A stretch of DNA of 64,000 nucleotides from Blastocladiella emersonii ATCC 22665 (Eukaryota > Fungi > Blastocladiomycota), in NCBI GenBank assembly GCA_025594325.1, contig JANHCV010000010.1:310001-374000 (forward strand), given 5' to 3'. The notes beneath the pieces are model-generated. The model worked only from the letters and a program-made list of their open reading frames with translations. It was not told the origin of the DNA and ran no database searches. This document shows positions 1 through 64,000 of this stretch, piece by piece. How positions within the stretch are numbered: the stretch's first letter is position 1; each line of letters opens with the position of its first letter. Both the position numbers and the translations under genes were made by a program.

Positions 1-1133
1 GACAGGGACGCGGAGGGGGAGGCGGCGGATGAGGGGGCCACGCTACCGGCCACGGAACGGAACTTGGAAATGACCTCGGGCGGAAGCGCGCGCGGGAACG
101 GCTTGTTCGCCTTGCGCTGGTTGATGATGTGCTGCATGCACACGTACTGGTCGAGCGTCACGGCGTCCTGCCCGTTGAGGTCCACGATCTGCCTGCGCGT
201 TCGGAGAAGGGTGAGTTTGGTGGTGGCGAGGTAGCAGGGGGTGCGTCGCGAGCGAGTACCAGATAATATCAAACTCCTCGTGTGGCCGGCGCGATAGGAC
301 AAAGACCTCGTATGCGTGGTGCTCTAAACGACGGTGAACGAGGTCAGCGCGAGCTGGCCAAGTGCAGAACGTGCGATAGTGACGTACTGGGCAGGAGGTC
401 GTTGGTCGTCGGCGCGCGCTCAAACTCCATTTCGTACTTGAGCTTCTCCGCTGGCGGCATGTACCAGTCAAAGTTGTCGGTGAATTCGATGGTCGGCTAC
501 ACTCGGGGAAGCGTCAGTGAGGAGCTCGCCGCACAAACGATGCCCCGAGTCGTACGCCGCGCAGCACCTGGCCGGCGAGCTGGTTCGGGTCCATCATCAC
601 GCCGAACTGGCCCGGCATCATCATCCCGGGCACCATCATACCCGGCATCCCGGGGATCGGCGCGGGGCCCATACCCATGCCCATGCTGGACAGGTTCGGG
701 ATACCCGGAACCCCTGCGGCGAGGGCGAGCGGGTCGGCGTTGGGGTTGAGGCGGTTGACGGCGGCCTTGATGGGCGGGATCATGTAGCCGGGGAGGACGG
801 GCGGGATCGCGGCGCCGTTCATGCTGTCGTAGATGAGGCGCATCGCAATGATGAACTCCTCAATGTCGAGCGCGCCGTCGCGGTCCATGTCGGCGAGCTC
901 CCAGATCTTCTTGAGCTGCGCTGGGTCGAGCTCCGACTTGAGGAACACGGAGCGGCATTGTTCGCCTAGTCGCGGCGGTCGCGCGCGTCAGTTGGCGGGC
1001 AGGGCACACGGCGAAGTGGCGCCCGCAACGCACCCGTGACGACGCTGTCGATGGGACCGAGGCTGTTGAAGATGTCGCGGTAGCGGTCGCGCTCGGCAAT
1101 CGAGATGCCGCTGTAGGTCGTGGCGTTGGACAT
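1..1133 (-). CDS. EH-domain endocytic adaptor (End3/Pan1/Eps15-like), multi-exon, 3' end runs off the window
   Basis: Spliced translation MSNATTYSGISIAERDRYRDIFNSLGPIDSVVTG|EQCRSVFLKSELDPAQLKKIWELADMDRDGALDIEEFIIAMRLI is a canonical EH domain. A second EH-like segment (QIVDLNGQDAVTLDQYVCMQHII) lies near 130-190. GT..AG introns are visible. Confidence 0.85.
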
Positions 1134-1661
1134 GGCGTGGCGCTGGCGAGGTTCGAGTTGCGTGGTGCGGCCACTCGGGCAAGTTACATGGGCTTCAAGA
1201 GCGGCGATGCCACAAGTGTTTGCGTCGCTGGCAGGGAGAGTCGCTGACGGGAGGTGGAGGGGAGGGCAGGCGAGCTTCGCCACGGCTGCGCGGCGCGTCG
1301 GCGAGCGTCACCTGACCGCGGACTTCGCGAACGAACGCCCTTCTCCGGCGCCCGAGCTGACGTCCTTGCTCTCTCCCGATGCTCAGCTGTCAAAGCATGT
1401 GAGGCAATGAATCTTCATGAAGTAAGCAGGACGCGAGCTTGAGGCGCTGTCCGAGCCCTCGCTTGCGCTGTCCTCGGCCCGCGTCATGAGCCCGGCGTGG
1501 CTGGCGGCACCGCACCGCACCCACCACACCCTTGAGATGTGCTCCGCACCGACCGGCACTTCGAACGACCTTGGCTCCATCCTCCTCTCAACGAAATCAA
1601 ACCGAAGCGCAACAGGCAGGACGGCGGGCCCGACTTGCTGCACTCGCCTGCGCACGCCGAC

Positions 1662-2315
1662 ATGATGGCCTTTCGCACCCCGCGCATGCTCAGGGAGTAC
1701 CGCCCATGGGATGCTGTTATCTACACGTCGGCTACTCTCGCCCTCTTGGTAATTGGTCTCTCGGCCGCAACCCTGACCAGCCTCCGCTGGACCACCAGCT
1801 ACTACAAGTACATCACGAACGATATCTTCTTCGTCACGTTTGTGATCCTCGCTGCGCTTGTCGCCCTGTCCATAGTCCGCCACATTGTCATCGTACGTGA
1901 TACTCTCGAGCGCAAGCGTACCAGCGAGTACCGCTCACTCCCTCAGGGTACTCGTAGCGCTCGCCCAAGCCCGTGGTCGCGAGCAGCCTGGCACTCTTCG
2001 CCGCCGCGTCGTTCCTGCCGGCCTACGTTCACTACACTTCGAAAGTGGTCTTCCCCAGCGCCACCTTTTTGTGGGCGCCGTCGCTCATGGCCTCGCTTCT
2101 CGTTGCTCAGGTACTATCGTTCTCTCATGGAAATCCCATGAACACGCACTGACGCCTCACCCGTGCTCACACAGGCTTTGTTCTTCATCTCGGGCGTGCT
2201 CGCGCTGCGCACCCTTTCAGAGAGCTCGTGGCACGGCGCAAAGTCAAAGTCTCCCAAAATCCCCCTCCTCGCGCGGTCGATCGAGGATGGAGCATCGAGA
2301 CAAGATGATGTGTAG
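1662..2315 (+). CDS. Small ~4-TM membrane protein (MARVEL-like topology), 3 exons; start uncertain
   Basis: Four hydrophobic segments (AVIYTSATLALLVIGL, IFFVTFVILAALVALSIV, VVASSLALFAAASFL, LMASLLVAQALFFISGVLAL) join in frame through GTACGT..TAG and GTACTA..CAG introns. Confidence 0.55.
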
Positions 2316-2624
2316 TCCTTCCTGTACGAATGAGCGGCTCTGATGCCGAATAGGAATGGATCCGTTTATTGTCCTCGTCTTGAGCCGAATCCCGTCACCC
2401 GCTTCACTCTTCGGGCGTTTATTAATACCAACTCAGCCGTGAGCTGGTGCTTTCCCTATGGTTCAAACTATGGCGGGTCGCTGGATGCGCGCAGTCGGAC
2501 GTGTTGCGCCACATCGTGCGGGGACGTGATCAAGCGAACACGCCTGACGCCTCGGGCGGTGAGTTCCCACGTCCTTCACGCCGCTAGCCTTCACACCCAG
2601 CATTCACCAACAAAGCAACTCACC

Positions 2625-3704
2625 ATGGAATCATGGAATCGAATGAATCCAACTCACTGCAATGTATTTTGCTGGAGTCGCTCGACCTTGAGGACGACGC
2701 GGTAAAGCCGCCGTCGCCTCACACCCGCCCTGCCGCGCGCTCGCCCAAGCTTCTGGACCTTCCGTCGGACATTCTCATCACCTTGCTTCGCCTATTTTGA
2801 ATTCCGCGGGTCCAGAAACGTTCCTCGTGCGTGCGCACGCCTCGCTGTTCCGCATGGCCGTGTCGGACCCGAACGTGTACCTGCCGTGCTTGCAACTCCT
2901 GGTATCGCCACCTCCGCAAGACGCCCGCCGCGATCAAAATTCTGGTCTCGGTCTTGGTCTCTTCCCACCGGGCTACCATTTCGTGCTTAAGTGCGTCGGC
3001 AAATTGTCCAAGGCTCATCAACTGACTCGCCTTCAGCTTCGCCTCACCACTGTTCCGTTCTCTGCAGTTCACTGGTGCGCGCAATCGCGGTCGCAAAGTT
3101 ACCTGTTTCCGCTAATCATGGAATTGGCGATCAAAGAAACAAAGCCCTCCAGCGTCACACTCGACTTTTCACTCGTTGATGCCGAGACGTGCTGTCAATC
3201 GTTGTGCATGTTGAGGCTTTTGATCTCCCCTACCCTCCCTTGGAAGTGCGTCCGCTTTGTCCATCGTGCATCCGAGTTTATCAAGGGGACTAGCGCCCGA
3301 AATGCGGGACCAATCGGCGTCCGACTCCTTGCATGACGCCCTGTGCTCGCTGCGGGCGCTTTGCGGCGCTTCGCGAGCCCGTCACTCGGATGCGCCCCAA
3401 AGGACTACGCCAAAAGGCTGGCACTGCACAGTGTGCTTAAAGAAATTGAACAAAGCCCGTCCCGCCGAAAACGCACGGCAGCCGTGGCCCCGCACGTGCT
3501 GGACTTGCCACAAGCCCACGGTCGTCTACACCCGTCTTGGTGGTGTTTGCAAGCGTGAAGGACACGCACGCGTCGCCGACGGACTTCGATGTCTTCATCT
3601 GCTCGGCGTGCGTGTCCCACATTCGCAAGCTCGGGTGCGACTGGTGCTTCTACGGAAACGGCGGCGACGCCGTGTGGCCGTCCTCGGTGACCCACATCGC
3701 ATAG
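2625..3704 (+). pseudogene. F-box-like/Cys-rich zinc-finger family, copy 1 (frameshifted)
   Basis: LLDLPSDILITLL, NSAGPETF..RAHASLFRMAVS, WHCTVC, CWTC, CKREGH and ICSAC..GCDWCFYGNGGDAVWPSS are spread over several reading frames. Homologous to 4042-5103. Confidence 0.8.
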
Positions 3705-4041
3705 TTCAACGGAAAGCGCCGCCAAGGGACCGCTCGCCACTGCTCGAAATCTCGCAACAGCACCTTTGCATCAGATCCCAGTCAATAAACGTAAATTTTA
3801 TGGAATGATTATTTGTAAGTGACGATGATCGCGAATAAACTCGATACAAAGTGTGCCGGCCGCTGTAGTTGAAAGTTGCGCAGAGGGAGATACACAGGGT
3901 TTCGCGCTACGAGGAGGCGCGGTGGCGGACGTGTTGCGCCACACCGTGGGGTGACGTGACCGCGTTGACGCGCCGGTCGTTTTGAACGCGTCGAGTTCCC
4001 ACCGCCCTTCGACTGAACCACCCTCGAAGAAACATCTCACG

Positions 4042-5103
4042 ATGGCAACGAATGAGTTTAACTCACTGCGAAGTACTCCACTGGTCGTGCCCAATCCCGT
4101 CGACGACGCGCCACGGTCGCGGTCGCGGTCGTCGTCGCCGTCGGCTCACGTCGGACCTGCCGCCCAATCGCCTCTGCTACTCGAGCTTCCGTTGGACATA
4201 ATCGTTGCCATTCTCCACACGGTTCTCGAATCCGCGGGCCCGGACGCGTTTCACGCTCTCGCGCGCTCGCACGCCTCGCTGTTCCGCTTGGCCGTTTCCG
4301 AGCCGAACGTGTACTCGCCAAGCTTGCATCTCGTGTTAACACCTCCGAATGACGCACGTCGACTGGTTCCTCCCGAAGAACTCTTCCCGTCGAGCTACTT
4401 TTTCCTGCTCAAATGTGCTGGTAACTTGTCGAAAGCTCGTCGACTGAACAACCTCCGGCTCCATATCACCGTTGTCCCGTACCCTTTCCCCGGCGGCTTC
4501 CTCGCGGCGCCGCTGCGCAACTACAATGTTTTCGGGGTGCTTGTTTACTCGGTGGTCGACAAAATGCGGCCGTCGCGCGTCACGGTCGACTTATCACTAC
4601 TCGGAGCAGAAATCTGTGATCGATCGATTTGCATGCTGCACATGTATGTTCTTGCAAGGAAGTGCATGTCTTGGGATCGTATCCGGTTTGTCCATCGCGC
4701 AGCCGAGTTTGTCAACGGGGTCGGCATCCGAGTCACCGATACGTTTCGGAACCGTGTGAATTGCGAGACAATTTGTCGTGGATGCGGGCGAGGATGCCCG
4801 GAAAACATGTATCTCCAGTGCTGGGATTGCCCGGCGTGTTTGTTGAAATTCGACCAAGCTCGCTCCGGCGGGAACACACTGCAAACGCGGCCCCGAGCGT
4901 GCTGGACTTGCCGCGAGCTCGCCGTTGACTACGTCCGACTCGAAAACGTTTGCCAGCGCGAGGGTCACGTCTCGCCGGCGGACTTTGATGTCTTCATCTG
5001 CTCGGCCTGCGCGCCCCGCTTTCCCAGGCTCGGTTGCGACTGGTGCTTCTACGGAAACGGCGGCGACGCCGTGTGGCCGTCCTCGGTGAACCCCATTGAG
5101 TAA
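4042..5103 (+). CDS. F-box-like/Cys-rich zinc-finger family, copy 2 (intact, intronless)
   Basis: N-terminal LLELPLDIIVAIL F-box-like motif. C-terminal CRGC..WDCPAC..CWTC..CQREGH..ICSAC..GCDWCFY. Confidence 0.8.
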   Translation: MATNEFNSLRSTPLVVPNPVDDAPRSRSRSSSPSAHVGPAAQSPLLLELPLDIIVAILHTVLESAGPDAFHALARSHASLFRLAVSEPNVYSPSLHLVLTPPNDARRLVPPEELFPSSYFFLLKCAGNLSKARRLNNLRLHITVVPYPFPGGFLAAPLRNYNVFGVLVYSVVDKMRPSRVTVDLSLLGAEICDRSICMLHMYVLARKCMSWDRIRFVHRAAEFVNGVGIRVTDTFRNRVNCETICRGCGRGCPENMYLQCWDCPACLLKFDQARSGGNTLQTRPRACWTCRELAVDYVRLENVCQREGHVSPADFDVFICSACAPRFPRLGCDWCFYGNGGDAVWPSSVNPIE

Positions 5104-5459
5104 GTCGAGCTCGCATCCACAGAAAAGGCCGCACCAAGGGTTCACCCGCTGAAAGCTCTCGACGGCATGTTCGCATTGGCTCTCGTTCAATATACGTGAC
5201 TTTTAACAAAACATTCTTTCGTGGATGCTCAAAGTCGTGTCCTGTCCAGTATGTTTAGTGTACTCGATGCGGGCGACCATTGACGCCTCGAGCTCCCCTC
5301 TCCGCTGTGCAAACCGCCCGCGGGTAATCCAGCTGCGCCGTGACAAACCCCTGGACAACATCAAGAATTTCGAGAAAGATGTGCTTCTCTGGTTTTATTC
5401 GTATCGAATAAAGTCTCACTCTGCTCCTTGTTGAATGCGTTGACGCAGGGGCGTTGAAG

Positions 5460-5633
5460 CAGGGGTGCTAGTGGGGTGTGCGAGGCCGAAGGCCGAGCGA
5501 GAGAGCAAGACTCCCAGATGGCGGATCACGTGTGCGCGCGACGCGTGTCGGAGAAATCGCTCACCGTGTCGGAGAAAACGCCAAAAGGGAATCTGCTCGC
5601 CCTTCGGGCTCGCACACCCCACTAGCACCCCTG
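5460..5633. mobile_element. 174-bp MITE with ~42-bp TIRs and a 7-bp TSD
   Basis: Left CAGGGGTGCTAGTGGGGTGTGCGAGGCCGAAGGCCGAGC is the near-perfect reverse complement of right GCTCGCCCTTCGGGCTCGCACACCCCACTAGCACCCCTG. GTTGAAG is duplicated at 5453-5459 and 5634-5640. Confidence 0.92.
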
Positions 5634-5756
5634 GTTGAAGTTTGAGCGTGTCGCGCCACGGCGTGATCGTGATCGCCGTGAGGGGCGTGCGCCACACGGC
5701 CAGCGAAAATGCTCTGCGGTCCAGTAGCGCGTTCCCATTGCGCGAATGTGAAGCTC

Positions 5757-6869
5757 ATGAACCCCAGGATGTCCAAGGATGCAAACGACCCCCTGCAACA
5801 CGCACCGATTGACCAGCTCAGCTTGGCCGACGAGAACATTTCGCCGCAGTCGGAGGAGCCGCCCTCGGTCATTTCGGGGAAGGAATCGGTTCGGTTCATG
5901 GATCTCCCGACCGACATTCTTGCGTTGATCCTTCATAGTGTCATTGAGTCCGCGGGAGCCCAAGCATTCCAGGAACTCGTGCTGGCCTGTAATGCTCTGT
6001 TCCACATGTCAGTCAGCGATCCAGCCGTCTTTGCTCCAGCTTTGCACCTTGTTCTCGCGCCATCACGCGGTGAGGCTGAATTTTGTCCCTCTGTCAAAAC
6101 GCTCTGTCCCGCAAGCACCACTTTTGCCTTGGTACTTTTCTGCCTTCACGGAGAGTACTGCAAACGGACCTGTCCGCCGCTACACCTCACGTTGCTGCTG
6201 CGACCTACTCGAGGCCAAACTAAAGAAGATCGCAGGAACGCGGCGCAAGAGCTTCACCTGGTCGTTGAATGGATTTTCGACATCGCCAAGTCTAAGCTTG
6301 TCACAGTCGACCTTTCACTTTTGGAGGAGGCGACCGTGTCCTTCTTGTTGATTGTGCTTCACATGCGGCTAATCAAGTGCTCAACCGCTCCAGCGACCCG
6401 TCACATCCACCAAGCGTCCGAGTTCACCTCCTTCACTGGGACCGGTATCGAGTGGCCTCTCGGAACCGAACACAGTAAGCCGCTTGTCACTGTTTGCGCT
6501 GATTGTAGCCGGAGGGCTGTGCTTGGCGACGTGACCAACTGGCGCTGCTTGGCATGCCGCCCGGATGCGTCGCACGAACAGCACGTCGATGGCGAGGCGC
6601 AGCCAGTGCTTCATACGTGCTGGACCTGTCGCAACTCTTGCACGAACTGTGTCCCGCTCGAAAACGTCTGCCCGCGGGAGGATCACTTCTCGCCCGAGTC
6701 GTTTTGCGTCTGGATCTGCATCGATTGTTCGCCTCGCATTCGCCGGATCGGTTGCGACTGGTGCTTTTACGGCAGCGGCGGGGACTCGATATGGCCGGAT
6801 TGCTCGCCTTCTCCCATCGGCCAGATCGACGCTTCCCCCGTCGAGCAGCCCGCCGTCACCCAAGCGTAG
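5757..6869 (+). CDS. F-box-like/Cys-rich zinc-finger family, copy 3 (intact, intronless)
   Basis: FMDLPTDILALIL F-box-like motif. C-terminal CADC..WRCLAC..CWTC..CPREDH..ICIDC..GCDWCFY. Confidence 0.8.
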   Translation: MNPRMSKDANDPLQHAPIDQLSLADENISPQSEEPPSVISGKESVRFMDLPTDILALILHSVIESAGAQAFQELVLACNALFHMSVSDPAVFAPALHLVLAPSRGEAEFCPSVKTLCPASTTFALVLFCLHGEYCKRTCPPLHLTLLLRPTRGQTKEDRRNAAQELHLVVEWIFDIAKSKLVTVDLSLLEEATVSFLLIVLHMRLIKCSTAPATRHIHQASEFTSFTGTGIEWPLGTEHSKPLVTVCADCSRRAVLGDVTNWRCLACRPDASHEQHVDGEAQPVLHTCWTCRNSCTNCVPLENVCPREDHFSPESFCVWICIDCSPRIRRIGCDWCFYGSGGDSIWPDCSPSPIGQIDASPVEQPAVTQA

Positions 6870-7929
6870 TTTAACCACCCGATACTTCAGCGGGCACTGC
6901 GATCGCATACGTGCGCTCAAGTGAGCGAGCATGGGAATAGTCGTACCTGGGCGAGCTGTGCGACTTAACGACCGCGACAAGGCCGGTTTTGACGTGATGG
7001 GTGCTCGCGGCCCTGTCGCATCGAGCTGTATCAAAATATCAAAAATCAGTCGAGCCACCCAACCCGTTTGCCAAACTAGCAAGATTACTTTTCTTTGCTT
7101 CAGCCGCCCAAACAGTGGAAGCTCAGTGAGCTTCAGCCATGTTCACCATTACGAGCTGTAAAGCGAGCACTCGTAACACCGCCCATGTCTCCGCCCAGTC
7201 AACCAAAGCTTTCCAGGGACCATCTCCGGTTTCTTTGCTGTGCCGCAGCTGGGGCCCAGGACGTCCGCCATTGACTTTGCCCGGTCCGAAAGACGTAGGA
7301 CCGCACGACGAGACCACAACCATGGGGCCATGGGATGAAAGGGTGAACGAGTGCACGCGGGAGATGGCTGACTTGAGTGAGAGAAGAGATAGGATGCGGG
7401 AGTTGCTGCGGTTTAAAAAGGCCGCTTGGGGCTGGAGGGGAAGCGCAGCGCAGTGGCCTGCTCGACTTTGTATGCACGACCAAATGACGGTCACGCGACC
7501 GCTATGGCGTTGTTTATCACTGCCACGCCTAGAAGTTTGCGCACTCAGGCAAAATAAAATTGCGGACCCCAGTTTATGGAGGGAAATCGTGTAATTTTCG
7601 GTGGGCCATCATGTAGCAGCACCAGTTACGCAACATTGAGAAGCACGGCGTGCGGGCTGGCCTCTTGAAGGCCGCGGCATTCCGCATCTCCCAGGAAGAG
7701 CCAAGGACTTCTCTCGATGCCTGCAACGCGGGCTTCTGCCGTTCCCTCGTCGTCGTTCTCGACGATGGACGCGTTTCAATATCATGTGACGCCCGCGTGT
7801 GTGGCGCAGCTGTCCCACGGTCGTTCGGTCGTTTCGCTCGCCGACTGCCACTCCCGACTCTCGCCATCGTAATGCCAGCCAATGAATAAACGACCGTAGG
7901 ACTTGATGCAACACGTTAGATCAAACTCA

Positions 7930-9846
7930 ATGCACCGTCTCTCGCTCTCGGTCCCCGAGCTCGTGGACCAAATCCTCGCCGACGCCGTGCGCCTTCATGT
8001 CCGCAATGATCCGAGCGTCTCTCTCGCCCCGATCATACTTTATCTTCGGGTCGCTCCCCGTGCTCTCATTCCTGGTACATACCGGGCTGTTCGACAACAT
8101 GTCTTGACCGTTTCCGTGGACGATGCGAGTGCGACTGGCCGCACCGACCTTCTGCGCTTCCGTGTCGCATTTGGGCTCTCCATGGAACACACCGGAGCCG
8201 CAATCGAACTCGCAGTGGAGCACCGGCACTACGGCGTGCTCGAATTCTGGCGCGACTCGGGGCTTCCACTCACGTATCGCCGCCTCCCGCACTGGGCTGC
8301 CGTTCTCATGGGCGTTCCCGATCATTATTCCAATGACTGGAATGCAACCGCGAACGAGGCGGAACAGGCCGGCGATCTTGACCTGGCCCGCTTGTGTCGC
8401 CAGTTTGCCCAGACCAGTGTCCTCGCGGGTGCCAAGGTCGCAGCTGGAGACCTCGTCTGCACAAATGCCTACGACTTGGTCGAGACTGGGGCCTCCGAGC
8501 TCGCTTTCTTCAGTTCTCGTATTTCCATGGACGGTATTCGCGCACTCAACCGTGCCCTGTCGATTCCGGACCATCCGGTCACCTCACTCGCCTTGAACGT
8601 TACCGACTTGGACTTTGTTCGACTGCAAGCTATCAAGTTCCCGCCGTCGCTCACATTCCTGGGTCTGTACGGTAATCGCATTGCGCATCGATGCGCTCCG
8701 AACGGCACGTTCAAATGGCCCAACAATCTAACTTCGCTGGAAATCGAGGACGAGGACCTGACGCTGCCCCACTTTGCTGTCAACCTACGCTCCCTCCCGC
8801 CCTCGCTGACGGAGCTCGAGTTCTTCGAATGCGCGGTTGATTTTGCAGCCATCGAGCATCTCGCAAACGGACTTCCCGCTGCCCTTCAACAGCTGCATTT
8901 AATCGAGTGCACGCTTGATGCATCCGACGCGACCGTCCTTTCCCAACATCTCCCTGCTGGCCTACGCTCGCTTTTCCTGGACCGCTGCACGCTTGACGAT
9001 GCAGCCGTCGACGCCCTATCGCGCGCCCTACCTCCTGGACTCGAAGCGCTGAACTTGCGCTGCAACTTGATCGGGTCAACCGGGGCCTTCGCGCTCGCCA
9101 AGCGGCTTCCCCCGCGCTTGAAGATGTTGCACATTGGCAACAACTACGATATCGACCACGCCGCGCTTTGCGCCATCTTCGACAAGCTTCCTGATACTCT
9201 GGAGTCGCTCGACTTTGAGAACTTGAACGTGGACGCACGCACCCTGGCCGCTCTCGCGAGCCGTCCGCGGCCCTCTCTCAAGGCGATTGGGTTCGAGGAT
9301 GTCATGTCGGGACCTGACCGTGATCAATTTGGTGTACCAGACTTGGACGATGACTCCTGGGGCGAAGGAAACGCGGTTTCGGCTGGGCCCATCTTCCCTG
9401 CCCTCGAGAAGGTCTACCTCGACTGCTTCAAATTCGGCTCGAGCTGGAACGCCCGACTGCTCCTCCCGCGTTCTCTCGGCCCGCGCCTCCGCACGATCCA
9501 TCTTGCGGCGTGCAGGGTCGATGTGGACTGCGTCATGACGTTGATCGAGCGTGCTCCGCCGGAACTCGAGGACATCAACCTGTCTTGTAACGGGCTCCCG
9601 GACTTTGCTGCGACGGTGCTTGCTGCCGAACTTCCGGCTTCAGTTCAGCGGCTCTCGGTCGTGGACAACCCGTTCACCGAAGTCGGGTACATGCTCCTCT
9701 TCGCGCTCGGCCTCAAGCGAATGGGCAAACTGCGGATCTCGTACTCGAGGCGCGGACTCAACCAGGAGTTGACGGCGTTGTTTGAAAAGTATTCGAAGCA
9801 GGAGCCCGGGATTTTTCACCCCGTTCCCGCTCAAGTTCCCGAGTAA
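7930..9846 (+). CDS. F-box-like + degenerate ankyrin + RNI-like LRR protein (intronless)
   Basis: N-terminal SVPELVDQIL. Ankyrin-like VDDASATGRTDLL and IELAVEHRHYGVLEFWRDSGLPLTY. Many LPxxLxxLxLxxCxL/N repeats. Confidence 0.8.
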   Translation: MHRLSLSVPELVDQILADAVRLHVRNDPSVSLAPIILYLRVAPRALIPGTYRAVRQHVLTVSVDDASATGRTDLLRFRVAFGLSMEHTGAAIELAVEHRHYGVLEFWRDSGLPLTYRRLPHWAAVLMGVPDHYSNDWNATANEAEQAGDLDLARLCRQFAQTSVLAGAKVAAGDLVCTNAYDLVETGASELAFFSSRISMDGIRALNRALSIPDHPVTSLALNVTDLDFVRLQAIKFPPSLTFLGLYGNRIAHRCAPNGTFKWPNNLTSLEIEDEDLTLPHFAVNLRSLPPSLTELEFFECAVDFAAIEHLANGLPAALQQLHLIECTLDASDATVLSQHLPAGLRSLFLDRCTLDDAAVDALSRALPPGLEALNLRCNLIGSTGAFALAKRLPPRLKMLHIGNNYDIDHAALCAIFDKLPDTLESLDFENLNVDARTLAALASRPRPSLKAIGFEDVMSGPDRDQFGVPDLDDDSWGEGNAVSAGPIFPALEKVYLDCFKFGSSWNARLLLPRSLGPRLRTIHLAACRVDVDCVMTLIERAPPELEDINLSCNGLPDFAATVLAAELPASVQRLSVVDNPFTEVGYMLLFALGLKRMGKLRISYSRRGLNQELTALFEKYSKQEPGIFHPVPAQVPE

Positions 9847-9882
9847 GTTCCCGCTCAAGTTCCCTCGTAAGTTCCCGCGCAA
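9823..9882. repeat. 12-bp tandem repeat x5 spanning the LRR gene stop codon
   Basis: GTTCCCGCTCAA/GTTCCCGAGTAA/GTTCCCGCTCAA/GTTCCCTCGTAA/GTTCCCGCGCAA. Confidence 0.9.
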
Positions 9883-10078
9883 GTCCAATATATCTTCAAA
9901 TTGCTCTGCGAGACTCGCGAGTCTCGTTCACGCGCCGGAGCGACATGCCACGTTGCCCAGTGGTGCTGCTAGCGGCGGGGGAGGAACCGCGTTGCGCCAC
10001 CACGTGTGGCCTGCGCGGAAATCGCTCGAGCCGACGCAGCGATCGCGGTTGCGCTCCCACGCCGTGCACGCGAAACTC

Positions 10079-11155
10079 ATGGACTCAACGATGTCAGCAA
10101 ATGAAAACGACTTCCTGCAACACGTTCCTGTCGAGGATCTCAGCCTAACGGACGAGGCGACATTGTCGCAGCCGCTTTCTGCGATCCCCGCTCAGTGTGT
10201 CTCACGCCCGCTACGGCTCATGGACCTGGCTGTGTATACGCCGCAGGTCCACCTTGTCATTACGCCGCTTCATGGAACCGTTCACCATGCTAAACCGCCG
10301 GGTGGGCCTCTAAGCTACACCTATTTGCGTGCATGATCACGGTTGCGAAATTATGTTAATCTCAGTGCCCGCCGGTCCACCTGACTGCGATCCCGCGAGC
10401 AGCCTTCAGTTTGTGGCCCGCTGACGTGTTAGGTATCAGTAGCGAGCTTGTGCTCCCAATCGGAATGTCTTTGCAAAGCGGTCATGTTGTCGCAAATCAC
10501 GCTCGATCTATCACTTCTCGAGGGTTCCGTGACTGCCTCCATAATCATGTTGTGCCTCTTGCGGGAATCGAGTGACACACTTGCTTTGCAGCCCCGCGCG
10601 CCGCTCAAGATCATTCACCGGGCACCAGAATTCAATATTGGAGCAGGTATCCCATGGAGCGGCGGGCTTCAGTATCAACGGCCGCACGTAACCGCTTGCT
10701 CGGGTTGCACGCGGAGAGCGGTGCTTGGTAGCCCACCCAGCTGGAAGTGTGCGAATTGCCTGCCAGCCACGCAGCAGAACGACCCGTCAAGCGGCGACAA
10801 TCCCACGAAACTGAGGCCGCAAACGTGCTGGACTTGCCGCAAGCTCACGACTGAAGTCACCCCGCTCGAGCAAGTTTGCCAGCGCGAGGGTCATGCTTCC
10901 CCCCAGTCGTTTAATGTTGTTCTCTGTCCCGCGTGCTCGCCTCGCATTCGCCGGATCGGTTGCGACTCGTGCTTCTACTACAATGGCGGCGATGGCATGT
11001 GGCCGTATCGTCCTCCTGCTGCAATTGCTCAAGCCGAATCCGTGATGCTCGCTCAAGACGAAACTGCTGGCGAGCGGCAAGAATTTCCCTCACCCGCTCA
11101 CGACGAGCTTGCGGAGCCCAATCAAGACCAGGTCGAAGACGAGCCGTCTGTCTAA
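10079..11155 (+). pseudogene. F-box-like/Cys-rich zinc-finger family, copy 4 (internal deletion and frameshifts)
   Basis: N-terminus MSANENDFLQHVPVEDLSL resembles copy 3. The F-box region is truncated (LMDL|AVYTP) and there are stops near 10336. The C-terminal CSGC..WKCANC..CWTC..CQREGH..LCPAC..GCDSCFY is intact. Confidence 0.75.
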
Positions 11156-11236
11156 GCAAGCGACCCCCGCTCAACAGCAACTACATCCCGCTCACCCACA
11201 AGCGTAATGAATACACACACGGATCATTCTATTCCA

Positions 11237-13495
11237 TCACCTCCGCGGCCGCCGCGCGAACCCCTCATCTTCACCCGCTGCCATACTCGGGAACCGCTGC
11301 ACGAGATGCGCCGCGAGCCGGTCCGCCGCATCGTACCTGCCCGCGGCGCGGAACGGCGCGACGACTGACCTCAAATGCGTCGGCTCGGGCGGGTTCGGCA
11401 TCGCGTCAAGCACCGCGACGGCCTGATCAACCCACCCGGCCGCCGCGAGCGTCTCGAGGTACTGCGCGTAGTGCTGCGGCTGGAGCGCGAACCGGTCACG
11501 GTCCGTCCACTGCGCGACGAGCGACTGCGCGGTGGCCGGGGACCGCGACGCGCGCGCCGCGCGGAGCACCGTGTTCGCGATCGCCGAGTTGACGGGCACG
11601 CGGTCGGCGTGCGCGAGGTAGACGCGGACGACGTCGCGCGCGCGGCCGAGGCGGAGCAGCGCGTCGAGGAACGCGGCGAGCGACGCGCGCGAGTGGTCGG
11701 GCTCGACTTCGAGGCGCGCGGCCAGCTCGTCGATGACGGGGACCAGCGCCGGGTCTGTCCGCGCTGCTTTGGCGGTGCGCTTGGACTTGGGCGTGCCGTC
11801 GGCCGCAGCGGGCGCGGACCGCGGGCGCGCGAGGTCGACGAGCGACTCGAAGATGACCATGTGCGCCTTGAGCGACGGGCGGTACCCAGCGGGCTGCGAC
11901 TCGAGGACCGCGAGCGCCGTGGCGAGCTCGCCGGCGCGCGCGAGGCACTCGAGCTTGGCGTCGAGCCCGATGGCGTCGAGCGGGACGCTGCGTGCGGCCA
12001 TCTCGCGCTCGACGAGACCGAACACGACGGGGTCACGGTCGCGCGCGGCGGCGAGCAGGAGCGGGTTGAAGCTCGCGGCGGTGACGGTGGGCGCCGCCTT
12101 GAGCAGCGCGATGGCGCGCGCGTACTCGCGGCGCTGCGCGAACGCGGACACGAGCGTGTTGAAGGTGACCGCGTCGGGCGCGATCCCCGCGGCGGGCATC
12201 ACGCGCTCAAAGACGCGGAGTGCGCGGGCCATGCGGTCGTCGGCCTCGGCGTCCACAGACCCCGAAACGCGCGAGCTGACGAGGCCGCGGATGTAGGCAT
12301 TGTACACGCCCACGGACCGCGCGTCGTCGGGCAGCGCGCCGAGGAACAGGTCGGCCGCCGCGACGTGGCCCGCGCCCACGAGCTCGGCGACGATGACATC
12401 GGCGATCCGCGGCAGGTCGCGCTGCACGTCCCCGGCATCCCCCGCGCGCAGCTGCTCGACGATGCGGTTGACGCCGTCGAGATCGCCGCGTCTTGCAGCT
12501 GCCGCGAGGAGCGGGCGGTACGCCTGCCACCCGACGGGTAGGTTGCGCTCGCGCAGATCCGCGAGCATCTGGCGCGCGCGGTCGGGGTCGCCCGCGTCGA
12601 GCGCGGCCTGCACGAGGAACGCGTACGTCGCGCCGTCGGGGTGCAGGTCCCACGCGGGGAACGTGACGGTGACGAAGCGCACGGCGGCGTCGAGCCCGTC
12701 GAAACGCGCGTGGCCGCGGACGAACTGGTTGGCGAGCGGCACGTCCGGCTTCACTCCCACGAAATGCTCGGCAATGTGGGCCGCGAGTGAGTCGAAGCGC
12801 GCGCGCTGGTGGCGCTGCACGACGGCCTGGAGGAGCGCGGCGAGCGCGCCGCGGTGTAGGACGAGACCCTCGGCGGCGGCGGCGCGCTGGAACGCGGTCC
12901 ACGCGCCGTCCACGTCCTTGAGCTTGACGAGGGCGGCGATGGCGGCGCCGTGGACGGCCGCGCGGTAGCCCGGCGAGGCGGACGCGCCGAGGGCCAGCTC
13001 AAGGGTGCGGGTCACGGCTGAGACGGGCCGCTGGGCGGCGGCGACGGCGTGCAGCGCGGCAACGTGCACGGTGGTCATGTTCTGGGTGGGGACGAGGTCG
13101 CGGTGGCGCGTGTAGGCGGCGTGCACGTCGAGAACGGCGGACGGCGGCTGGCGGCGCTGTGCGAGGCGAGTCGCAGCGCGCCACGCCGTCGGCGTGTACA
13201 CGAGTCCGGGCTTCGCGAACATGGTGTCGAGGATCGACTGGACCGCGTCGAGGCGCTCCGACTCGTCGTCGACGGCTGGTTCAGGCGGTGGTTGTGCCGC
13301 AGCTGGCGTGTCTGCGACAGAATCGGACGACGGTGCAGTAGCAGCCTGCGCCGGCTGAAGGAGACGAGTGAGGGCCGCGTCGGCGACGTCGGGGCTGAAC
13401 CATCCGGCCGACGCGGCCTGCTGGACGACCCGCGCGATCTCGCGGGTGCCCGACGCGGCGTGGACGCGCGCGACGAGTGCCGGGAGTGATTGCAT
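11237..13495 (-). CDS. Pentatricopeptide repeat (PPR) protein, probably mitochondrial
   Basis: Repeated ~35-aa PPR motifs (PDAVTFNTLVSAFAQRREYARAIALL, PDGATYAFLVQAALDAGDPDRARQML, SVGVYNAYIRGLV). Single exon. Confidence 0.9.
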   Translation of the reverse strand: MQSLPALVARVHAASGTREIARVVQQAASAGWFSPDVADAALTRLLQPAQAATAPSSDSVADTPAAAQPPPEPAVDDESERLDAVQSILDTMFAKPGLVYTPTAWRAATRLAQRRQPPSAVLDVHAAYTRHRDLVPTQNMTTVHVAALHAVAAAQRPVSAVTRTLELALGASASPGYRAAVHGAAIAALVKLKDVDGAWTAFQRAAAAEGLVLHRGALAALLQAVVQRHQRARFDSLAAHIAEHFVGVKPDVPLANQFVRGHARFDGLDAAVRFVTVTFPAWDLHPDGATYAFLVQAALDAGDPDRARQMLADLRERNLPVGWQAYRPLLAAAARRGDLDGVNRIVEQLRAGDAGDVQRDLPRIADVIVAELVGAGHVAAADLFLGALPDDARSVGVYNAYIRGLVSSRVSGSVDAEADDRMARALRVFERVMPAAGIAPDAVTFNTLVSAFAQRREYARAIALLKAAPTVTAASFNPLLLAAARDRDPVVFGLVEREMAARSVPLDAIGLDAKLECLARAGELATALAVLESQPAGYRPSLKAHMVIFESLVDLARPRSAPAAADGTPKSKRTAKAARTDPALVPVIDELAARLEVEPDHSRASLAAFLDALLRLGRARDVVRVYLAHADRVPVNSAIANTVLRAARASRSPATAQSLVAQWTDRDRFALQPQHYAQYLETLAAAGWVDQAVAVLDAMPNPPEPTHLRSVVAPFRAAGRYDAADRLAAHLVQRFPSMAAGEDEGFARRPRR

Positions 13496-13862
13496 GAGAA
13501 TACCGTTGCTGTTTGCGCGGAGCGAGGAGAGCGGGCAGAAGCGCGAGACAAACGCGTCTCGCGTGTTGTGGCCGATCGACGCCACGTGCGCCGTCGCGAG
13601 GTCGCTTCCATCACGTCTTGGACCTCAGTGGCCTCCTGAATAGTTCTATATCGCCTTGATATTCATCCAAAGGCTCATTGGATCATTCACGGCATCCATG
13701 CGTATTCGGGTGTCCATGAGGCCCATGCAAGGGTCACGGGATGCTGAGCCGGTCCCTGCCATTCCGCTCTGCCGACCATCGCCGCGATGGAACCGCCTAC
13801 GCTCCCCATCACAGCAGAATACAACGTATCAACACCTCGTAACTCTGAACCGACTTGCCGCA

Positions 13863-14353
13863 ATGCCGCTCCTCAAGTTCTCTGCGTCCACTGCGTCGAT
13901 GCTGTCGAGCACGGCGGCCGCGTCCATCTCGTCGACGGTGCTGCGCGGCATCACGGCGTCGGGCTCGATCCTGACGTCGCGCACCTTCTCCTCGACGTCG
14001 GCTGCGCGGTCCGCCGCTGAGGGCGCTGCTGCGGGTGCGGCGGAGCCCACGTTCGCGACCAAGGCCGAGGCCGAGGTGTACCACAAACTCAAGGGCGCCT
14101 TCGAGCCGACCGAGCTGCACGTCGCCGACGTGTCGGGCGGGTGCGGCGCCATGTACGAGATCAAGATCATCTCCAACAAGTTCAACGGCACGACCAAGCT
14201 CCAGCAGCAGCGCCTCGTCAACCAGGTGCTCAAGGAGGAGCTCAAGAACTGGCACGGTGCGTCTCCTCTGCTGCGATCGACGATGGCAGTGTGCTGACTG
14301 GACGAGCGTGCCGTATAGGCGTGCGCATGACGACGCTCCCTGCGAGCCGCTAA
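13863..14353 (+). CDS. BOL3: BolA-family Fe-S protein, BOLA3/Bol3 type, with a mitochondrial-presequence-like N-terminus
   Basis: FEPTELHVADVSGGCGAMYEIKIISNKF..QQQRLVNQVLKEELKNWHG|VR. Intron 14257-14318. Confidence 0.9.
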
Positions 14354-14605
14354 GATGGCTGTCCGCTGAGGCACCACTCGACCCCCTTCCTCCCTCCTGT
14401 ACCCTTTATAAATACGCCAATTTTGCTGATACTCGTGTGCTCTGTGGTGCTGTCCCTCGCGCGAACCAACCGAGCCGAGTCGCACCGCCAACGCGTTCCC
14501 TCTCTCTCTCCCGCACCGACCATTCGCCCATGTATCACATCCTCCTGCGCCTGACCCAGCGCAACTTGATGCAATAGTCCCCCCGCCATCGCCCATGCGA
14601 CACCC

Positions 14606-17600
14606 ATGTCGTCGTCGTCCAACGCCCCTCCGACCCCGCCGCCGCCGGCGCTGCCCCGGCTGAACACGACGCCGAAAGCGAGCAGCGCCGTGGCCCGCCG
14701 CGCCGCCGCCAACGCCCTGCGCGGCGCCCTCGAGCTCTCCTCCTCATCCGACCCCGCCGCCGCACCGGCCGACGACCGTGAAGTTTCGCCCATCACGCCC
14801 TTCTTCGGCGCCAGCGCCGGCGCGCCGCACCCGTTCCGCACCCTGCCCAACCCGCTCGATCACTCCGCCGCCGCCGGGTCCACGTCGTCGCTGCTCGCTG
14901 GCACCGACGACGATGCGAACCCCAGCCGGCGCGTCGAGGTCGTCGACGGCAGCAGCCCGCTGCTGACGACCAACACGCTGACCGTCTCGATCGTTGAGTC
15001 GGCCGGACCCGGGTCGCCCGCGACCGCCGGCACCGCGACTGCGCCGGGCACCGGCGCTGCGCCGTCCGAGACCACGTCGCCCGCAACCCACCACGCCGGC
15101 GGCATGAGCACGCCCGCGGGCCGCGACATTTCGTCCGCGACCGCCGCGCAAATGGCGTACGACCCGATCGCGTTCCTCGAGGCCGCCGGGTGCGGCGCCA
15201 TGTACATTGAGGTGGCCGAGGGGATCAAGGGCCGGTCGGGTTCCTTCTCGGTGTCGCCGTCGGGCCGCGACGTGGTCGTGACCGGGTACAACGGGCTCGT
15301 TGTGCTCAACCTCGCGCGTCCACTCGACGAGCCACGTATGCTCGACCGCGAGCGCGCGCCGCTCGTCGCCAATTTCCAGCGGCAGCTCCAGGGGACCGCG
15401 CGGGTCCAGTGGAACCCGCACGCGGTGCGCGAGCATTGGATTGCGTCAACGGTACGCTTCGGCAGCACTTTCATGACGCAGGACTGCATCTGACCCGCCG
15501 AGCGGACGTAGGAGCGCAACACGGTCCTGCTGTGGAACGCGCTGCCGCCATACGGCCTCGGCACGCCGCCGAACGCGGGCTCGCCGAGCGGGTCGCCGCA
15601 GACCAAGGCCGATCTCGGCGCGAGCTGGGTCGGCACCTCGTCGCTACTCGCCTCCCCGCCCAGCGCGCTGCTCCCGACCATCCGCGGCGGCGGCACCTCC
15701 GCCGCCCCACCACTCTACCCGTCATCCGCAGCCGTGCAACGCGTCCTCAGCGGGCACACGCGCACCGTGACGGACCTGCACTGGTCGCCGTTCCAGCCGG
15801 ACCTCCTCGCGACCTCGGCGCTCGACGGCCAGATCCTCCTGTGGGACCTGCGCAAGCCGGGCGCCTCGGCCATCGTCAACACGTTTGCGTCGTGGCCGCG
15901 CGTCGTGCACCGCGTCCGGTGGAACCCCGCCAACCCGTGGCTGTTCGCCGGCGTCCACTCGGACCACGCGTCGCTCTGGGATATCCGCCACGGCAGCCTC
16001 CCGATTCACGCCGCGCTCGGCCATCCAGCGGGCAGCGCGCCGCCGCTCGCGCCTACGGGGCTCCGCGTCACGGCGCTCGACTGGCACCCGTCGGTCGAGT
16101 CCGAGCTCCTGACGGCCGGAATGGACGGTATCGTGCACGTGTGGAACTCGCAGGACCCCGCGCACCCGGTCCACGCGACCGCCGTCGGCCACCCCGTCGC
16201 CGACGCGCGGTACTCACCCGACGGCGCCCACGTCGTCACCGTCCCGTACCACCACGCCGACCGCGCACTTCTGTGGTCCACGGCCGAGTGGGACGCCGAG
16301 CCCGCGGTCCTCGACGTCACGGGCGCGGTTGCCGTCGACTGGCGCGGCGGAAGCGCGCCGCCGCACCACCACGGCGGGGTCCCGGGGGCTGTGGTCCCCG
16401 TCGGCGCGGCCGCGGGCGGGTCACGGCTCGCGAGTCTCGGGATCGACGCGTCCGCCGCGAACCTGCCTGGGTCCGCGCCGATCTCGGCCGTCGCACCGGC
16501 AGCGGGCGCCAAGGACTACCAGCTCGTTGCGTGGACGACCGCGCAGGATGTGTGCGTCGTGCCCATCACGCCGGTGCACACGCACTCGGTGCCCGTCGGT
16601 GCGTCGGCCGCCGCCGCGAGCACCGCCACGTCCGCCGAGGACCTCGACCTCGCCATCGTCGCGCTCGAGGACGATACCGCGCGCCCGCTGTCCGTCGTCA
16701 CGCACCGGCACCACCGGCACCATCACCATCCCGACTCGGCATCCACGTCTGCTGCCGCCCCCACGCCGACGGCCAACACCCACTCGCTTGTGATCCGCCG
16801 GCGCGCGCAGCAGGGCAGCAGCAAGATCGCGGCACGCACCGCGGGGATCTCGGGCAACTCGGCGTACGCAAAACTCCTGCAGGCCGTGCACGCGACGGCG
16901 CCCGGGATCGGGCACGGGACCGCGCGCGAGTGGCTCGTGACCAACGGCGCGTCGCTGGTCCTCGCGCGCGGCGACGAGGGCACGCTCGGGCTCAGCGGCG
17001 AGCTCGCGCGCCGGCTCAGCAACGCCGCCGCGACGCCCGCGAGCGCGACCACCCCTGGCGCTGCGGGTCTGGCGTCCGCGGGCGACGAGGTGCGGCCCGT
17101 CCTCAAGTCCCTGCCGAGCGAGATGCTGTGGGTCGCGGGCCGGTACGCCGACGTGAAATTCGAGCGCGTCGATCTCGCTGCGCGCGTCATCACCTTCGCC
17201 CTCAAGGGCCCGTGGGGCCCCGACGGCGCACTCACGCCCGTACGCGTCACCATGGCGTTCCCCGACGCGTACCCGGCGCAGGCCGGGCCCAGCGTCACGA
17301 TCCACGATGTCGGCCAGGACGTGGCCCGCGAAACCGCCGCCGCGATCGACGCCCAGCTCGCACACCTCATCCAGCGGAATACCGCACGCGGACGCGTGTG
17401 CCTCGAACCGTGTCTCCGGTTCCTCCTGGGCCAGACGGGCGGGCGGCCTGTCAGCGGCGGGCCGACGCCGACCGCGCTCACGCCTGGCGGCGGGGCGAGT
17501 TTTGCGAATGGCGGCGCCGCAGGAGCGCCGTGGGCCTCGTCCCCGCACAGCATGCCGCCGACGCCCGCGCACCTGCTCCCGACGTCGCCGCTCGTCGACG

Positions 17601-20404
17601 ACGACCTGGCGGAGCCGGGGCTCGACGACACGGACTCGGTCGACGGTGATGCCGCAGTCCTCGGCGGCGTCGTCGCCGGGTCCCTGCACATGCCCGACGG
17701 CGGGCGCGGCGGGCTCGTGCGCGGCAGCAGCTCGTCCGCGTACGACGGGCTCCCGCTCCCGTCGCTCGACGCGGGCGTGCGGCGTGACTACGACTCGTGT
17801 ATCCCGTTCCCGCGGCTCGCGAGCGTCGCGTGGTCGCCCACCGGCAAGTTGGCGGTGTTCACGTCGCCGTTCCCCGAAATCGCCACGCCGATGCCCCGGT
17901 CGCTCGACCAGTTCCAGGCATTTAAGAACGAAGTCGCCCACCTCGAGGCGGCCGCGAGGCAGAATCAGCAGGAGGACGGGATCGATGGGAACGAGGAGGA
18001 GGAGGATTTGTTGATTCCGAACCTGTACTTTCCCAAGGTACGCGCGCGCGAGCGGTTGCTTGTGCTCGATAACGCGCGCTAACAACTCGTGCGCGTGTAG
18101 CTCCCGACGATGCACGGCACCGACGACATGCTCAACCGGTTCCGGTCCAAGTTCTTCCCGTCGACGGTCAAGGACGCGTCGAGCCCGGCCGCCGTCTCGG
18201 CGCGCGACGCCGCACGCAGCAGCAGCGCGCGCAAGCGCGTCAACTCAACCACGTCCGGGGGCGGCGGCAGCGTTGCGACCGAGAGCTTCTCGCTCAGCGG
18301 GACCACCGCCGCGTCGATCCGCGGCAGCAACCGCGACCGCGACTCGCTCGCCCCCTCGTCCGTCAGCGTCACGGGCTCGGTCGGCGGCGGCGGCGGTGGC
18401 GGCACCAGCGGCGTGACCAACACCACGCTCGTCGTCAGTGACTACCTCACCAACAAGCCCAACCGCGCCGTCGTCCTCGTCGACATGTCGCACCTGCTGC
18501 CGTTTGACGTCGAGCTCGCCGCCGCGTACCGCATGGTCGCGAGCCCCGGGCCCGACGGCGCGCTCGACCTCGTCAGCGTGTGCCGCCACAACGCCGCCGT
18601 CACGGCGGCTGCGGGGCGCATGGACCTCGCGCGCATGTGGGGCCTCGCCGAGCTCATCGTCCAGACGCCGCCTGGCTGGTCCGCCGCGGGGCGGCACGTC
18701 GTCGCCGACTCGATCCGCGTCATGCCGCGCGACCCGTACCGTTTGGGGGCCGGCGGGAACCGCGCGCCGCCGCACCCGGGCCACCCGCTTGGCCGCGCGC
18801 TCATCGACCGCATCGTCGCGACGCTCGAGGCGCGGCACGATATCCAGTCCCTCGCCGTGTTCGCGTGCGTGTTCGGGACCGCCGCCATGGTCACGCACCG
18901 CGGGCCCGGCACGGGGACTGCCGTCACGAACCCGGGCGCCGTCGCACTCGCCGTCGCGTCGTCCGAGAAGCGCGGGTACTACACGCCGCCCGGCGCGACC
19001 ATCGTCCTAGCCGAGGGCGCCGCCGCCGCCGCGGGCCACCACCGGTTCCGCGGAACCCCGCCGCTCGATGGCGAGGCTGGCGGTGCCGCGCCGCTGCGGT
19101 CGGTGCACATGGCGTCGCCCGTCGCGCCGCACGCCATCTCGATCTCGGACTCGCCGCGCGGGTCGCCGCGGCTCGCGCCGAACGCGACGCTCATGGCGGC
19201 GCTCAACGCCGCAGCGGCCGCAGCGGGTGGCGCGCCGATCGCTCCCAGCATGTCCCTCACGTCCGTGTCCGCGTCCAGCATCCCGTTCCGCGGCGGCGGG
19301 TCGCCGACGCCGTCGATCGCGCCCGGGCTCATGCGTATGGCGACGGTCCCGCCCGTCGGCACCACGCCGCTCGTCGAGATCCCGCCGCCGTCGGTCACGT
19401 CGACGCCGCGACCGTCGATTTCGGGGTCGCTGCCGGGGCTTCCGCCCGGCGGGCTCGTTGCAGCGGGTCTGGTGCCGCCTCCGCCTCCACCTCCGCCCCC
19501 GCCGCCGGTTCTTTCGACGGTGCCCATGTCGTCGGCGCTGCTCACGGGCCCGACGTCGATCCTCACCGCGGCGCCGCCCGGGTTCCCGACCGACGGCGCG
19601 GGGCTCGCGATCCCGACCACCGCGCAGACGATGCAGCTGACCGAGTCGCCGGGCCTCGCTGGCGCGCCCGACGCGCTCCTCCCCGCGACCCTCGCTTCCA
19701 CCCAACCCGCCGCCGCCGTCCAGATCTCGATCAAGCTCCCCGCCGGCTCGGGCGGCGCGTCGATCACCATCACCGACACCCCCTCGCATGCCGCGTCCGC
19801 CCCCTCGCCGCACGCCGCGTCGGACCAGTCGCGCGCGCGCCGCTTCGCCGCGTACATGGACGGGTACCTGGACCTCCTGTTCCGCGCGCAGCTCCTCGAG
19901 CCCCGCGCCGTCCTCGCGCGCCACGCCGCCGCGCTGTCCGCCGCCATGTTCGGTCCCGCCGCGCGGCCCGCCGCAACCACCGTCGCGCACGCCGAGCTCG
20001 AGGCTGAGTGCACGTTCAAGTGCGAGACGTGTGGCGTCCCTGTCGTCGCGCCCGGCGCGACGGGCAAGGCGAAGAAGGGGCATGTCCGATGGTGCCCGCA
20101 CTGCGAGCGCCAGCGCAGCGTCCGGTGCAGCCTGTGCCGTGGGCCTGTGCGAGGGCTCGCGGTCGTGTGCCCCGCGTGCGGGCACGGCGGACACCCGGTG
20201 CATATCCGCGGATGGTTCGCGGCGGGTGCCAGAACGTGTGCGGCCAAGGGGTGCGAGTGCAGGTGCGGGATCGCGGCGGTGCTTGGCGCGGCGGCGGCCG
20301 TTGGGCCGGGGGTCGCGGGGCAGGGTCCGGCCGTCGTGCTCGGACCCGCGGGGCCGGTGCCGATCGGCGTCATGGCGGGTGGGCCCGGTGGAGTGCTTGG
20401 ATGA
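14606..20404 (+). CDS. MTC5: SEACAT/GATOR2 subunit WDR59/Mtc5/Sea3 (WD40-RWD-RING)
   Basis: WD40 repeats (GHTRTVTDLHWSPFQPDLLATSALDGQILLWD), an RWD domain (VRVTMAFPDAYP), CIPFPRLASVAWSPTGKLAVF and a C-terminal CSLC..CPACGHGGH..H..W..C..GCEC RING. Introns 15452-15511 and 18038-18100. Confidence 0.92.
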
Positions 20405-20571
20405 TGGGTATAGAGTTTTAATTTTCCTGACCCTCCACGTTTCGTATCGTCACTTGAGGCGGAGTCGCGGCGCTCACCTTGGCCATGGCCACGGCCGCAA
20501 CCATCGCGTCCAATCATCCAAAATCTGGAAACTGCAAGAGATGTATAGTGTATTGTAGCATCACAAACAGC

Positions 20572-22266
20572 TCATAGTTCCAGGGCCCTCGTCACGACGA
20601 GCCCTTCATGCAACGACACGATCTTAGCGAGAACCACGTCCTCGATGCTCGTCTGGACAACGAGCTTCCGCAGCGTTGCCGGCAGCTGTTTCGCGAGAAA
20701 CATCATGGGGCGATCTTCAATGTCCCACGCCGAGATATCGAGCGACTCGAGGTGCGGCGGGAGGTCCTTGGCAAAGTAGAAGTGGACGCGCCGCGAGGCT
20801 TTCCGGTAGTGGTTGATGGCGAGATGCTTGAGCGAGGGCGGAAGCGCGCCGACGAGCGAGTCTTCCTTGGCGGTCGGTTCGTCCGTGCAGGGGATCACGA
20901 ACTCGAGAACCTCGAGGTTCGGCGGGAACTCCCACGTCAGCGCGCCGTGGCCGGTGGCTTCGTTGCCCGAGAGCTTGAGCTGGCGCAGGCCCGGCGGGAG
21001 ATGGCGCAGGACCGCGGCGACGCCTCGCGCATTCGACCGGTTGTCCGTCAAGTCGAGCAGCGTCAGGCTCGGCGGGAGGTTCCGTGCGAGGATTTCGAGG
21101 GGACTCGTGTCAGTCTTGTTGCCGCCCTGCCCCTGCCAAAGACCCGCCGAGGAGAGAATCAGTTCCTCGAGGGTCGGTGGCAATGCCTGGCAAAGGGCTA
21201 CGACCGCGGGCGCATCAAGGTTGATGTCCGTGAACCGAAGTCGCTTCAGCGTGGTTGGGAGTGGTCGGTCAAAGAACGGAGCAAAGGAGCAGGGGACAAC
21301 GTTGTTCAGCAACAAACTGCGCACAAGCTCGGCCGGAAGGCTCCCAAAGTCGACGGCGCACTCATTGTCGCTGATGTCGAGCGAGACAAGAGATGGTGGA
21401 AAGTAGGGCGTGCCGGTCAGCGAGCCGCACAGGGTTCCCTCTGCAGCAGGACCTGTGAGAGCCGTCTGAAAGTCAAATCCGCAGTACTTGCCGGTATCGC
21501 CAAGCCGGTTCGCGGATAAATCGAGGTGCAGGACCGTGTCGGGCAGGTCGAGCTCGATAAGGTGACCATTGCTGATGTCGCAGTTGCTCAGAGAAACACG
21601 AGTCACGCACTGCTCACGGCTAGCAAAAGCAGTCGCGAGTTGACGAGCGCCGGCAAGCGTGATGCGCTTGCCCGTGATTGATACCGAGTCGACGCGCCCA
21701 GCTGCAATTTCGGGCGCGATGGATTCGATGGCGACGTCGCCCGCCGGCCGTTGGTTCATCGTTTCCTAAGGAGTCGACAGTTAGACCTTCACGGCGGGAG
21801 CATCCTAGAGCAGGCCACGTACGTTCACGTCAACTGTGCACCCACTCGCGGCCTTGTCGGCTGGATCTGGGACGTTGAAGATCACGAGAGCTCGCGCCTC
21901 GAGGGATTGAACGGGCTTGAAGCGCAGCCCCAAGTCGCGAAGCTGCTCAAGGTACCCGAGCCGCGCCCCTTTTACAAGAGGGAGCAGGTCAACAGGCTCG
22001 TCGATAATCCGCATTAGCTTGAGAATCTCAGCATTCTGCTCGAAGATCGCACGACTCACGTCGTATGTCGCGAGAAGCTCGCGAAGCCTGTTGAAGGCGG
22101 CCCGTTTGACCTCGGGAATCTCGCAAAGTCGCGCGACGCGTGTGTACCGCGCCATCGTCGTCAAGGAGATGTCCGACGAGGGATGGTTGCGAACGGCCCG
22201 CACGAGCACGCGATTCATGACATCGGGCATGGCGAGTTTAACGCGGCAAGTTGCATCAGCTAACAT
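20572..22266 (-). CDS. F-box-like + RNI-like LRR protein, 2 exons
   Basis: N-terminal LAMPDVMNRVL. A phase-0 intron near 21766-21822 (GTACGT..CTAAC..TTAG) joins ORF 21805-22266 to ORF 20572-21759. LPPSLxxLDL repeats. Confidence 0.8.
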
Positions 22267-22605
22267 TTTCGTGAGCGAGGTCTAGTGCGGGGTGCAGTGG
22301 GGAGGAGCGTGGGAGCGCGTCGAGCGGCGCAAAAGTGAAACGCACGCGTCCGGGATCAGGTGACCGCGAAGCGCCACACTGGGCCCACGTGGGGTGATCA
22401 GCGCCTGATTTTGAGCCCGTGTGGGCGAAGAGACTCCTTTCAGGCTGGCGTGTGATTGCGGACAGTAGGCCCATGTGACCCACTTGGACAGCGGACAGTC
22501 GCCACCGCACCCTGTGGCGTGCGAGCGTCGCAGCGCTGGCCGCGGCCCATAAAATCCCGTCAGTCCCTTGCGAAGCTTACTCTCCCACCGCACTCGCCAC
22601 AAGCC

Positions 22606-23430
22606 ATGACATCTTCTTCGCCAACTGCTCCGTTTCGCGACGCTACGACCAACGACGGTGCCCCGGCCGCCGCCGCAGCCGCATCGCCTGGCGCGCCCTC
22701 AAACAAGTTGGGCAAGGCGACGGCCAAGGTCGAGCCCGAGTCGATCGGCCGCGACGCCGCACCTGCGCGCGAGCGCAAGGTAGGCGAGAAGGCGGCGTCG
22801 TTCATCAACAAGACGCTCGACGGGTTCAAGGCGCTGATCGAGGAGCTTGAGCTCGAGAAGGAGACGCTTATCCGCGAGTGCACCGAGGCGAACAAGCGCG
22901 CGGCGGTAGCTGAGAAGAAATGCGCCGCGGCTGTTCAAGACTGCGAGGGCCCCCAGGCCAACCTCGAGGCGCTCAAGAATGAGAAGGCCAAGCTCGAGAG
23001 CAAGCGCGAGCGCGACGTCGGCGCTGCCCAAGATGCAGCCCGCGCTCAAAAGGAGAAGAAGGAGGAGGCCAAAAAGTCCCTGACCCAGCTCAAGTTCGAC
23101 AACTTCGAGCCCAAGAACGAGTTACGGCAAGCCGAGAAACGGATCCGTCAACTGGAGGAGTACTGCGAGGCGCGCCAGGGCGACCTGTTCTCCATGTACC
23201 TGCTGATCCGCGATTGCCGCGATTTCCGCGAGAGCCAGGGCGACGCTCCCAAGCAGGGCTACGACCGCGGATACGAAGGTGATCTCGCAGCCAGTCGCGA
23301 CTTCATTAAATCGCACTGGAACCTCGGCTTCGTGCAGACGCCTCGCAATAACCACTACTTTGCGCCGCGCCATGCAATTCCTGCCCTCTGCGCATTCCTG
23401 GGTTACGACGTTCCTTCCATGTACCACTGA
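22606..23430 (+). CDS. Coiled-coil protein with a small unannotated C-terminal domain (paralog of 30569-31385)
   Basis: A/S/P-rich N-terminus, K/E-rich heptads, and C-terminal LLIRDCRDF..GY..RDFIKSHW..HYFAPRHAIPAL. Confidence 0.7.
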   Translation: MTSSSPTAPFRDATTNDGAPAAAAAASPGAPSNKLGKATAKVEPESIGRDAAPARERKVGEKAASFINKTLDGFKALIEELELEKETLIRECTEANKRAAVAEKKCAAAVQDCEGPQANLEALKNEKAKLESKRERDVGAAQDAARAQKEKKEEAKKSLTQLKFDNFEPKNELRQAEKRIRQLEEYCEARQGDLFSMYLLIRDCRDFRESQGDAPKQGYDRGYEGDLAASRDFIKSHWNLGFVQTPRNNHYFAPRHAIPALCAFLGYDVPSMYH

Positions 23431-23505
23431 TTTGCTTCCTCTCCCCAAATCAAAATATTTGCTTCGGCAGCGATTTCCGTCATCAAGTATCAACGAGCAA
23501 ATTCT

Positions 23506-25861
23506 TCACGTGAATCGTTCAAGGAGAGTTGTGAGATGTTGCAACGCTCCAATGGCCCGGATGAGCTCTTGTTGACCCGAGCTGGCGACAGCAGGGTTCA
23601 ACTCATCGTCGACGATTGATGTGTTGAACAACTGAAGAGATTCAAACTGTGCCGGAAGAAACTGTGCGAGGCTCGCGAGATCGTTGCTATCAAGCGGGCA
23701 ACACGGAGTTTCCAAGTCGCGCAGCGACTCGGGTAAGTAGGGAGCGAGCGCTCCAATGGCACCCTCGCATCGCAGTGTCAGCGCTGGACCGCGGCGAGCT
23801 GCCGTATCAGAGGGGGAAACGAACCAGGATACCGAGCAGGTACGTCTCGAGGTTGATGTGCAGCATGTCGATCGGGCTCGGGACCCGCGACTCGACGGCC
23901 GGCGCGTGAAGGACCGACGACGAGCGAAGCGGAAGTCGCGACGTGATCTGCTCAAAGATTACCGACGCGGAGCGCATCATGGACAAGGAGGAGCGCTGCG
24001 GGGAGAGGGACATTGAATCGAGCGTGGGCGAGGGGGCCGACGACGGCGTCAGCAGCGTTTCTGCAGGCGAAGGTGCCGAGAGCGAGTCGGCCTGAGAAGA
24101 GGTCGTTGCAGAGCGGGTCGAGAGGAAAGCCGGCAGCAGGACCGCGCCCATACCGTCCGCACCACCACGTCCAGCAGGGCCAGCATCGTCGGCGCCAGCC
24201 AAGGGCGGCGGTGTGAGTGCCGGCAGTCGGTCCCCGATCGCGACCGAATGTCGGCGCGCAGCTGTTGGCGGAAGCGGAAGCGGCAGCGGTGCGGGTTTGA
24301 GCGAGGCGGGCGCCTCGTTCATGGACACGCGGAGCGTCACCTCACTCGTGTCGGATCGCTCTGACTCGGCGTTCTGGTCGGCCGGCGGGTCGGGCGTCTC
24401 GATGCACTCGGCCGTGCTCAGCGTGACGCGGGGCGCCTGCAGCGCGGCGTCCTCGTACGCCGAGAGCACCGAGCCTGTCTCGAAGCGCGAGCTGCGACGC
24501 CGGTTGGACAGCGGGTGCGTGTGGGCGAGCTTCGCGGACAAGTCCAGCGGCGGCTGTGCGACGCTGCCCGCGGCGACGGACGACGCGCGCCGTGTTCTGC
24601 GTGGAAGCGTCGGTACGGCGGGTTCGGGCGCGACGTTGAGGTTGGTGATCGACAGGCGCGCGTCGTATTGTTGTTCCATCGGGCGCACAAGCTTGGTAAG
24701 CGACGCAGGAAGACACGGCGCAAGGGACTGAACGTCGGGGAGCGTCAAACCAGCATGCTTGAGCATGTGGCAACTAAGAGAACGCGGGAGCGAGCGTGCG
24801 AACGATGCAAAGGCGGGTGTAGCCTGCGAAGCCAAAATCGCACGCTTTGATTTCGGGCCGTGTATAAACTCGCATTGTCGAAAATGATAAATAGCCGTCA
24901 GCGTTTGAGGAAGGTACGTCAAGAGGGTAGTCGATTCGTCGAGACGGCTGAAGTCGTAGTTACGAAAGTCCAAGATCTTGAGCTTAGCCGGAAATAGTTG
25001 GCCGAGTGCAGCGTCGCAACCGTGGTCAACCCACAACTGGTCGAGCTGCAAATGCTCAACAGAGTCGGGAAGAAGGGGCGTTGAGGCGAGGGCCGGCGTC
25101 TCCTGCGCAAGATTGTGGCACATACTCTCGATCTCGACTCGTGTCACGGTCGACGGAACATTGATCAGGCGAAATGACTCGGGCCGCAAATTGCACGGGT
25201 TAAACTTCAAATATTTGAGGGGTGGATCGCGAGGAATTACGAATTCATTGTTGAGGCGGGTGATGGTCTCGGGAGTCAGCCGATCGCCGAGGTACTCCAG
25301 GAATGCACCATCGTCCTGTTCACTGTCGTCACTGTCGTATCCCGTATTAATAACGCCATCTCCACCTTCATCCTCGTCTGGACCAAAATGGGTCGGTGAG
25401 GCCTAGCACGGTGGCGAAAGCGTGGGTCAGCGCGAGATAAGTTGAAGGGCATGCTCAGCGTAACCCTTCAGGTTTGGTCACGACGCGAGATCCGAGCACG
25501 CCCCGTACGATTTTGGCCGCAGTCCCACGAGCATAGTAAGTAAGCGACGGAAGCGGAAGGCCAGAGTCGTGCCAAAAAATCGAGAGCTCGATAGTGAAGA
25601 TTTTCGCTGGCGTCGAGAAGTGCGTTGACCGAGTACGTCAAGGGAAGCCTCGATTCACGCCAAAGTTCAAGTGCGGACACGCGGGCGCGCTTGCTTGATT
25701 CGTTCATGGAAAGCATCGGAGAGGTGAGCAGAATCGTGCGTGTCACGCGCGGAATATCGGCGCGCCGCATCACACTCGAGTACTGTGCGAGGCGCCTGGA
25801 CGGCATAGCATAACACTTGCTCAATGAGTTGCGGTAAGTGCAAGATCGCTCGAGGGTTCAT
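23506..25861 (-). pseudogene. F-box/ankyrin/LRR pseudogene (paralog of 7930-9846) interrupted by a foreign fragment
   Basis: MNPRAILHLPQLIEQVL and ALELWRESRLPLTY lie in different frames. LRRs occur at 24690-25200 and resume at 23506-23780. Confidence 0.75.
23780..24679 (-). other. Captured ~0.9 kb fragment (putative first exon plus partial intron of an unrelated S/P-rich gene)
   Basis: Begins ATG GAA CAA CAA TAC in frame after LPASLTKLVRP. GC-rich and non-LRR. Ends with a GTTCGT donor-like site and a GCTGAC branch-like site but no acceptor before the LRR sequence resumes. Confidence 0.55.
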
Positions 25862-26020
25862 GGTGCTGCCATTTAATCGTCTCATGGAGGTCGAGGGGAG
25901 CTTGCCGCACTCGTGCGGCGCGCTCAAGGTTTCGGCTGACCGCCGCATCACGTGGGAGCCACCGCAGATGAACGCCGCGTCCTCGCGTGACTCTGGGCAG
26001 CGACGAAAGCCACACAAGAC

Positions 26021-26344
26021 ATGCAGGGTACGATAAATTTGACCTTCCGGATCAACGGCACCAAAATACAACTCATAGCTTCAGCTTGGCGATCGCGAAC
26101 CGTCACAAACGCAACGGGCAAGGACAGTTTCACTGCAAGCCAGGCCTTGGCGTATATCCAAGCTATCTTCGACATGTGCAGCGATACGTGCCGGGACGAC
26201 CTGATTGTGACGTACAAACTGGCCCACGATTACGTCGGCAGCCAGGGTCTCAAGATTGGTTGCAGCGACGAGGAGCCCCCGGAAGCGAGCCATAAGTACA
26301 TGAAGGCGAACCGCTGGCGTGGGTACGCAAAACTGGTGAGATGA
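26021..26344 (+). CDS. Hypothetical small protein, possibly degraded
   Basis: 107-aa ATG ORF with globular-looking composition and no family I recognise. Confidence 0.25.
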   Translation: MQGTINLTFRINGTKIQLIASAWRSRTVTNATGKDSFTASQALAYIQAIFDMCSDTCRDDLIVTYKLAHDYVGSQGLKIGCSDEEPPEASHKYMKANRWRGYAKLVR

Positions 26345-27051
26345 GTCGATGGCGCGGGCGCAAACCTAGTGAGCTGAGTCGGTGGCACGGGAACCATGAC
26401 GAATGGCGAACAGTAAAGCCAGGCACACGGGGCAACATCTCTGCCGTGCACGCGGAGCCTGAGAACGTCCAACCTACACAGCAATTTAAGGCGTCAATCG
26501 CCCAGTTAAACGACCACGCTCTCCCCGCGACAACCTTTAGTGTGACAGCCCACTCGTCTCCCGCTGCTCCGGTCATGTCCGCGATTACATGCAGCAAGCG
26601 TAGCGCGGCTAAGGTTAGCCTCGATTTCAAGCCCGTCGCGGGCACCAACCGTGATTCGGGTGACGATTCTGACGGCGAGTACAAGCGCACCGGTTGCTCG
26701 CTGACGCAGGAGTCGCCCGGCCATTCGCACAAGAGTCAAATCCGTTGGCAGCAGTTCTGGCGGGACCACGACCGACTCGGGTGATACCGCCGGCGATGCT
26801 TCTGGCGGCGGCTGCGACTCTGGCGGCGGCGGCGGCGGTGGTGGTAAATCGTGCAATTGAGTCCTCAATACATTGCTTATCATTTGTGTTCATCGCTACT
26901 GGTGTGAGACGTTGGTCATGCCGCGAGCAGGAGCGATACCCTCACAGCACGCTCGTGCTCGAGTTCTAATGAAGCTTGCTCAAGGGTCCAGTCAATAATG
27001 AGGTAGATGAATCTTCGTCGAATTGAGATCAGATGCAGCGTGGTGGAAGAC

Positions 27052-27917
27052 TTAGCAGCAGCAGTCGTCAATGACTGGCTCGGGCTCCACGCAGCACTTG
27101 TCGACGACGGGCACCTCCTCGACCTCCACCTCCACTTCAGCGGTCTCCTCCTCAACAACGGGCTCCTCAACGACCTCAACCTCGACAACGGTCCCGTCGA
27201 CGACGACGGCCTCCTCGACGGGAACGGCGGGCTCGAAGAGCGCTACACGGTAAGAAAAACGCGTTAGCGCTCGGATCGATCAACGCCCACTGGTTTTGCG
27301 CGAGTGAACGTACCCTCGGGGTTGCTCGAGTTGAGTACCATCTCGGGCATATCGGGGCCCATAGTCTCCTGCACGCGAGCCGCGGCGTCGGTCCACGAGA
27401 TGCCCGCGTTGTCGGGGTTGGTCATGACCTCCATGACAGCGGCCGAGAAGGGCGACATGCCGCCGTCCTCGCCGGCAAAGTTGTACTGGCCCTCGGCGGC
27501 GGCGGACATGGTGATGATGTTACCGACGCCCTCGCCCATGGCCGAGAAGTCGAACTCGACGGGCGCGTCCATGATGAGCGCGCAGTTGGCGCCGGCGGGG
27601 AGCTCGGCGAGGACCGTCTGCAGGTCGACGTCCGAGATGACGGTGCCGTCGGGCAGCGCGATGCCATTGCCCTCGCCGGCCATGCCCGAGAAGGAGAAGA
27701 GCACCGTGTCGCCGGGCTCGGCGTTGGCGACCATCTCCTGCAGCGACGCCAGGACACCCTCGCGCGTCACGGGCACGTCCGAGTCCACGTCGGTGAGCAG
27801 CGTCACGGTGCCGGCGCCGAGCGCGCTCGCGACGTTGGTCATGCCGCTCGCGTCGGCGAGGGCACACGGCGTCGCGTCGCCGTACGTGAGGCCGACACAC
27901 AGAGCACTGTTGGGCAT
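27052..27917 (-). CDS. Inactive metacaspase-fold protein (C14-like pseudoprotease) with an acidic V/E tail ending in CCC; 264 aa, 2 exons
   Basis: ALCVGLTY..D, TREGVLASLQEMVANAEPGDTVLFSFSGMAG (SGHG expected), LIMDAPV (DCC/DSC expected), SAAAEGQ and PFSAAV. Intron 27243-27313 (GTACGT..GCTAAC..TAG) adds ALFEPAVPVEE..DKCCVEPEPVIDDCCC*. Confidence 0.85.
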
Positions 27918-28625
27918 TTTTGGATTGGTCGATGCGATGCGTGCGATGCGTGACGAGCTTCGTTGGCAGTGTTCGAGTACTGGGCTAGCGCGGGGACTCG
28001 AGGGGGTTTTATAGCGAGTTCAAGGTTGCTCGTTGAGCTCGAACAGTACGTGGCGTAGGGAGGTGCATGAGCACCGCGTCGATGGGCGGTGCGACGCGGT
28101 GCCAGCAAGCCGACCGGGGAGCTGAGCACCGCACGGCACCGTTCTGGATTGACGTTCTGCGCTTTCCGCAATTGATTGCTGAAGATGGCCGCAGCTTCTC
28201 GAGCGCGTGCAGAAGTGGAAGGCTCTGTGATGGCTTGCATACTGAGCTCTAGTCACGCGGCGAAGCGAATCGAAGACAAGACTTCACGATACGTCGCCCG
28301 CCCCCCGCATTTACGAGCGGATGGTGACGCAAGCAAATTTATACCCCTTGATATCATGTACGTTCACGAGTTCCAGCATGAGCGATGACGGACAGACGTG
28401 ACGCAAGTGGCGCGACGCGGTTCTGGCGTCCAAGTCGCGAACTTGACCCATACGCGAAGTGACGTTGACGTAGCTCGTACCCTCTTCATGGAGAGCTGCA
28501 GCATTTTTATCTTAAGGCCAAGTCGGATAGCTCGTGACCAGGAAGCTGCGCGAGCTTCGTGAGCACTCATAGCAGCATTGCGTGTGAGACGCGTCTATGT
28601 CTCGCACCTGATCGCGTTCACGCGT
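27915..28625. repeat. Old segmental duplicate, uninterrupted copy: promoter/5' region of the pseudo-metacaspase
   Basis: Aligns at ~70-75% by eye to 29868-30225 (left part) and 33050-33360 (right part). Examples: AAGGTTGCnCGnnGAnCTCGAnCnGTACGTGGCGTAG and TACCCCTTGATAnCATG. Confidence 0.8.
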
Positions 28626-28859
28626 TCATCATTTTGACACCGGATTGAAACAAATCAGGTAGTTGCAGTGCCCATGATTGCAGGCGTCGGAGGAGTGACG
28701 CGAGAAAACGCGGAAGGGACGCGTTGCGCCACCGGCGTGACGTTGGGCGCCCCTCAGCTGCGTCCACCGCCGCTGAGATGAGTCAACGGCGGCTCTCGCA
28801 CTCCCCACACTTCAGCCCAAGGCGCTCATGCTCATGCTCGCGCCATCACACTTGCTGCA

Positions 28860-29820
28860 ATGGAATCTCATGCACCTGCAAGTCAGTTTCCCGCCTACGC
28901 CTTCGCCGACGAGGAGCTCGTCGTGCTTCACACGACCGACGGCGGTCGCACGATCTTCCGGGCTTTCCCGCTCTATGCTTCTCGCGTGAATCTTCTTGGC
29001 CGCAGGCCTGAATGGCGACCTGCTCATCTTCATGCTAATTACTGCCGTTTCGCGGTCCCCGCCCTTGACGATACACACGCCATAATCCGTACGCCCGTCG
29101 CGCCTCCATACGGCAGTAGATTCCACTGACTTTCGTGCGGGTGCACTCTAGGCCTCCAGGATCGCTCGATACAGCTCACAGGCACGTTATTGAGAACAAA
29201 CCGTGACTTCGACAGCTGTCTCATTCGTGTCAGCACATGTAGCCGTCCTCCCGGGGTCTGAAATCAAAGTCCACCGCGCTGCAACTGAGATCATTACGGT
29301 TGGCTCGGATGCTTTCGTCGAGACCTTTCCCGGTGAGCCCTTCATCATGGGCGACGAGTGCTTCATGGTCCGCGAGCTCAACTCGGTTCCGCAGGTCCGC
29401 GCCATGTCGCAGTACCACAGCGCCGTCACGTCGCCCGCTCAGCCTGATCTCGGACTCGACGCCGAGCTGCAGCGGATTTTCCGCGAGGCCGTACATGGCC
29501 CTACCGGCGCCACCGCGCCGCCGTACACGGAGGCCCTCCTCCCAATCGGCTTCCCAAACAGCGGCAGCGGCTCGGCCCCAGGTTTTATCTCAATCGCAGT
29601 CCCGCTTCCGGTCCAACCGAGACCGTCCCACCCCCACCTTCGCCCTGAGAGCCTCATGAAGCGGAGTGCGAGTCCGACCCTCCAGTCCATGCTTCAAGCT
29701 GGTCTTCAATCTGCTAGGCGCGCTGACTCGGAGTCTGAGCAAGGGTCTAGTCGCGGTGGTGACGGCGACGAAGACTACGATCCCGAGAGTTCTGATGAGT
29801 ATACCGATGACGAGGCGTAG
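28860..29820 (+). CDS. Degenerate FHA-like protein with an acidic tail; 3 exons predicted, including a GC-AG intron
   Basis: NLLGRRP..THAII|RLQDRSIQLT|AVLPGSEIKV..IITVG..PGEPFIMGDECFMV fits the FHA beta-strand pattern. Introns 29089-29151 and 29182-29242 preserve the frame. Confidence 0.5.
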
Positions 29821-29867
29821 AGAGCGCCCAGGAAGCATGCAGTCGATGAAATACTAAGAGAATTCCG

Positions 29868-30225
29868 CATTTTTTTTTGGTCGATACACGTCGGATTGAG
29901 CTTCGTTGGATGTGTTCAAGTGCTGGACCCGCGGGGACGCGATGGGGCTTTATTGAGCTTCGAAGGTTGCACGCCGACCTCGAGCGGTACGTGGCGTAGA
30001 GGGAAGCGAGATGAACAACGCGTCGCTGGCTGACTCGACGCGGCGCAAGCAACGCGATCAGCACTTGAACGCCGCAAGGTTTCGTTCCAGTTTGGCTTTC
30101 AGGCCGCTTTCCTAGAGTAATTAGCGGTGATATCAGCAGCCTCCCGTGAGGTCTCGCGCGCTGAGTGGAGGTCATGCGGCGAAGCGGAGAGGCGTTTCGC
30201 GACGCGCCGCTCGCTCCACGCGTTT
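29868..30225. repeat. Segmental duplicate, second copy, left half (metacaspase-type promoter up to its ATG; CDS lost)
   Basis: Homology to 27915-28310 starts at the paralogous CAT (ATG on the minus strand) and ends at CCACGCGTTT, where the Fanzor block begins. Confidence 0.75.
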
Positions 30226-30290
30226 TTCGCACTGACGCGATAGCTGCGGTCAGTGGCAGTGACCGTCATTGGTCGAAGATTGCGTATTTA

Positions 30291-30378
30291 CAGCGGACAG
30301 TGGACAGCGGTCATCGACAGCGGCCGTGATTGGTCGAAGATGGTGGACAGCGGACAGCGAAAAGCGGACAGCGGACAC
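30291..30378. repeat. Subterminal/promoter array of GGACAGC-like heptamers (~7 copies)
   Basis: CAGCGGACAGTGGACAGCGG..GACAGCGG..GGACAGCGGACAGCGAAAAGCGGACAGCGGACAC. The same GGACAGCGGACAG occurs upstream of the paralog at ~22486. Confidence 0.75.
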
Positions 30379-30568
30379 TTGGGTCGATTGTGGCGCAAGA
30401 CGCGTCACCGCGCGCACGCATGGGCCGCCGACGTGCGCAAACGGAAAGAGCGGTCACTTCGCCACACGGCTGGCACAGCAGCAGCAGGACCCCGATAAAA
30501 GGCGGCGCTCGCCCACACACCCCTGTCTCTCGCTCTCGCGACAGCTAGTTCAACGCCATCACATCACC

Positions 30569-31385
30569 ATGACCGTCTTTCCCGCCTCGTCTCGCACCGC
30601 GTCGACCGCTAATGCCGCCTCGATCCGCACGGCATTGACCGCCGCCACCGGCTTGGTCAAGCCCGCGCGCCCGACGGCCAAGAACGCCGGGACAACGGCG
30701 TCCGCCGTCGCAGACACCAAGTCGGGCGACGATCCCGCGGCTACTTCAAGCGAGCCGGCCGACTCGGAGGCCAAGGATGACGGCAAGGTCACGCGCGCCG
30801 ACCGCGCATCGACGCCCGAGTCGCCCGAGTTGCCCGACGACGTGATCGCCGCGCTCAAGCGCGACCTGGCCAAGCTCAAGCTGGACCACGCCGCCGAGCT
30901 GGCCAAGCTCCAGCTCGACCACAACGCCGAGCGCGAGGCCGCGGCCACGGAGCTGACTTTGGCCAAGCGCGAGCTGCTCGAGACCAAGGACGAGCTGTTC
31001 GCCCTCCAGCGCGCGCACGACTCGACCGTGGTCGAGCTGGAAAAGGCCAAGAACGAGGCTGCCATGGGTGCGTGGAGGATTGAAGACCTCGAGCTTGACC
31101 TCAAGCTCGCGACGGACGCGCTCAACCAGGCGAACCAGCAGCTACTGCAGCTCACGAGCGCGCAGTCCGTGCCCGCGGTCGTGGACCCCAACGAGGAGGT
31201 CGCCGTGCACCTCGTTGTGCGCGAGGCGCTCGTTGCGGCCAACATGTTCACCGAGGCCGGCTACTTGGCCGCGCAGGCCGACGCGCGCGGTTTCATCCAC
31301 GCCGCTCACGGGCCCAACTCGCCGTACCGCAAGGTCAGCGGCCAGTTCGTGGCGCGTCGCGCTGCCCTGCCACACCTGTTTGAAA
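30569..31385 (+). CDS. Coiled-coil protein paralog, C-terminally fused to an antisense LRR fragment (ORF reads on to 31546)
   Basis: Heptad-rich. LVVREAL..GY..RGFIHAAH..QFVARRAALPHL aligns with the C-terminal domain of 22606-23430. Confidence 0.65.
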
Positions 31386-31624
31386 CGATCTTAGCCAGAA
31401 CCACGTCCTCGACGCTCGTCTGGACAACGAGCTTCCGCAGCGTTGCCGGCAGCTGTTTCGCAAGAAACATCATGGGGCGGTCGTCAATGTCCCACGCCGA
31501 GATATCGAGCGACTCGAGGTGCGGCGGGAGGTCCTTGGCAAAGTAGAAGTGGACGCGCCGCGAGGCTTTCCAATAGTGGTTGATGGAGAGATGCTTGAGC
31601 GAGGGCGGAAGCGCGCCAACGGGC
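31385..31624 (-). repeat. 240-bp copy of the 3' end of the LRR gene (20618-20857)
   Basis: I count 10 mismatches in 240 nt (~96% identity). Confidence 0.95.
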
Positions 31625-32722
31625 GGGCGTCAAGGGCGCCGCTCCACGGACAAGTTCGACAAGCCGTTCGCGGGCGTCTCGGTCGACGGCGCGGGCGGCC
31701 TCACGCTCGGCCAGGTGCTCGCCAAAGCCGACACGCTCGCGCCCCATGGCCCGGTCCAGGTCCCGATCCCGGGCGGCCGTGACAAGATCGAGTCGCACAA
31801 GAAGAAGATTGTCGTCCGCTACGGCCAGCGCGTGTTTGTCATTGACGCCGGCGTGCGCGACTTCCTCACTGGCTTCGTCGTGCCGTTCGAGCTCGCGCGC
31901 CTGTTTTGGCGGCTCCAGTACCTCGCGTACTTGGCGGCGCAGGGTGGCGACGGCCCGTGGTCCGAGGTGCTCAAGGCGTACATTCGGTCGGCGGTCTTGC
32001 GCGTCGTCCTGACTCAGCCGCTGTTCCAGTCGCTGTCGAGTCGCGAGTTCCACCACCACGTCGGCACCGACCAGGCCCGCAACCAGCGCAAGGCGTCGCG
32101 CGCCAAGGCGGGCCTCGTACCAGGCGATGCAGCGCACGTGTGCGTTGCCAGCGACCACCGCGCGGTCGCTCGGGTCGCCACCGAGTACATGGAGGCCAAG
32201 GTAGAGGAGAGCTGCAGCCACGGCGTGTGCAGCACCAAGTTCACCAACGAGGGCCGCCGCAAGGCGTACTGGGCCGACCTCGCCCGCGCGCTGCGCGGCC
32301 ACGTCGTGCTCATCGGCCGCAAGTTCTCGGGCTTCGGCATGATCTCGGCGGCCGACAAGGGCCCCGTGGTCGAGATGGTCAAGGAGCTGCGCTTGCGCGG
32401 CGTCACCGTGTACGCCGTCGACGAGAACTAATCGAGCAAGTGGTGCGCCGCGTGTGCCATGGCCGACCCCGCCGCCGCCAAGGCCGACAAGACCAACCTG
32501 CTCGGCAAGACCAACAAGAAGGTGTACCAGACGCGCGCGTGCCGTCGCTGCGGCGTCCGCGTGCAGCGCGACCGCAACGCGGCCGTCAACATCCTCTCGT
32601 TCGCCATCAAGCAGCTCGTCTTCGAGGACCAGGCCAAGGACGCGGACGGCAACCCGCTGCCTGCCGCCCGCCCCAAGCACCGCTACCACCGCAAGCGCCG
32701 CACCACGCCCACGGTCGAGTAG
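31625..32722 (+). pseudogene. Fanzor1 (eukaryotic TnpB-like RNA-guided nuclease) remnant A, 5'-truncated, one nonsense codon
   Basis: RuvC-I VIDAG; GP..MVKELR; RuvC-II VDEN*SSK (TAA at 32429-32431 where the paralog has Tyr); zinc finger CAAC..CRRC; RuvC-III QRDRNAAVNI. Confidence 0.9.
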
Positions 32723-32979
32723 TCCAAGCTGTCCTTCCCTCCTCCCTCTCCCCTACTGGTACCGTACGTTGCATTGTGCAGGCGTACGTGCGTGCAGTCC
32801 TTGCTTCCAACATCCGATACTTGTGTGCTATCGGTGAGGTTGCATTGCTGATCGCTGCGGCCTGCAGCAGCGCAAACCCGCGAGATGTCCCTGCCCCTTG
32901 GGGCCGGATCACCCTCGCACGGCCTAGTGTTGGCCGGTGCCCCTTTTTCTCCGACTTTTTTGTTGTTTGATTGTAAATA
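32723..32979 (+). ncRNA. Candidate omegaRNA scaffold of Fanzor A
   Basis: Noncoding and hairpin-dense between the stop codon and the right end: GTACGT-TGCA/TGCA-GCGTAC (32764-87), CCGATA/TATCGG, CGCTGC/GCAGCG, GCGAG/CTCGC enclosing GCCCC/GGGGC, and CGGCC/GGCCG. Position matches known Fanzor omegaRNAs. Confidence 0.55.
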
Positions 32980-33049
32980 CGCACCTGTTCGAGCAGCTGC
33001 CGCAGCAGTACCTCGTTGGCCTTGTTTAGAACTGAGGTCATGTTGTTGT

Positions 33050-33360
33050 TCAGAGCTGCTTGTGACGTGAACAGAGCTGTACCCCTTGATACCATGCATA
33101 ACCTTGAGCCTCGGAATGAGAAGAAAGTGGTAGGCGCGGCGGAGGTGGCGCAACGCGTCTCCAGCGTCCATGACGCGAACTTGAAGTCCGACCTGGCCTT
33201 GACGTGGCTCGTGCTCTCGTCATGGAGCGCGACAGCGTTTCCACCGTGATCGAGTCGCATAGTTCGTGACTACTCAACAGTGAGACCTACGCAAACGTTC
33301 ACAGCAGCTCGGAGCGCGAGACGCGTCGATGTCTCGCGCCTGATCGCTGTCACACGTCGA
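33050..33360. repeat. Segmental duplicate, second copy, right half
   Basis: Aligns to 28312-28625 (GTGACG..TACCCCTTGATA, GCGAACTTGA, TTGACGTnGCTCGT, GAGACGCGTCnATGTCTCGCnCCTGATCGC). Confidence 0.8.
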
Positions 33361-33474
33361 TCTGGAGACGTCTCATTTCGCGGCTGCTCCGCTCACTTCT
33401 CTCGCTCACACGACTCGACCAGTGAGTAGAAAACTGTTTGATTACTCGACTCCGTCTATCTCGCTTTCTCCGAC

Positions 33475-36400
33475 TCAATCATCGTCCTCGTCGCGCTTAC
33501 TCCGCTTCTTCTTGTCGCCCTTGGGTCCGGGCCGCCACGCGTCCTTGGCGAACTCGCCGCTCTGCACCGCGGCGCCGAAACACGCGTCGAAGACGTCAGC
33601 GTACCACTCGACGGGGACCCCGTTGATCCCGTCCTTGATGTAGTCGGGGAGCTCGGCCCAGTCGGCCTCGTTGGCCTTGGGGAACAGGATCGTGGTGACG
33701 CCGGACCGTTTCGCGGCGATGGTCTTCTCCTTGAGCCCGCCGATCTTGAGCACCTTGCCCGTGAGCGTGAGCTCGCCTGTCATGGCGATATCCTTGGGGA
33801 GCGGGGTGCGGGCCGCGAGCGAGATGAGCGCCGAGGCCATGGTGATGCCCGCCGAGGGTCCGTCCTTGGGCGTGGCGCCCTCGGGCACGTGCAGGTGGAT
33901 GTGCGCGTGGTCGAAGAACGGCAGGTCCGGGAACCGCTCGGCGACGTGCGTCTTGGCGAACGTGTAGGCGATGGACGTCGACTCCTTCATCACGTCGCCG
34001 AGCTGGCCCGTGATCTTGAACACGGGTTTCGCGTCGCGCGAGAGGGCGGATTCGAGGACCGACTCGATGTACAGCGCCGACCCGCCCATGGCGGTCCACG
34101 CGAGCCCCATGACGACGCCCGCGGGCGGGGAGTCGAACATGCGCTCGGCCTGGAACGGCGGGTTGCCGACGTAGTCCTTGAGCGTGGCGGGCGTGACGTG
34201 CACCTCGGTCGCGCCGTCGGCCACGATCCGGAACGCCGCCTTGCGGTAGATCTTCTCAATGTGCTTCTTGAGGTTGCGCACACCGGACTCGCGGCAGTAG
34301 AACCGGATCAGCTCCTCGAGCGCCTCGCGCGACACGTCGACGGGCGGGATCGGGTCGATGACGGCAGCCGCGGCGGGCGCGGGCTTGGCGGGCGACGCGG
34401 CAGCGGGCGCGGGAGCGGCGAAGGCGGATGCGGCGATATCCGATCCCTGGCTCGCCTCGGCGTCGGCCTTGGCGGACACGGCCGCGTCCTCGATGACGTC
34501 GCGGACGAGCCCGCACGCCTTCTTGGCCTGCGGGACGAGGTACCGCTCGGCGATGGCGACCTTCTCGTCGGCGACGTAGCCGGACAGCTGGATGAGTTCC
34601 ATGCGGTCGAGGAGCGGGGCGGGGATGGTCTCAGTGACGTTGGCGGTGCAGACGAAGAGGGTCTTGGAGAGGTCGATGGGGACGTCGAGGTAGTGGTCGA
34701 GGAAGGTGCCGTTCTGCTCGGGGTCGAGGAGCTCGAGGAGCGCGGACGCCGGGTCGCCCTGGTGGCCGCGGCCGAGCTTGTCGATCTCGTCAATGAGGAT
34801 CAGCGGGTTCTCGGTCTGCACCTTCTTGAGCGCCTGGACCATCTTGCCGGGCATGGCGCCGACGTAGGTGCGGCGGTGGCCCTTGATCTCGGCCACGTCG
34901 CTGAGCCCGCCAACCGAGAACCGGTAGAACTCGCGGTTGAGGGCGCGCGCAATCGATTTCCCGATACTCGTCTTGCCGACGCCCGGCGGGCCGACCAGGC
35001 AGATGATCTTGCCCTCGACGGTGCCCTTGAGCTTGCCGACGGCGATGAACTCGAGGATCCGGTCCTTGACGTCCTTGAGCCCGTAGTGGTCCTCGTCGAG
35101 GATGGTGCGGGCCTTGGGCACGTCGAGGTGCTCGTCCGAGTGCTTGCCCCACGGCAGGCACGTCAGCCAGTCGAGGTAGTTGCGGGTGACGTTGAACTCG
35201 GACGAGGCCGGGTCGAGGTGCGACAGCTTGGCCATTTCCTCGTCGACGACGGCCTGGACGGCGGGCGGCAGCGTGGCGTTGGCCATGCGCTCCTTGAACT
35301 TGTCGAGCAGCTTGTCCTTGCCGTCCGACTCGAGCCCGAGCTCCTTCTTGATGCCCTTGAGCTGCTCCATGAGGTAGTACTCGCGCTGGCGCTTCTGGAT
35401 CTTGGTCTCGACCTCCTTAGAGATCTTGGACTGCAGCTGCGCGTTGACCAGCTCCTTCTTGAGCACGTACAGCGCCTTCTGCAGGCGCTCCTCGATCACG
35501 AGCGAGTCGAGCACGCCCTGCAGCTCCTCGGCGTCGCTCCCACCCGAGACCGCGGCGGCGAAGTCGGCGAGCTTGCTCGGGTCGTCGAAGATGGTCGCCG
35601 ACGACTGCGACACGGAGAAGGCGGCGATCTGCTCGCGGAACAGCGGGTTCAGCGTCGCAATGTCCTTGAACACGGACACGATCTCGGACGTGAGCGCGCG
35701 GATCAGCTGGTTCCCGCGCTTGTACGGCTCGTCCGTGATCGGCTCGGTCCGCACCATCGACACGTCGTACTTGGACGGCAGGTACGCCTGCGGCGACGTG
35801 TCCTGGTCGACGGCGGGCGCGGGCACGGGGGTGGCGGCGGCGGCGGCGGGTGCAGCAGCAGGGGCAGCGGGCTCGGCCGAGGTAGGGGTGGCGGGCGCGA
35901 GCGTCGGTGCCGCAGTCGGCGCCGGCACGGGCTGCTCAGCGACATCCTCGACAACGACCGCCGCAGCCTTGCCGCCCTTCTTAGTCGCGAGATCCGTCGC
36001 GAGCCCGGCGATCCGGACACGCTTGTGCGGGTACAGGATCGCCGTGAGCGACGGCGTGGCGTCATCCCCAGTCGCGCCCGCGGGCGGGGTCGAGTGGTAG
36101 ACGTTGGTGATCTGGCAGAAGACGCCGACGCGGTAGATTTCGTCGAGCGAGGCGATGCGGTCCTGGTCCGCGTCCTCGTCGCGCAGCAGGACGGCGGCGA
36201 GGTACGGCTGCTGGGTGCGGGCGAGCTCCTTGATGGCGCCGATCACCTCGGGGTCCTTGATCACCACCGTCTTGTAGAAGCCCGGGAACAGCGGGCGCCG
36301 CGTGATGGGGAGCGCCATGAGGGGGGAGTACTTTTCGGGCGGCGACATGGTCTGCAGCGACGAGGACGAGGACGAGGAACCGCTGGAGGCGTCGTCGCCG

Positions 36401-36933
36401 TCGTTGGTGCCGGACCCGTTCCCGAACGCGGCGGCGAGCGCGCTCGATGCGGACGAGGAGGAAGACGAGGACGGCGACACGTTGATGGCAGTCCGGCGGC
36501 GCGGCGCGGCCGTGACGGGGTTCTCGCGCCACGACGGCTCGCCGTTGGCTGCGTCGCTGGATGGCGGGTCCTCGGGGTCGACGGGGATCCGGCGCGTGCG
36601 CCCGTTGCCCTTGCCGCCCTTGGCCTTACGGACCGCCTGCGCGGCGGCATCCGCGTCGAGGCCCTTCTTACTGCTGCCGTCCTCACCACCATCGCCGTTG
36701 CCGCTGGCTGGTGGCGCAGCTCCAGATCCAGACGACGCAGAGTCGTGCTCGCGGAGCAGCATGGCGGGCGACGGCCGGCGCGCCGACAGCGGGGTGGTCG
36801 TCGCGGACGAGAGCGCGCGCGACGAGGCGGCGGCGGCGATGGCGACGCGGGCGCGCGCGGCGGTCGCGGACCCGGCGGCGCGCAGCGCGAGGACCCGCGC
36901 GGCCGAGTGGCGCAGGCACGGGCGGAGGAGCAT
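33475..36933 (-). CDS. PIM1: Mitochondrial Lon protease
   Basis: LON N-domain (PLFPGFYK), Walker A GPPGVGKTS, Walker B LILIDEIDK, protease motif HVPEGATPKDGPSAG and catalytic Lys in GGLKEK. Presequence-like N-terminus. Confidence 0.98.
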   Translation of the reverse strand: MLLRPCLRHSAARVLALRAAGSATAARARVAIAAAASSRALSSATTTPLSARRPSPAMLLREHDSASSGSGAAPPASGNGDGGEDGSSKKGLDADAAAQAVRKAKGGKGNGRTRRIPVDPEDPPSSDAANGEPSWRENPVTAAPRRRTAINVSPSSSSSSSASSALAAAFGNGSGTNDGDDASSGSSSSSSSLQTMSPPEKYSPLMALPITRRPLFPGFYKTVVIKDPEVIGAIKELARTQQPYLAAVLLRDEDADQDRIASLDEIYRVGVFCQITNVYHSTPPAGATGDDATPSLTAILYPHKRVRIAGLATDLATKKGGKAAAVVVEDVAEQPVPAPTAAPTLAPATPTSAEPAAPAAAPAAAAATPVPAPAVDQDTSPQAYLPSKYDVSMVRTEPITDEPYKRGNQLIRALTSEIVSVFKDIATLNPLFREQIAAFSVSQSSATIFDDPSKLADFAAAVSGGSDAEELQGVLDSLVIEERLQKALYVLKKELVNAQLQSKISKEVETKIQKRQREYYLMEQLKGIKKELGLESDGKDKLLDKFKERMANATLPPAVQAVVDEEMAKLSHLDPASSEFNVTRNYLDWLTCLPWGKHSDEHLDVPKARTILDEDHYGLKDVKDRILEFIAVGKLKGTVEGKIICLVGPPGVGKTSIGKSIARALNREFYRFSVGGLSDVAEIKGHRRTYVGAMPGKMVQALKKVQTENPLILIDEIDKLGRGHQGDPASALLELLDPEQNGTFLDHYLDVPIDLSKTLFVCTANVTETIPAPLLDRMELIQLSGYVADEKVAIAERYLVPQAKKACGLVRDVIEDAAVSAKADAEASQGSDIAASAFAAPAPAAASPAKPAPAAAAVIDPIPPVDVSREALEELIRFYCRESGVRNLKKHIEKIYRKAAFRIVADGATEVHVTPATLKDYVGNPPFQAERMFDSPPAGVVMGLAWTAMGGSALYIESVLESALSRDAKPVFKITGQLGDVMKESTSIAYTFAKTHVAERFPDLPFFDHAHIHLHVPEGATPKDGPSAGITMASALISLAARTPLPKDIAMTGELTLTGKVLKIGGLKEKTIAAKRSGVTTILFPKANEADWAELPDYIKDGINGVPVEWYADVFDACFGAAVQSGEFAKDAWRPGPKGDKKKRSKRDEDDD

Positions 36934-37323
36934 CGTGGAGGTGGGTCTAGCGTCGGCGGGAGATAGGGTCTAGCCTAGAGAGTCGTGGTGCGTAAGCCGA
37001 CCGATGGTCGCGCAGCGGGGAAGCGAGCGGGACTGCGCGGACCTGGCGAGCGAGCGCGGGGAGGACTTGATCTGATCTGCGTGGCGATACGTTGCAGTGG
37101 TCGGGGTGTGCTTCCCGGTAGCGAGAGAGCACTTGCAGCAACTTAGGGAGGGGAGGACGGAAAGGCGATGGCGCAGCGATGGCGACGGGCGCCGAACGAC
37201 GCGCTTGTTGTACCCGCGCGTCACGTGGGGCACTGACAAATGCGCGGCCCGCTCGCGTCGACGCGTTTCCCGGAAGAAATCTGATGCTGCCCTGTATGCC
37301 CATACACAAACCCACTCACTCGC

Positions 37324-39268
37324 TTACGACCAGTCCATGGCGTCGCCCGCGTCGTCCATCATGCCGCCCATCATCATCCCGCCGGGGCCGCCGAGCCGGA
37401 ACCCGCCCGCGCTTGCGCCCGCCATCCCGCCCATCATCATCTCGGCGAGCGCGCCCGCCGCGCCGGCCCCACCGAGGCTGCCGGAGCGCGACGGCCCGCC
37501 GGCCTTGGCCGTGAGAACCACCTGCTTCTCGGCCGCGCGGACGCGGGCGCCGGTATCGAGGGCCTGCGCGATCCGCTGCGCGAGGCCGGCCGCGGTCGCC
37601 GCGTCGTCGAACTTGTCGTCGTCGTCGAGGAACGCGACGGTGCCGAGGGCGTCCTCGCCCATGGGGTCGTCCGCGGCAGGCTGCGGCGCGTGGCCGATCG
37701 TCGCGCGCACCTTGCCGACAGCGACCATATGCGCGACCTCGCGCTCGACCGCCGCGGCGGCGTCGCCGCCCGACGCGAACGAGGCGGCCGTCTGGCGCGC
37801 CATGTCGCGCAGGGACAGCGTCAGGTAGGTCTCGGTGAGCCGCTTGACGGCGAGCTGCGGGGCGGCGCGGACGACCTGGCGCACGAGCCCGAGGTTATCG
37901 GCGCGGGCAAACTCGGCCAGGTGCTTGTCGACGACGTGCGCGAGGCGCGCCTCGGCGTTGGTCGCGGGGCCCGACGTCAGCGCGGACCCGAGCGCCCAGT
38001 ACGCCTCGGTCGCGCCGCGCGCCATGTTGAGCACGGAACCGCCGCCGAAGGTGCCCTTGGGCAGGTCCGGCGTCTTGCCCGTGTGGATCAGGCTCACCAG
38101 GATCAGCTTCTTGAGCGCCGCCGCCTGGATGTGGCTGAGCGCCGTCGACGGCACCGCCAGCGTCTACTCGTCGATGGGGGTGAGACGTTGAGTCGGGGCG
38201 AGCGGCGGGGGTGGAACGTACGAAGCGGAAGAACTCCATGGCGCGCTGGTACTCCTTGAGCCCGGTCCACACCATGCCGCCGTAGTACTGGTACAGGAGC
38301 ACGTCGCGCACGTTGATCTAGACACCACGCATCGAGTGTGAGAGACAATCACTCGAGCGGTCAGCAAGGGACCGTACCGGCTGCTGCACCTGCTCCATGG
38401 GCGTCGTGAGCAGCGGGAGTGCCGCCTTGAAATGGTTGGCCAGAAGGCACGCCTACACTCCCTCGTGTCAGTCCCGCTCTCGCACCATCTTCGCAACAAC
38501 AAGTACCTTGAGCACGAGCTGGTGAATCGACGTGATGGCGTGCGGCTGCGCAAACTTGTGCGTGAGCGTCACGAGCGGGCGGAGCACCGCGCACGGCTAC
38601 TCGTCCCGGCGTGTCAGTGATGGTGCATCACACCGCGCCGTCACGTAATGAACGCACCGAGGTCGCGGCGCCGAGGTTGAGCAGCGCCTGTGCCATGTTC
38701 TTGGCTACACGTACGATCGAGTGTGAGCATCGCGGCGCCGATCATCCGCGCTGTGGGAGCGTACCCTGCTGCGGCGCACACCGCAGGTCCTCGCCCTGCA
38801 CTGCCTCGATAAACTCGGCCGCGTGCAGGAACACGCGCTGGCGAACGTCGGGCGCCTGGAGCGCCGCCTGGAGCAGCGACGAGCTACACAAACGCGCGTC
38901 AGGTCTCGCCCCACACACCCCACACGTCGGAAAACGCACTGGATGTACAGCAGCAGCGTGCCATGCGAGTCGACGGGGAGCGCGCGCAGGCTCTCGGGGT
39001 TGTGGATGAAGGTGCCGACGAACAGCGTCGCGTCCGTGGCGGCAAGCCGCGACACGAGGCTCGCCGCGCGCGACGCCGACATGACCGCCTCGTTGGCCTT
39101 GGCCGCCGGCTTCGCCTTGCCCTTGCCCTTCCCCTTGCCCTTGTCAGCGGGAACGGGGGCGGGCGTAGCGGCAGCGGCAGCCGAGTCGCTGCCAGCGACT
39201 GCGCGCCCGAGGTGCACGCACTCGGCGGCGGCGGCCTCGATCGACGTGTATCCCGACGAAATGGCCAT
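37324..39268 (-). CDS. CSN3: COP9 signalosome subunit 3 (PCI domain), multi-exon
   Basis: LLYQYYGGMVWTGLKEYQRAMEFF, VPSTALSHIQAAALKKLILVSLI and VKRLTETYLTLSLRDMA..MVAVGKVRATI. Confidence 0.9.
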
Positions 39269-39430
39269 GGTGCTTGTGTTGCGTAGAGTCGCGAAGGCTC
39301 GGCGGCTGCATCGAGTGGCGGGGTGAGTGGAAGCGGTGGGGTGCGTGGGGAGCGGAGGCGCCAGCGAGCGGCAAGGCGGCGGCGTCGGCACGGCGAGGGA
39401 GTCAGAGTCACGGAAACGAGCGACGCGTGT

Positions 39431-39661
39431 TATTTACAATATGAGATACTCACACAACAATTCGCGTACTCAATCCCTTGGGGACTGAATCTAGTACAGG
39501 ACCGACTGTGAAAAACGGGTTCGAACAGCCGACCACCCAAGACCACTCAGCGCGCGGACGCGCACTGGCGGCATTTCTGCCGCGGGGGTCAACACACTGC
39601 GCCCGCGAGGGCGTTGTGCGCGACACACATGGGTATGAATGCGTAGACCGAGGCGGTCTAC
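39431..39661 (-). ncRNA. Candidate omegaRNA scaffold of Fanzor B
   Basis: Minus-strand hairpins: GTAGACCG/CGGTCTAC over the stop codon; GCGCAC/GTGTGT (G-U pairs) enclosing CGCCC/GGGCG; CGGCA-GAAA-TGCCG (GNRA loop); TCAGTCCC-CAA-GGGATTGA (G-U). Ends in ATTGTAAATA, like Fanzor A. Confidence 0.6.
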
Positions 39662-41338
39662 TGGTGCGCTGCTGACGAACCCGTCCCCACGGCCGGGCCC
39701 GCGGGATCCGCGGCGGCGGCGGCTTGGGCTTGAGCGTGAGCTTGGCCGCGGCCATTGTCGGTGAGGTTGTTGGGGTCGAGCGTGAAGCCGAAGATGTTGA
39801 CGGCGGCGTTCTGGTCCCGTTGGACGTGCACGCCGCAGCGGGGGCAGGCGCGCTTCTGGTACCAGGCCTTGTCCTTCTTCTTGCCGGTCAGCTTGAGCTC
39901 TGAGTCGTCTGACTCCTTGCACCGGGGCTTGGGGCCGACGACGTAGCACGCCGCGCACCACTTGGACGAGTAGTGCTCCGAGACAATGTACGTCGGGATG
40001 CGCGCGGCGCGCAGGTGGTGGATCAGCTTCTTGACTGGGGCGCTGAGCTTGCACGAGAGGACGCTGAAGCCCTGGAACGCTGAGCTGATGACGACGACCG
40101 TGTCGCGCAGCGAGTATGTGAGCTCGGCCCACCACCGACGTTCCTGCAACTCGTTGAAGAACCGGAGCCGCGCCACGCGGTTGTTGAAGGCCTCAGCCAG
40201 CTGCATGTCGAGCGTCTCGACGAGGAACTTGGCGAACTTGATGGGGTCCTTGGCGTACTGCGACAGCTTGGCGTAGACCTTGTGCAGGCCGTACTCCTTG
40301 GCCCACAGCTTGCGGCACTTGGTCATGGTGTGGTGGCCGACGTCGTTGTGGAACTTCTTGGTCAAGCACGACCATAACAGCGCCTTGCAGCGCACAATGA
40401 CCGACATGACGCCGCGGGCGACCTTGCCAACCTGCTTCATGAGGTCCGAGTCCTTGAGCGCGGCGGCGCAGTTGACGAGGCCAACGAGCCGCTTGTGGGC
40501 GGCGCGGTGCTCAGGCGTGAGGACGAGGGCCTTGTAGATGTCGCGCTTGCTGGGGTCCATCCACACCTCGACCTTGCCGTTGGGGTTTGGGATCTGGCCG
40601 ACGTGCACGCCAAGCGGGTTGCGGCAGCCGGGAATTGGCGGCCGCAAAGGCAATGATGACAAGGATGACAACAACGGCGAGGTGGGCTTGTGCTTGGCCT
40701 TGGACACGACCTTCTTGAACATGGCGTCGCCGCGGCGGTTGATGCGCTTGAAGGCACCCTTGGACTTGGCCTTGGCCTTGGCCTTGGTCAGCACCTCCTC
40801 GCGCCTGTCCTTGGACTCCTTTGGCCAAATGCCGCCCTTGTACCCGACCACGCGCGCCGTGTAGCCGTCGGTGAAGAACACGCCATTGAACTTGTTCTTG
40901 ACAGGCACGCCGTCCTTGAGCTTGCGCAGGATCGAGGGCTTGAGGATACCGTTGAAGCGCGACACGAGGAGGTCCCAGTGCGCCTGCACATTCTTGGCAA
41001 TGATCGGGGCGTTGCGGGCGATGTGGGCGGCCTTCTCCTAAGGCTTCTCGCTGTCCTCGACAGGCTCAATCGGGTCTGACTGGGCCTTATTGACGTACTC
41101 GCGCAGCTTGAAACCCTTGGCGCCGAGGAGCTTGTGCACAGCCTCGCCGTCAAACTGGACCATGGGCCGGCTGATGACAAGCTCGGGGATGAGCTTCATT
41201 GAGACTGGCCCATACTTAAACCTCGACACCTAGGGAACAATTGAGCTTGTACTCAACGCAACTCCCAACTTCAAGCTTGTTCCGCACACTGTTTGCGCTC
41301 CGCCAAAGCTGGACGAGGGGTACTGGACCATAAGCGAC
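39658..41338 (-). pseudogene. Fanzor1 remnant B, C-terminal portion; one nonsense codon; predicted 58-bp intron at 41230-41287
   Basis: FFTDG; RuvC-I WMDPSKRDI; APVKKL; RuvC-II VSEHYSSK; CAAC..CPRC; RuvC-III QRDQNAAVNI. In-frame TAG at 41038-41040. Confidence 0.92.
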
Positions 41339-41367
41339 GCATCGCAAAACCTGCAGCACCGCTCTGG

Positions 41368-41540
41368 CCCGGATCTGAGCCAGACTGCGCTTCTGGGCCG
41401 GATCTGGCTCAGACGCCGGCGGCGGGGTGGGCGCGCGCGGAGGGGCTCGGGTGTTGGGGCGGGATCCGGCCCAGATGAGCCGTCTGGCTCAGATCCGGGC
41501 CAGATCTGGTTGCCGGGCCCAGATCCGGCCCAGACGGGGG
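41368..41540. repeat. Left subterminal repeat array (GGCCCAGATCCGG/CCGGATCTGG motifs, both orientations)
   Basis: About eight (C/G)CCGGATC / AGATCCGG / AGATCTGG units within 170 bp. Confidence 0.85.
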
Positions 41541-42450
41541 ACTTGGCCGCGAGCTGCAGCTGCCATGGCCGCGAGCCGCGGCGGCGGGACGGTGGGACGC
41601 GGTGTCAAGTATCAAATGCATGTATTGATTGCTATGGGTCGATCCGCGGGGCGAGGGCGAGTGAGAGTAGTCGCTGCACAACGTGGTCGCGATGCCCGCC
41701 GCGGGCGACGCCATACCCGCCCACCAGGGACTGGTGGACAGCGTGGGGACGCGGCAGCAGCGACCACCGCGGCGGCGGCGGCCACCGTGCGTAGCGGTGG
41801 CTGCTGAGCTGATGCGATGGCCGCGAGTCGGCCCGGCCGGCCACACGGCCGCTGCGGTGGCACGGTCCGCGGCGGCGGCAGCGCGAGGTCCGGCGCGCAA
41901 GGACGGCGGCGACTTGACCCGCGCCGGGTCTTGAGCGAGGTGGCGCGTGTCAGAACGATCCGGCGGCGACGGCTTCACCGCCTCCGTCTTCTGCGCGGCG
42001 GGCCCAAGTCGCGCGCGCGAGAGATCTTGACGAGCGCCAAGGCGCGGCGAGCCGCCGAGGCACGGTCGCGCGCGGCGGCACGCTTGTTGGGCGGCTCAGC
42101 GCTGTTGATGATGCCCGTTGACCCGCAAAAACGAGTAGGCGGAGTGCGGGCCATAGGTCGCGGCGCGCGCAGCCAATGCGACCACCGCTGCGGAGCCGCG
42201 GGCGAGCGAGAACCGGCGTCGGCGGAGCCGCGGGCGAGCGAGAACCGGCGTCAGCGGAGATGGTGGTGGGCCGGCGACTGTCGGGACCACGCGTGAAGTT
42301 GCAGCCGTGTGCAACCAGCCGTGCGCGACTGACGGACTTGGGTGAGGCAAAGAATGCAATGAAGCCAAGCCGGACTAGCCCATGGCAGTTGCAAACGTGG
42401 TGGAGAGGAGGGGCGAGCGCGGCGGGGTGGGGATGGTGGGCGAGCGTTGC

Positions 42451-44909
42451 TCAGCGCAGGATTGAGTCAAAGGCCGTGTCAGACTCCTGGAAGAACTGCT
42501 CGCGGCCGATGAACCAATTAAGGTGGTAGTACAGCTTCTTCTTGGGCTTCCCGTTTGACGAGGTGCTTGAGGAACGTCAGCACGAGATGGACAGGGCCGA
42601 CGATGGCGGGAACGGGTACAATGGCAAGGGCGTCCTTGTGGCGCACCTGGATCAGGTGAGTGATGGCATTGCGGGCGAGCATGGTGTTGCTGTTGGGCTT
42701 GAACCGCGAGAACCAGCGACCGACGGCGACCTGGAAGCGGTCGTCAAAGCCCTTGACAGCAAAGTCGAGGAAGAGGATGGGCTCCATGATGTTGAGCCCG
42801 CCCTGGTTGCCGCGCCGAGCCTGGGTTTGTTGCCAGGGGGAGGCGATCAGTAACGAGTGGTGTAAAGCGGCAGGAAGATAACAAGGCGAGGTTAAACGTA
42901 CCACAAAAAAGTCGTTGACGAGGCGACCATGGGACTCGGTGACGTGGGCCTTGAGGATCTCGACAATTGGCTGGCGGTCGAGGTCGCTTGTGCAACGGAT
43001 CTCCATGCACTGGAACCCGCGGACCTGCGACACGCGGCTGGCGGCATCAGTAAGGTCCTTGGGACGAAGCGCAGCGTTGGCGTCGCGGTTGCTGGGTGGC
43101 AGAAAAGGACAGGGAGCGAACAGGAGAGTGGCGTCAGTGCATGACTTCAAGAGAGGGCAGTGATGCAGGAGTACGTACTCGATGTCGAGCAGGACGTGCT
43201 TGGCCATGGCCTTGGTGAGGCCGCGCAGGAGGTTCGGGAACTTGTTCCCAAGCCAGTCGAGCGTGACGCTGTGGCGGGACCCGCGCAGCAGCGAGGGAAC
43301 GACGCTGAGCGTGATGCGGCGCTCCTTGTACTGCAACTTGACGCAGCTGACGGCGGGCTGTGGTTCAGCAGCAGCGTTGGTAGCGGCCGTTGGCGCGCCA
43401 GCGCCTGCAGTCGTCGCGCCATTGCCTGCAGCGCCTGTGGCCGCCGACATGGCATTGACCTTGGCGATGAGCTCCGGGCTGCCGTAGAGGCGAGCGTAGA
43501 CGCGGCCCTCGTCCGTGGCAATGTCGATGTCCATGTTGTCAACACACTGGATGGTGCGTGCAGCAGCGGGCGCGGGGGCAGCAGTGGCGGCGGCAAAGGT
43601 TGTTGCGGGTGCTGGGGCAGCGGGCGCAGGGGCAAAGGTTGTTGCGGGCGCGGAGGCACGAGCGGCGGCCACTCAAGCCCGCGCGCCGTCCAGTGCCCGG
43701 TCAAGGGGCGCGAGCGTCAGGTCGACCTTGTCGAGCGAGATGAGGTTGGGGTGGTAGACGCGCATGTAGGAGAACTGCGCAATCAGGGCGTCGCGTGCAG
43801 CAATGTTGAGCGACGCCAAAATCTTGAGCGACTGCCGGCTGTTGGTGCGCTTTGTTGGTGCCGTTGCGTACACCTTGTGCTGGAGCTCAATTGTGGTCTT
43901 GGTGCTGGACGCCGTCGGCGCGCCAAAACGGCGTGCCGAGCCCGGGATGTGGTTCATCATATGAAACATGAGGGCGTTGGGGAGGTCGACGCCAGCGTCT
44001 TCAAAGAATGGCACGAGGTGCTCGAAGAAGACGTCGAGGTACCGTCTGATCAGCTCCAGCGCCAAGTCGGTGAGGGTCGGCGAGGACGCAAGCGTGGCCA
44101 CGGTCGCAAATCTGCTGAACAGGTGCAGGACGCAGTTGTTGAGCTCCTTCTCACAAAACAGGCCGATCAGGTGTGGCACAATCACCTACAGGCAAAGCAA
44201 CGCAAACACAATGAGTAAGCATTGGAAGGGAGCCAGCCAGCAGCGAGTCTACCCAAGCACGGAGAAACACACGTACGTGGTAAAGGCACCGCCACTCGTG
44301 CCCGGCGAGCTTGTCACGCGTCATGATGGCGCTGGAGCGCAGCGGGTTGCTCGAGAAGGCGGGCGTCATGCTGATGCGCTGCTTGAGGCTCAGCGGGTGC
44401 ATCACACGCTTCTTGACGAGGGCCTTGAGCGCCGACCACAGGTAGCGGCCAAACGCGCCAATATCGAGCTGGTGCAGCAGGTCGACAGCAAGACACTTGA
44501 AGATGTTGACGCCGGGCCACTCCTCGAAGCCGCTCTACACGTTGTTCGTGTGGGGGCAAAATGGTCGGTGAGTGAGACATGGGCGGCGCCAAAGCGCAGT
44601 GGGCATGGAGAGAGCCAGCGCACCTTGAGCAGGTGGTACCCGAGCGTTTTGGCCAGCGCCTTGAGCTGGGCCTTGCTCAGGCCCGTGACAGCGGGGTTGA
44701 CACGCTTGGCGCGGATCTCCTCGATGTTGTAGGACCCAAAGATGAGCATGCGTTTGAGAAACTGCGCGACCTCGGTCGGGCAATGCGGGCAGACAATGCC
44801 CTGCTTGGTGAGCGTCATGATCGAGAGCTCGGGGAGGTCGCTGAGCACCTGCAGCAGCCGCATGAACGTCTTGTAGACGTCACCGGGTGCGACTCGCATC
44901 GGACGCCCG
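42451..44909 (-). pseudogene. Plavaka/CMC-type DDE transposase, 5'-deleted, with nonsense and frameshift lesions
   Basis: SDLPELSIMTLTKQGIVCPHC, VDLLHQLDIG, KLAGHEWR, FHMMNHIPGSARRFGAPTASSTKTTIELQHK, and C-terminal AIVGPVHLV../YYHLNWFI. TGA at 43673-75, frameshift near 42570, several introns. Confidence 0.85.
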
Positions 44910-45307
44910 CTACACATGCGCGAGTACAAGGGCAAAGTCAGTGAGGGTGGGCGGCCCAGCGTTGGCGTGCGCGCGCGCGGGAGAGATTGCGGCGCGGCGG
45001 CGAGGCAGCGACGCGCTGAGCACGTGATTGGCGCGTTGGCGCGTTGGCGCGTTTGCGCGTTTGGCGGCGTGCTGCACAGCCTGCTGCACAGCGGCGGCGA
45101 AGAGGCAGGCGAAGAGGGGGCGCCCCCTCGCCCCGCCCCGCCCGCTCCCGCTCCCGCTCTCCCTCCCCTCTCTTGACTTCGCGCCTGCTCGGCCTTGGTC
45201 GCTTCCGCTCCCGCAAGACACCCGCCGCCCTCGACCTCCTGGCATCCGACCCACCCGCCCTCCACCGCCACCGTCACCGCCATCTCGCGTCCCGAGCGTC
45301 GCCCGTC

Positions 45308-45886
45308 ATGGCGTTGCACCAACCCGCGCCCACCACCACCTCCGCCACTGCAGCAGCGGCCTCGTTGTATGCTCCCTTCCCTTCGCTGCTGTCTCCGCGT
45401 CCGAGTGACCGACGCTGACGCTCATGCCATCGCTCCCACCTCCCAGCCCATCGCTCCGCTGCTGCAGGTGTCAGTGCCAGTGCGACACCGACCAGCGGGT
45501 CCGTGGTCAAGCCCCAAGTTGGCGCGGCACACGGGCTCACCTCGCCGGCCGCGGCCGTCAATGCTGCGGCTGCTGCTCAAGATCCAGCGGGCGTGGTCGA
45601 CGGCGAGACCGAGGCCAAGCTGCGCCAGTCGGCGGCGTCCAAGGGTGGCGTCATCGAGGACGACGAGCGCGCCGAGGACGACGAGTCAGCGTGGTCCAAT
45701 GCTCAAGTCACGCAGGAGACGGACCCGACCAACAACGTCAAGAACGCGCCACCCGCGACGCCTGCAACGCCCGCGACGCGGGCCAAGTCGACGCGCGTGC
45801 GCAAGCCCAGCGCCAAGCGCGCGTCGACGCTCACGGCGCTCGCCATCTCGGCGCCGCGCAAGTCGAAGATCAAGGCCAAGAAGTAG
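45308..45886 (+). CDS. Small low-complexity protein with an acidic middle and a basic tail, inside the transposon and divergent from the transposase
   Basis: MALHQPAPTTTSATAAAASL|GVSASATPTSGSVVKPQ..EDDERAEDDE..RKPSAKR..RKSKIKAKK*. GTATGC..CTGCAG intron. Confidence 0.5.
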
Positions 45887-46037
45887 GCCAAGGGCGCGCG
45901 CGCGCGCACGCGCTGTCGCACCGTGGGGTGGGGGCGGGCGAGCGGGCAGGCCGGCCGGCCGGCCGCCCAAGCGTGTTCCGATATGATGATATTGTATATA
46001 TATATACCCGAATGCTATGCGGATGACTCCCCAACTG

Positions 46038-46430
46038 GGTCAGGATCTGAGCGTGACGTGGCCCGGATCCGGCGACGATACGGCCAGGATCTGAGCGCGA
46101 CATGGCCCGGATCCGGCAACGATACAGCCAGGATCTGACTGCGACGTGTGCCCGGATCCGGCCACGATGCGAGCGGGATCGTGACACGATCGGTGCGCAC
46201 TTCGCGGCGGCATCACGGCAGCCTCTGTCCCGGACCTGGGCGAGATCAGGGCAGGATCACGGCACGATCAGGGCCGGATCTGGGCCGGATACCGCCCCAA
46301 CGCTGCCCAGACGCTGCCCCGACCCCGCTCGCGCCGCCCGCGCGGCGTCTGAGCCAGATCCGGTCCGCGTCAGGATAATATCACAGATCCGGCCCAGATC
46401 CTGCTTTCTGGCCGCGATCCGGCCGCGATC
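46038..46430. repeat. Right subterminal array, including a 44-bp tandem repeat x3 (46038-46170)
   Basis: Unit GGCCAGGATCTGAGCGCGACATGGCCCGGATCCGGCAACGATAC starts at 46038, 46082 and 46126. Further CCGGATC motifs continue to 46430. Confidence 0.9.
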
Positions 46431-46464
46431 GGGCCCCGAACCGCTGCTGCAGGTTTTGCGATGC

Positions 46465-46870
46465 GGGGCCATGGTCTGGTTCACGAACATGGTCACGAGC
46501 AGAAGCCTTAAGCCCAGCACGTCTGCTGTTGACGTCGAGGAGCAAGGCACAAGCCATACTCGCACTCGCTCTCCGTCTTTGGGTGATTTGGTTCACGAGG
46601 CGAAGAATGTGACTCCAGACTACAAGCTGACCGCGCCTCAAAGCGGCGCCGCCGTGTTGGGGTTTGATCTGCGTGATTTCATTCAAATATAACTCTACCG
46701 ACTCGTTCAGCACGAATACGCATCTGCGGAGCTGTGCTCGAAGCGCGAAAATACTCGTTTCAAGAGCTGCCCGCGAGCGCTATGCTGTGAGCGGTGAAGC
46801 AATACCGCTCGCTGAAATCATCAAAGTTATTACCATCAAACATGGCGCATTACTTGCCCTTGACCGTAAC
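46465..46870 (-). pseudogene. Probable displaced N-terminal (REC) part of Fanzor B
   Basis: Helical ORF ..ALETSIFALRAQLRRCVFVLNESVELYLN..RDHVREPDHGP joins in frame to VAYGPVPLVQLW.. at 41338 when the transposon is removed. Confidence 0.5.
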
Positions 46871-47188
46871 AAAGTCGGATACCGGCAAGCGCTCGTGCTT
46901 GTATCGTTTTAGGGCGTAACCGCACGTTCCACCTTGATTTCTGCTTTGCGAGCATCTACTTCAATTTGAGGTCGCAGCTGGCTTCGAGACCTCATTCAAT
47001 CCCTAAGGTCACCCTTATGCATTAGCTCACACGATAGCCGTTGCGAACGTGCCCAGAACGAGGAGGTTGGCTGGTTGGATAAGCGACGCGCAGCGCCACT
47101 CACGTGTGGCGACCGCCACACCTCTGTCACCGATGCGGCTTCGCTTCCCTCGCTCACCACCAAGCTCCAGGCAATGCAACGCAAACGA

Positions 47189-48856
47189 ATGGAGCAACTT
47201 AATGCAAACTATTATCTGCACGATCGAGCCACCGTGCACGCGTCGCCCTCATCTGCGTCAGCGCTCTCGCCAAATCTCGATCGCTCGGCGGTCGTCGCCT
47301 CGCGGTCGTCGCCACTTCCAGTCTGCAACTCGCCACCTGCTGGTCTGTGCCTTGATCTTGTTTCTGCTCATGATTTCTTTGGACGAAATGATCGTACTTT
47401 CGTTGATGGATCGCGTTCGCCCTGCTTAACTTCACGCGACCTGCCTGATGGCGACCATTGGTCGGCGCAATCCGTCATCACGCCGCCCCGCGCGATTTGT
47501 TTCTCCCCACGACGGTTCGACCTATTTGACGATGCGGCTGTTCATTTTCCGCAACTTCTCGAGCCATGGAACGTCGCGGACTCCATACCCTCATTTGGTG
47601 AATCCACGGCTCCCACTACGGTTTCCAATACTTCGACCTATACTTCAACTCCAGCTCGCTCAATCAATCACGCGTCACCCATGCCCTTCAGCGCTTCGTC
47701 GGTGCAACTTCCTGGACACAGCGCATTGGGCCACGCTGATGCGTCGACCCAACTCCCGCTTGATCCTGCCGACAATTTCAGCAACGCCGTGCACACGCGA
47801 CCAAATCTCACATTCCTCGTTCTGATTTACATGGCACTTGCTTCGGCGCCCGATCATACTATGGCAGTTGGAGAGCTTTATTTGTGGATCACACAAGCAT
47901 ACCCTTTCTTCCACTCTCTTCCTCGCTCGCATCTCGTGGTTCGATGCTCTCTAACGTGCATCTACTTGCCAGCATCATTTACGCAGACCGCGCTCGTGTA
48001 GCAAAAGCTTTCCAGCAGGCTTTCACACACATCCGAGTTTGTGAGGCTTCCGCCTTCAATTGGCTCGAAGACCGGTCGTTGGACGGCCTCGCAGGACTTT
48101 GTAGACGCGACCCTTGCTAGCGTTGAAGTCGACCCTCATGTCTCCGGTTCTAGCGACTCTCGGGATGACAACCCCTGGTCGCGCGGCGCGAAAGTCGTGC
48201 TTGAGTCACCTGCCTCAAGCGCGCACGAGCTTGAGGAGACTGAAGCGAATTCTGAATCTGTCCCACCAGTCGCATCTGGTCGAACAAGGTCATGGAGCCG
48301 AGTTCCTCTCAAGGTGGTGGTTGATCCTGCAAATGGGACGATTTACCAGCGGCCCGCCCTGACTTACGCCCAGCTTATTTGCAAGGCGCTTGGGTCCACG
48401 CCGGATCACACAATGACGGTGCACCAAATCACGACCTGGGTGACCAGCAACTACCCGTTCTTTTGGCACGTCAAGTTTGCGCAGCTGAGGGTACTTGACT
48501 TTGCTGCACCACCGCCCGTCTGGTCGCACTCACTCTTACGTTCCGTTTTCTTGTAGGAATCCGTCCGTTTACAACTGATGAGGACCGCAGCCTTCTCACC
48601 CGTTCCATCGTCCGAGCGCGCCCCAGTTTGTGGCCAAGATCAGGCCTGGACTTCGGACGAAGCAACTATGGCCAAAATTATTATGAACTCAAACATGAAA
48701 GGACGGCCCAAGCGCGGCACCCGGACAAAGCGACCAGTTCATTCTAACGACGACGAAAATTGTCAAGCCGGCTCGCCGATCGCGTCTGCCCTCGAATCCA
48801 CGCCCAGCAAGGGCCCCGCCGCGCGGGATCCAAAGCGGCGTCGTCGCGAGGAATGA
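47189..48856 (+). CDS. Divergent forkhead protein A (two forkhead domains, 2 introns)
   Basis: RPNLTFLVLIYMALASAPDHTM..LYLWITQAYPFF|QKLSSRLS..GRWT and RPALTYAQLICKALGSTPDHTM..NYPFF|ESVRLQL. LPVCNSPPAG motif. Confidence 0.8.
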
Positions 48857-49410
48857 ACCCGATCTCCGGCCAAAGTGTCAATGAGGGCTTCCAATAAACC
48901 GCCTCCATACAGAAGTCGCACCATCGATAGTTACTAGGAGGAGACCTCAGTGGGAAAGAGTTGCTCCACGAGTGAACCAGCTGATGCTTGTGACACTTTG
49001 AGGTTACGCGCAGCTGTGTTGCCTCGAGTTCAAATTAGGGCACGCGGCAAGCATTTTCCTCTATATGTTATTCAAAAACACTGCATATCAAGTAGCAGCT
49101 GGTGGGGCGCATTGCGGGTAGCGCGGAAAGCAGAGAGGTGCCAGTCGGAAATGAGTGCCTGGCGCGAGCCCGCATGGCCTCGGCACTTCGGTTGCGCGAG
49201 AATGAGAGCACAAAGAGTTAAAATATACGTAAATATTGCTTTTTTGAAGGTGGGATCATCCGAGCCGTCTCCAGCGGTCAACAATCTCGAAATGAGCGCC
49301 GCGTCGGGCGACGTGGCGCCGCGCGCTCATGTGATTGGTGCACGCGCGCGCCACCACTTTCTCTCCCCCTCGCTGCTCAAGCACTCTCTGTACTTCACAC
49401 ACGCAAACAA

Positions 49411-50836
49411 ATGGAGTATTTACCCGGTGCAACAGCTTTTCGACCCGCACACCATGCCCGGGGCGCTGAGCTTCCGCCGCCTCGACCAATTTCGGCGAGA
49501 TACGCTGCCGCCTTCGAACGCGTCGAATCGAAGTCATCTCCGCCCCTACCCGACTGCCACTCGCCGCCTGTCGGTCTACCACCACGTTCGGCGCCCCTCG
49601 GGAGCGCTTCCTCGCGCGAATCACCGTGGTCTTTCTTGGCTACCACTGACCAGTCGCCACATCCGGCCTCGTTCTTTGATCCAAACGAGACTTTCCCGTT
49701 TCACGCGTCGGATTTCTTCAAGACGTATCTCTCGACAGCTTCGAAAGCCCGTTCCTCGCGCGAATCCCGCTCATCTGAGCAGCACTCGGATTCCTCGCTC
49801 TCGCAGCCCTCCCCCTCTCTGCTTCGGCCTCAGCTATGGCGTCAGCTTCTGCAGCACCGTGATTCTGGAGTGTGGTCTGCATCGCGACAGAACTTGCCTA
49901 TTTCCTCGACCCCGGCGGCGTCTGCTCACGCGCCTACTGCACCCGCGCCTTCTGCACCCGCGCCTCCAGCACTCGCTGCACCGGCACTCGCGCCTACTGC
50001 ATCCGCGGCTCGTGCACCCACAGCTCCTCCAGTTCCTCTTGTACTAGTGCCCTCAGCAACGCTTCGACCACCAGCGTCCATGACTTTGACAGCTCAGCTG
50101 CTCGCTGACGACAGCGTTACATATGAGCGACCAATTTTCACCACGAAGCACCTCATCTGCGAGGCCCTTGCGTCGGAACCCAATCGCTCGATGACTATTG
50201 CTGATATCGTCGCTTGGATTGCTCGTCGGTACCCGTACTTTCGCTCCAGTCGCGCGGAATACCATCGCCTTCAGGTCCGTGCGGCTCACAAGCATTCCTC
50301 CTTCCGCGTCGAAAGCTCACCCTCGATTCGTTTAGATGGCCGTGACAAACAGGCTATCGCAAACCCCCGAATTCGTCCGGATCCCGACTGTCGAAGACAA
50401 CGGTCCGGAAATGTGGAAGGCTTCGCAAACGTTTCTCTCTCACGTTTTAAATCGCGGTCGTGACGACGGGCGCGCTGTCGGCACACACACGCTTCCCGCC
50501 CGCCAATTGGATCACGAACCGGCTGCTGTGGTCGAGCCACCTGCCAAGCGCGCCAAGAATGTGCCTTCATCTCCCACGCCGCTGTCGCCACCGCCGGCCT
50601 CCGTCATCAACGGCGAAGAGGAGTGGATCGTTGAGGCCATCCTCGATACGCGTCGCGTGGGTCGCTCCGTCGAGTACTTGGTTAAGTGGTTCGGTTTCAC
50701 CAAGGAGTACGACACGTGGGAGCCATACGTCAACGTCAAGAACCTCGGCAAGGTCGCCGAGTTTCACGCGGCGCACCCGGGCAAGCCGGACCCTCGTCGG
50801 CGCAAGTACAAGGGTAAGCATTGCGCGGGACAGTAG
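49411..50836 (+). CDS. Forkhead + chromodomain fusion protein B
   Basis: RPIFTTKHLICEALASEPNRSMTIADIVAWIARRYPYF. A phase-0 intron (50275-50335) joins it to MAVTNRLS..MWK and to EEEWIVEAILDTRRVGRSVEYLVKWFGFTKEYDTWEP. Confidence 0.85.
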
Positions 50837-51385
50837 CGCGCGCTCCCCGCTTTGTGCGCCACGCGCCGTTCGAAACTTGTATACCCTTGAATGTAATCTG
50901 ACTTGTGTGATTCTATCGTAATCGTTGCGTAGCTATCTTGGCGTTTTCAGTGGTTGTGGCTCGTTGGACTGCGCTGTACCACTGCATCAGCGAGACTCGA
51001 GGGTTGTTCCGCCTTGAGACCTATTTGAGAGCATGACGCGGAATCGACTTGAATCACTTGATAGGTCGAAGATACCTTTGCTTTTCATCCGGCCAGCGTT
51101 CGCTACTCGTTGCGGCGGCTGATGGCGCCGCTGGGAGGAGCAGCCACCTTACGAACGTTCATGTCAAGTCACTTTCCATTGACAAACCGATCTGCTGACG
51201 CCAGAAATGCTCATGAAGGACGTCCAGTGCGGCCAGCAGCGAAGAAACTGCCAGCACGCGTGATCACGCTCGAGGGAGACATAACACGTGATGTGATCAA
51301 GCCCCCGTGGCTACGTTTGATCAGCTTCACTGCGGCTTCGCTCTCGCTCGTGGTTGACGGACACTCGCTCACTTGATGAAATCAG

Positions 51386-52387
51386 ATGAATAGACCTTAT
51401 GCAACGCCTTCCGGGTCCTCGCAACTTACACCGGCCGAGCCTTCGTGGCCCGCGGAGACGGAAAGTGACCCGCCACGGTCGCCGTCCCTCCCGGACTGCA
51501 ACTCTCCACCTGCTGGCCTGATCTTGAGCCCGCTTCTTGAGCCTAGTTGGCTCGAGCTCCAACCGAATGCAGTTTCTCACGACCAAGCTTCGCTCACGAG
51601 CACGTCTCTTGCTCATTCGAGCTCGAGCCTGTTCCTTGCCGACGCTGAGCTCGTGGATAGTCTGCGCGATTCCAATCGGACGACCATACTTGTGCACCCG
51701 CAGTTACTACCTCGACCCGAAAATGTGCAATTTGGAGCGGATCCTGGATTGGTTTCACCGCTTCTAGCCGTGACCGAAAATCATAAACCACCGACAGCCG
51801 AGCTGCAACACCAGACGCGATTTGCTGTTGGCCATGCAGCCGTCCCTTCTCGCTCGGGGTCCGTCGAGTCAAGTTCCGATTCCCAAGCTTCTATCGTTGC
51901 GCACGGATCCGCTACCGTCCGGCGTTTGCTGTTTCCAAGGAAGACCATCCAGAATCGAGGCTACCTTCAGACTCAGACAGCGATCGATCCAGCGACGGGT
52001 GCTGTTTATTCACGGCCGCCTCTCACGCTCCCTCAGCTCGCGTGCGAGGCTCTCGCGTCGACACCAGACCGCATGATGGTCTACGCTCAAATTTACGATT
52101 TTATCACGGAGAAGTACCCGTTCTTCCGCTTAATGGAGAAGAAGCGATTCAAGGTACGTTGAAATTGCGCGATTGGCATAGCTGGCGTTCCCTCTCGTTA
52201 ATCCTTTCAGTTCACGCCGCCGTAGAGTATGCTGTCCACGGCCATGTCAAACAGTCCAGATATCCTCAGGGTGAACCTGCCCGTCGAGGGCAAGAAGGCG
52301 ACTGTCAGCTACTGGACGACATCAGAGAGTTCGATGGCCAAGCTTCTACGGCCCGAAACGCCTTCCAATCCGGTTACCGAGCACTAG
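51386..52387 (+). CDS. Divergent forkhead protein C (one domain)
   Basis: IDPATGAVYSRPPLTLPQLACEALASTPDRMM..IYDFITEKYPFF|SMLSTAMS..SYWT. LPDCNSPPAG motif. Confidence 0.75.
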
Positions 52388-52734
52388 ATCTGCCGAGTGT
52401 ATTCCAATAATTCGGCTGTTATGTCCGGTAGCTGGGACCGCACGTCAAAAATAGATTGGTTGCTTCTTACAGATCCTGTAACGCGAAAACGGAAGCCGCC
52501 TGAGACATTTGAACAAAATCAACAATTTCTTGCTACATATAATGTTTCGACTGAGCGCCCTAGCAGGGGTACTGGCGTTACGCTCACCGTGAGAATGCAT
52601 TGGAGACGCGTTCTGAAATCATGTGGGCTGCACGTGGGCTTGAGACAATCGGTTCTCACCGCACGTGGCTGAGGCGAGCAGCCTGCTCAGCTCGGATGAT
52701 CGCAAATTCGCGACCGCTGGCAAAACGTAAACTA

Positions 52735-54821
52735 ATGGAACTTGACGCAATGGACCCGGATCAACCTGCTTTGTTGTGTTCCGGGATGCTGTCGGCGCAA
52801 GGACGAGGCGAGGTCAGTGGTCCTGGTTCGCCGCTTCTCCCGGACTGCGACTCGCCTCCCGCCGGAGTCGCTCGAGCGGAATCACCGCCGACAGGTTTCT
52901 CACTGGATCCGGCGCCAATGCCACATTCGTTTGTTCCCGGTTTGGACCAGGCGAGCTCAAACCCGCTCTCAGACCCAGGCGCTCGCGTTGCCGGCGAGCT
53001 TCCGCAATCGGTCAAGATTTACCTCGAGCGAATCCCTTGCCACGCTCCCATGCCGGTTCTGCCACCTGCGTCATCGGGTATCCGGCCATCTTTGCCAGCG
53101 GTTCCCCCGCCGCACCTACCTCCACCGCCCTCATTCTTCCCGCCACATCACTCGACCGTTTATCTACCGCCACCGCGTGCGCCGTACTTACCGAGCGTTT
53201 GGCGCCCACCAACTCACGGGTTCCCCGCGTCGTACTCGACCTATGTGGCATCGCGCGTCTCAAGCATGTACGCGAACGCCTTCGCATCTTTGCCGAGCAC
53301 CCCGGCCTCATACGCCTTTTCGATGCTGGCTGCAGTCGCGCCACCGCCTTCGCTGCCTCCGTACTGGTCTAGCGTGTCGTTTTCCGTCCCGCCTCCACCG
53401 CAACCCGAAGCAAACCTGCTGCCGCCGACCTCATCGCGTCCTCCGGAATTGCTTGGTCAATCTGCGCGCACCCCGCCCGTCGTCAACAAGGTCAAAAAAC
53501 GGGCTCGTACCCGGCCCCCGGTTGTTAAGGCCAAGCAACCGAGGAGTGTGCAGGCCCGGTCCCCTGTTGAAAAGGGCAAGCAACCGCGGCGCGTGCCGGC
53601 AAATTCCGCGTCGCGGAAAGCTGAACAGTCAATCGTTGATCCTGCGAATGGTGAAACGTACATCCGGCCGCCCCTCACTTTTCGCCAACTTATTTGCCTT
53701 GCTATTCACTCGACTCCCACGTGGGAGATGCGGCTGGCAGATATCTACTAGTACATCATCGACCGCTTTGATTTTTTCCGACTTGCGGATCCCGTTTCTT
53801 GGCAGGTGCGTGCGATGAACGCGGCATTTCCTCCTAGATTTACGCGTGGCAAACAGCGCTAACTTCAAACCACCTCGTCTGTGTAGAATGCCGTCCGACA
53901 CAATCTCTCGGCCAATTCTGGCTTTTCTCGCGTGAAGCGCGTCGCGTCCAAGGACAAGGGAGACTACTGGACCGCCACGAAAGAGTTTTTGGAGCGCGCC
54001 TTCTCGACGTGTCCCGAGTACAATCCGTTTGAGACCTCGCCCACGTCATCCGCACTTGGAGTCGCGGCCGAATCGCCCGAGGGTGGACTTGACGCTGTTT
54101 CGGCCGATGTGGGGCCGCTTGAGCTCCCGCCGCCTAATCGCACGGAGCTCATCTGTGCCGCTCTCGCTTCCACGCCTGATCGCAAAATGACCGCTGCCGA
54201 GATTCGAGCATGGGCTCAGAACGAGTACAAGTACTATCGTCTCAAGGATAGCTCGCGCTTGCAGGTATGTCCGCCTGCAGATTCTTGGCCGCTGGCTCGA
54301 TCTCCCACATTAACCACACGACTTGTTGTATCCAGGGTGCAATCAGCAGCAAACTCAGTAGCCACCAATGCTTCACTTGGGTTGAGCGCGATGCGTCCGT
54401 AGCTTGGCCCAAGGCACGCGGATTCCTGTGGACAGCATCTGACGCCTTCATCGAGGAGACGCTTGCCCGTCGCGACGCCATGTTGGCAGCGTCAGCACGC
54501 CCAAGTCGCCGCACCGCAGCCCCATCAACCAGTATTGCGGCTCAGCCTGTCACGGTGGACGAGGACGAGGATGAGGATGAGGACAACAACGCCGATTCGG
54601 AATCTTCTCTTGCCGACTCTGACTTCGAATCGGACACCCTTGTCGAACTCGTTGCGCGCAAGCGACCGCGGCTCCTTGGTCCAGATTCGGACCGGTCCGA
54701 CGACGAGCCGGCCAAGAGTACGAACATGGACGACTTTGCGCACTGCGACATCCGCGAGAGCAAGGCCCTGAGTCCGGTCGCCCCCTCGCGCGCCGTGGAT
54801 TCGCTGGGTTCGCGGGACTAG
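52735..54821 (+). pseudogene. Forkhead protein D (two domains) with an in-frame TAG at 53749-53751
   Basis: RPPLTFRQLICLAIHSTPTWEMRLADIY*YIIDRFDFF..WQ|NAVRHNLSAN..KGDYWT. Second domain PPPNRTELICAAL..|GAISSKLSSH..FLWT. Confidence 0.8.
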
Positions 54822-55102
54822 GAGTCGATCCTGACTCACAACGCATTTAACTGATCTCATTTTTGTTCCGTCAAACGCACATGAATTCCTTGAGATGCCT
54901 GGCGCCGAGCCAGCCGTGAACCGGCCACGACGCGCCGAGTGAGCGAAATGACGCGTCGCGATATCACGTTGTGGCGCGCATGCGCGCGAGCCGATTTCTC
55001 GGCCGCGTTCGAGTCGCTGTCTCCCTGCCCGCGACCAATACCTCAATGAAAAGCTGATGAACGCAATTTGCAATTTCTGCATTTGAATTACAAGAACCTA
55101 TC

Positions 55103-55921
55103 ATGTTTACACAACCGAGTTTGGCAGCGGTTGAGCACGGGTCCCCGACCCTGCCACCCTGCGATTCCACGCCCACTGGCTTCGCTACTTCCGCCCATTT
55201 ATCACCCCCAGCATTTGCCCCCGGACCTCGAATTTTGCAGTCTCATGGACTTTCAAACGAGGAGCTCGCTGATTGCCCCGTTCCTGCAGCGTTGCCTCGC
55301 TTGGAGCGACCCCCAGCAGTCCAAGCTCGCGCTCAGGGGTTTGGGGCGACCCCATCATCTGCTGCACCTATCCCGTTCTGCGGGCTCCCAAACGAGGCGC
55401 TAGTTTGGCCTGCTCCCGCCGCGTTGCCTCGCCTTCCAGTACCCCCGGCTGTTCCATCTCATACTTTAGCGACTGTTGCGGCGTCGTCGGCACCTAAATT
55501 CGTGCCTCCTTTCCCGGCCGCGGTCGCTGCACGTGTCCCTGCTCCTGCTCATGTTCTCGACCCTACTCCTTGCACGAATTTCAGCGCTGCGGCACCAATC
55601 ACCATCACGAGCGACGAGCCGCCGCTCACGGTCGTCGCGCAGCGGTCACACGTCCAGTCATCCACATTGCTGGCACCGATGCTTTCACCAAGCTATCCGG
55701 TGGCGCTTCCCACTTGGCCCTCTGCGCTGCCCGCGTTTGCCGCACCTTACTACCCGTACCCGTCTCCGCAGCTATACCAGCAACACGTTTTCCAAACGAG
55801 ACTCGCCATGCTTCGCGCGTCCGCGGCCTACACAAGCTACGCGGGAATCCAACTCTCTTCCGCAAACACCGCGTCGCATCTCGCGCCCGATTCAAACTCT
55901 CCGACCCACGGAAGGCGCTGA
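55103..55921 (+). pseudogene. Forkhead-array paralog E, N-terminal part only (no forkhead domain)
   Basis: LPPCDSTPTGF variant motif and a P/A-rich region like its neighbours; ends before any winged helix. Confidence 0.6.
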
Positions 55922-56081
55922 TAGCGAGTCGTCTGACGTCTCCGCGCTGTCGAGTTGATTTAGACATAAACGTGTTTATACTTATCGAGAGGCTCTTGTC
56001 ATGCGTGCATGAAAATTTATCTGGACTCGTCTCGGGGCATGGAGTGACCAAGTCCCGAAACTGCAGAGCGGAGACAAAACG

Positions 56082-56104
56082 GAGACGCGTTGCGAAAACA
56101 CGTG
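56082..56104 (+). promoter_or_regulatory. Recurrent promoter motif GAGACGCGTTGCGAAAACAC(G/A)TG (MCB core ACGCGT); copies at 52603, 56082, 57722, 58802, 60690
   Basis: Near-identical 20-23-mer about 110-150 bp upstream of forkhead D, F, G and H, plus an orphan copy at 60690. Confidence 0.7.
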
Positions 56105-56227
56105 TGCGCCACTGCGCCACACCGTCAAACAGGACGGCCTCGACGTTTGGGCTTTCCATGCGCCGCGTCTCTTGGGCAATAACCTCCACCTTTACATGCA
56201 TGAAAACGGATGAATTAAGTTGATGCA

Positions 56228-57314
56228 ATGGACTCCATAGACCGACACGCTCGCATGACGAGAGCGCCGTTGCCGCTCGAGTTGGCTCGGCCATCGTCGC
56301 CGATGGGGCTGGCCGAGACGACGCTCCTCCCTGACTGCGACTCACCACCGACTGGATTCGCGGTGTGCGACTCTCCACCAGCCGGTTTCTCCCTGTGCGA
56401 CCTCCCGGCAGTTGGACTCGCCCTGGATGCCGACCCTCTTGATTATGCTGCATCGGCAGTCCCAGCGGCAGCATCGCTCCCATTTATGCCCAACTCGAGC
56501 TCACCGGCTTTCAACTCGAACCATGTGCATCCTCACTCACCTTCGCATGTAGAACAACCGGATACGGTCCCTCTGCCGTTCACGATGGCTTCACACACCG
56601 AGCCGCCGCATTCTCCCGACCTCGCTGTGCATGACGGTGCCATGGTCTCCCATTCCGATTTTTCCGACTCGCGCCAACAATTCCTTGCTTCGCACGCCCC
56701 CGAAACAGTCCCTACGGCCTTTGCACCTCTTGTCCAATCGGTAGCCAATGTCGACGTCAACCCACCGCCGCACTTGGAAGCGCAGTGCGCGCCTGATGTA
56801 CCAGACTTGCTGCAACCAGCCCCACGAGACCGATATTCTCTTGTTGATCCAGAGGACGGAACTGTCCACTTTCGACCAAATCTCTCAATTGCCCAGCTCG
56901 CCAGTCTCGCCATCGATTCGACCATTGAAAAGCGGATGACGGCGCTGGATATTAACGCTTGGGTCGTTGCCAATTTTTCCTACTTTCGCCTCGCTCAGGC
57001 ACAGGGCAAGGTACGCTGGTCTCGCGCGCAGCTGAGCCTACGCTCTCGTCTGACATTGCCTTGCTCTCCCTGGCTGCCATGGGCGGAACTTGTAGCCCAA
57101 CTTACTAAAGCGACTCTCGGGTCTCCCAACCCTTTCGCTTATCCCGCGCCTTGCACCTGACGGAAAAAAGCTTCGCCGTGGGTACTGGACGACCTCGGCG
57201 AGCGATACCGAGCTTGTACTTGCTCGATCGAGGGCCAGTGCCAGCGCCCGCCCAGCGGGAGCATGTTTGGCGCCCGCGCTGCAACGCGATCGCCGATATC
57301 GCGCCCGTGACTGA
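56228..57314 (+). CDS. Divergent forkhead protein F (one domain)
   Basis: RPNLSIAQLASLAIDSTIEKRM..NFSYF..K|PNLLKRLS..RGYWT after a GTACGC..TTGTAG intron. Triple CDSPP-like motif. Confidence 0.7.
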
Positions 57315-57395
57315 TAACGGTGCCCCGCCGACACGCGACGCGAGCGACCAGCCGCACCTCCCTCCGTTGAGGTACGCGCACCGCGCAGCACTTGG

Positions 57396-57524
57396 GCGAC
57401 GCGCTATGCTGCGACGCGCTGTGCTGCGACGCGCTATGCTGCGACGCGCTGTGCTGCGACGCGCTATGCTGCGACGCGCTGTGCTGCGATGCGCTATGCT
57501 GCGACGCGCTATGCTGCGACGCGC
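57396..57524. repeat. 15-bp minisatellite (GCGACGCGCT(A/G)TGCT) x8.6 with A/G alternation
   Basis: Directly visible. Confidence 0.95.
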
Positions 57525-57833
57525 AGCTCTCCGACCCCAGCGGCAAGTGCTGCCGTAGCGGCGAACTTCATTACTCGTTCAACGGCCGCTTCCACACAAT
57601 TCAGGCAATCGCGCTGTCGCACGGCGCAAGCGCTCAACGTGGCGCGGGCTTTAGCCCTCGATTGAAAACCAGACGCGAAGCGTCAGGTGGCTCAAGTATA
57701 ATCGACATGAAACGTGAGACAGAGACGCGTTGCGAAAACACATGACAGATGGGCGGCAGATTTCGAGCCGAATCTACGCGAGCCACGGTTTTCCCACAGA
57801 GCTCCTCGCGTCAGCATACTCCCATGAAATCGA

Positions 57834-58670
57834 ATGGAGGAACTTGGTGCATTGAGCTTATTATGCCAACCTGTAACCATGACCGAAGTGCCGTTACCGC
57901 TTGAGTCGGCCGAGCAACCGTCGCCGCTGCTTCCCGGCTGCGACTCTCCACCCGCTGGGTTCGCCGCGTGTGACTCTCCGCCAGCTGGCTTTTCTCTGGC
58001 AGCCGAAAGTAGCAAAGCTCGTGGTGACGACGCAGTGCCTACCTCAGTTGCACACGCGCCCGCGCGTATCTCGCCCGCCGCGGCGCCAATCTCAGCGCCA
58101 CTTTCGTTGCTCCTCGACGAGACGCGTCATCTCTCGGTCAATCCTCGTCGCGAGCAACCTGCCACGGCTTCAATCGCATCAACACCAAGCTTGCACTCCG
58201 CTTGGTTTTGGTCTTCGCCGCCAGCCCCAATGACCGCGGTCTCAGCTGCTTCACTCCAAGATGCCTTTGCGATCCATATGGCTGCTACTACCGCTGCATA
58301 CGCACCGTACTTTGCTGCACCCGTGCTCAATGCGCAGGTTGCTCGTGTTGTTCCCATGGTGTCTACTCACGCACCGCCACTGCTTCCGCTGCTACCGGTG
58401 CAATATCCAAGCGGCAACGGCTGGCCGGGGACCACCTTTCAACCGATGCTCGAGTCGAACGATACCCGCGACGCCGTCATCGACCCGGCCGACGGAAAAT
58501 TGCACGCGCGACCGACCCTCACAATCAACCAGCTTGTCTGCCTTGCCCTAGACTCGAGACCGGACAAGAGGATGTTGGAGTGGTCAATTTTCGATTGGTT
58601 TCGAGAATCGTACCCGTACTTTCGCCTCTGTGCAGACGTGTCGTGGAAGGCACGATGGTGGCCCTTGTAG
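57834..58670 (+). pseudogene. Forkhead protein G, truncated after helix 2
   Basis: RPTLTINQLVCLALDSRPDKRM..ESYPYF..SWK followed by a stop. I found no exon with the recognition helix or wing. Confidence 0.65.
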
Positions 58671-58920
58671 GATCTTCGACTCCGTCATCTGAATCGCAAA
58701 GAGATCCGTCAACCGCGCTAACTGAATCATGATCTGAGTCTGCTTGGTCCTCTCCGCGAGAGAGTCGCCGAGCACCCCCGCGTCGAGGCGTGAGACAGCT
58801 GGAGACGCGTTGCGAAAACACGTGAGGGGTTCAGCCACACGTCCGTCATGTTGCCGCCGCATCCGACGCGCCAAAGCTCCACGCCCTGCTCCACGCCCCC
58901 TCACTCCCTCATGTTATCGA

Positions 58921-60575
58921 ATGGAAGAACTTGCTGCATTGCAATGAGCACATCACAATGAAAACAATGTCGAACGCGCCGTCGCCCCTCGAGCCCAAAG
59001 CGCCGCCGTCGCCGGTGCTTCCCGGCTGCGATTCGCCGCCTGCTGGATTTGCGGACCGCGCAGCTCCGCCAGCTAGGCTCGCTCTTGAATGCGTCTCTCT
59101 TGACCTTGTTGTTAATGTGCCAGCTCCAGCGGTGTATCCACACCCGCAATCGCCTCCGCTTGCCGCCGCGACTACCAGCGCCACGCCTGTTGTCGCGCCA
59201 GTGTCGACCTCGCCGCGCTGTAACTCAGCCGGCAGACCTCCCTCGTCATCCGGTCCGTGTGGTGGTGAACGCTGTCATTCGTCCTCGTTCGCGCCGGACG
59301 TGGCTCCACATCTCGTCCCGCCCTACACGTCAGTCTTGCTTCTTCCGCCTCCACCCGTTCAGAATGCTTTCCAAACGCAAATCCCCGCCGCGAATTTTTC
59401 CCCGTACGGGCTTGCATACACCTCTTACTCGTCGTACGCCGCTGCCCCTGCGCTTTCCTCCACCGCAGCGTTGGCTTGGCCGACGTGGGTGCCGCCACCG
59501 CCTGTCCCCTTCGCTGAACTTCAGGGCCATTCGAGGAACTCGAGCACAACACGATTGGCGCCACCGTCGACTCCTCCGCCCGCGGCACTTGTCGGCCTGA
59601 CAGACGGCCAGTCGTACAACCGGCCATCCTTGACGATCAATCAACTGGTCTGCCTTGCGATTGACTCGACGCCCGACAAGCGGATGATGTCGACAGGCAT
59701 CATTGATTGGATCGAGACAGCTTACCCGTACTATCGGCTTTTGTTGTCCGCTGCGTGGCAGGTACGGTGTCAGCTTGATCGCACGAATGCAAGAAATAAG
59801 CTAACTTCGGCGACGCGTGCCAGACCGATGTACGGGAATATCTCGCGAGCCGCCCAGAGTTCCGTCGAGCCTCACGCTACAGCCCCGACGTGCGTGGCCA
59901 CTATTGGACGGTGTCTGAGGACTTTTTGAACCGCACCCTTGCGAGCGTTGCCGACTCCTCGCCGTGTCCTTCTACTTTGGCCTCGAGTCGCCCTACTGTT
60001 TTACAATCGCGCTCTCAGGATGAGCTCGAGCCCGAGCCTGATGCAGCTTCGCCTTCAAGCAACGGTGCGCGTGATTCGGGGACTGACGATGCAGCAGTAC
60101 CAGGCCAGCAAGGGGACGAACGCCCGCCGCACAGCTTTCCCGACTTGATCACTCTTGCCCTTCTATCCTCGCCCGACCTCAAGCTTACGCCCGCCATGAT
60201 TTCCGAGTGGATCACGGACACGTACCCGTGCTTTTGTCACAGCAGCAAGCATGCGTGGGTCAAGGTGCGCGTCCGAACCTCTCTCCACCTTGTTGATCAA
60301 TGACCTCACCCGACCACGTCACGGGCGGCGGATTCTGGACCGTGTCCGATGTGGGCCGCGATTTCATTCGAAAGCGCGGTTTGGACGGCGTAGCAGCAGG
60401 TCTCACGCGCCCATCGAAACGCGCGGCGTCCATCTCCGTATCGAGTGATGAGGAACTCGGCTCGGGCGACGGCGGCAACAAGGACGCGAGCAGTTCAGGG
60501 AACAGCTTGGATGTTGGGACCGCGCGCGCCAAGCGGAAGCGCGCGCGAACGTCGGATTGCGAATTCGATTCTTGA
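58921..60575 (+). CDS. Forkhead protein H (two domains; the second is damaged and the MEEL start is out of frame)
   Basis: RPSLTINQLVCLAIDSTPDKRM..AYPYY..WQ|TDVREYLASR..GHYWT and RPPHSFPDLITLALLSSPDLKL..TYPCF. The wing GGGFWT lies in another frame. Confidence 0.65.
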
Positions 60576-61000
60576 ATGGATGTTGTTGGTTTGTCATGAT
60601 CTTGTCACTCGTCGCTCTGCTCTTCAGATCGCGCCGCCCCGGACCGTGGGCAGGTCACTCATTCGTCTCGCGGCCCGCCGCGCGAGACAGAGACGCGTTC
60701 CGAAAACGCGTGTGGGTGTGAGCCACCGACTCAGCTGCTTCCGCGCGAGCGCGTCGGGCGCGCGCGAGTCGCGCTCTCGAGTCTGGGTCGCGTCAAGGCG
60801 GCGCACAACTGGTCCATGCCGTCGATGGTGTTGAGTCTGAGCCCGCAGAAGGAGCGCGCTCAGGTGCAGGAATCGAAGGCACGCAGCGCAAGCGGCTGTG
60901 GGTTTCCGATTCGGATGTGCGTCTTGATGAGCATAGCTCGCAATTCGATCGAGTAGGGCCTAAATAAAAGTGTATCACACGCCGCCGTCACCGAACCAAA

Positions 61001-61826
61001 TCACATCTTCTCGTCGGCCTCAACGATTTCGCTGAGGTTGAGCACGTCGAGGCGGCCCTTCCCCTTAGTCTCGGCCTGGAGCAGCTCGGTGAGGATGCGG
61101 TACTGTCCGGGGTCGATGAGCCCCGCGATCGTCCACTCGGCGGAGGACCAGTCGTCCTCGTCGACCTCGGTGAAGGCGGGGACGACCTTCTCCTTGAGCC
61201 GCTTCCCGTCCTTGACGGGGATGGTGACGCGGACGCGCATGCGTGCGCGGGCAATGGGGAGGACGCCCGAGGACTGGAGCTCGCGGATGATCTCCTTGGC
61301 CTGGACCTTGGCGGGCCGCGTCGGGTGCACGTTGACGTGGACCTCCTGCATGGCCTTCTCGATCATGGTGGTCGGGTAGGCGCGCTGGGTGTCCGGGTTG
61401 ACGCAGGTCTCGGAGATGATGGTGGCAATGTCGCGGTACACGTTCTCCATGGTCTGCGACCGCTCCTTGTCCGAGACCTGCAGCTCGCCCTTCTTGAGGA
61501 TCTCGAGGCAGATGGCGTCCTGGTCGGTCGTCTTGAAGGCCTTGTCGAGGTCCTCGGCCTTGGCCAGCTGGCCCTTGGACACGTTGATGAACACGCTGCT
61601 GGTCTGCAGCACGTTGTCGATGTCGGTCTCGCTACACGTTGTTGTGGGTCGGCATCAGGATCGGCCCAGCAATGACACGGAGGAGTCAAACGCACACGCC
61701 GTTGCGCCATTCGAGCACCTTGTTGCGGTAGCACGCAATCTCGAAGCGCTTGCCGCCGCGCTTGTAGCGCACGATCGACACGTTGGTCAACTTGACCTGG
61801 TTGGATGGCGAGAAGATCTTGGGCAT
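61001..61826 (-). CDS. SDO1: Ribosome maturation factor SBDS/Sdo1
   Basis: [43 protein letters not shown]|..[24 protein letters not shown]. One intron. Confidence 0.97.
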
Positions 61827-62174
61827 AGTTTTGCAAGAAGTATGGGTCGCGGTTGCGCCAAGTTGCAACCGGGCTCCGTTAGTGCTTCGTGGTAGTGGGT
61901 GATGGATGGCGGAGCGAGGGGGGAACGACTCGGCCGAGCAGTGAACGAAGCGCCGTGCATTGCGCCACCGGCGTGACCAGTCGCCGGGCGCGCGCTGCTG
62001 ACTCGTTCCGCTCGCCGTCGGTCCGTCACGTCCGCTCCCACAGCTCCGCCGCTCCCCACTGCTCGTTACTCTTTTCATGTAACACCCGCCAAAGTCCATG
62101 CATCGCGCCCGAAACCACCTGCAACCACCACCCGAGTAACCGCCACCACCCACACCGCCAACCCGCCCCGCACT

Positions 62175-63863
<1,689 letters not shown>

Positions 63864-64000
63864 GGAGGGGACGGTGTGATGGAACGCGTGTACATACCAA
63901 GGCTTTTGTTGTAAAACGGCTGGTTCGAGGTCTGAGCGCGTCGTAAACGATCCATGCCCGAAGTCGAAGGCGAGGCAAGGAGTGATGGCCGAAAACGCGT

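Follow-up and report, generated by a model that had tools for sequence, protein, structure and literature searches.

Forkhead (Fox) proteins, among them Fkh1/2, Hcm1 and Fhl1 of yeast and the FoxK, FoxN and FoxJ types of animals, belong to Pfam family PF00250 and share a fixed order of helices H1, H2 and H3 followed by a wing, and many forkhead genes in the databases carry a phase-0 intron directly before helix 3. The family is also marked by recognition of RYAAAYA or GACGC sites. The bases are contacted by residues N54c and H58c within the N(S/A)IRH recognition motif (PMC8501956), and these contact residues have stayed the same in the known changes of forkhead specificity (PMC7062188, PMC12143875). 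Ascomycetes have four to six forkhead genes (PMC10287902, PMC4174854, PMC10699268). The first-pass annotation called double-forkhead proteins uncommon, and they are indeed rare but not unique, since gene models from locust, whitefly and coral (P0001, P0002, P0006, P0010, P0022) contain two to eight forkhead domains per predicted protein. Some of these models may be fusions of tandem genes.

Here, we describe eight forkhead-type genes (G1 to G8) of Blastocladiella emersonii, all on the + strand at positions 47189-60575 of the window, the whole 64 kb stretch of DNA analysed (JANHCV010000010.1:357189-370575). The window agrees with that contig at every one of the 13,000 bases compared, and its SBDS protein is a 100% match to B. 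emersonii ATCC 22665. The array agrees with canonical forkheads in family, domain order and intron place, but differs from them in its tandem arrangement, in having one or two domains per protein, an invariant N-terminal motif (N-motif) and one chromodomain, and in the replacement of N(S/A)IRH in seven of eight complete domains. The multi-forkhead models of locust, whitefly and coral differ from it in being animal genes that lack the N-motif and, in most cases, have a less diverged helix 3. We think it rather probable that the array forms one of several clusters in a Blastocladiella-specific expansion of nuclear proteins with the forkhead fold, and that these proteins have become newly specific binders.

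The eight co-oriented paralogs that had been proposed, with two domains in three genes, one in three, half in one and none in another, were recovered by HMM scanning and splicing. Ten forkhead N-halves were detected in a six-frame HMM scan of the whole window, all of them within 47744-60261 of the + strand. Two domains belong to each of G1, G4 and G8 and one to each of G2, G3 and G6, while G7 has an N-half and G5 none; each gene has the N-motif at its start. Around 41.1-41.35 kb there may be an additional, degraded copy. On unspliced exons, and with a PF00250 cut-off of 27 bits, six first-exon N-halves scored 29.1-38 bits and the second exons of G4 and G8 scored 54.7 and 47.4 bits, whereas the halves of G6 (22.7), G7 (23.0) and G4 domain 1 (14.2) fell below the cut-off. 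After splicing, all eight complete domains of the window aligned to positions 5-92 of a 97-position reference HMM, built from 58 canonical forkhead domains, with 34.9-90.3 bits. The forkhead identity claimed for the family is confirmed by these scores. A complete H1-H2-H3-wing domain in one reading frame after intron removal was found eight times in the window and seven times at L001, a second B. emersonii locus on contig 12, while the domain of G7 and the second domain of G8 are half domains only. The eight predicted introns (61-85 nt, GT..AG, phase 0) lie at a homologous codon boundary, WQ|N, directly before helix 3, and the common intron place claimed for every complete domain thus holds in 8/8. 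The same site is present in all seven L001 domains and 61 of the 150 best matches in the database read through it; it is an old forkhead intron and not a feature of the array.

The proteins share a layout of the short N-motif, a long disordered spacer rich in Pro, Ser and Ala, and then one or two forkhead domains (none in G5, half of one in G7). Lengths below exclude the stop. G1 (47189..48856; join(47189..47938, 48002..48490, 48557..48856), 511 aa) has the N-motif, two domains with the non-canonical helix 3 sequences QKLSSRLS and ESVRLQLM, and a basic C-terminal tail. G2 (49411..50836; join(49411..50274, 50336..50836), 454 aa) joins the N-motif and one domain (MAVTNRLS) to a C-terminal chromodomain at about 50624-50767, and G3 (51386..52387; join(51386..52153, 52226..52387), 309 aa) has the N-motif and one domain (SMLSTAMS). 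In G4 (52735..54821; join(52735..53805, 53887..54264, 54336..54821)) domain 1 has the canonical helix 3 NAVRHNLS, domain 2 reads GAISSKLS and an acidic C-terminal tail follows; an in-frame TAG at 53749..53751 (+ strand) falls in helix 2 of domain 1, in an assembly made from PacBio HiFi reads and polished with Illumina data (PMC9730499). G5 (55103..55921, 272 aa) is a single ORF with the N-motif and the mid-region of the family. G6 (56228..57314; join(56228..57010, 57096..57314), 333 aa) and G7 (57834..58670, 278 aa) both have a duplicated N-motif; G6 has one domain (PNLLKRLS), and in G7 the former intron has shrunk to 21 nt (58650-58670) with a GC donor and a terminal in-frame TAG. G8 (58958..60303; join(58958..59761, 59824..60303), 427 aa) has, after the N-motif, a complete domain (TDVREYLA) and then only the N-half of another, from which acceptor and helix 3 are deleted. 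The remnant of this second domain lies out of frame at 60300..60575 (+ strand) and comprises the wing GGGFWTVS and the former C-terminal tail, in which a KRKRAR run occurs. It would be rejoined in frame by a hypothetical 110-nt GT..AG intron (60265-60374).

The N-motif, SP.LP.C.SPP.G, is present in ten copies, the first at 47303..47347 (+ strand) and the others at 49534, 51476, 52825, 55139, 56315, 56345, 57918, 57948 and 59006; the second copy of G7 (57948) reads CDSPPAGF at 57969-57989. Across the eight genes the pattern is LP(D/G/V/P)C(D/N/H)S(P/T)P.G, and nine of its columns are invariant over nine proteins that are 23-35% identical to the first sequence. Five of the eight genes also share an upstream element, ACGCG..CAYRTG, about 90-150 bp ahead of the ATG. 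It is represented by GAGACGCGTTGCGAAAACACGTG at 56082..56104 (+ strand), with related copies at 47086-47106 (G1), 52606-52625 (G4), 57722-57744 (G7) and 58802-58824 (G8). An orphan copy lies past G8 at 60690-60712.

The likeness to an immune or effector array that had been suggested finds no support; no hydrophobic signal-peptide-like stretch was seen by eye at the N-termini and the proteins have nuclear-type features instead, namely basic NLS-like runs, an acidic tract and the chromodomain. The latter scored 47.3 bits against Pfam Chromo (PF00385; cut-off 25.1) and matched CBX5 (HP1 alpha) at 2e-11, with W/W/F for Y/W/F at the cage positions, all three aromatic. G2 shares the Chromo match and the aromatic cage with HP1/CBX proteins, but it has no chromoshadow domain and its chromodomain is fused behind a forkhead domain, a pairing for which the literature consulted gave no description.

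In helix 3, both the Asn and the His of N(S/A)IRH are absent from seven of the eight complete domains, and only domain 1 of G4 (NAVRH), which carries the stop, retains N..RH. The other seven have seven different residues at the Asn position and six at the His position, so that eight residues occupy the Asn position across the eight complete domains of the window. Column entropy was compared between these eight domains and eight sampled canonical domains in 200 samples. Helices 1 and 2 vary like those of ordinary forkheads (mean column entropy 1.31 vs 1.15 in H1 and 1.58 vs 1.34 in H2), while helix 3, which is conserved in the canonical domains sampled here, reached 1.98 vs 0.78, about 2.5 times the canonical variability and above the maximum of the 200 samples (1.21). 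The buried I/L/F/W positions are conserved, an indirect sign of the predicted winged-helix fold, and at sequence level these comparisons show that the predicted hydrophobic core is kept and that the face of helix 3 with which all characterised forkheads read bases differs in almost every copy. The entropy at the contact residues fits plain loss of constraint equally well as diversifying selection.

If the array does consist of newly specific binders, the canonical RYAAAYA site would no longer be read in the canonical way, and DNA or chromatin would be bound with new, copy-specific preferences. Each gene would have its own promoter, and the common N-motif, a candidate module, may recruit one shared partner, to which G2 would add methyl-lysine chromatin reading of the HP1 type. 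A scaffold kept while the reading face is rewritten in every copy would, if true, be new and one of the rare cases in nature in which a family of transcription factors is being rebuilt, and the array would then offer a natural library for studying the re-engineering of winged-helix specificity.

It is considerably less probable, though to be taken seriously, that these are pseudo-transcription factors which have kept the fold and lost sequence-specific reading, binding DNA or nucleosomes non-specifically in the manner of linker histones, or else serving as protein-binding modules. In that case the targeting would be left to partners of the N-motif or, for G2, to its chromodomain. The loss of both contact residues speaks for this alternative, as does the close similarity of the forkhead domain to the globular domain of histone H1 (PMC8501956), and so do the junction of a forkhead domain in G2 with an HP1-like chromodomain whose aromatic cage is intact and the net charge of the window domains (+1 to +7), which is slightly under the canonical mean of +5.2. 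On the other hand, helix 3 has kept its amphipathic pattern with R at position 4 in three of eight domains, and in the F.(K/R)V strand the K/R is mostly retained, as is the Trp of the wing. Moreover, a surface free of constraint should drift, but even very old duplicates still have one or two folded domains per protein, which suggests a task for each domain.

One may also speculate, by functional analogy only, on the KRAB zinc-finger clusters of vertebrates, which are tandem and mix live and dead copies like the array, and which combine a conserved N-terminal element with variable DNA-binding modules whose variation is concentrated at DNA-contact positions. They differ from the array in having an unrelated fold, and the N-motif is a linear motif of about 13 residues and not a domain. 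That the forkhead fold here supports a comparable system, with dozens of clustered genes in which an invariant recruiting N-motif would be joined to one or more forkhead domains whose base-reading residues diversify under selection to keep pace with quickly changing targets, for example transposons, and in which G2-like copies would link the whole to heterochromatin by an HP1-type chromodomain, is an attractive idea that we regard as unlikely.

The paralogues are 25-35% identical pairwise, and their domain tree has the shape of a star, in which (G6,(G7,G8d1)) is the one subclade with support and terminal branches reach up to about 1-1.5 changes per site. Together with the hypervariable helix 3 this bears out the claim of fast evolution. 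The values of dS between paralogues are above 1 or undefined, that is, saturated, and dN/dS is unusable for this reason. Four of the eight genes have a lesion or no domain: G4, G7 and G8 are damaged in their sequence, as the first-pass annotation had noted in describing a mix of intact, nonsense, truncated and frameshifted copies, and G5 is without a domain. Tandem paralogues diverge independently, and intact and disabled copies stand side by side with no sign of homogenisation, and the birth-and-death evolution that was also claimed is supported. The array has expanded and contracted through tandem duplication of genes, through domain gain and loss, and through point or deletion lesions.

These lesions could also mark a graveyard, in which duplicates of a forkhead gene that once functioned are silent and decaying and the apparent genes are unexpressed. 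Such a reading would further draw on the possible degraded copy ahead of the array, on a GC3 of 0.57-0.64 in the array genes, about that of introns and intergenic DNA (0.55) where neighbouring housekeeping genes have 0.90-0.96, and on the public annotation, which calls zero genes at 51001-61000 of the window and so none across G3-G8. The GC3 at non-coding level has the look of relaxed or very weak selection on codons. However, one in-frame stop was found in 3,229 codons of the coding frames, where about 70 would be expected judging by the other two frames, and a gene would have zero stops with a probability of 1e-3 to 1e-6. The frames have been open through very long divergence, since the paralogues are so dissimilar, and although other positions are saturated, the splice sites, the N-motif, the upstream elements and the core residues have been preserved. 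The genes are held open by selection and neutral decay is rejected. The gap in the annotation is explained by the ab initio predictors used (PMC9730499), which were trained on GC3-rich genes, and we consider the graveyard distinctly improbable. Low GC3 and the failure of the predictors suggest that expression of these genes may be low or restricted to certain stages.

Ty3/gypsy integrases sometimes carry chromodomains. Nevertheless, the spread of the units as cargo of a putative neighbouring transposon (Plavaka/CMC and Fanzor region, 39.6-46.9 kb) or of a chromodomain-donating retroelement is hardly credible, because the units lack inverted or long direct repeats at their borders, are far too divergent for recent transposition and have kept an old spliceosomal intron, and because the chromodomain is matched best by HP1/CBX proteins, which are cellular, and the atlas search gave no pointer to integrase architectures.

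The family looks lineage-restricted, in keeping with the claim of lineage specificity. Among the 150 best-scoring of 1.84 billion protein representatives searched, only two proteins, both of B. emersonii and from another contig, have both the DP..G..(Y/H) extension typical of the family and a helix 3 that is non-canonical, and one metagenomic single-copy gene has the extension and a canonical helix. Identical proteins or ORFs to the array genes were not found in the public collections searched. The nearest sequences outside B. emersonii are FHA-forkhead proteins from Logan assemblies (P0040, P0146, P0070) and the metagenomic single-copy gene at locus L004 (P0060), which are up to 51% identical to the array over the N-half and share a VD..G..(Y/H).RP..(T/S) extension before helix 1. 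Unlike the array, they are single genes amid housekeeping genes, they lack the N-motif, and they have a helix 3 of canonical or nearly canonical sequence (NAIRHNLS, WHNSVRHQLS). The L004 gene has its intron at the site used in the array, whereas proteins of the P0040 type contain an FHA domain and are intron-free there. The common extension points to an origin of the array in kinship with the single-copy metagenomic relative and the FHA-forkhead proteins. The L001 locus, whose seven domains are accompanied by two N-motifs, may encode proteins of three to four domains each. If the scaffold is kept while the reading face is rewritten in every copy, the array would also be the first family of transcription factors described from an early-diverging fungus that is clustered and diversifies rapidly. 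Since at least six of the eight array genes have no model in the published annotation, and since their codon usage is far from that of the genes on which the predictors were trained, B. emersonii probably has more genes in its fast-evolving compartment than have been counted, and the same may hold for its relatives.

The eight co-oriented forkhead-family genes of the array (G1 to G8, 47189-60575) are supported as a lineage-specific, fast-evolving cluster in birth-and-death evolution. A six-frame scan with the family's own profile of the N-half, the part of the domain before the intron, found exactly 10 N-halves in the window, all on the plus strand between 47744 and 60261. Forkhead identity, proposed in the first-pass annotation, was borne out when the Pfam Forkhead model (cut-off 27 bits) was run on unspliced exons: six first-exon N-halves scored above the cut-off and, among later exons, exon 2 of G4 and exon 2 of G8 scored 54.7 and 47.4 bits, respectively. 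The C-halves, after the intron, are mostly too divergent for Pfam when taken alone, and only that of the first domain of G4 (G4 d1) and, partly, that of G8 d1 scored. Spliced domains were scored against a forkhead HMM built from 58 canonical domains (97 positions). All eight complete window domains aligned to positions 5 to about 90 of this model, with 34.9-90.3 bits; matches were also obtained for the seven domains of a second forkhead locus (L001, JANHCV010000012.1:822348-844352).

Eight genes were delimited, each opening with the motif SP.LP.C.SPP.G (N-motif), which has nine invariant columns in a set of nine proteins, seven of them from the window and two encoded on another contig; the identity of these proteins to the first sequence is just 23-35%. 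Two domains are found in G1, G4 and G8, one in G2, G3 and G6, half a domain in G7 and none in G5, and this gene-by-gene count agrees with the one first reported. Eight domains are split by a phase 0 GT..AG intron of 61-85 nt at an identical codon boundary, right after the canonical 'WQ' position and before helix 3, so that the common intron place described for every complete domain also holds. Double-forkhead proteins, initially called uncommon, are indeed rare, but gene models with several domains per protein, as in the array, exist in locusts, whitefly and coral. Among our protein-search matches, the predicted animal or other eukaryotic proteins P0001, P0002, P0004, P0008 and P0009 (e.g. Schistocerca LOC126108830) have 5-8 consecutive forkhead domains, many with changed helix 3 residues; these proteins may reflect a similar process in parallel, or the models may be artefacts that fuse tandem genes.

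The divergence of the domains is concentrated in the recognition helix. Variability in bits per column was compared between the eight window domains and 200 sets, each of eight canonical domains drawn at random across eukaryotes. It was about equal in helix 1 (1.31 in the window versus 1.15) and helix 2 (1.58 versus 1.34), and 2.5 times higher in helix 3 (1.98 versus 0.78), where the highest of the 200 random sets reached 1.21. Direct base contacts are usually made by the Asn and His of N(S/A)IRH (PMC8501956). In the eight window domains the position of this Asn is occupied by eight different residues and that of the His by seven, while the wing Trp and the buried positions with Ile, Leu or Phe are retained. 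NAVRHNLS is kept in G4 d1 only, a domain that has a TAG in helix 2. The rewritten helices may reflect new DNA specificities or a loss of sequence reading.

An exhaustive profile search yielded 7,680 matches at an E-value of ≤0.001. Among the best 150 of these, the combination of a non-canonical helix 3 and the array's extension, a DP..G..(Y/H) stretch before helix 1, was seen only in KAI9159405 and KAI9159406, adjacent B. emersonii proteins on contig 12, in line with the proposed lineage specificity. They lie in L001, which holds seven N-halves in 8 kb (positions 3860-12005 of the locus) and two N-motifs, with the array's intron in 7/7 domains and a non-canonical helix in 7/7, and resembles a block of multi-domain genes that has been duplicated. 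Its public models are two fragments only, of 116 and 225 aa, and the model of KAI9159406 removes helix 3 of one domain as an intron. Outside the species, a near relative is a single-copy metagenomic gene with the extension and intron site of the array and a canonical NAIRHNLS helix; the other nearest sequences are FHA-forkhead proteins. In a library of 1.84 billion representatives, no sequence came closer than 51% to any of the array domains. Protein searches are blind to such genes wherever they lack annotation, as they do even in B. emersonii. The word-index protein search gave no match with G8 exon 1 or with nine aligned first exons, the latter query probably being swamped by low-complexity candidates. 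A metagenome DNA scan with the N-half of G7 found no relative, and an atlas search with G5 returned just disordered transcription-factor-like regions at scores below useful.

The family has a star-like shape in the domain tree, where (G6,(G7,G8d1)) is the only supported window subclade and G4 d1 adjoins canonical sequences. The terminal branches, about 1-1.5 changes per site long, together with pairwise identities of only 25-35% between array paralogues and the variability of helix 3, corroborate the fast evolution initially suggested. ORF fragments reading through a GT directly after W(Q/K) were present in 61 of the 150 best matches, which argues that the forkhead intron site before helix 3 is old.

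The GC3 of the array (0.57-0.64) is the same as the GC of introns and spacers (0.55), and this counts against function; it is 0.90-0.96 in the SBDS gene and other conserved neighbours and 0.68-0.75 in other lineage-specific families of the window. A single in-frame stop occurs in 3,229 coding-frame codons, versus about 70 predicted from the other two frames. Synonymous sites are saturated (dS >1 or undefined for window pairs; NG86, N-halves), and dN/dS, 0.2-0.6 where defined, is unusable as evidence, being based on only about 50 codons with saturated dS. Because the frames have stayed open despite such divergence and saturation, and the array has also kept splice sites, the N-motif, core residues and an upstream element, we take most copies to be protein-coding genes whose protein is under purifying selection, with little selection on codon usage. 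The low GC3 also accounts for the lack of any public gene model at 51001-61000, a span that contains G3 to G8; the annotators used funannotate with ab initio predictors, and RNA-seq goes unmentioned in their paper (PMC9730499). Exact look-up found no protein records for six array ORFs (G5, G7 and four others) or for several ORFs nearby. Across 1-64000 two codon-usage compartments are seen: conserved genes with a GC3 of 0.90-0.96 in DNA of 64-74% GC, and lineage-specific families with a GC3 of 0.57-0.75 in islands of 57-60% GC, namely the forkhead array (47-60 kb) and ORFs at 3982-9846, 20572-21759 and 23807-25210.

Intact and broken copies are mixed, as had been noted. G4 has one TAG (53749-53751), downstream of which both exons are still open, and a sequencing error is unlikely here because the assembly was built from PacBio HiFi reads and polished with Illumina reads (PMC9730499). 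The intron of G7 has shrunk to just 21 nt and has a GC donor, and the TAG of its old acceptor now ends the frame. The second domain of G8 has lost its acceptor and helix 3, and the wing remnant and old tail (60300-60575) lie in another frame; a hypothetical 110-nt intron would bring the tail back into the frame of the gene. G5 aligns with G4, G7 and G8 in their N-terminal and middle regions and ends before any domain; no forkhead remnant was detectable downstream of it by profile scan. A possible ninth, degraded copy lies on the plus strand at 41090-41353, some 6 kb to the left of G1 and on the left border of a transposon region. It scores 20.6 bits with the C-half profile (maximum 12.2 in 12 shuffled or reversed controls) and z=6.5 in local alignment to G6 d1, contains stops and lacks the intron. 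A plausible ORF on the minus strand (41038-41229), perhaps part of a Fanzor gene, overlaps this copy. As for the array being transposon cargo, bounding repeats were not found and divergence is very high, and this reading was rejected. The analogy to an immune or effector array is not supported. Every N-terminus, judged by eye, lacks a hydrophobic signal-peptide-like stretch, and a secreted-effector reading was rejected.

The array has its own upstream element, ACGCGTTGCGAAAACACGTG, of the form ACGCG-N(8-14)-CAYRTG, about 90-150 bp before the ATG in five of the eight genes (G1, G4, G6, G7 and G8). The pattern has 9 matches in the window versus 3.0 expected, a number reached in 0/100 shuffles. 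G6, G7 and G8 are preceded by almost the same 23-nt core, which is found again after G8 as an orphan copy, GAGACGCGTTCCGAAAACGCGTG (60690-60712), with no family gene behind it; this copy may be the remnant of a gene lost at the array edge. Between it and the SBDS end (60713-61000) there is only a 46-aa ORF. The GACGC and AAAACA within the element resemble the FHL motif and the secondary FKH motif AHAACA (PMC12143875, PMC8501956), and autoregulation of the array through such sites is only a lead. Similar elements occur at 5527-5546 and 7769-7788, near unrelated low-GC3 ORFs in the left of the window.

A 15-nt tandem repeat, GCGACGCGCTATGCT, fills 57396-57524 in the G6-G7 spacer (8.6 copies, 92% identity), and a second 15-nt repeat (49915-50019) encodes an Ala/Pro-rich part of G2. 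G2 also has a chromodomain, matching that of HP1 alpha at 2e-11 with aromatic residues at 3/3 cage positions; an atlas search confirmed the family and lent no support to a retroelement origin. The C-terminal tail of G1 is basic, an acidic tract and the run KRPR are found in G4, and the old tail of G8 contains KRKRAR. Positions 51001-64000 agree without a mismatch over 13,000 bases with the record around SBDS (GCA_025594325.1, JANHCV010000010.1, 361001-381826), so that record coordinates are those of the window plus 310000. An exon of this neighbouring SBDS gene, on the minus strand at 61001-61609, shows 100% identity to H9P43_007597 of B. emersonii ATCC 22665, ahead of Catenaria (78%) and Allomyces (72%).

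Follow-up and report, generated by a model that had tools for sequence, protein, structure and literature searches.

The stretch analyzed here, hereafter the window, comprises 64,000 nucleotides (310001-374000) of contig JANHCV010000010.1 (contig 2) from the blastocladiomycete fungus Blastocladiella emersonii ATCC 22665, the assembly of which totals 32.65 Mb in 21 contigs. Divergent forkhead genes lie in tandem within it, and one member of this array had been described preliminarily as an intact two-exon frame that joins a forkhead domain to a C-terminal chromodomain. Sequence and Pfam analyses bear this out, with scores of 32.4 bits for the forkhead domain and 47.3 bits for the chromodomain, an open exon 2 and an intron at the position conserved among the paralogues. 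The predicted product comprises 454 residues, as summed from the exons (288 + 166), and exon 2 is a single uninterrupted frame of 166 residues covering 50336-50833, followed by TAG. In the Pfam, homology and folding analyses, the spliced protein was considered one exon at a time. The features of the gene are as follows, numbered from the first letter of the window.

49411..50274, forward strand: exon 1, 288 residues, with a Pro/Ala/Ser-rich N-terminal region and the first half of the forkhead domain (ORF, Pfam).
49546..49578, forward strand: family motif LPDCHSPPVGL, residues 46-56, from the translation; the next array member reads LPDCNSPPAGL.
50128..50274, forward strand: N-terminal half of the forkhead domain, profile positions 2-45, ending in ...YHRLQ at the splice donor (Pfam, paralogues).
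50275..50335, forward strand: intron of 61 nt, phase 0, GTCCGT...CTCAC...TTTAG, after the W/L-Q/K codon and before helix 3 (array-conserved position).
50336..50443, forward strand: C-terminal half of the forkhead domain (helix 3 and wing), MAVTNRLSQTPEFVRIP...GPEMWKASQTF, with M..TN instead of N..RH (alignment with paralogue exons 2).
50444..50575, forward strand: native linker of about 44-45 residues, predicted disordered (pLDDT 52-65), GC3 0.60, no retroelement similarity.
50540-50560, forward strand: basic patch PAKRAKN inside the linker (translation).
50576..50825, forward strand: retroelement-derived segment with the PPP..NG.EEW motif, the chromodomain, the FH..HP.KPDPRR tail and a purine-rich end (blastn, tblastn, DNA alignment, GC3).
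50624..50767, forward strand: chromodomain proper, exon 2 residues 97-144 (Pfam, HP1alpha alignment, predicted fold).
50624-50626, 50687-50689 and 50696-50698, forward strand: cage residues W97, W118 and F121 (HP1alpha alignment).
50834..50836, forward strand: stop codon TAG, about 5 codons past the position of the retroelement pol stop (sequence).

The forkhead half of the protein is split by the intron, and its two parts are documented differently. In exon 1, Pfam reports the Forkhead family (PF00250) over residues 240-281, corresponding to profile positions 2-44, with 32.4 bits (cut-off 27), and a scan of the whole genome returns a Forkhead match at the same site with 35 bits. The Pfam search of exon 2 alone did not return any Forkhead match in the helix 3/wing stretch. 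The first residues of exon 2 can be aligned with helix 3 and the wing of the paralogues, W27 being invariant, and in the paralogue at 53887 the corresponding exon 2 start matches Forkhead profile positions 49-85. Helix 3 of the fusion reads M-A-V-T-N-R-L-S, as compared with N-S-I-R-H-N-L-S in canonical forkheads; the base-contacting N-x-x-R-H is thus absent, and within the array it is kept (as N-A-V-R-H) only by the member at 53887. This replacement of N-S-I-R-H by M-A-V-T-N makes specific DNA reading by the fusion forkhead doubtful, and the proposal that this half would provide sequence recognition turns out to be the weakest part of the initial idea. The module may instead bind DNA or nucleosomes non-specifically, possess a novel specificity, or be inert. 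Non-specific binding of DNA or nucleosomes is carried out by winged helices such as linker histones. With canonical forkhead (FOX) factors, the fusion shares a winged-helix N-terminal half scoring above the Pfam cut-off and a C-terminal half that aligns with a paralogue passing it. It differs from them by the lack of the helix 3 N..RH contacts, by the presence of a chromodomain, and by its location in a species-restricted tandem array without relatives detectable by word search.

The forkhead array genes look like a birth-and-death family, since a TAG codon lies inside one forkhead unit and helix 3 is hypervariable. Their third-position GC content (GC3) ranges from 0.58 to 0.72 between positions 46000 and 60000, in a block of 57-60% GC, as compared with 0.77 and 0.83 for two other host frames (L045 and L056, respectively), and in composition the array seems to stand apart from typical genes of the genome. 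The array also seems to include several double-forkhead genes (47798-48856, 53665-54820 and 59621-60600), in which the exon completing one forkhead continues in the same frame into the N-terminal half of a second one that possesses its own intron at the same position. It is possible that the chromodomain of the fusion replaced the second forkhead of such a gene; the linkers do not align. Further forkhead arrays are found elsewhere in the assembly, with at least 20 Pfam matches on contig 4 (G000:C4:772000-834300) and three more at G000:C2:401600-402240, and no chromodomain match lies beside either of these arrays. In total, the genome returns at least 43 chromodomain and at least 44 forkhead matches, both counts being lower bounds, and only the fusion gene brings the two domains close together, in agreement with the earlier remark that no other array member carries a chromodomain.

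Regarding the C-terminal half of the protein, Pfam assigns exon 2 residues 97-144 to the Chromo family (PF00385) with 47.3 bits against a cut-off of 25.1 (E-value 2e-12). The alignment with human HP1alpha (CBX5) is gap-free and places W97, W118 and F121 at the positions of the CBX5 cage residues Y, W and F, so that the aromatic cage is complete, as had been proposed. The domain also carries the announced tail of FHAAHPGKP style, FHAAHPGKPDPRR. The third cage position is Phe or Tyr in the fusion, in most foreign chromovirus ends and in the other host copies, while it is Cys in the two resident element families A and B (KWHGC); a third resident family (L048, L050) has Tyr at this position. The AlphaFold model of exon 2 alone displays strands followed by a helix, with a pLDDT of 93-97 over residues ~100-150. 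Foldseek analysis of this model returns H3K9me3-bound chromodomains as best matches, Rhino (4quf, rmsd 1.1 Å) and CBX1 (6d07, 1.2 Å); across these two structures and the H3K9me2-bound HP1 (1kna, TM 0.89), the target TM-scores are 0.86-0.89 and the rmsd values 1.1-1.4 Å. A further match, 6mha, is by its title the dHP1 Y24W variant bound to an H3K9me3 peptide, which indicates that H3K9me3 can still be bound when Trp occupies the first cage position.

The fusion chromodomain therefore resembles the HP1/CBX readers (CBX5, CBX1, Drosophila HP1 and Rhino) by its gap-free alignment, its three cage aromatics and a predicted fold within 1.1-1.4 Å of theirs. It differs from them by the lack of a chromo-shadow domain and of a hinge, by its retroelement origin and by its chromovirus-type tail. 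Profile searches of the genome return one Pre-SET and one chromo-shadow match, making an H3K9-methyl/HP1 system plausible in this fungus. Work attributed to Gao et al. in 2008 reportedly found that chromovirus chromodomains with three cage aromatics bind methylated H3K9 and steer integration to heterochromatin. Judging from the cage and the modelled fold, we lean towards a fusion chromodomain that would read H3K9 methylation, if the protein is made. PMC2864245 gives no information on cage residues.

The genome harbors Ty3/Gypsy chromoviruses with which the captured domain can be compared. The element at L033:2351-7641 (G000:C2:1217850-1223140) is 5.3 kb long and contains an intact frame of 1286 residues encoding, in this order, protease, reverse transcriptase, RNase H, integrase (H2C2, rve and Tf2-type SH3 domains) and Chromo. 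Its two LTRs, of 174 nt each, show 100% identity to one another, and the pol stop codon abuts the 3' LTR. The 1286-residue frame occurs in at least 15 copies genome-wide; together with the identical LTRs, this copy number indicates that the element has recently been active. When the last 74 residues of the fusion are searched against the genome, the best matches after the fusion itself are pol frames of 1286-1435 residues, matched at their C-termini with 61-65% amino acid identity over 71-73 of the 74 residues (tblastn). These pol ends are its closest relatives among all the matches examined, in this genome or elsewhere. At the DNA level, the fusion matches families A (e.g. L033) and B (e.g. 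L036) with 72-74% identity over 205-234 nt (blastn). This homology is bounded at ~50576 and ~50800-50825, and thus amounts to the last ~75 codons of a chromovirus pol, or ~250 bp. It starts ~12 codons 5' of the chromodomain, with LSPPPASVINGEEEW in the fusion and LPPPTPYAVNGHEEW in the elements, and the shared tail AEFHA..P.KPDPRR leads into the purine-rich end of pol. The same motifs are general in fungal chromoviruses: an alignment of 39 chromodomain matches from the full HMMER search with two resident elements exhibits PPPPP.(I/V)(D/N)GEEEW on the N-terminal side of the domain and FH..HP.(K/A)P on its C-terminal side. The reading of the tail as typical of fungal chromoviruses is accordingly confirmed, FH..HP.KP being common to the pol ends of many fungi.

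On either side of 50576-50825, comparisons of the flanks reveal no integrase or LTR similarity. The homology being confined to this segment, it represents a captured fragment rather than an element copy. Codon composition provides independent support for a chimera. GC3 is 0.83 in 50576-50833, as compared with 0.54-0.62 in the native parts of the gene, 0.54 in the flanks and 0.91-0.95 in the element pol frames, and the step falls at the homology boundary. The intermediate value suggests that the captured piece has drifted only partly towards the local GC3. Just 5' of the fusion ATG, the segment 49300-49385 displays a gapped likeness of ~70% to the initial ~95 nt of the LTR of family B, with a local score of 29-37 as compared with 18 +/- 2.7 for dinucleotide shuffles; this likeness, which neither blastn nor nhmmer reports in searches of the whole window, could reflect a decayed solo-LTR promoter or chance.

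Taken from these sequence comparisons, the derivation of the chromodomain from a chromovirus pol end is well supported, as the preliminary description had suggested, and it is very probable that the fusion gene is an in-frame chimera of retroelement origin. The captured segment resembles the integrase C-termini of chromoviruses (MAGGY, Tf1-like and Tcn1-like) by the domain itself, the PPP..(D/N)GEEEW flank, the FH..HP.KP tail and its position at the end of the frame. In contrast with these integrases, it is accompanied by no integrase, reverse transcriptase or LTR and is joined to a forkhead gene, and its third cage residue is Phe instead of the Cys of the resident families A and B.

Divergence from the resident elements was estimated by the Nei-Gojobori method over 63 codons. 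Between the fusion and family A, dN is 0.25 and dS 0.88 (dN/dS 0.29); between the fusion and family B, dN is 0.26 and dS 0.70 (dN/dS 0.38); and between families A and B, dN is 0.13 and dS 0.23 (dN/dS 0.57). A three-point split assigns dN 0.19 and dS 0.68 to the side of the fusion. All seven invariant or near-invariant columns (E96, V99, I102, Y114, W118, W128 and E129) are kept in the fusion, the frame of which is preserved across two in-frame indels relative to the elements. To judge from these substitution estimates, the segment shows apparent purifying selection over most of its divergence, perhaps accrued inside an element family that is now gone. The highest identity to any resident element is 65%, which points either to an old capture or to the loss of the donor family. 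The chromodomain phylogeny that had been called for was built with 29 chromodomains of this genome; in the maximum likelihood tree, the fusion sits on a long branch that emerges from a polytomy, and hence the donor family cannot be named from this tree.

The best overall explanation, which we consider probable, is a chimeric host gene composed of a forkhead paralogue and a chromovirus pol end. In this scheme, a lineage-specific and fast-diverging forkhead paralogue would have gained, at the 3' end of its coding sequence, ~250 bp of the 3' end of a chromovirus pol. The acquired piece would encode the integrase C-terminal chromodomain and its tail, nearly to the pol stop, and the product would then comprise, from N- to C-terminus, a disordered region, a divergent winged helix, a basic linker and an HP1-type chromodomain.

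The rival that survives best, rather unlikely in our view, is an accidental chimera devoid of any selected function: an element would have landed in a decaying array member and been mostly deleted, the frame staying open by luck or youth. It draws on the birth-and-death traits of the array (the TAG in one unit and the hypervariable helix 3), on the low GC3 of the native gene parts and on the lack of public protein matches, no orthologue of the fusion gene having been found in the word and full HMMER protein searches; moreover, the dN/dS signal may have arisen during the element phase. Against this rival stand a dS of about 0.7-0.9 to every resident element, no closer element being present in the genome, and 86 codons that are still open despite this divergence and in which both indels are in frame. 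The retention of all invariant and near-invariant positions and of the three cage aromatics, where families A and B have Cys, and a GC3 that has moved only partly towards the local level also argue against an accident. The chances that the fusion is made and kept as a functional protein appear evenly balanced.

A second rival takes the gene model to be erroneous: the forkhead gene would end or be spliced before the chromodomain, and the captured piece would be untranslated or belong to another transcript. An alternative acceptor at 50353, which would define a 78-nt intron, indeed yields a frame of 36 residues without chromodomain, and the fusion is absent from public protein matches. This acceptor differs, however, from the one conserved across the paralogues. 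Eight of the 10 forkhead units of the window possess a phase-0 GT donor after the W/L-Q/K codon and, 61-85 nt further on, an acceptor with the ending ..tag; the 61-nt intron of the fusion, with its ..tag acceptor, is this paralogue-conserved intron. The only splice that the model requires therefore falls inside the forkhead domain, at the family's own intron position. Since the C-terminal half of the forkhead, the linker and the chromodomain share the exon 2 frame, the fusion does not depend on any splice between the two domains. With no stop from helix 3 to the chromodomain, any transcript completing the forkhead domain continues into the chromodomain, and we hold a wrong gene model to be improbable.

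Several other genes of this genome end in a chromodomain. Coiled-coil host genes with an element-type chromodomain and tail are found on contigs 4 and 7 (L045, L047, L049, L051-L055 and L058), among which L045, on contig 4, corresponds to P0121 and to the public protein KAI9159263.1, the C-terminus of which is identical to the frame read on that contig. In the coiled-coil array of contig 7 (L051-L054 and L058; G000:C7:463100-472400), the central cage Trp is lost (LVLRSGY, LVQRQGY, etc.), making canonical methyl-lysine reading by these domains unlikely, and the FHA.NP.KPDPR tail is kept. A third rival, in which the fusion would have received its chromodomain from an HP1-like or a coiled-coil host gene by exon shuffling, finds some support in the same-style tail that ends L045, L047 and the contig 7 array, but is very improbable given that the coiled-coil copies are just 41-57% identical to the fusion, lack 2-3 residues in a loop that is complete in the fusion and the elements, and are preceded by an acidic run instead of the PPP..NG common to the fusion and the elements, and that the HP1-like gene (L056) is 44% identical over 32 residues and devoid of the tail. 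A host HP1 origin of the chromodomain was rejected in view of the low identity and the flanking motifs. The same differences in loop length, flank and identity indicate that the forkhead capture was separate from the coiled-coil captures.

The fusion thus joins a class of proteins that is already represented among fungi. A kingdom-wide screen for fungal host-transposon fusions lists more than 1000 candidates with Chromo domains, and forkhead is unmentioned in its main text and in those of its supplements that were examined (PMC10799480). Such fusions and the resident coiled-coil genes (P0121, KAI9159263.1) resemble the present gene in that a retroelement-type chromodomain lies in frame with a host nuclear protein, at its extreme C-terminus and after a basic patch. 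What sets the present gene apart from both groups is its partner, a forkhead winged helix. Host capture of chromovirus chromodomains is therefore a known class that is recurrent in this genome, and the forkhead partner is new.

The architecture had been noted as unfamiliar, and the protein and literature searches agree: a protein with a forkhead and a chromodomain was found neither among the matches listed nor in the literature covered. No match was returned by word searches that used exon 1, its forkhead part alone or exon 1 of the neighboring paralogue; the search with the whole of exon 1 was probably swamped by low-complexity words. A full HMMER search of exon 2 against 1.84 billion representatives returned 4310 matches. 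Among those listed (the best 150 of the 4310), only the chromodomain is matched, from query residue 45 onward, leaving the forkhead half uncovered, and there is no self-match. Twenty matches from this search (best 150 of 4310 listed) were checked, and none possesses a forkhead; a distant and independent forkhead-chromodomain fusion could be present among the unlisted matches. The ESM Atlas returned generic chromodomain clusters only, all below 0.9. The top exon 2 matches (P0001-P0010), from other organisms, are proteins with 3-7 tandem chromodomains, and additional domains in the matches include a C2H2 zinc finger (P0002, P0003 and P0005), an ADP-ribosyltransferase-like domain (P0004) and trypsin (P0015). 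Since a protein of the same assembly, KAI9159263.1, is present in the collection and the fusion model has no match there, the forkhead array may be unannotated among public proteins.

If the chimeric host gene, our preferred explanation, is expressed as modelled, its chromodomain would dock on H3K9me2/3 nucleosomes, in the chromatin that the parent-type elements presumably target. The forkhead module, lacking the canonical base-reading residues, would more likely act as a general or altered-specificity binder of DNA or nucleosomes. In that case the protein would hold heterochromatin by both of its modules and might compete with the resident chromoviruses or track them. A broader proposal, which we regard as unlikely, is that B. 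emersonii repeatedly adds the chromodomains of still-active chromoviruses to its nuclear proteins, a forkhead in this case and coiled-coil rods in others, and that the forkhead fusion is a working host reader turned on the parasite. If this were true, the fusion would sit on the H3K9-methylated chromatin sought by the integrases and could block or steer integration, or nucleate silencing.

New proteins are known to arise when host genes borrow domains from transposons, and it is usually the DNA-binding part that the transposon supplies, as in SETMAR and the CENP-B-like proteins. Here the roles are reversed, the transposon supplying the chromatin reader and the host the DNA-binding fold. The donor-type family is still present in the genome with identical-LTR copies, and the junction, at which codon composition changes abruptly, can be placed within a few codons. 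Should the protein not be made, the locus offers a clean snapshot of the raw-material stage of domain capture. If it is made, it would be a simple and testable case of the origin of a reader-plus-binder chromatin protein in an early-diverging fungus, and may show how a host counters or exploits the targeting of chromoviruses to heterochromatin.
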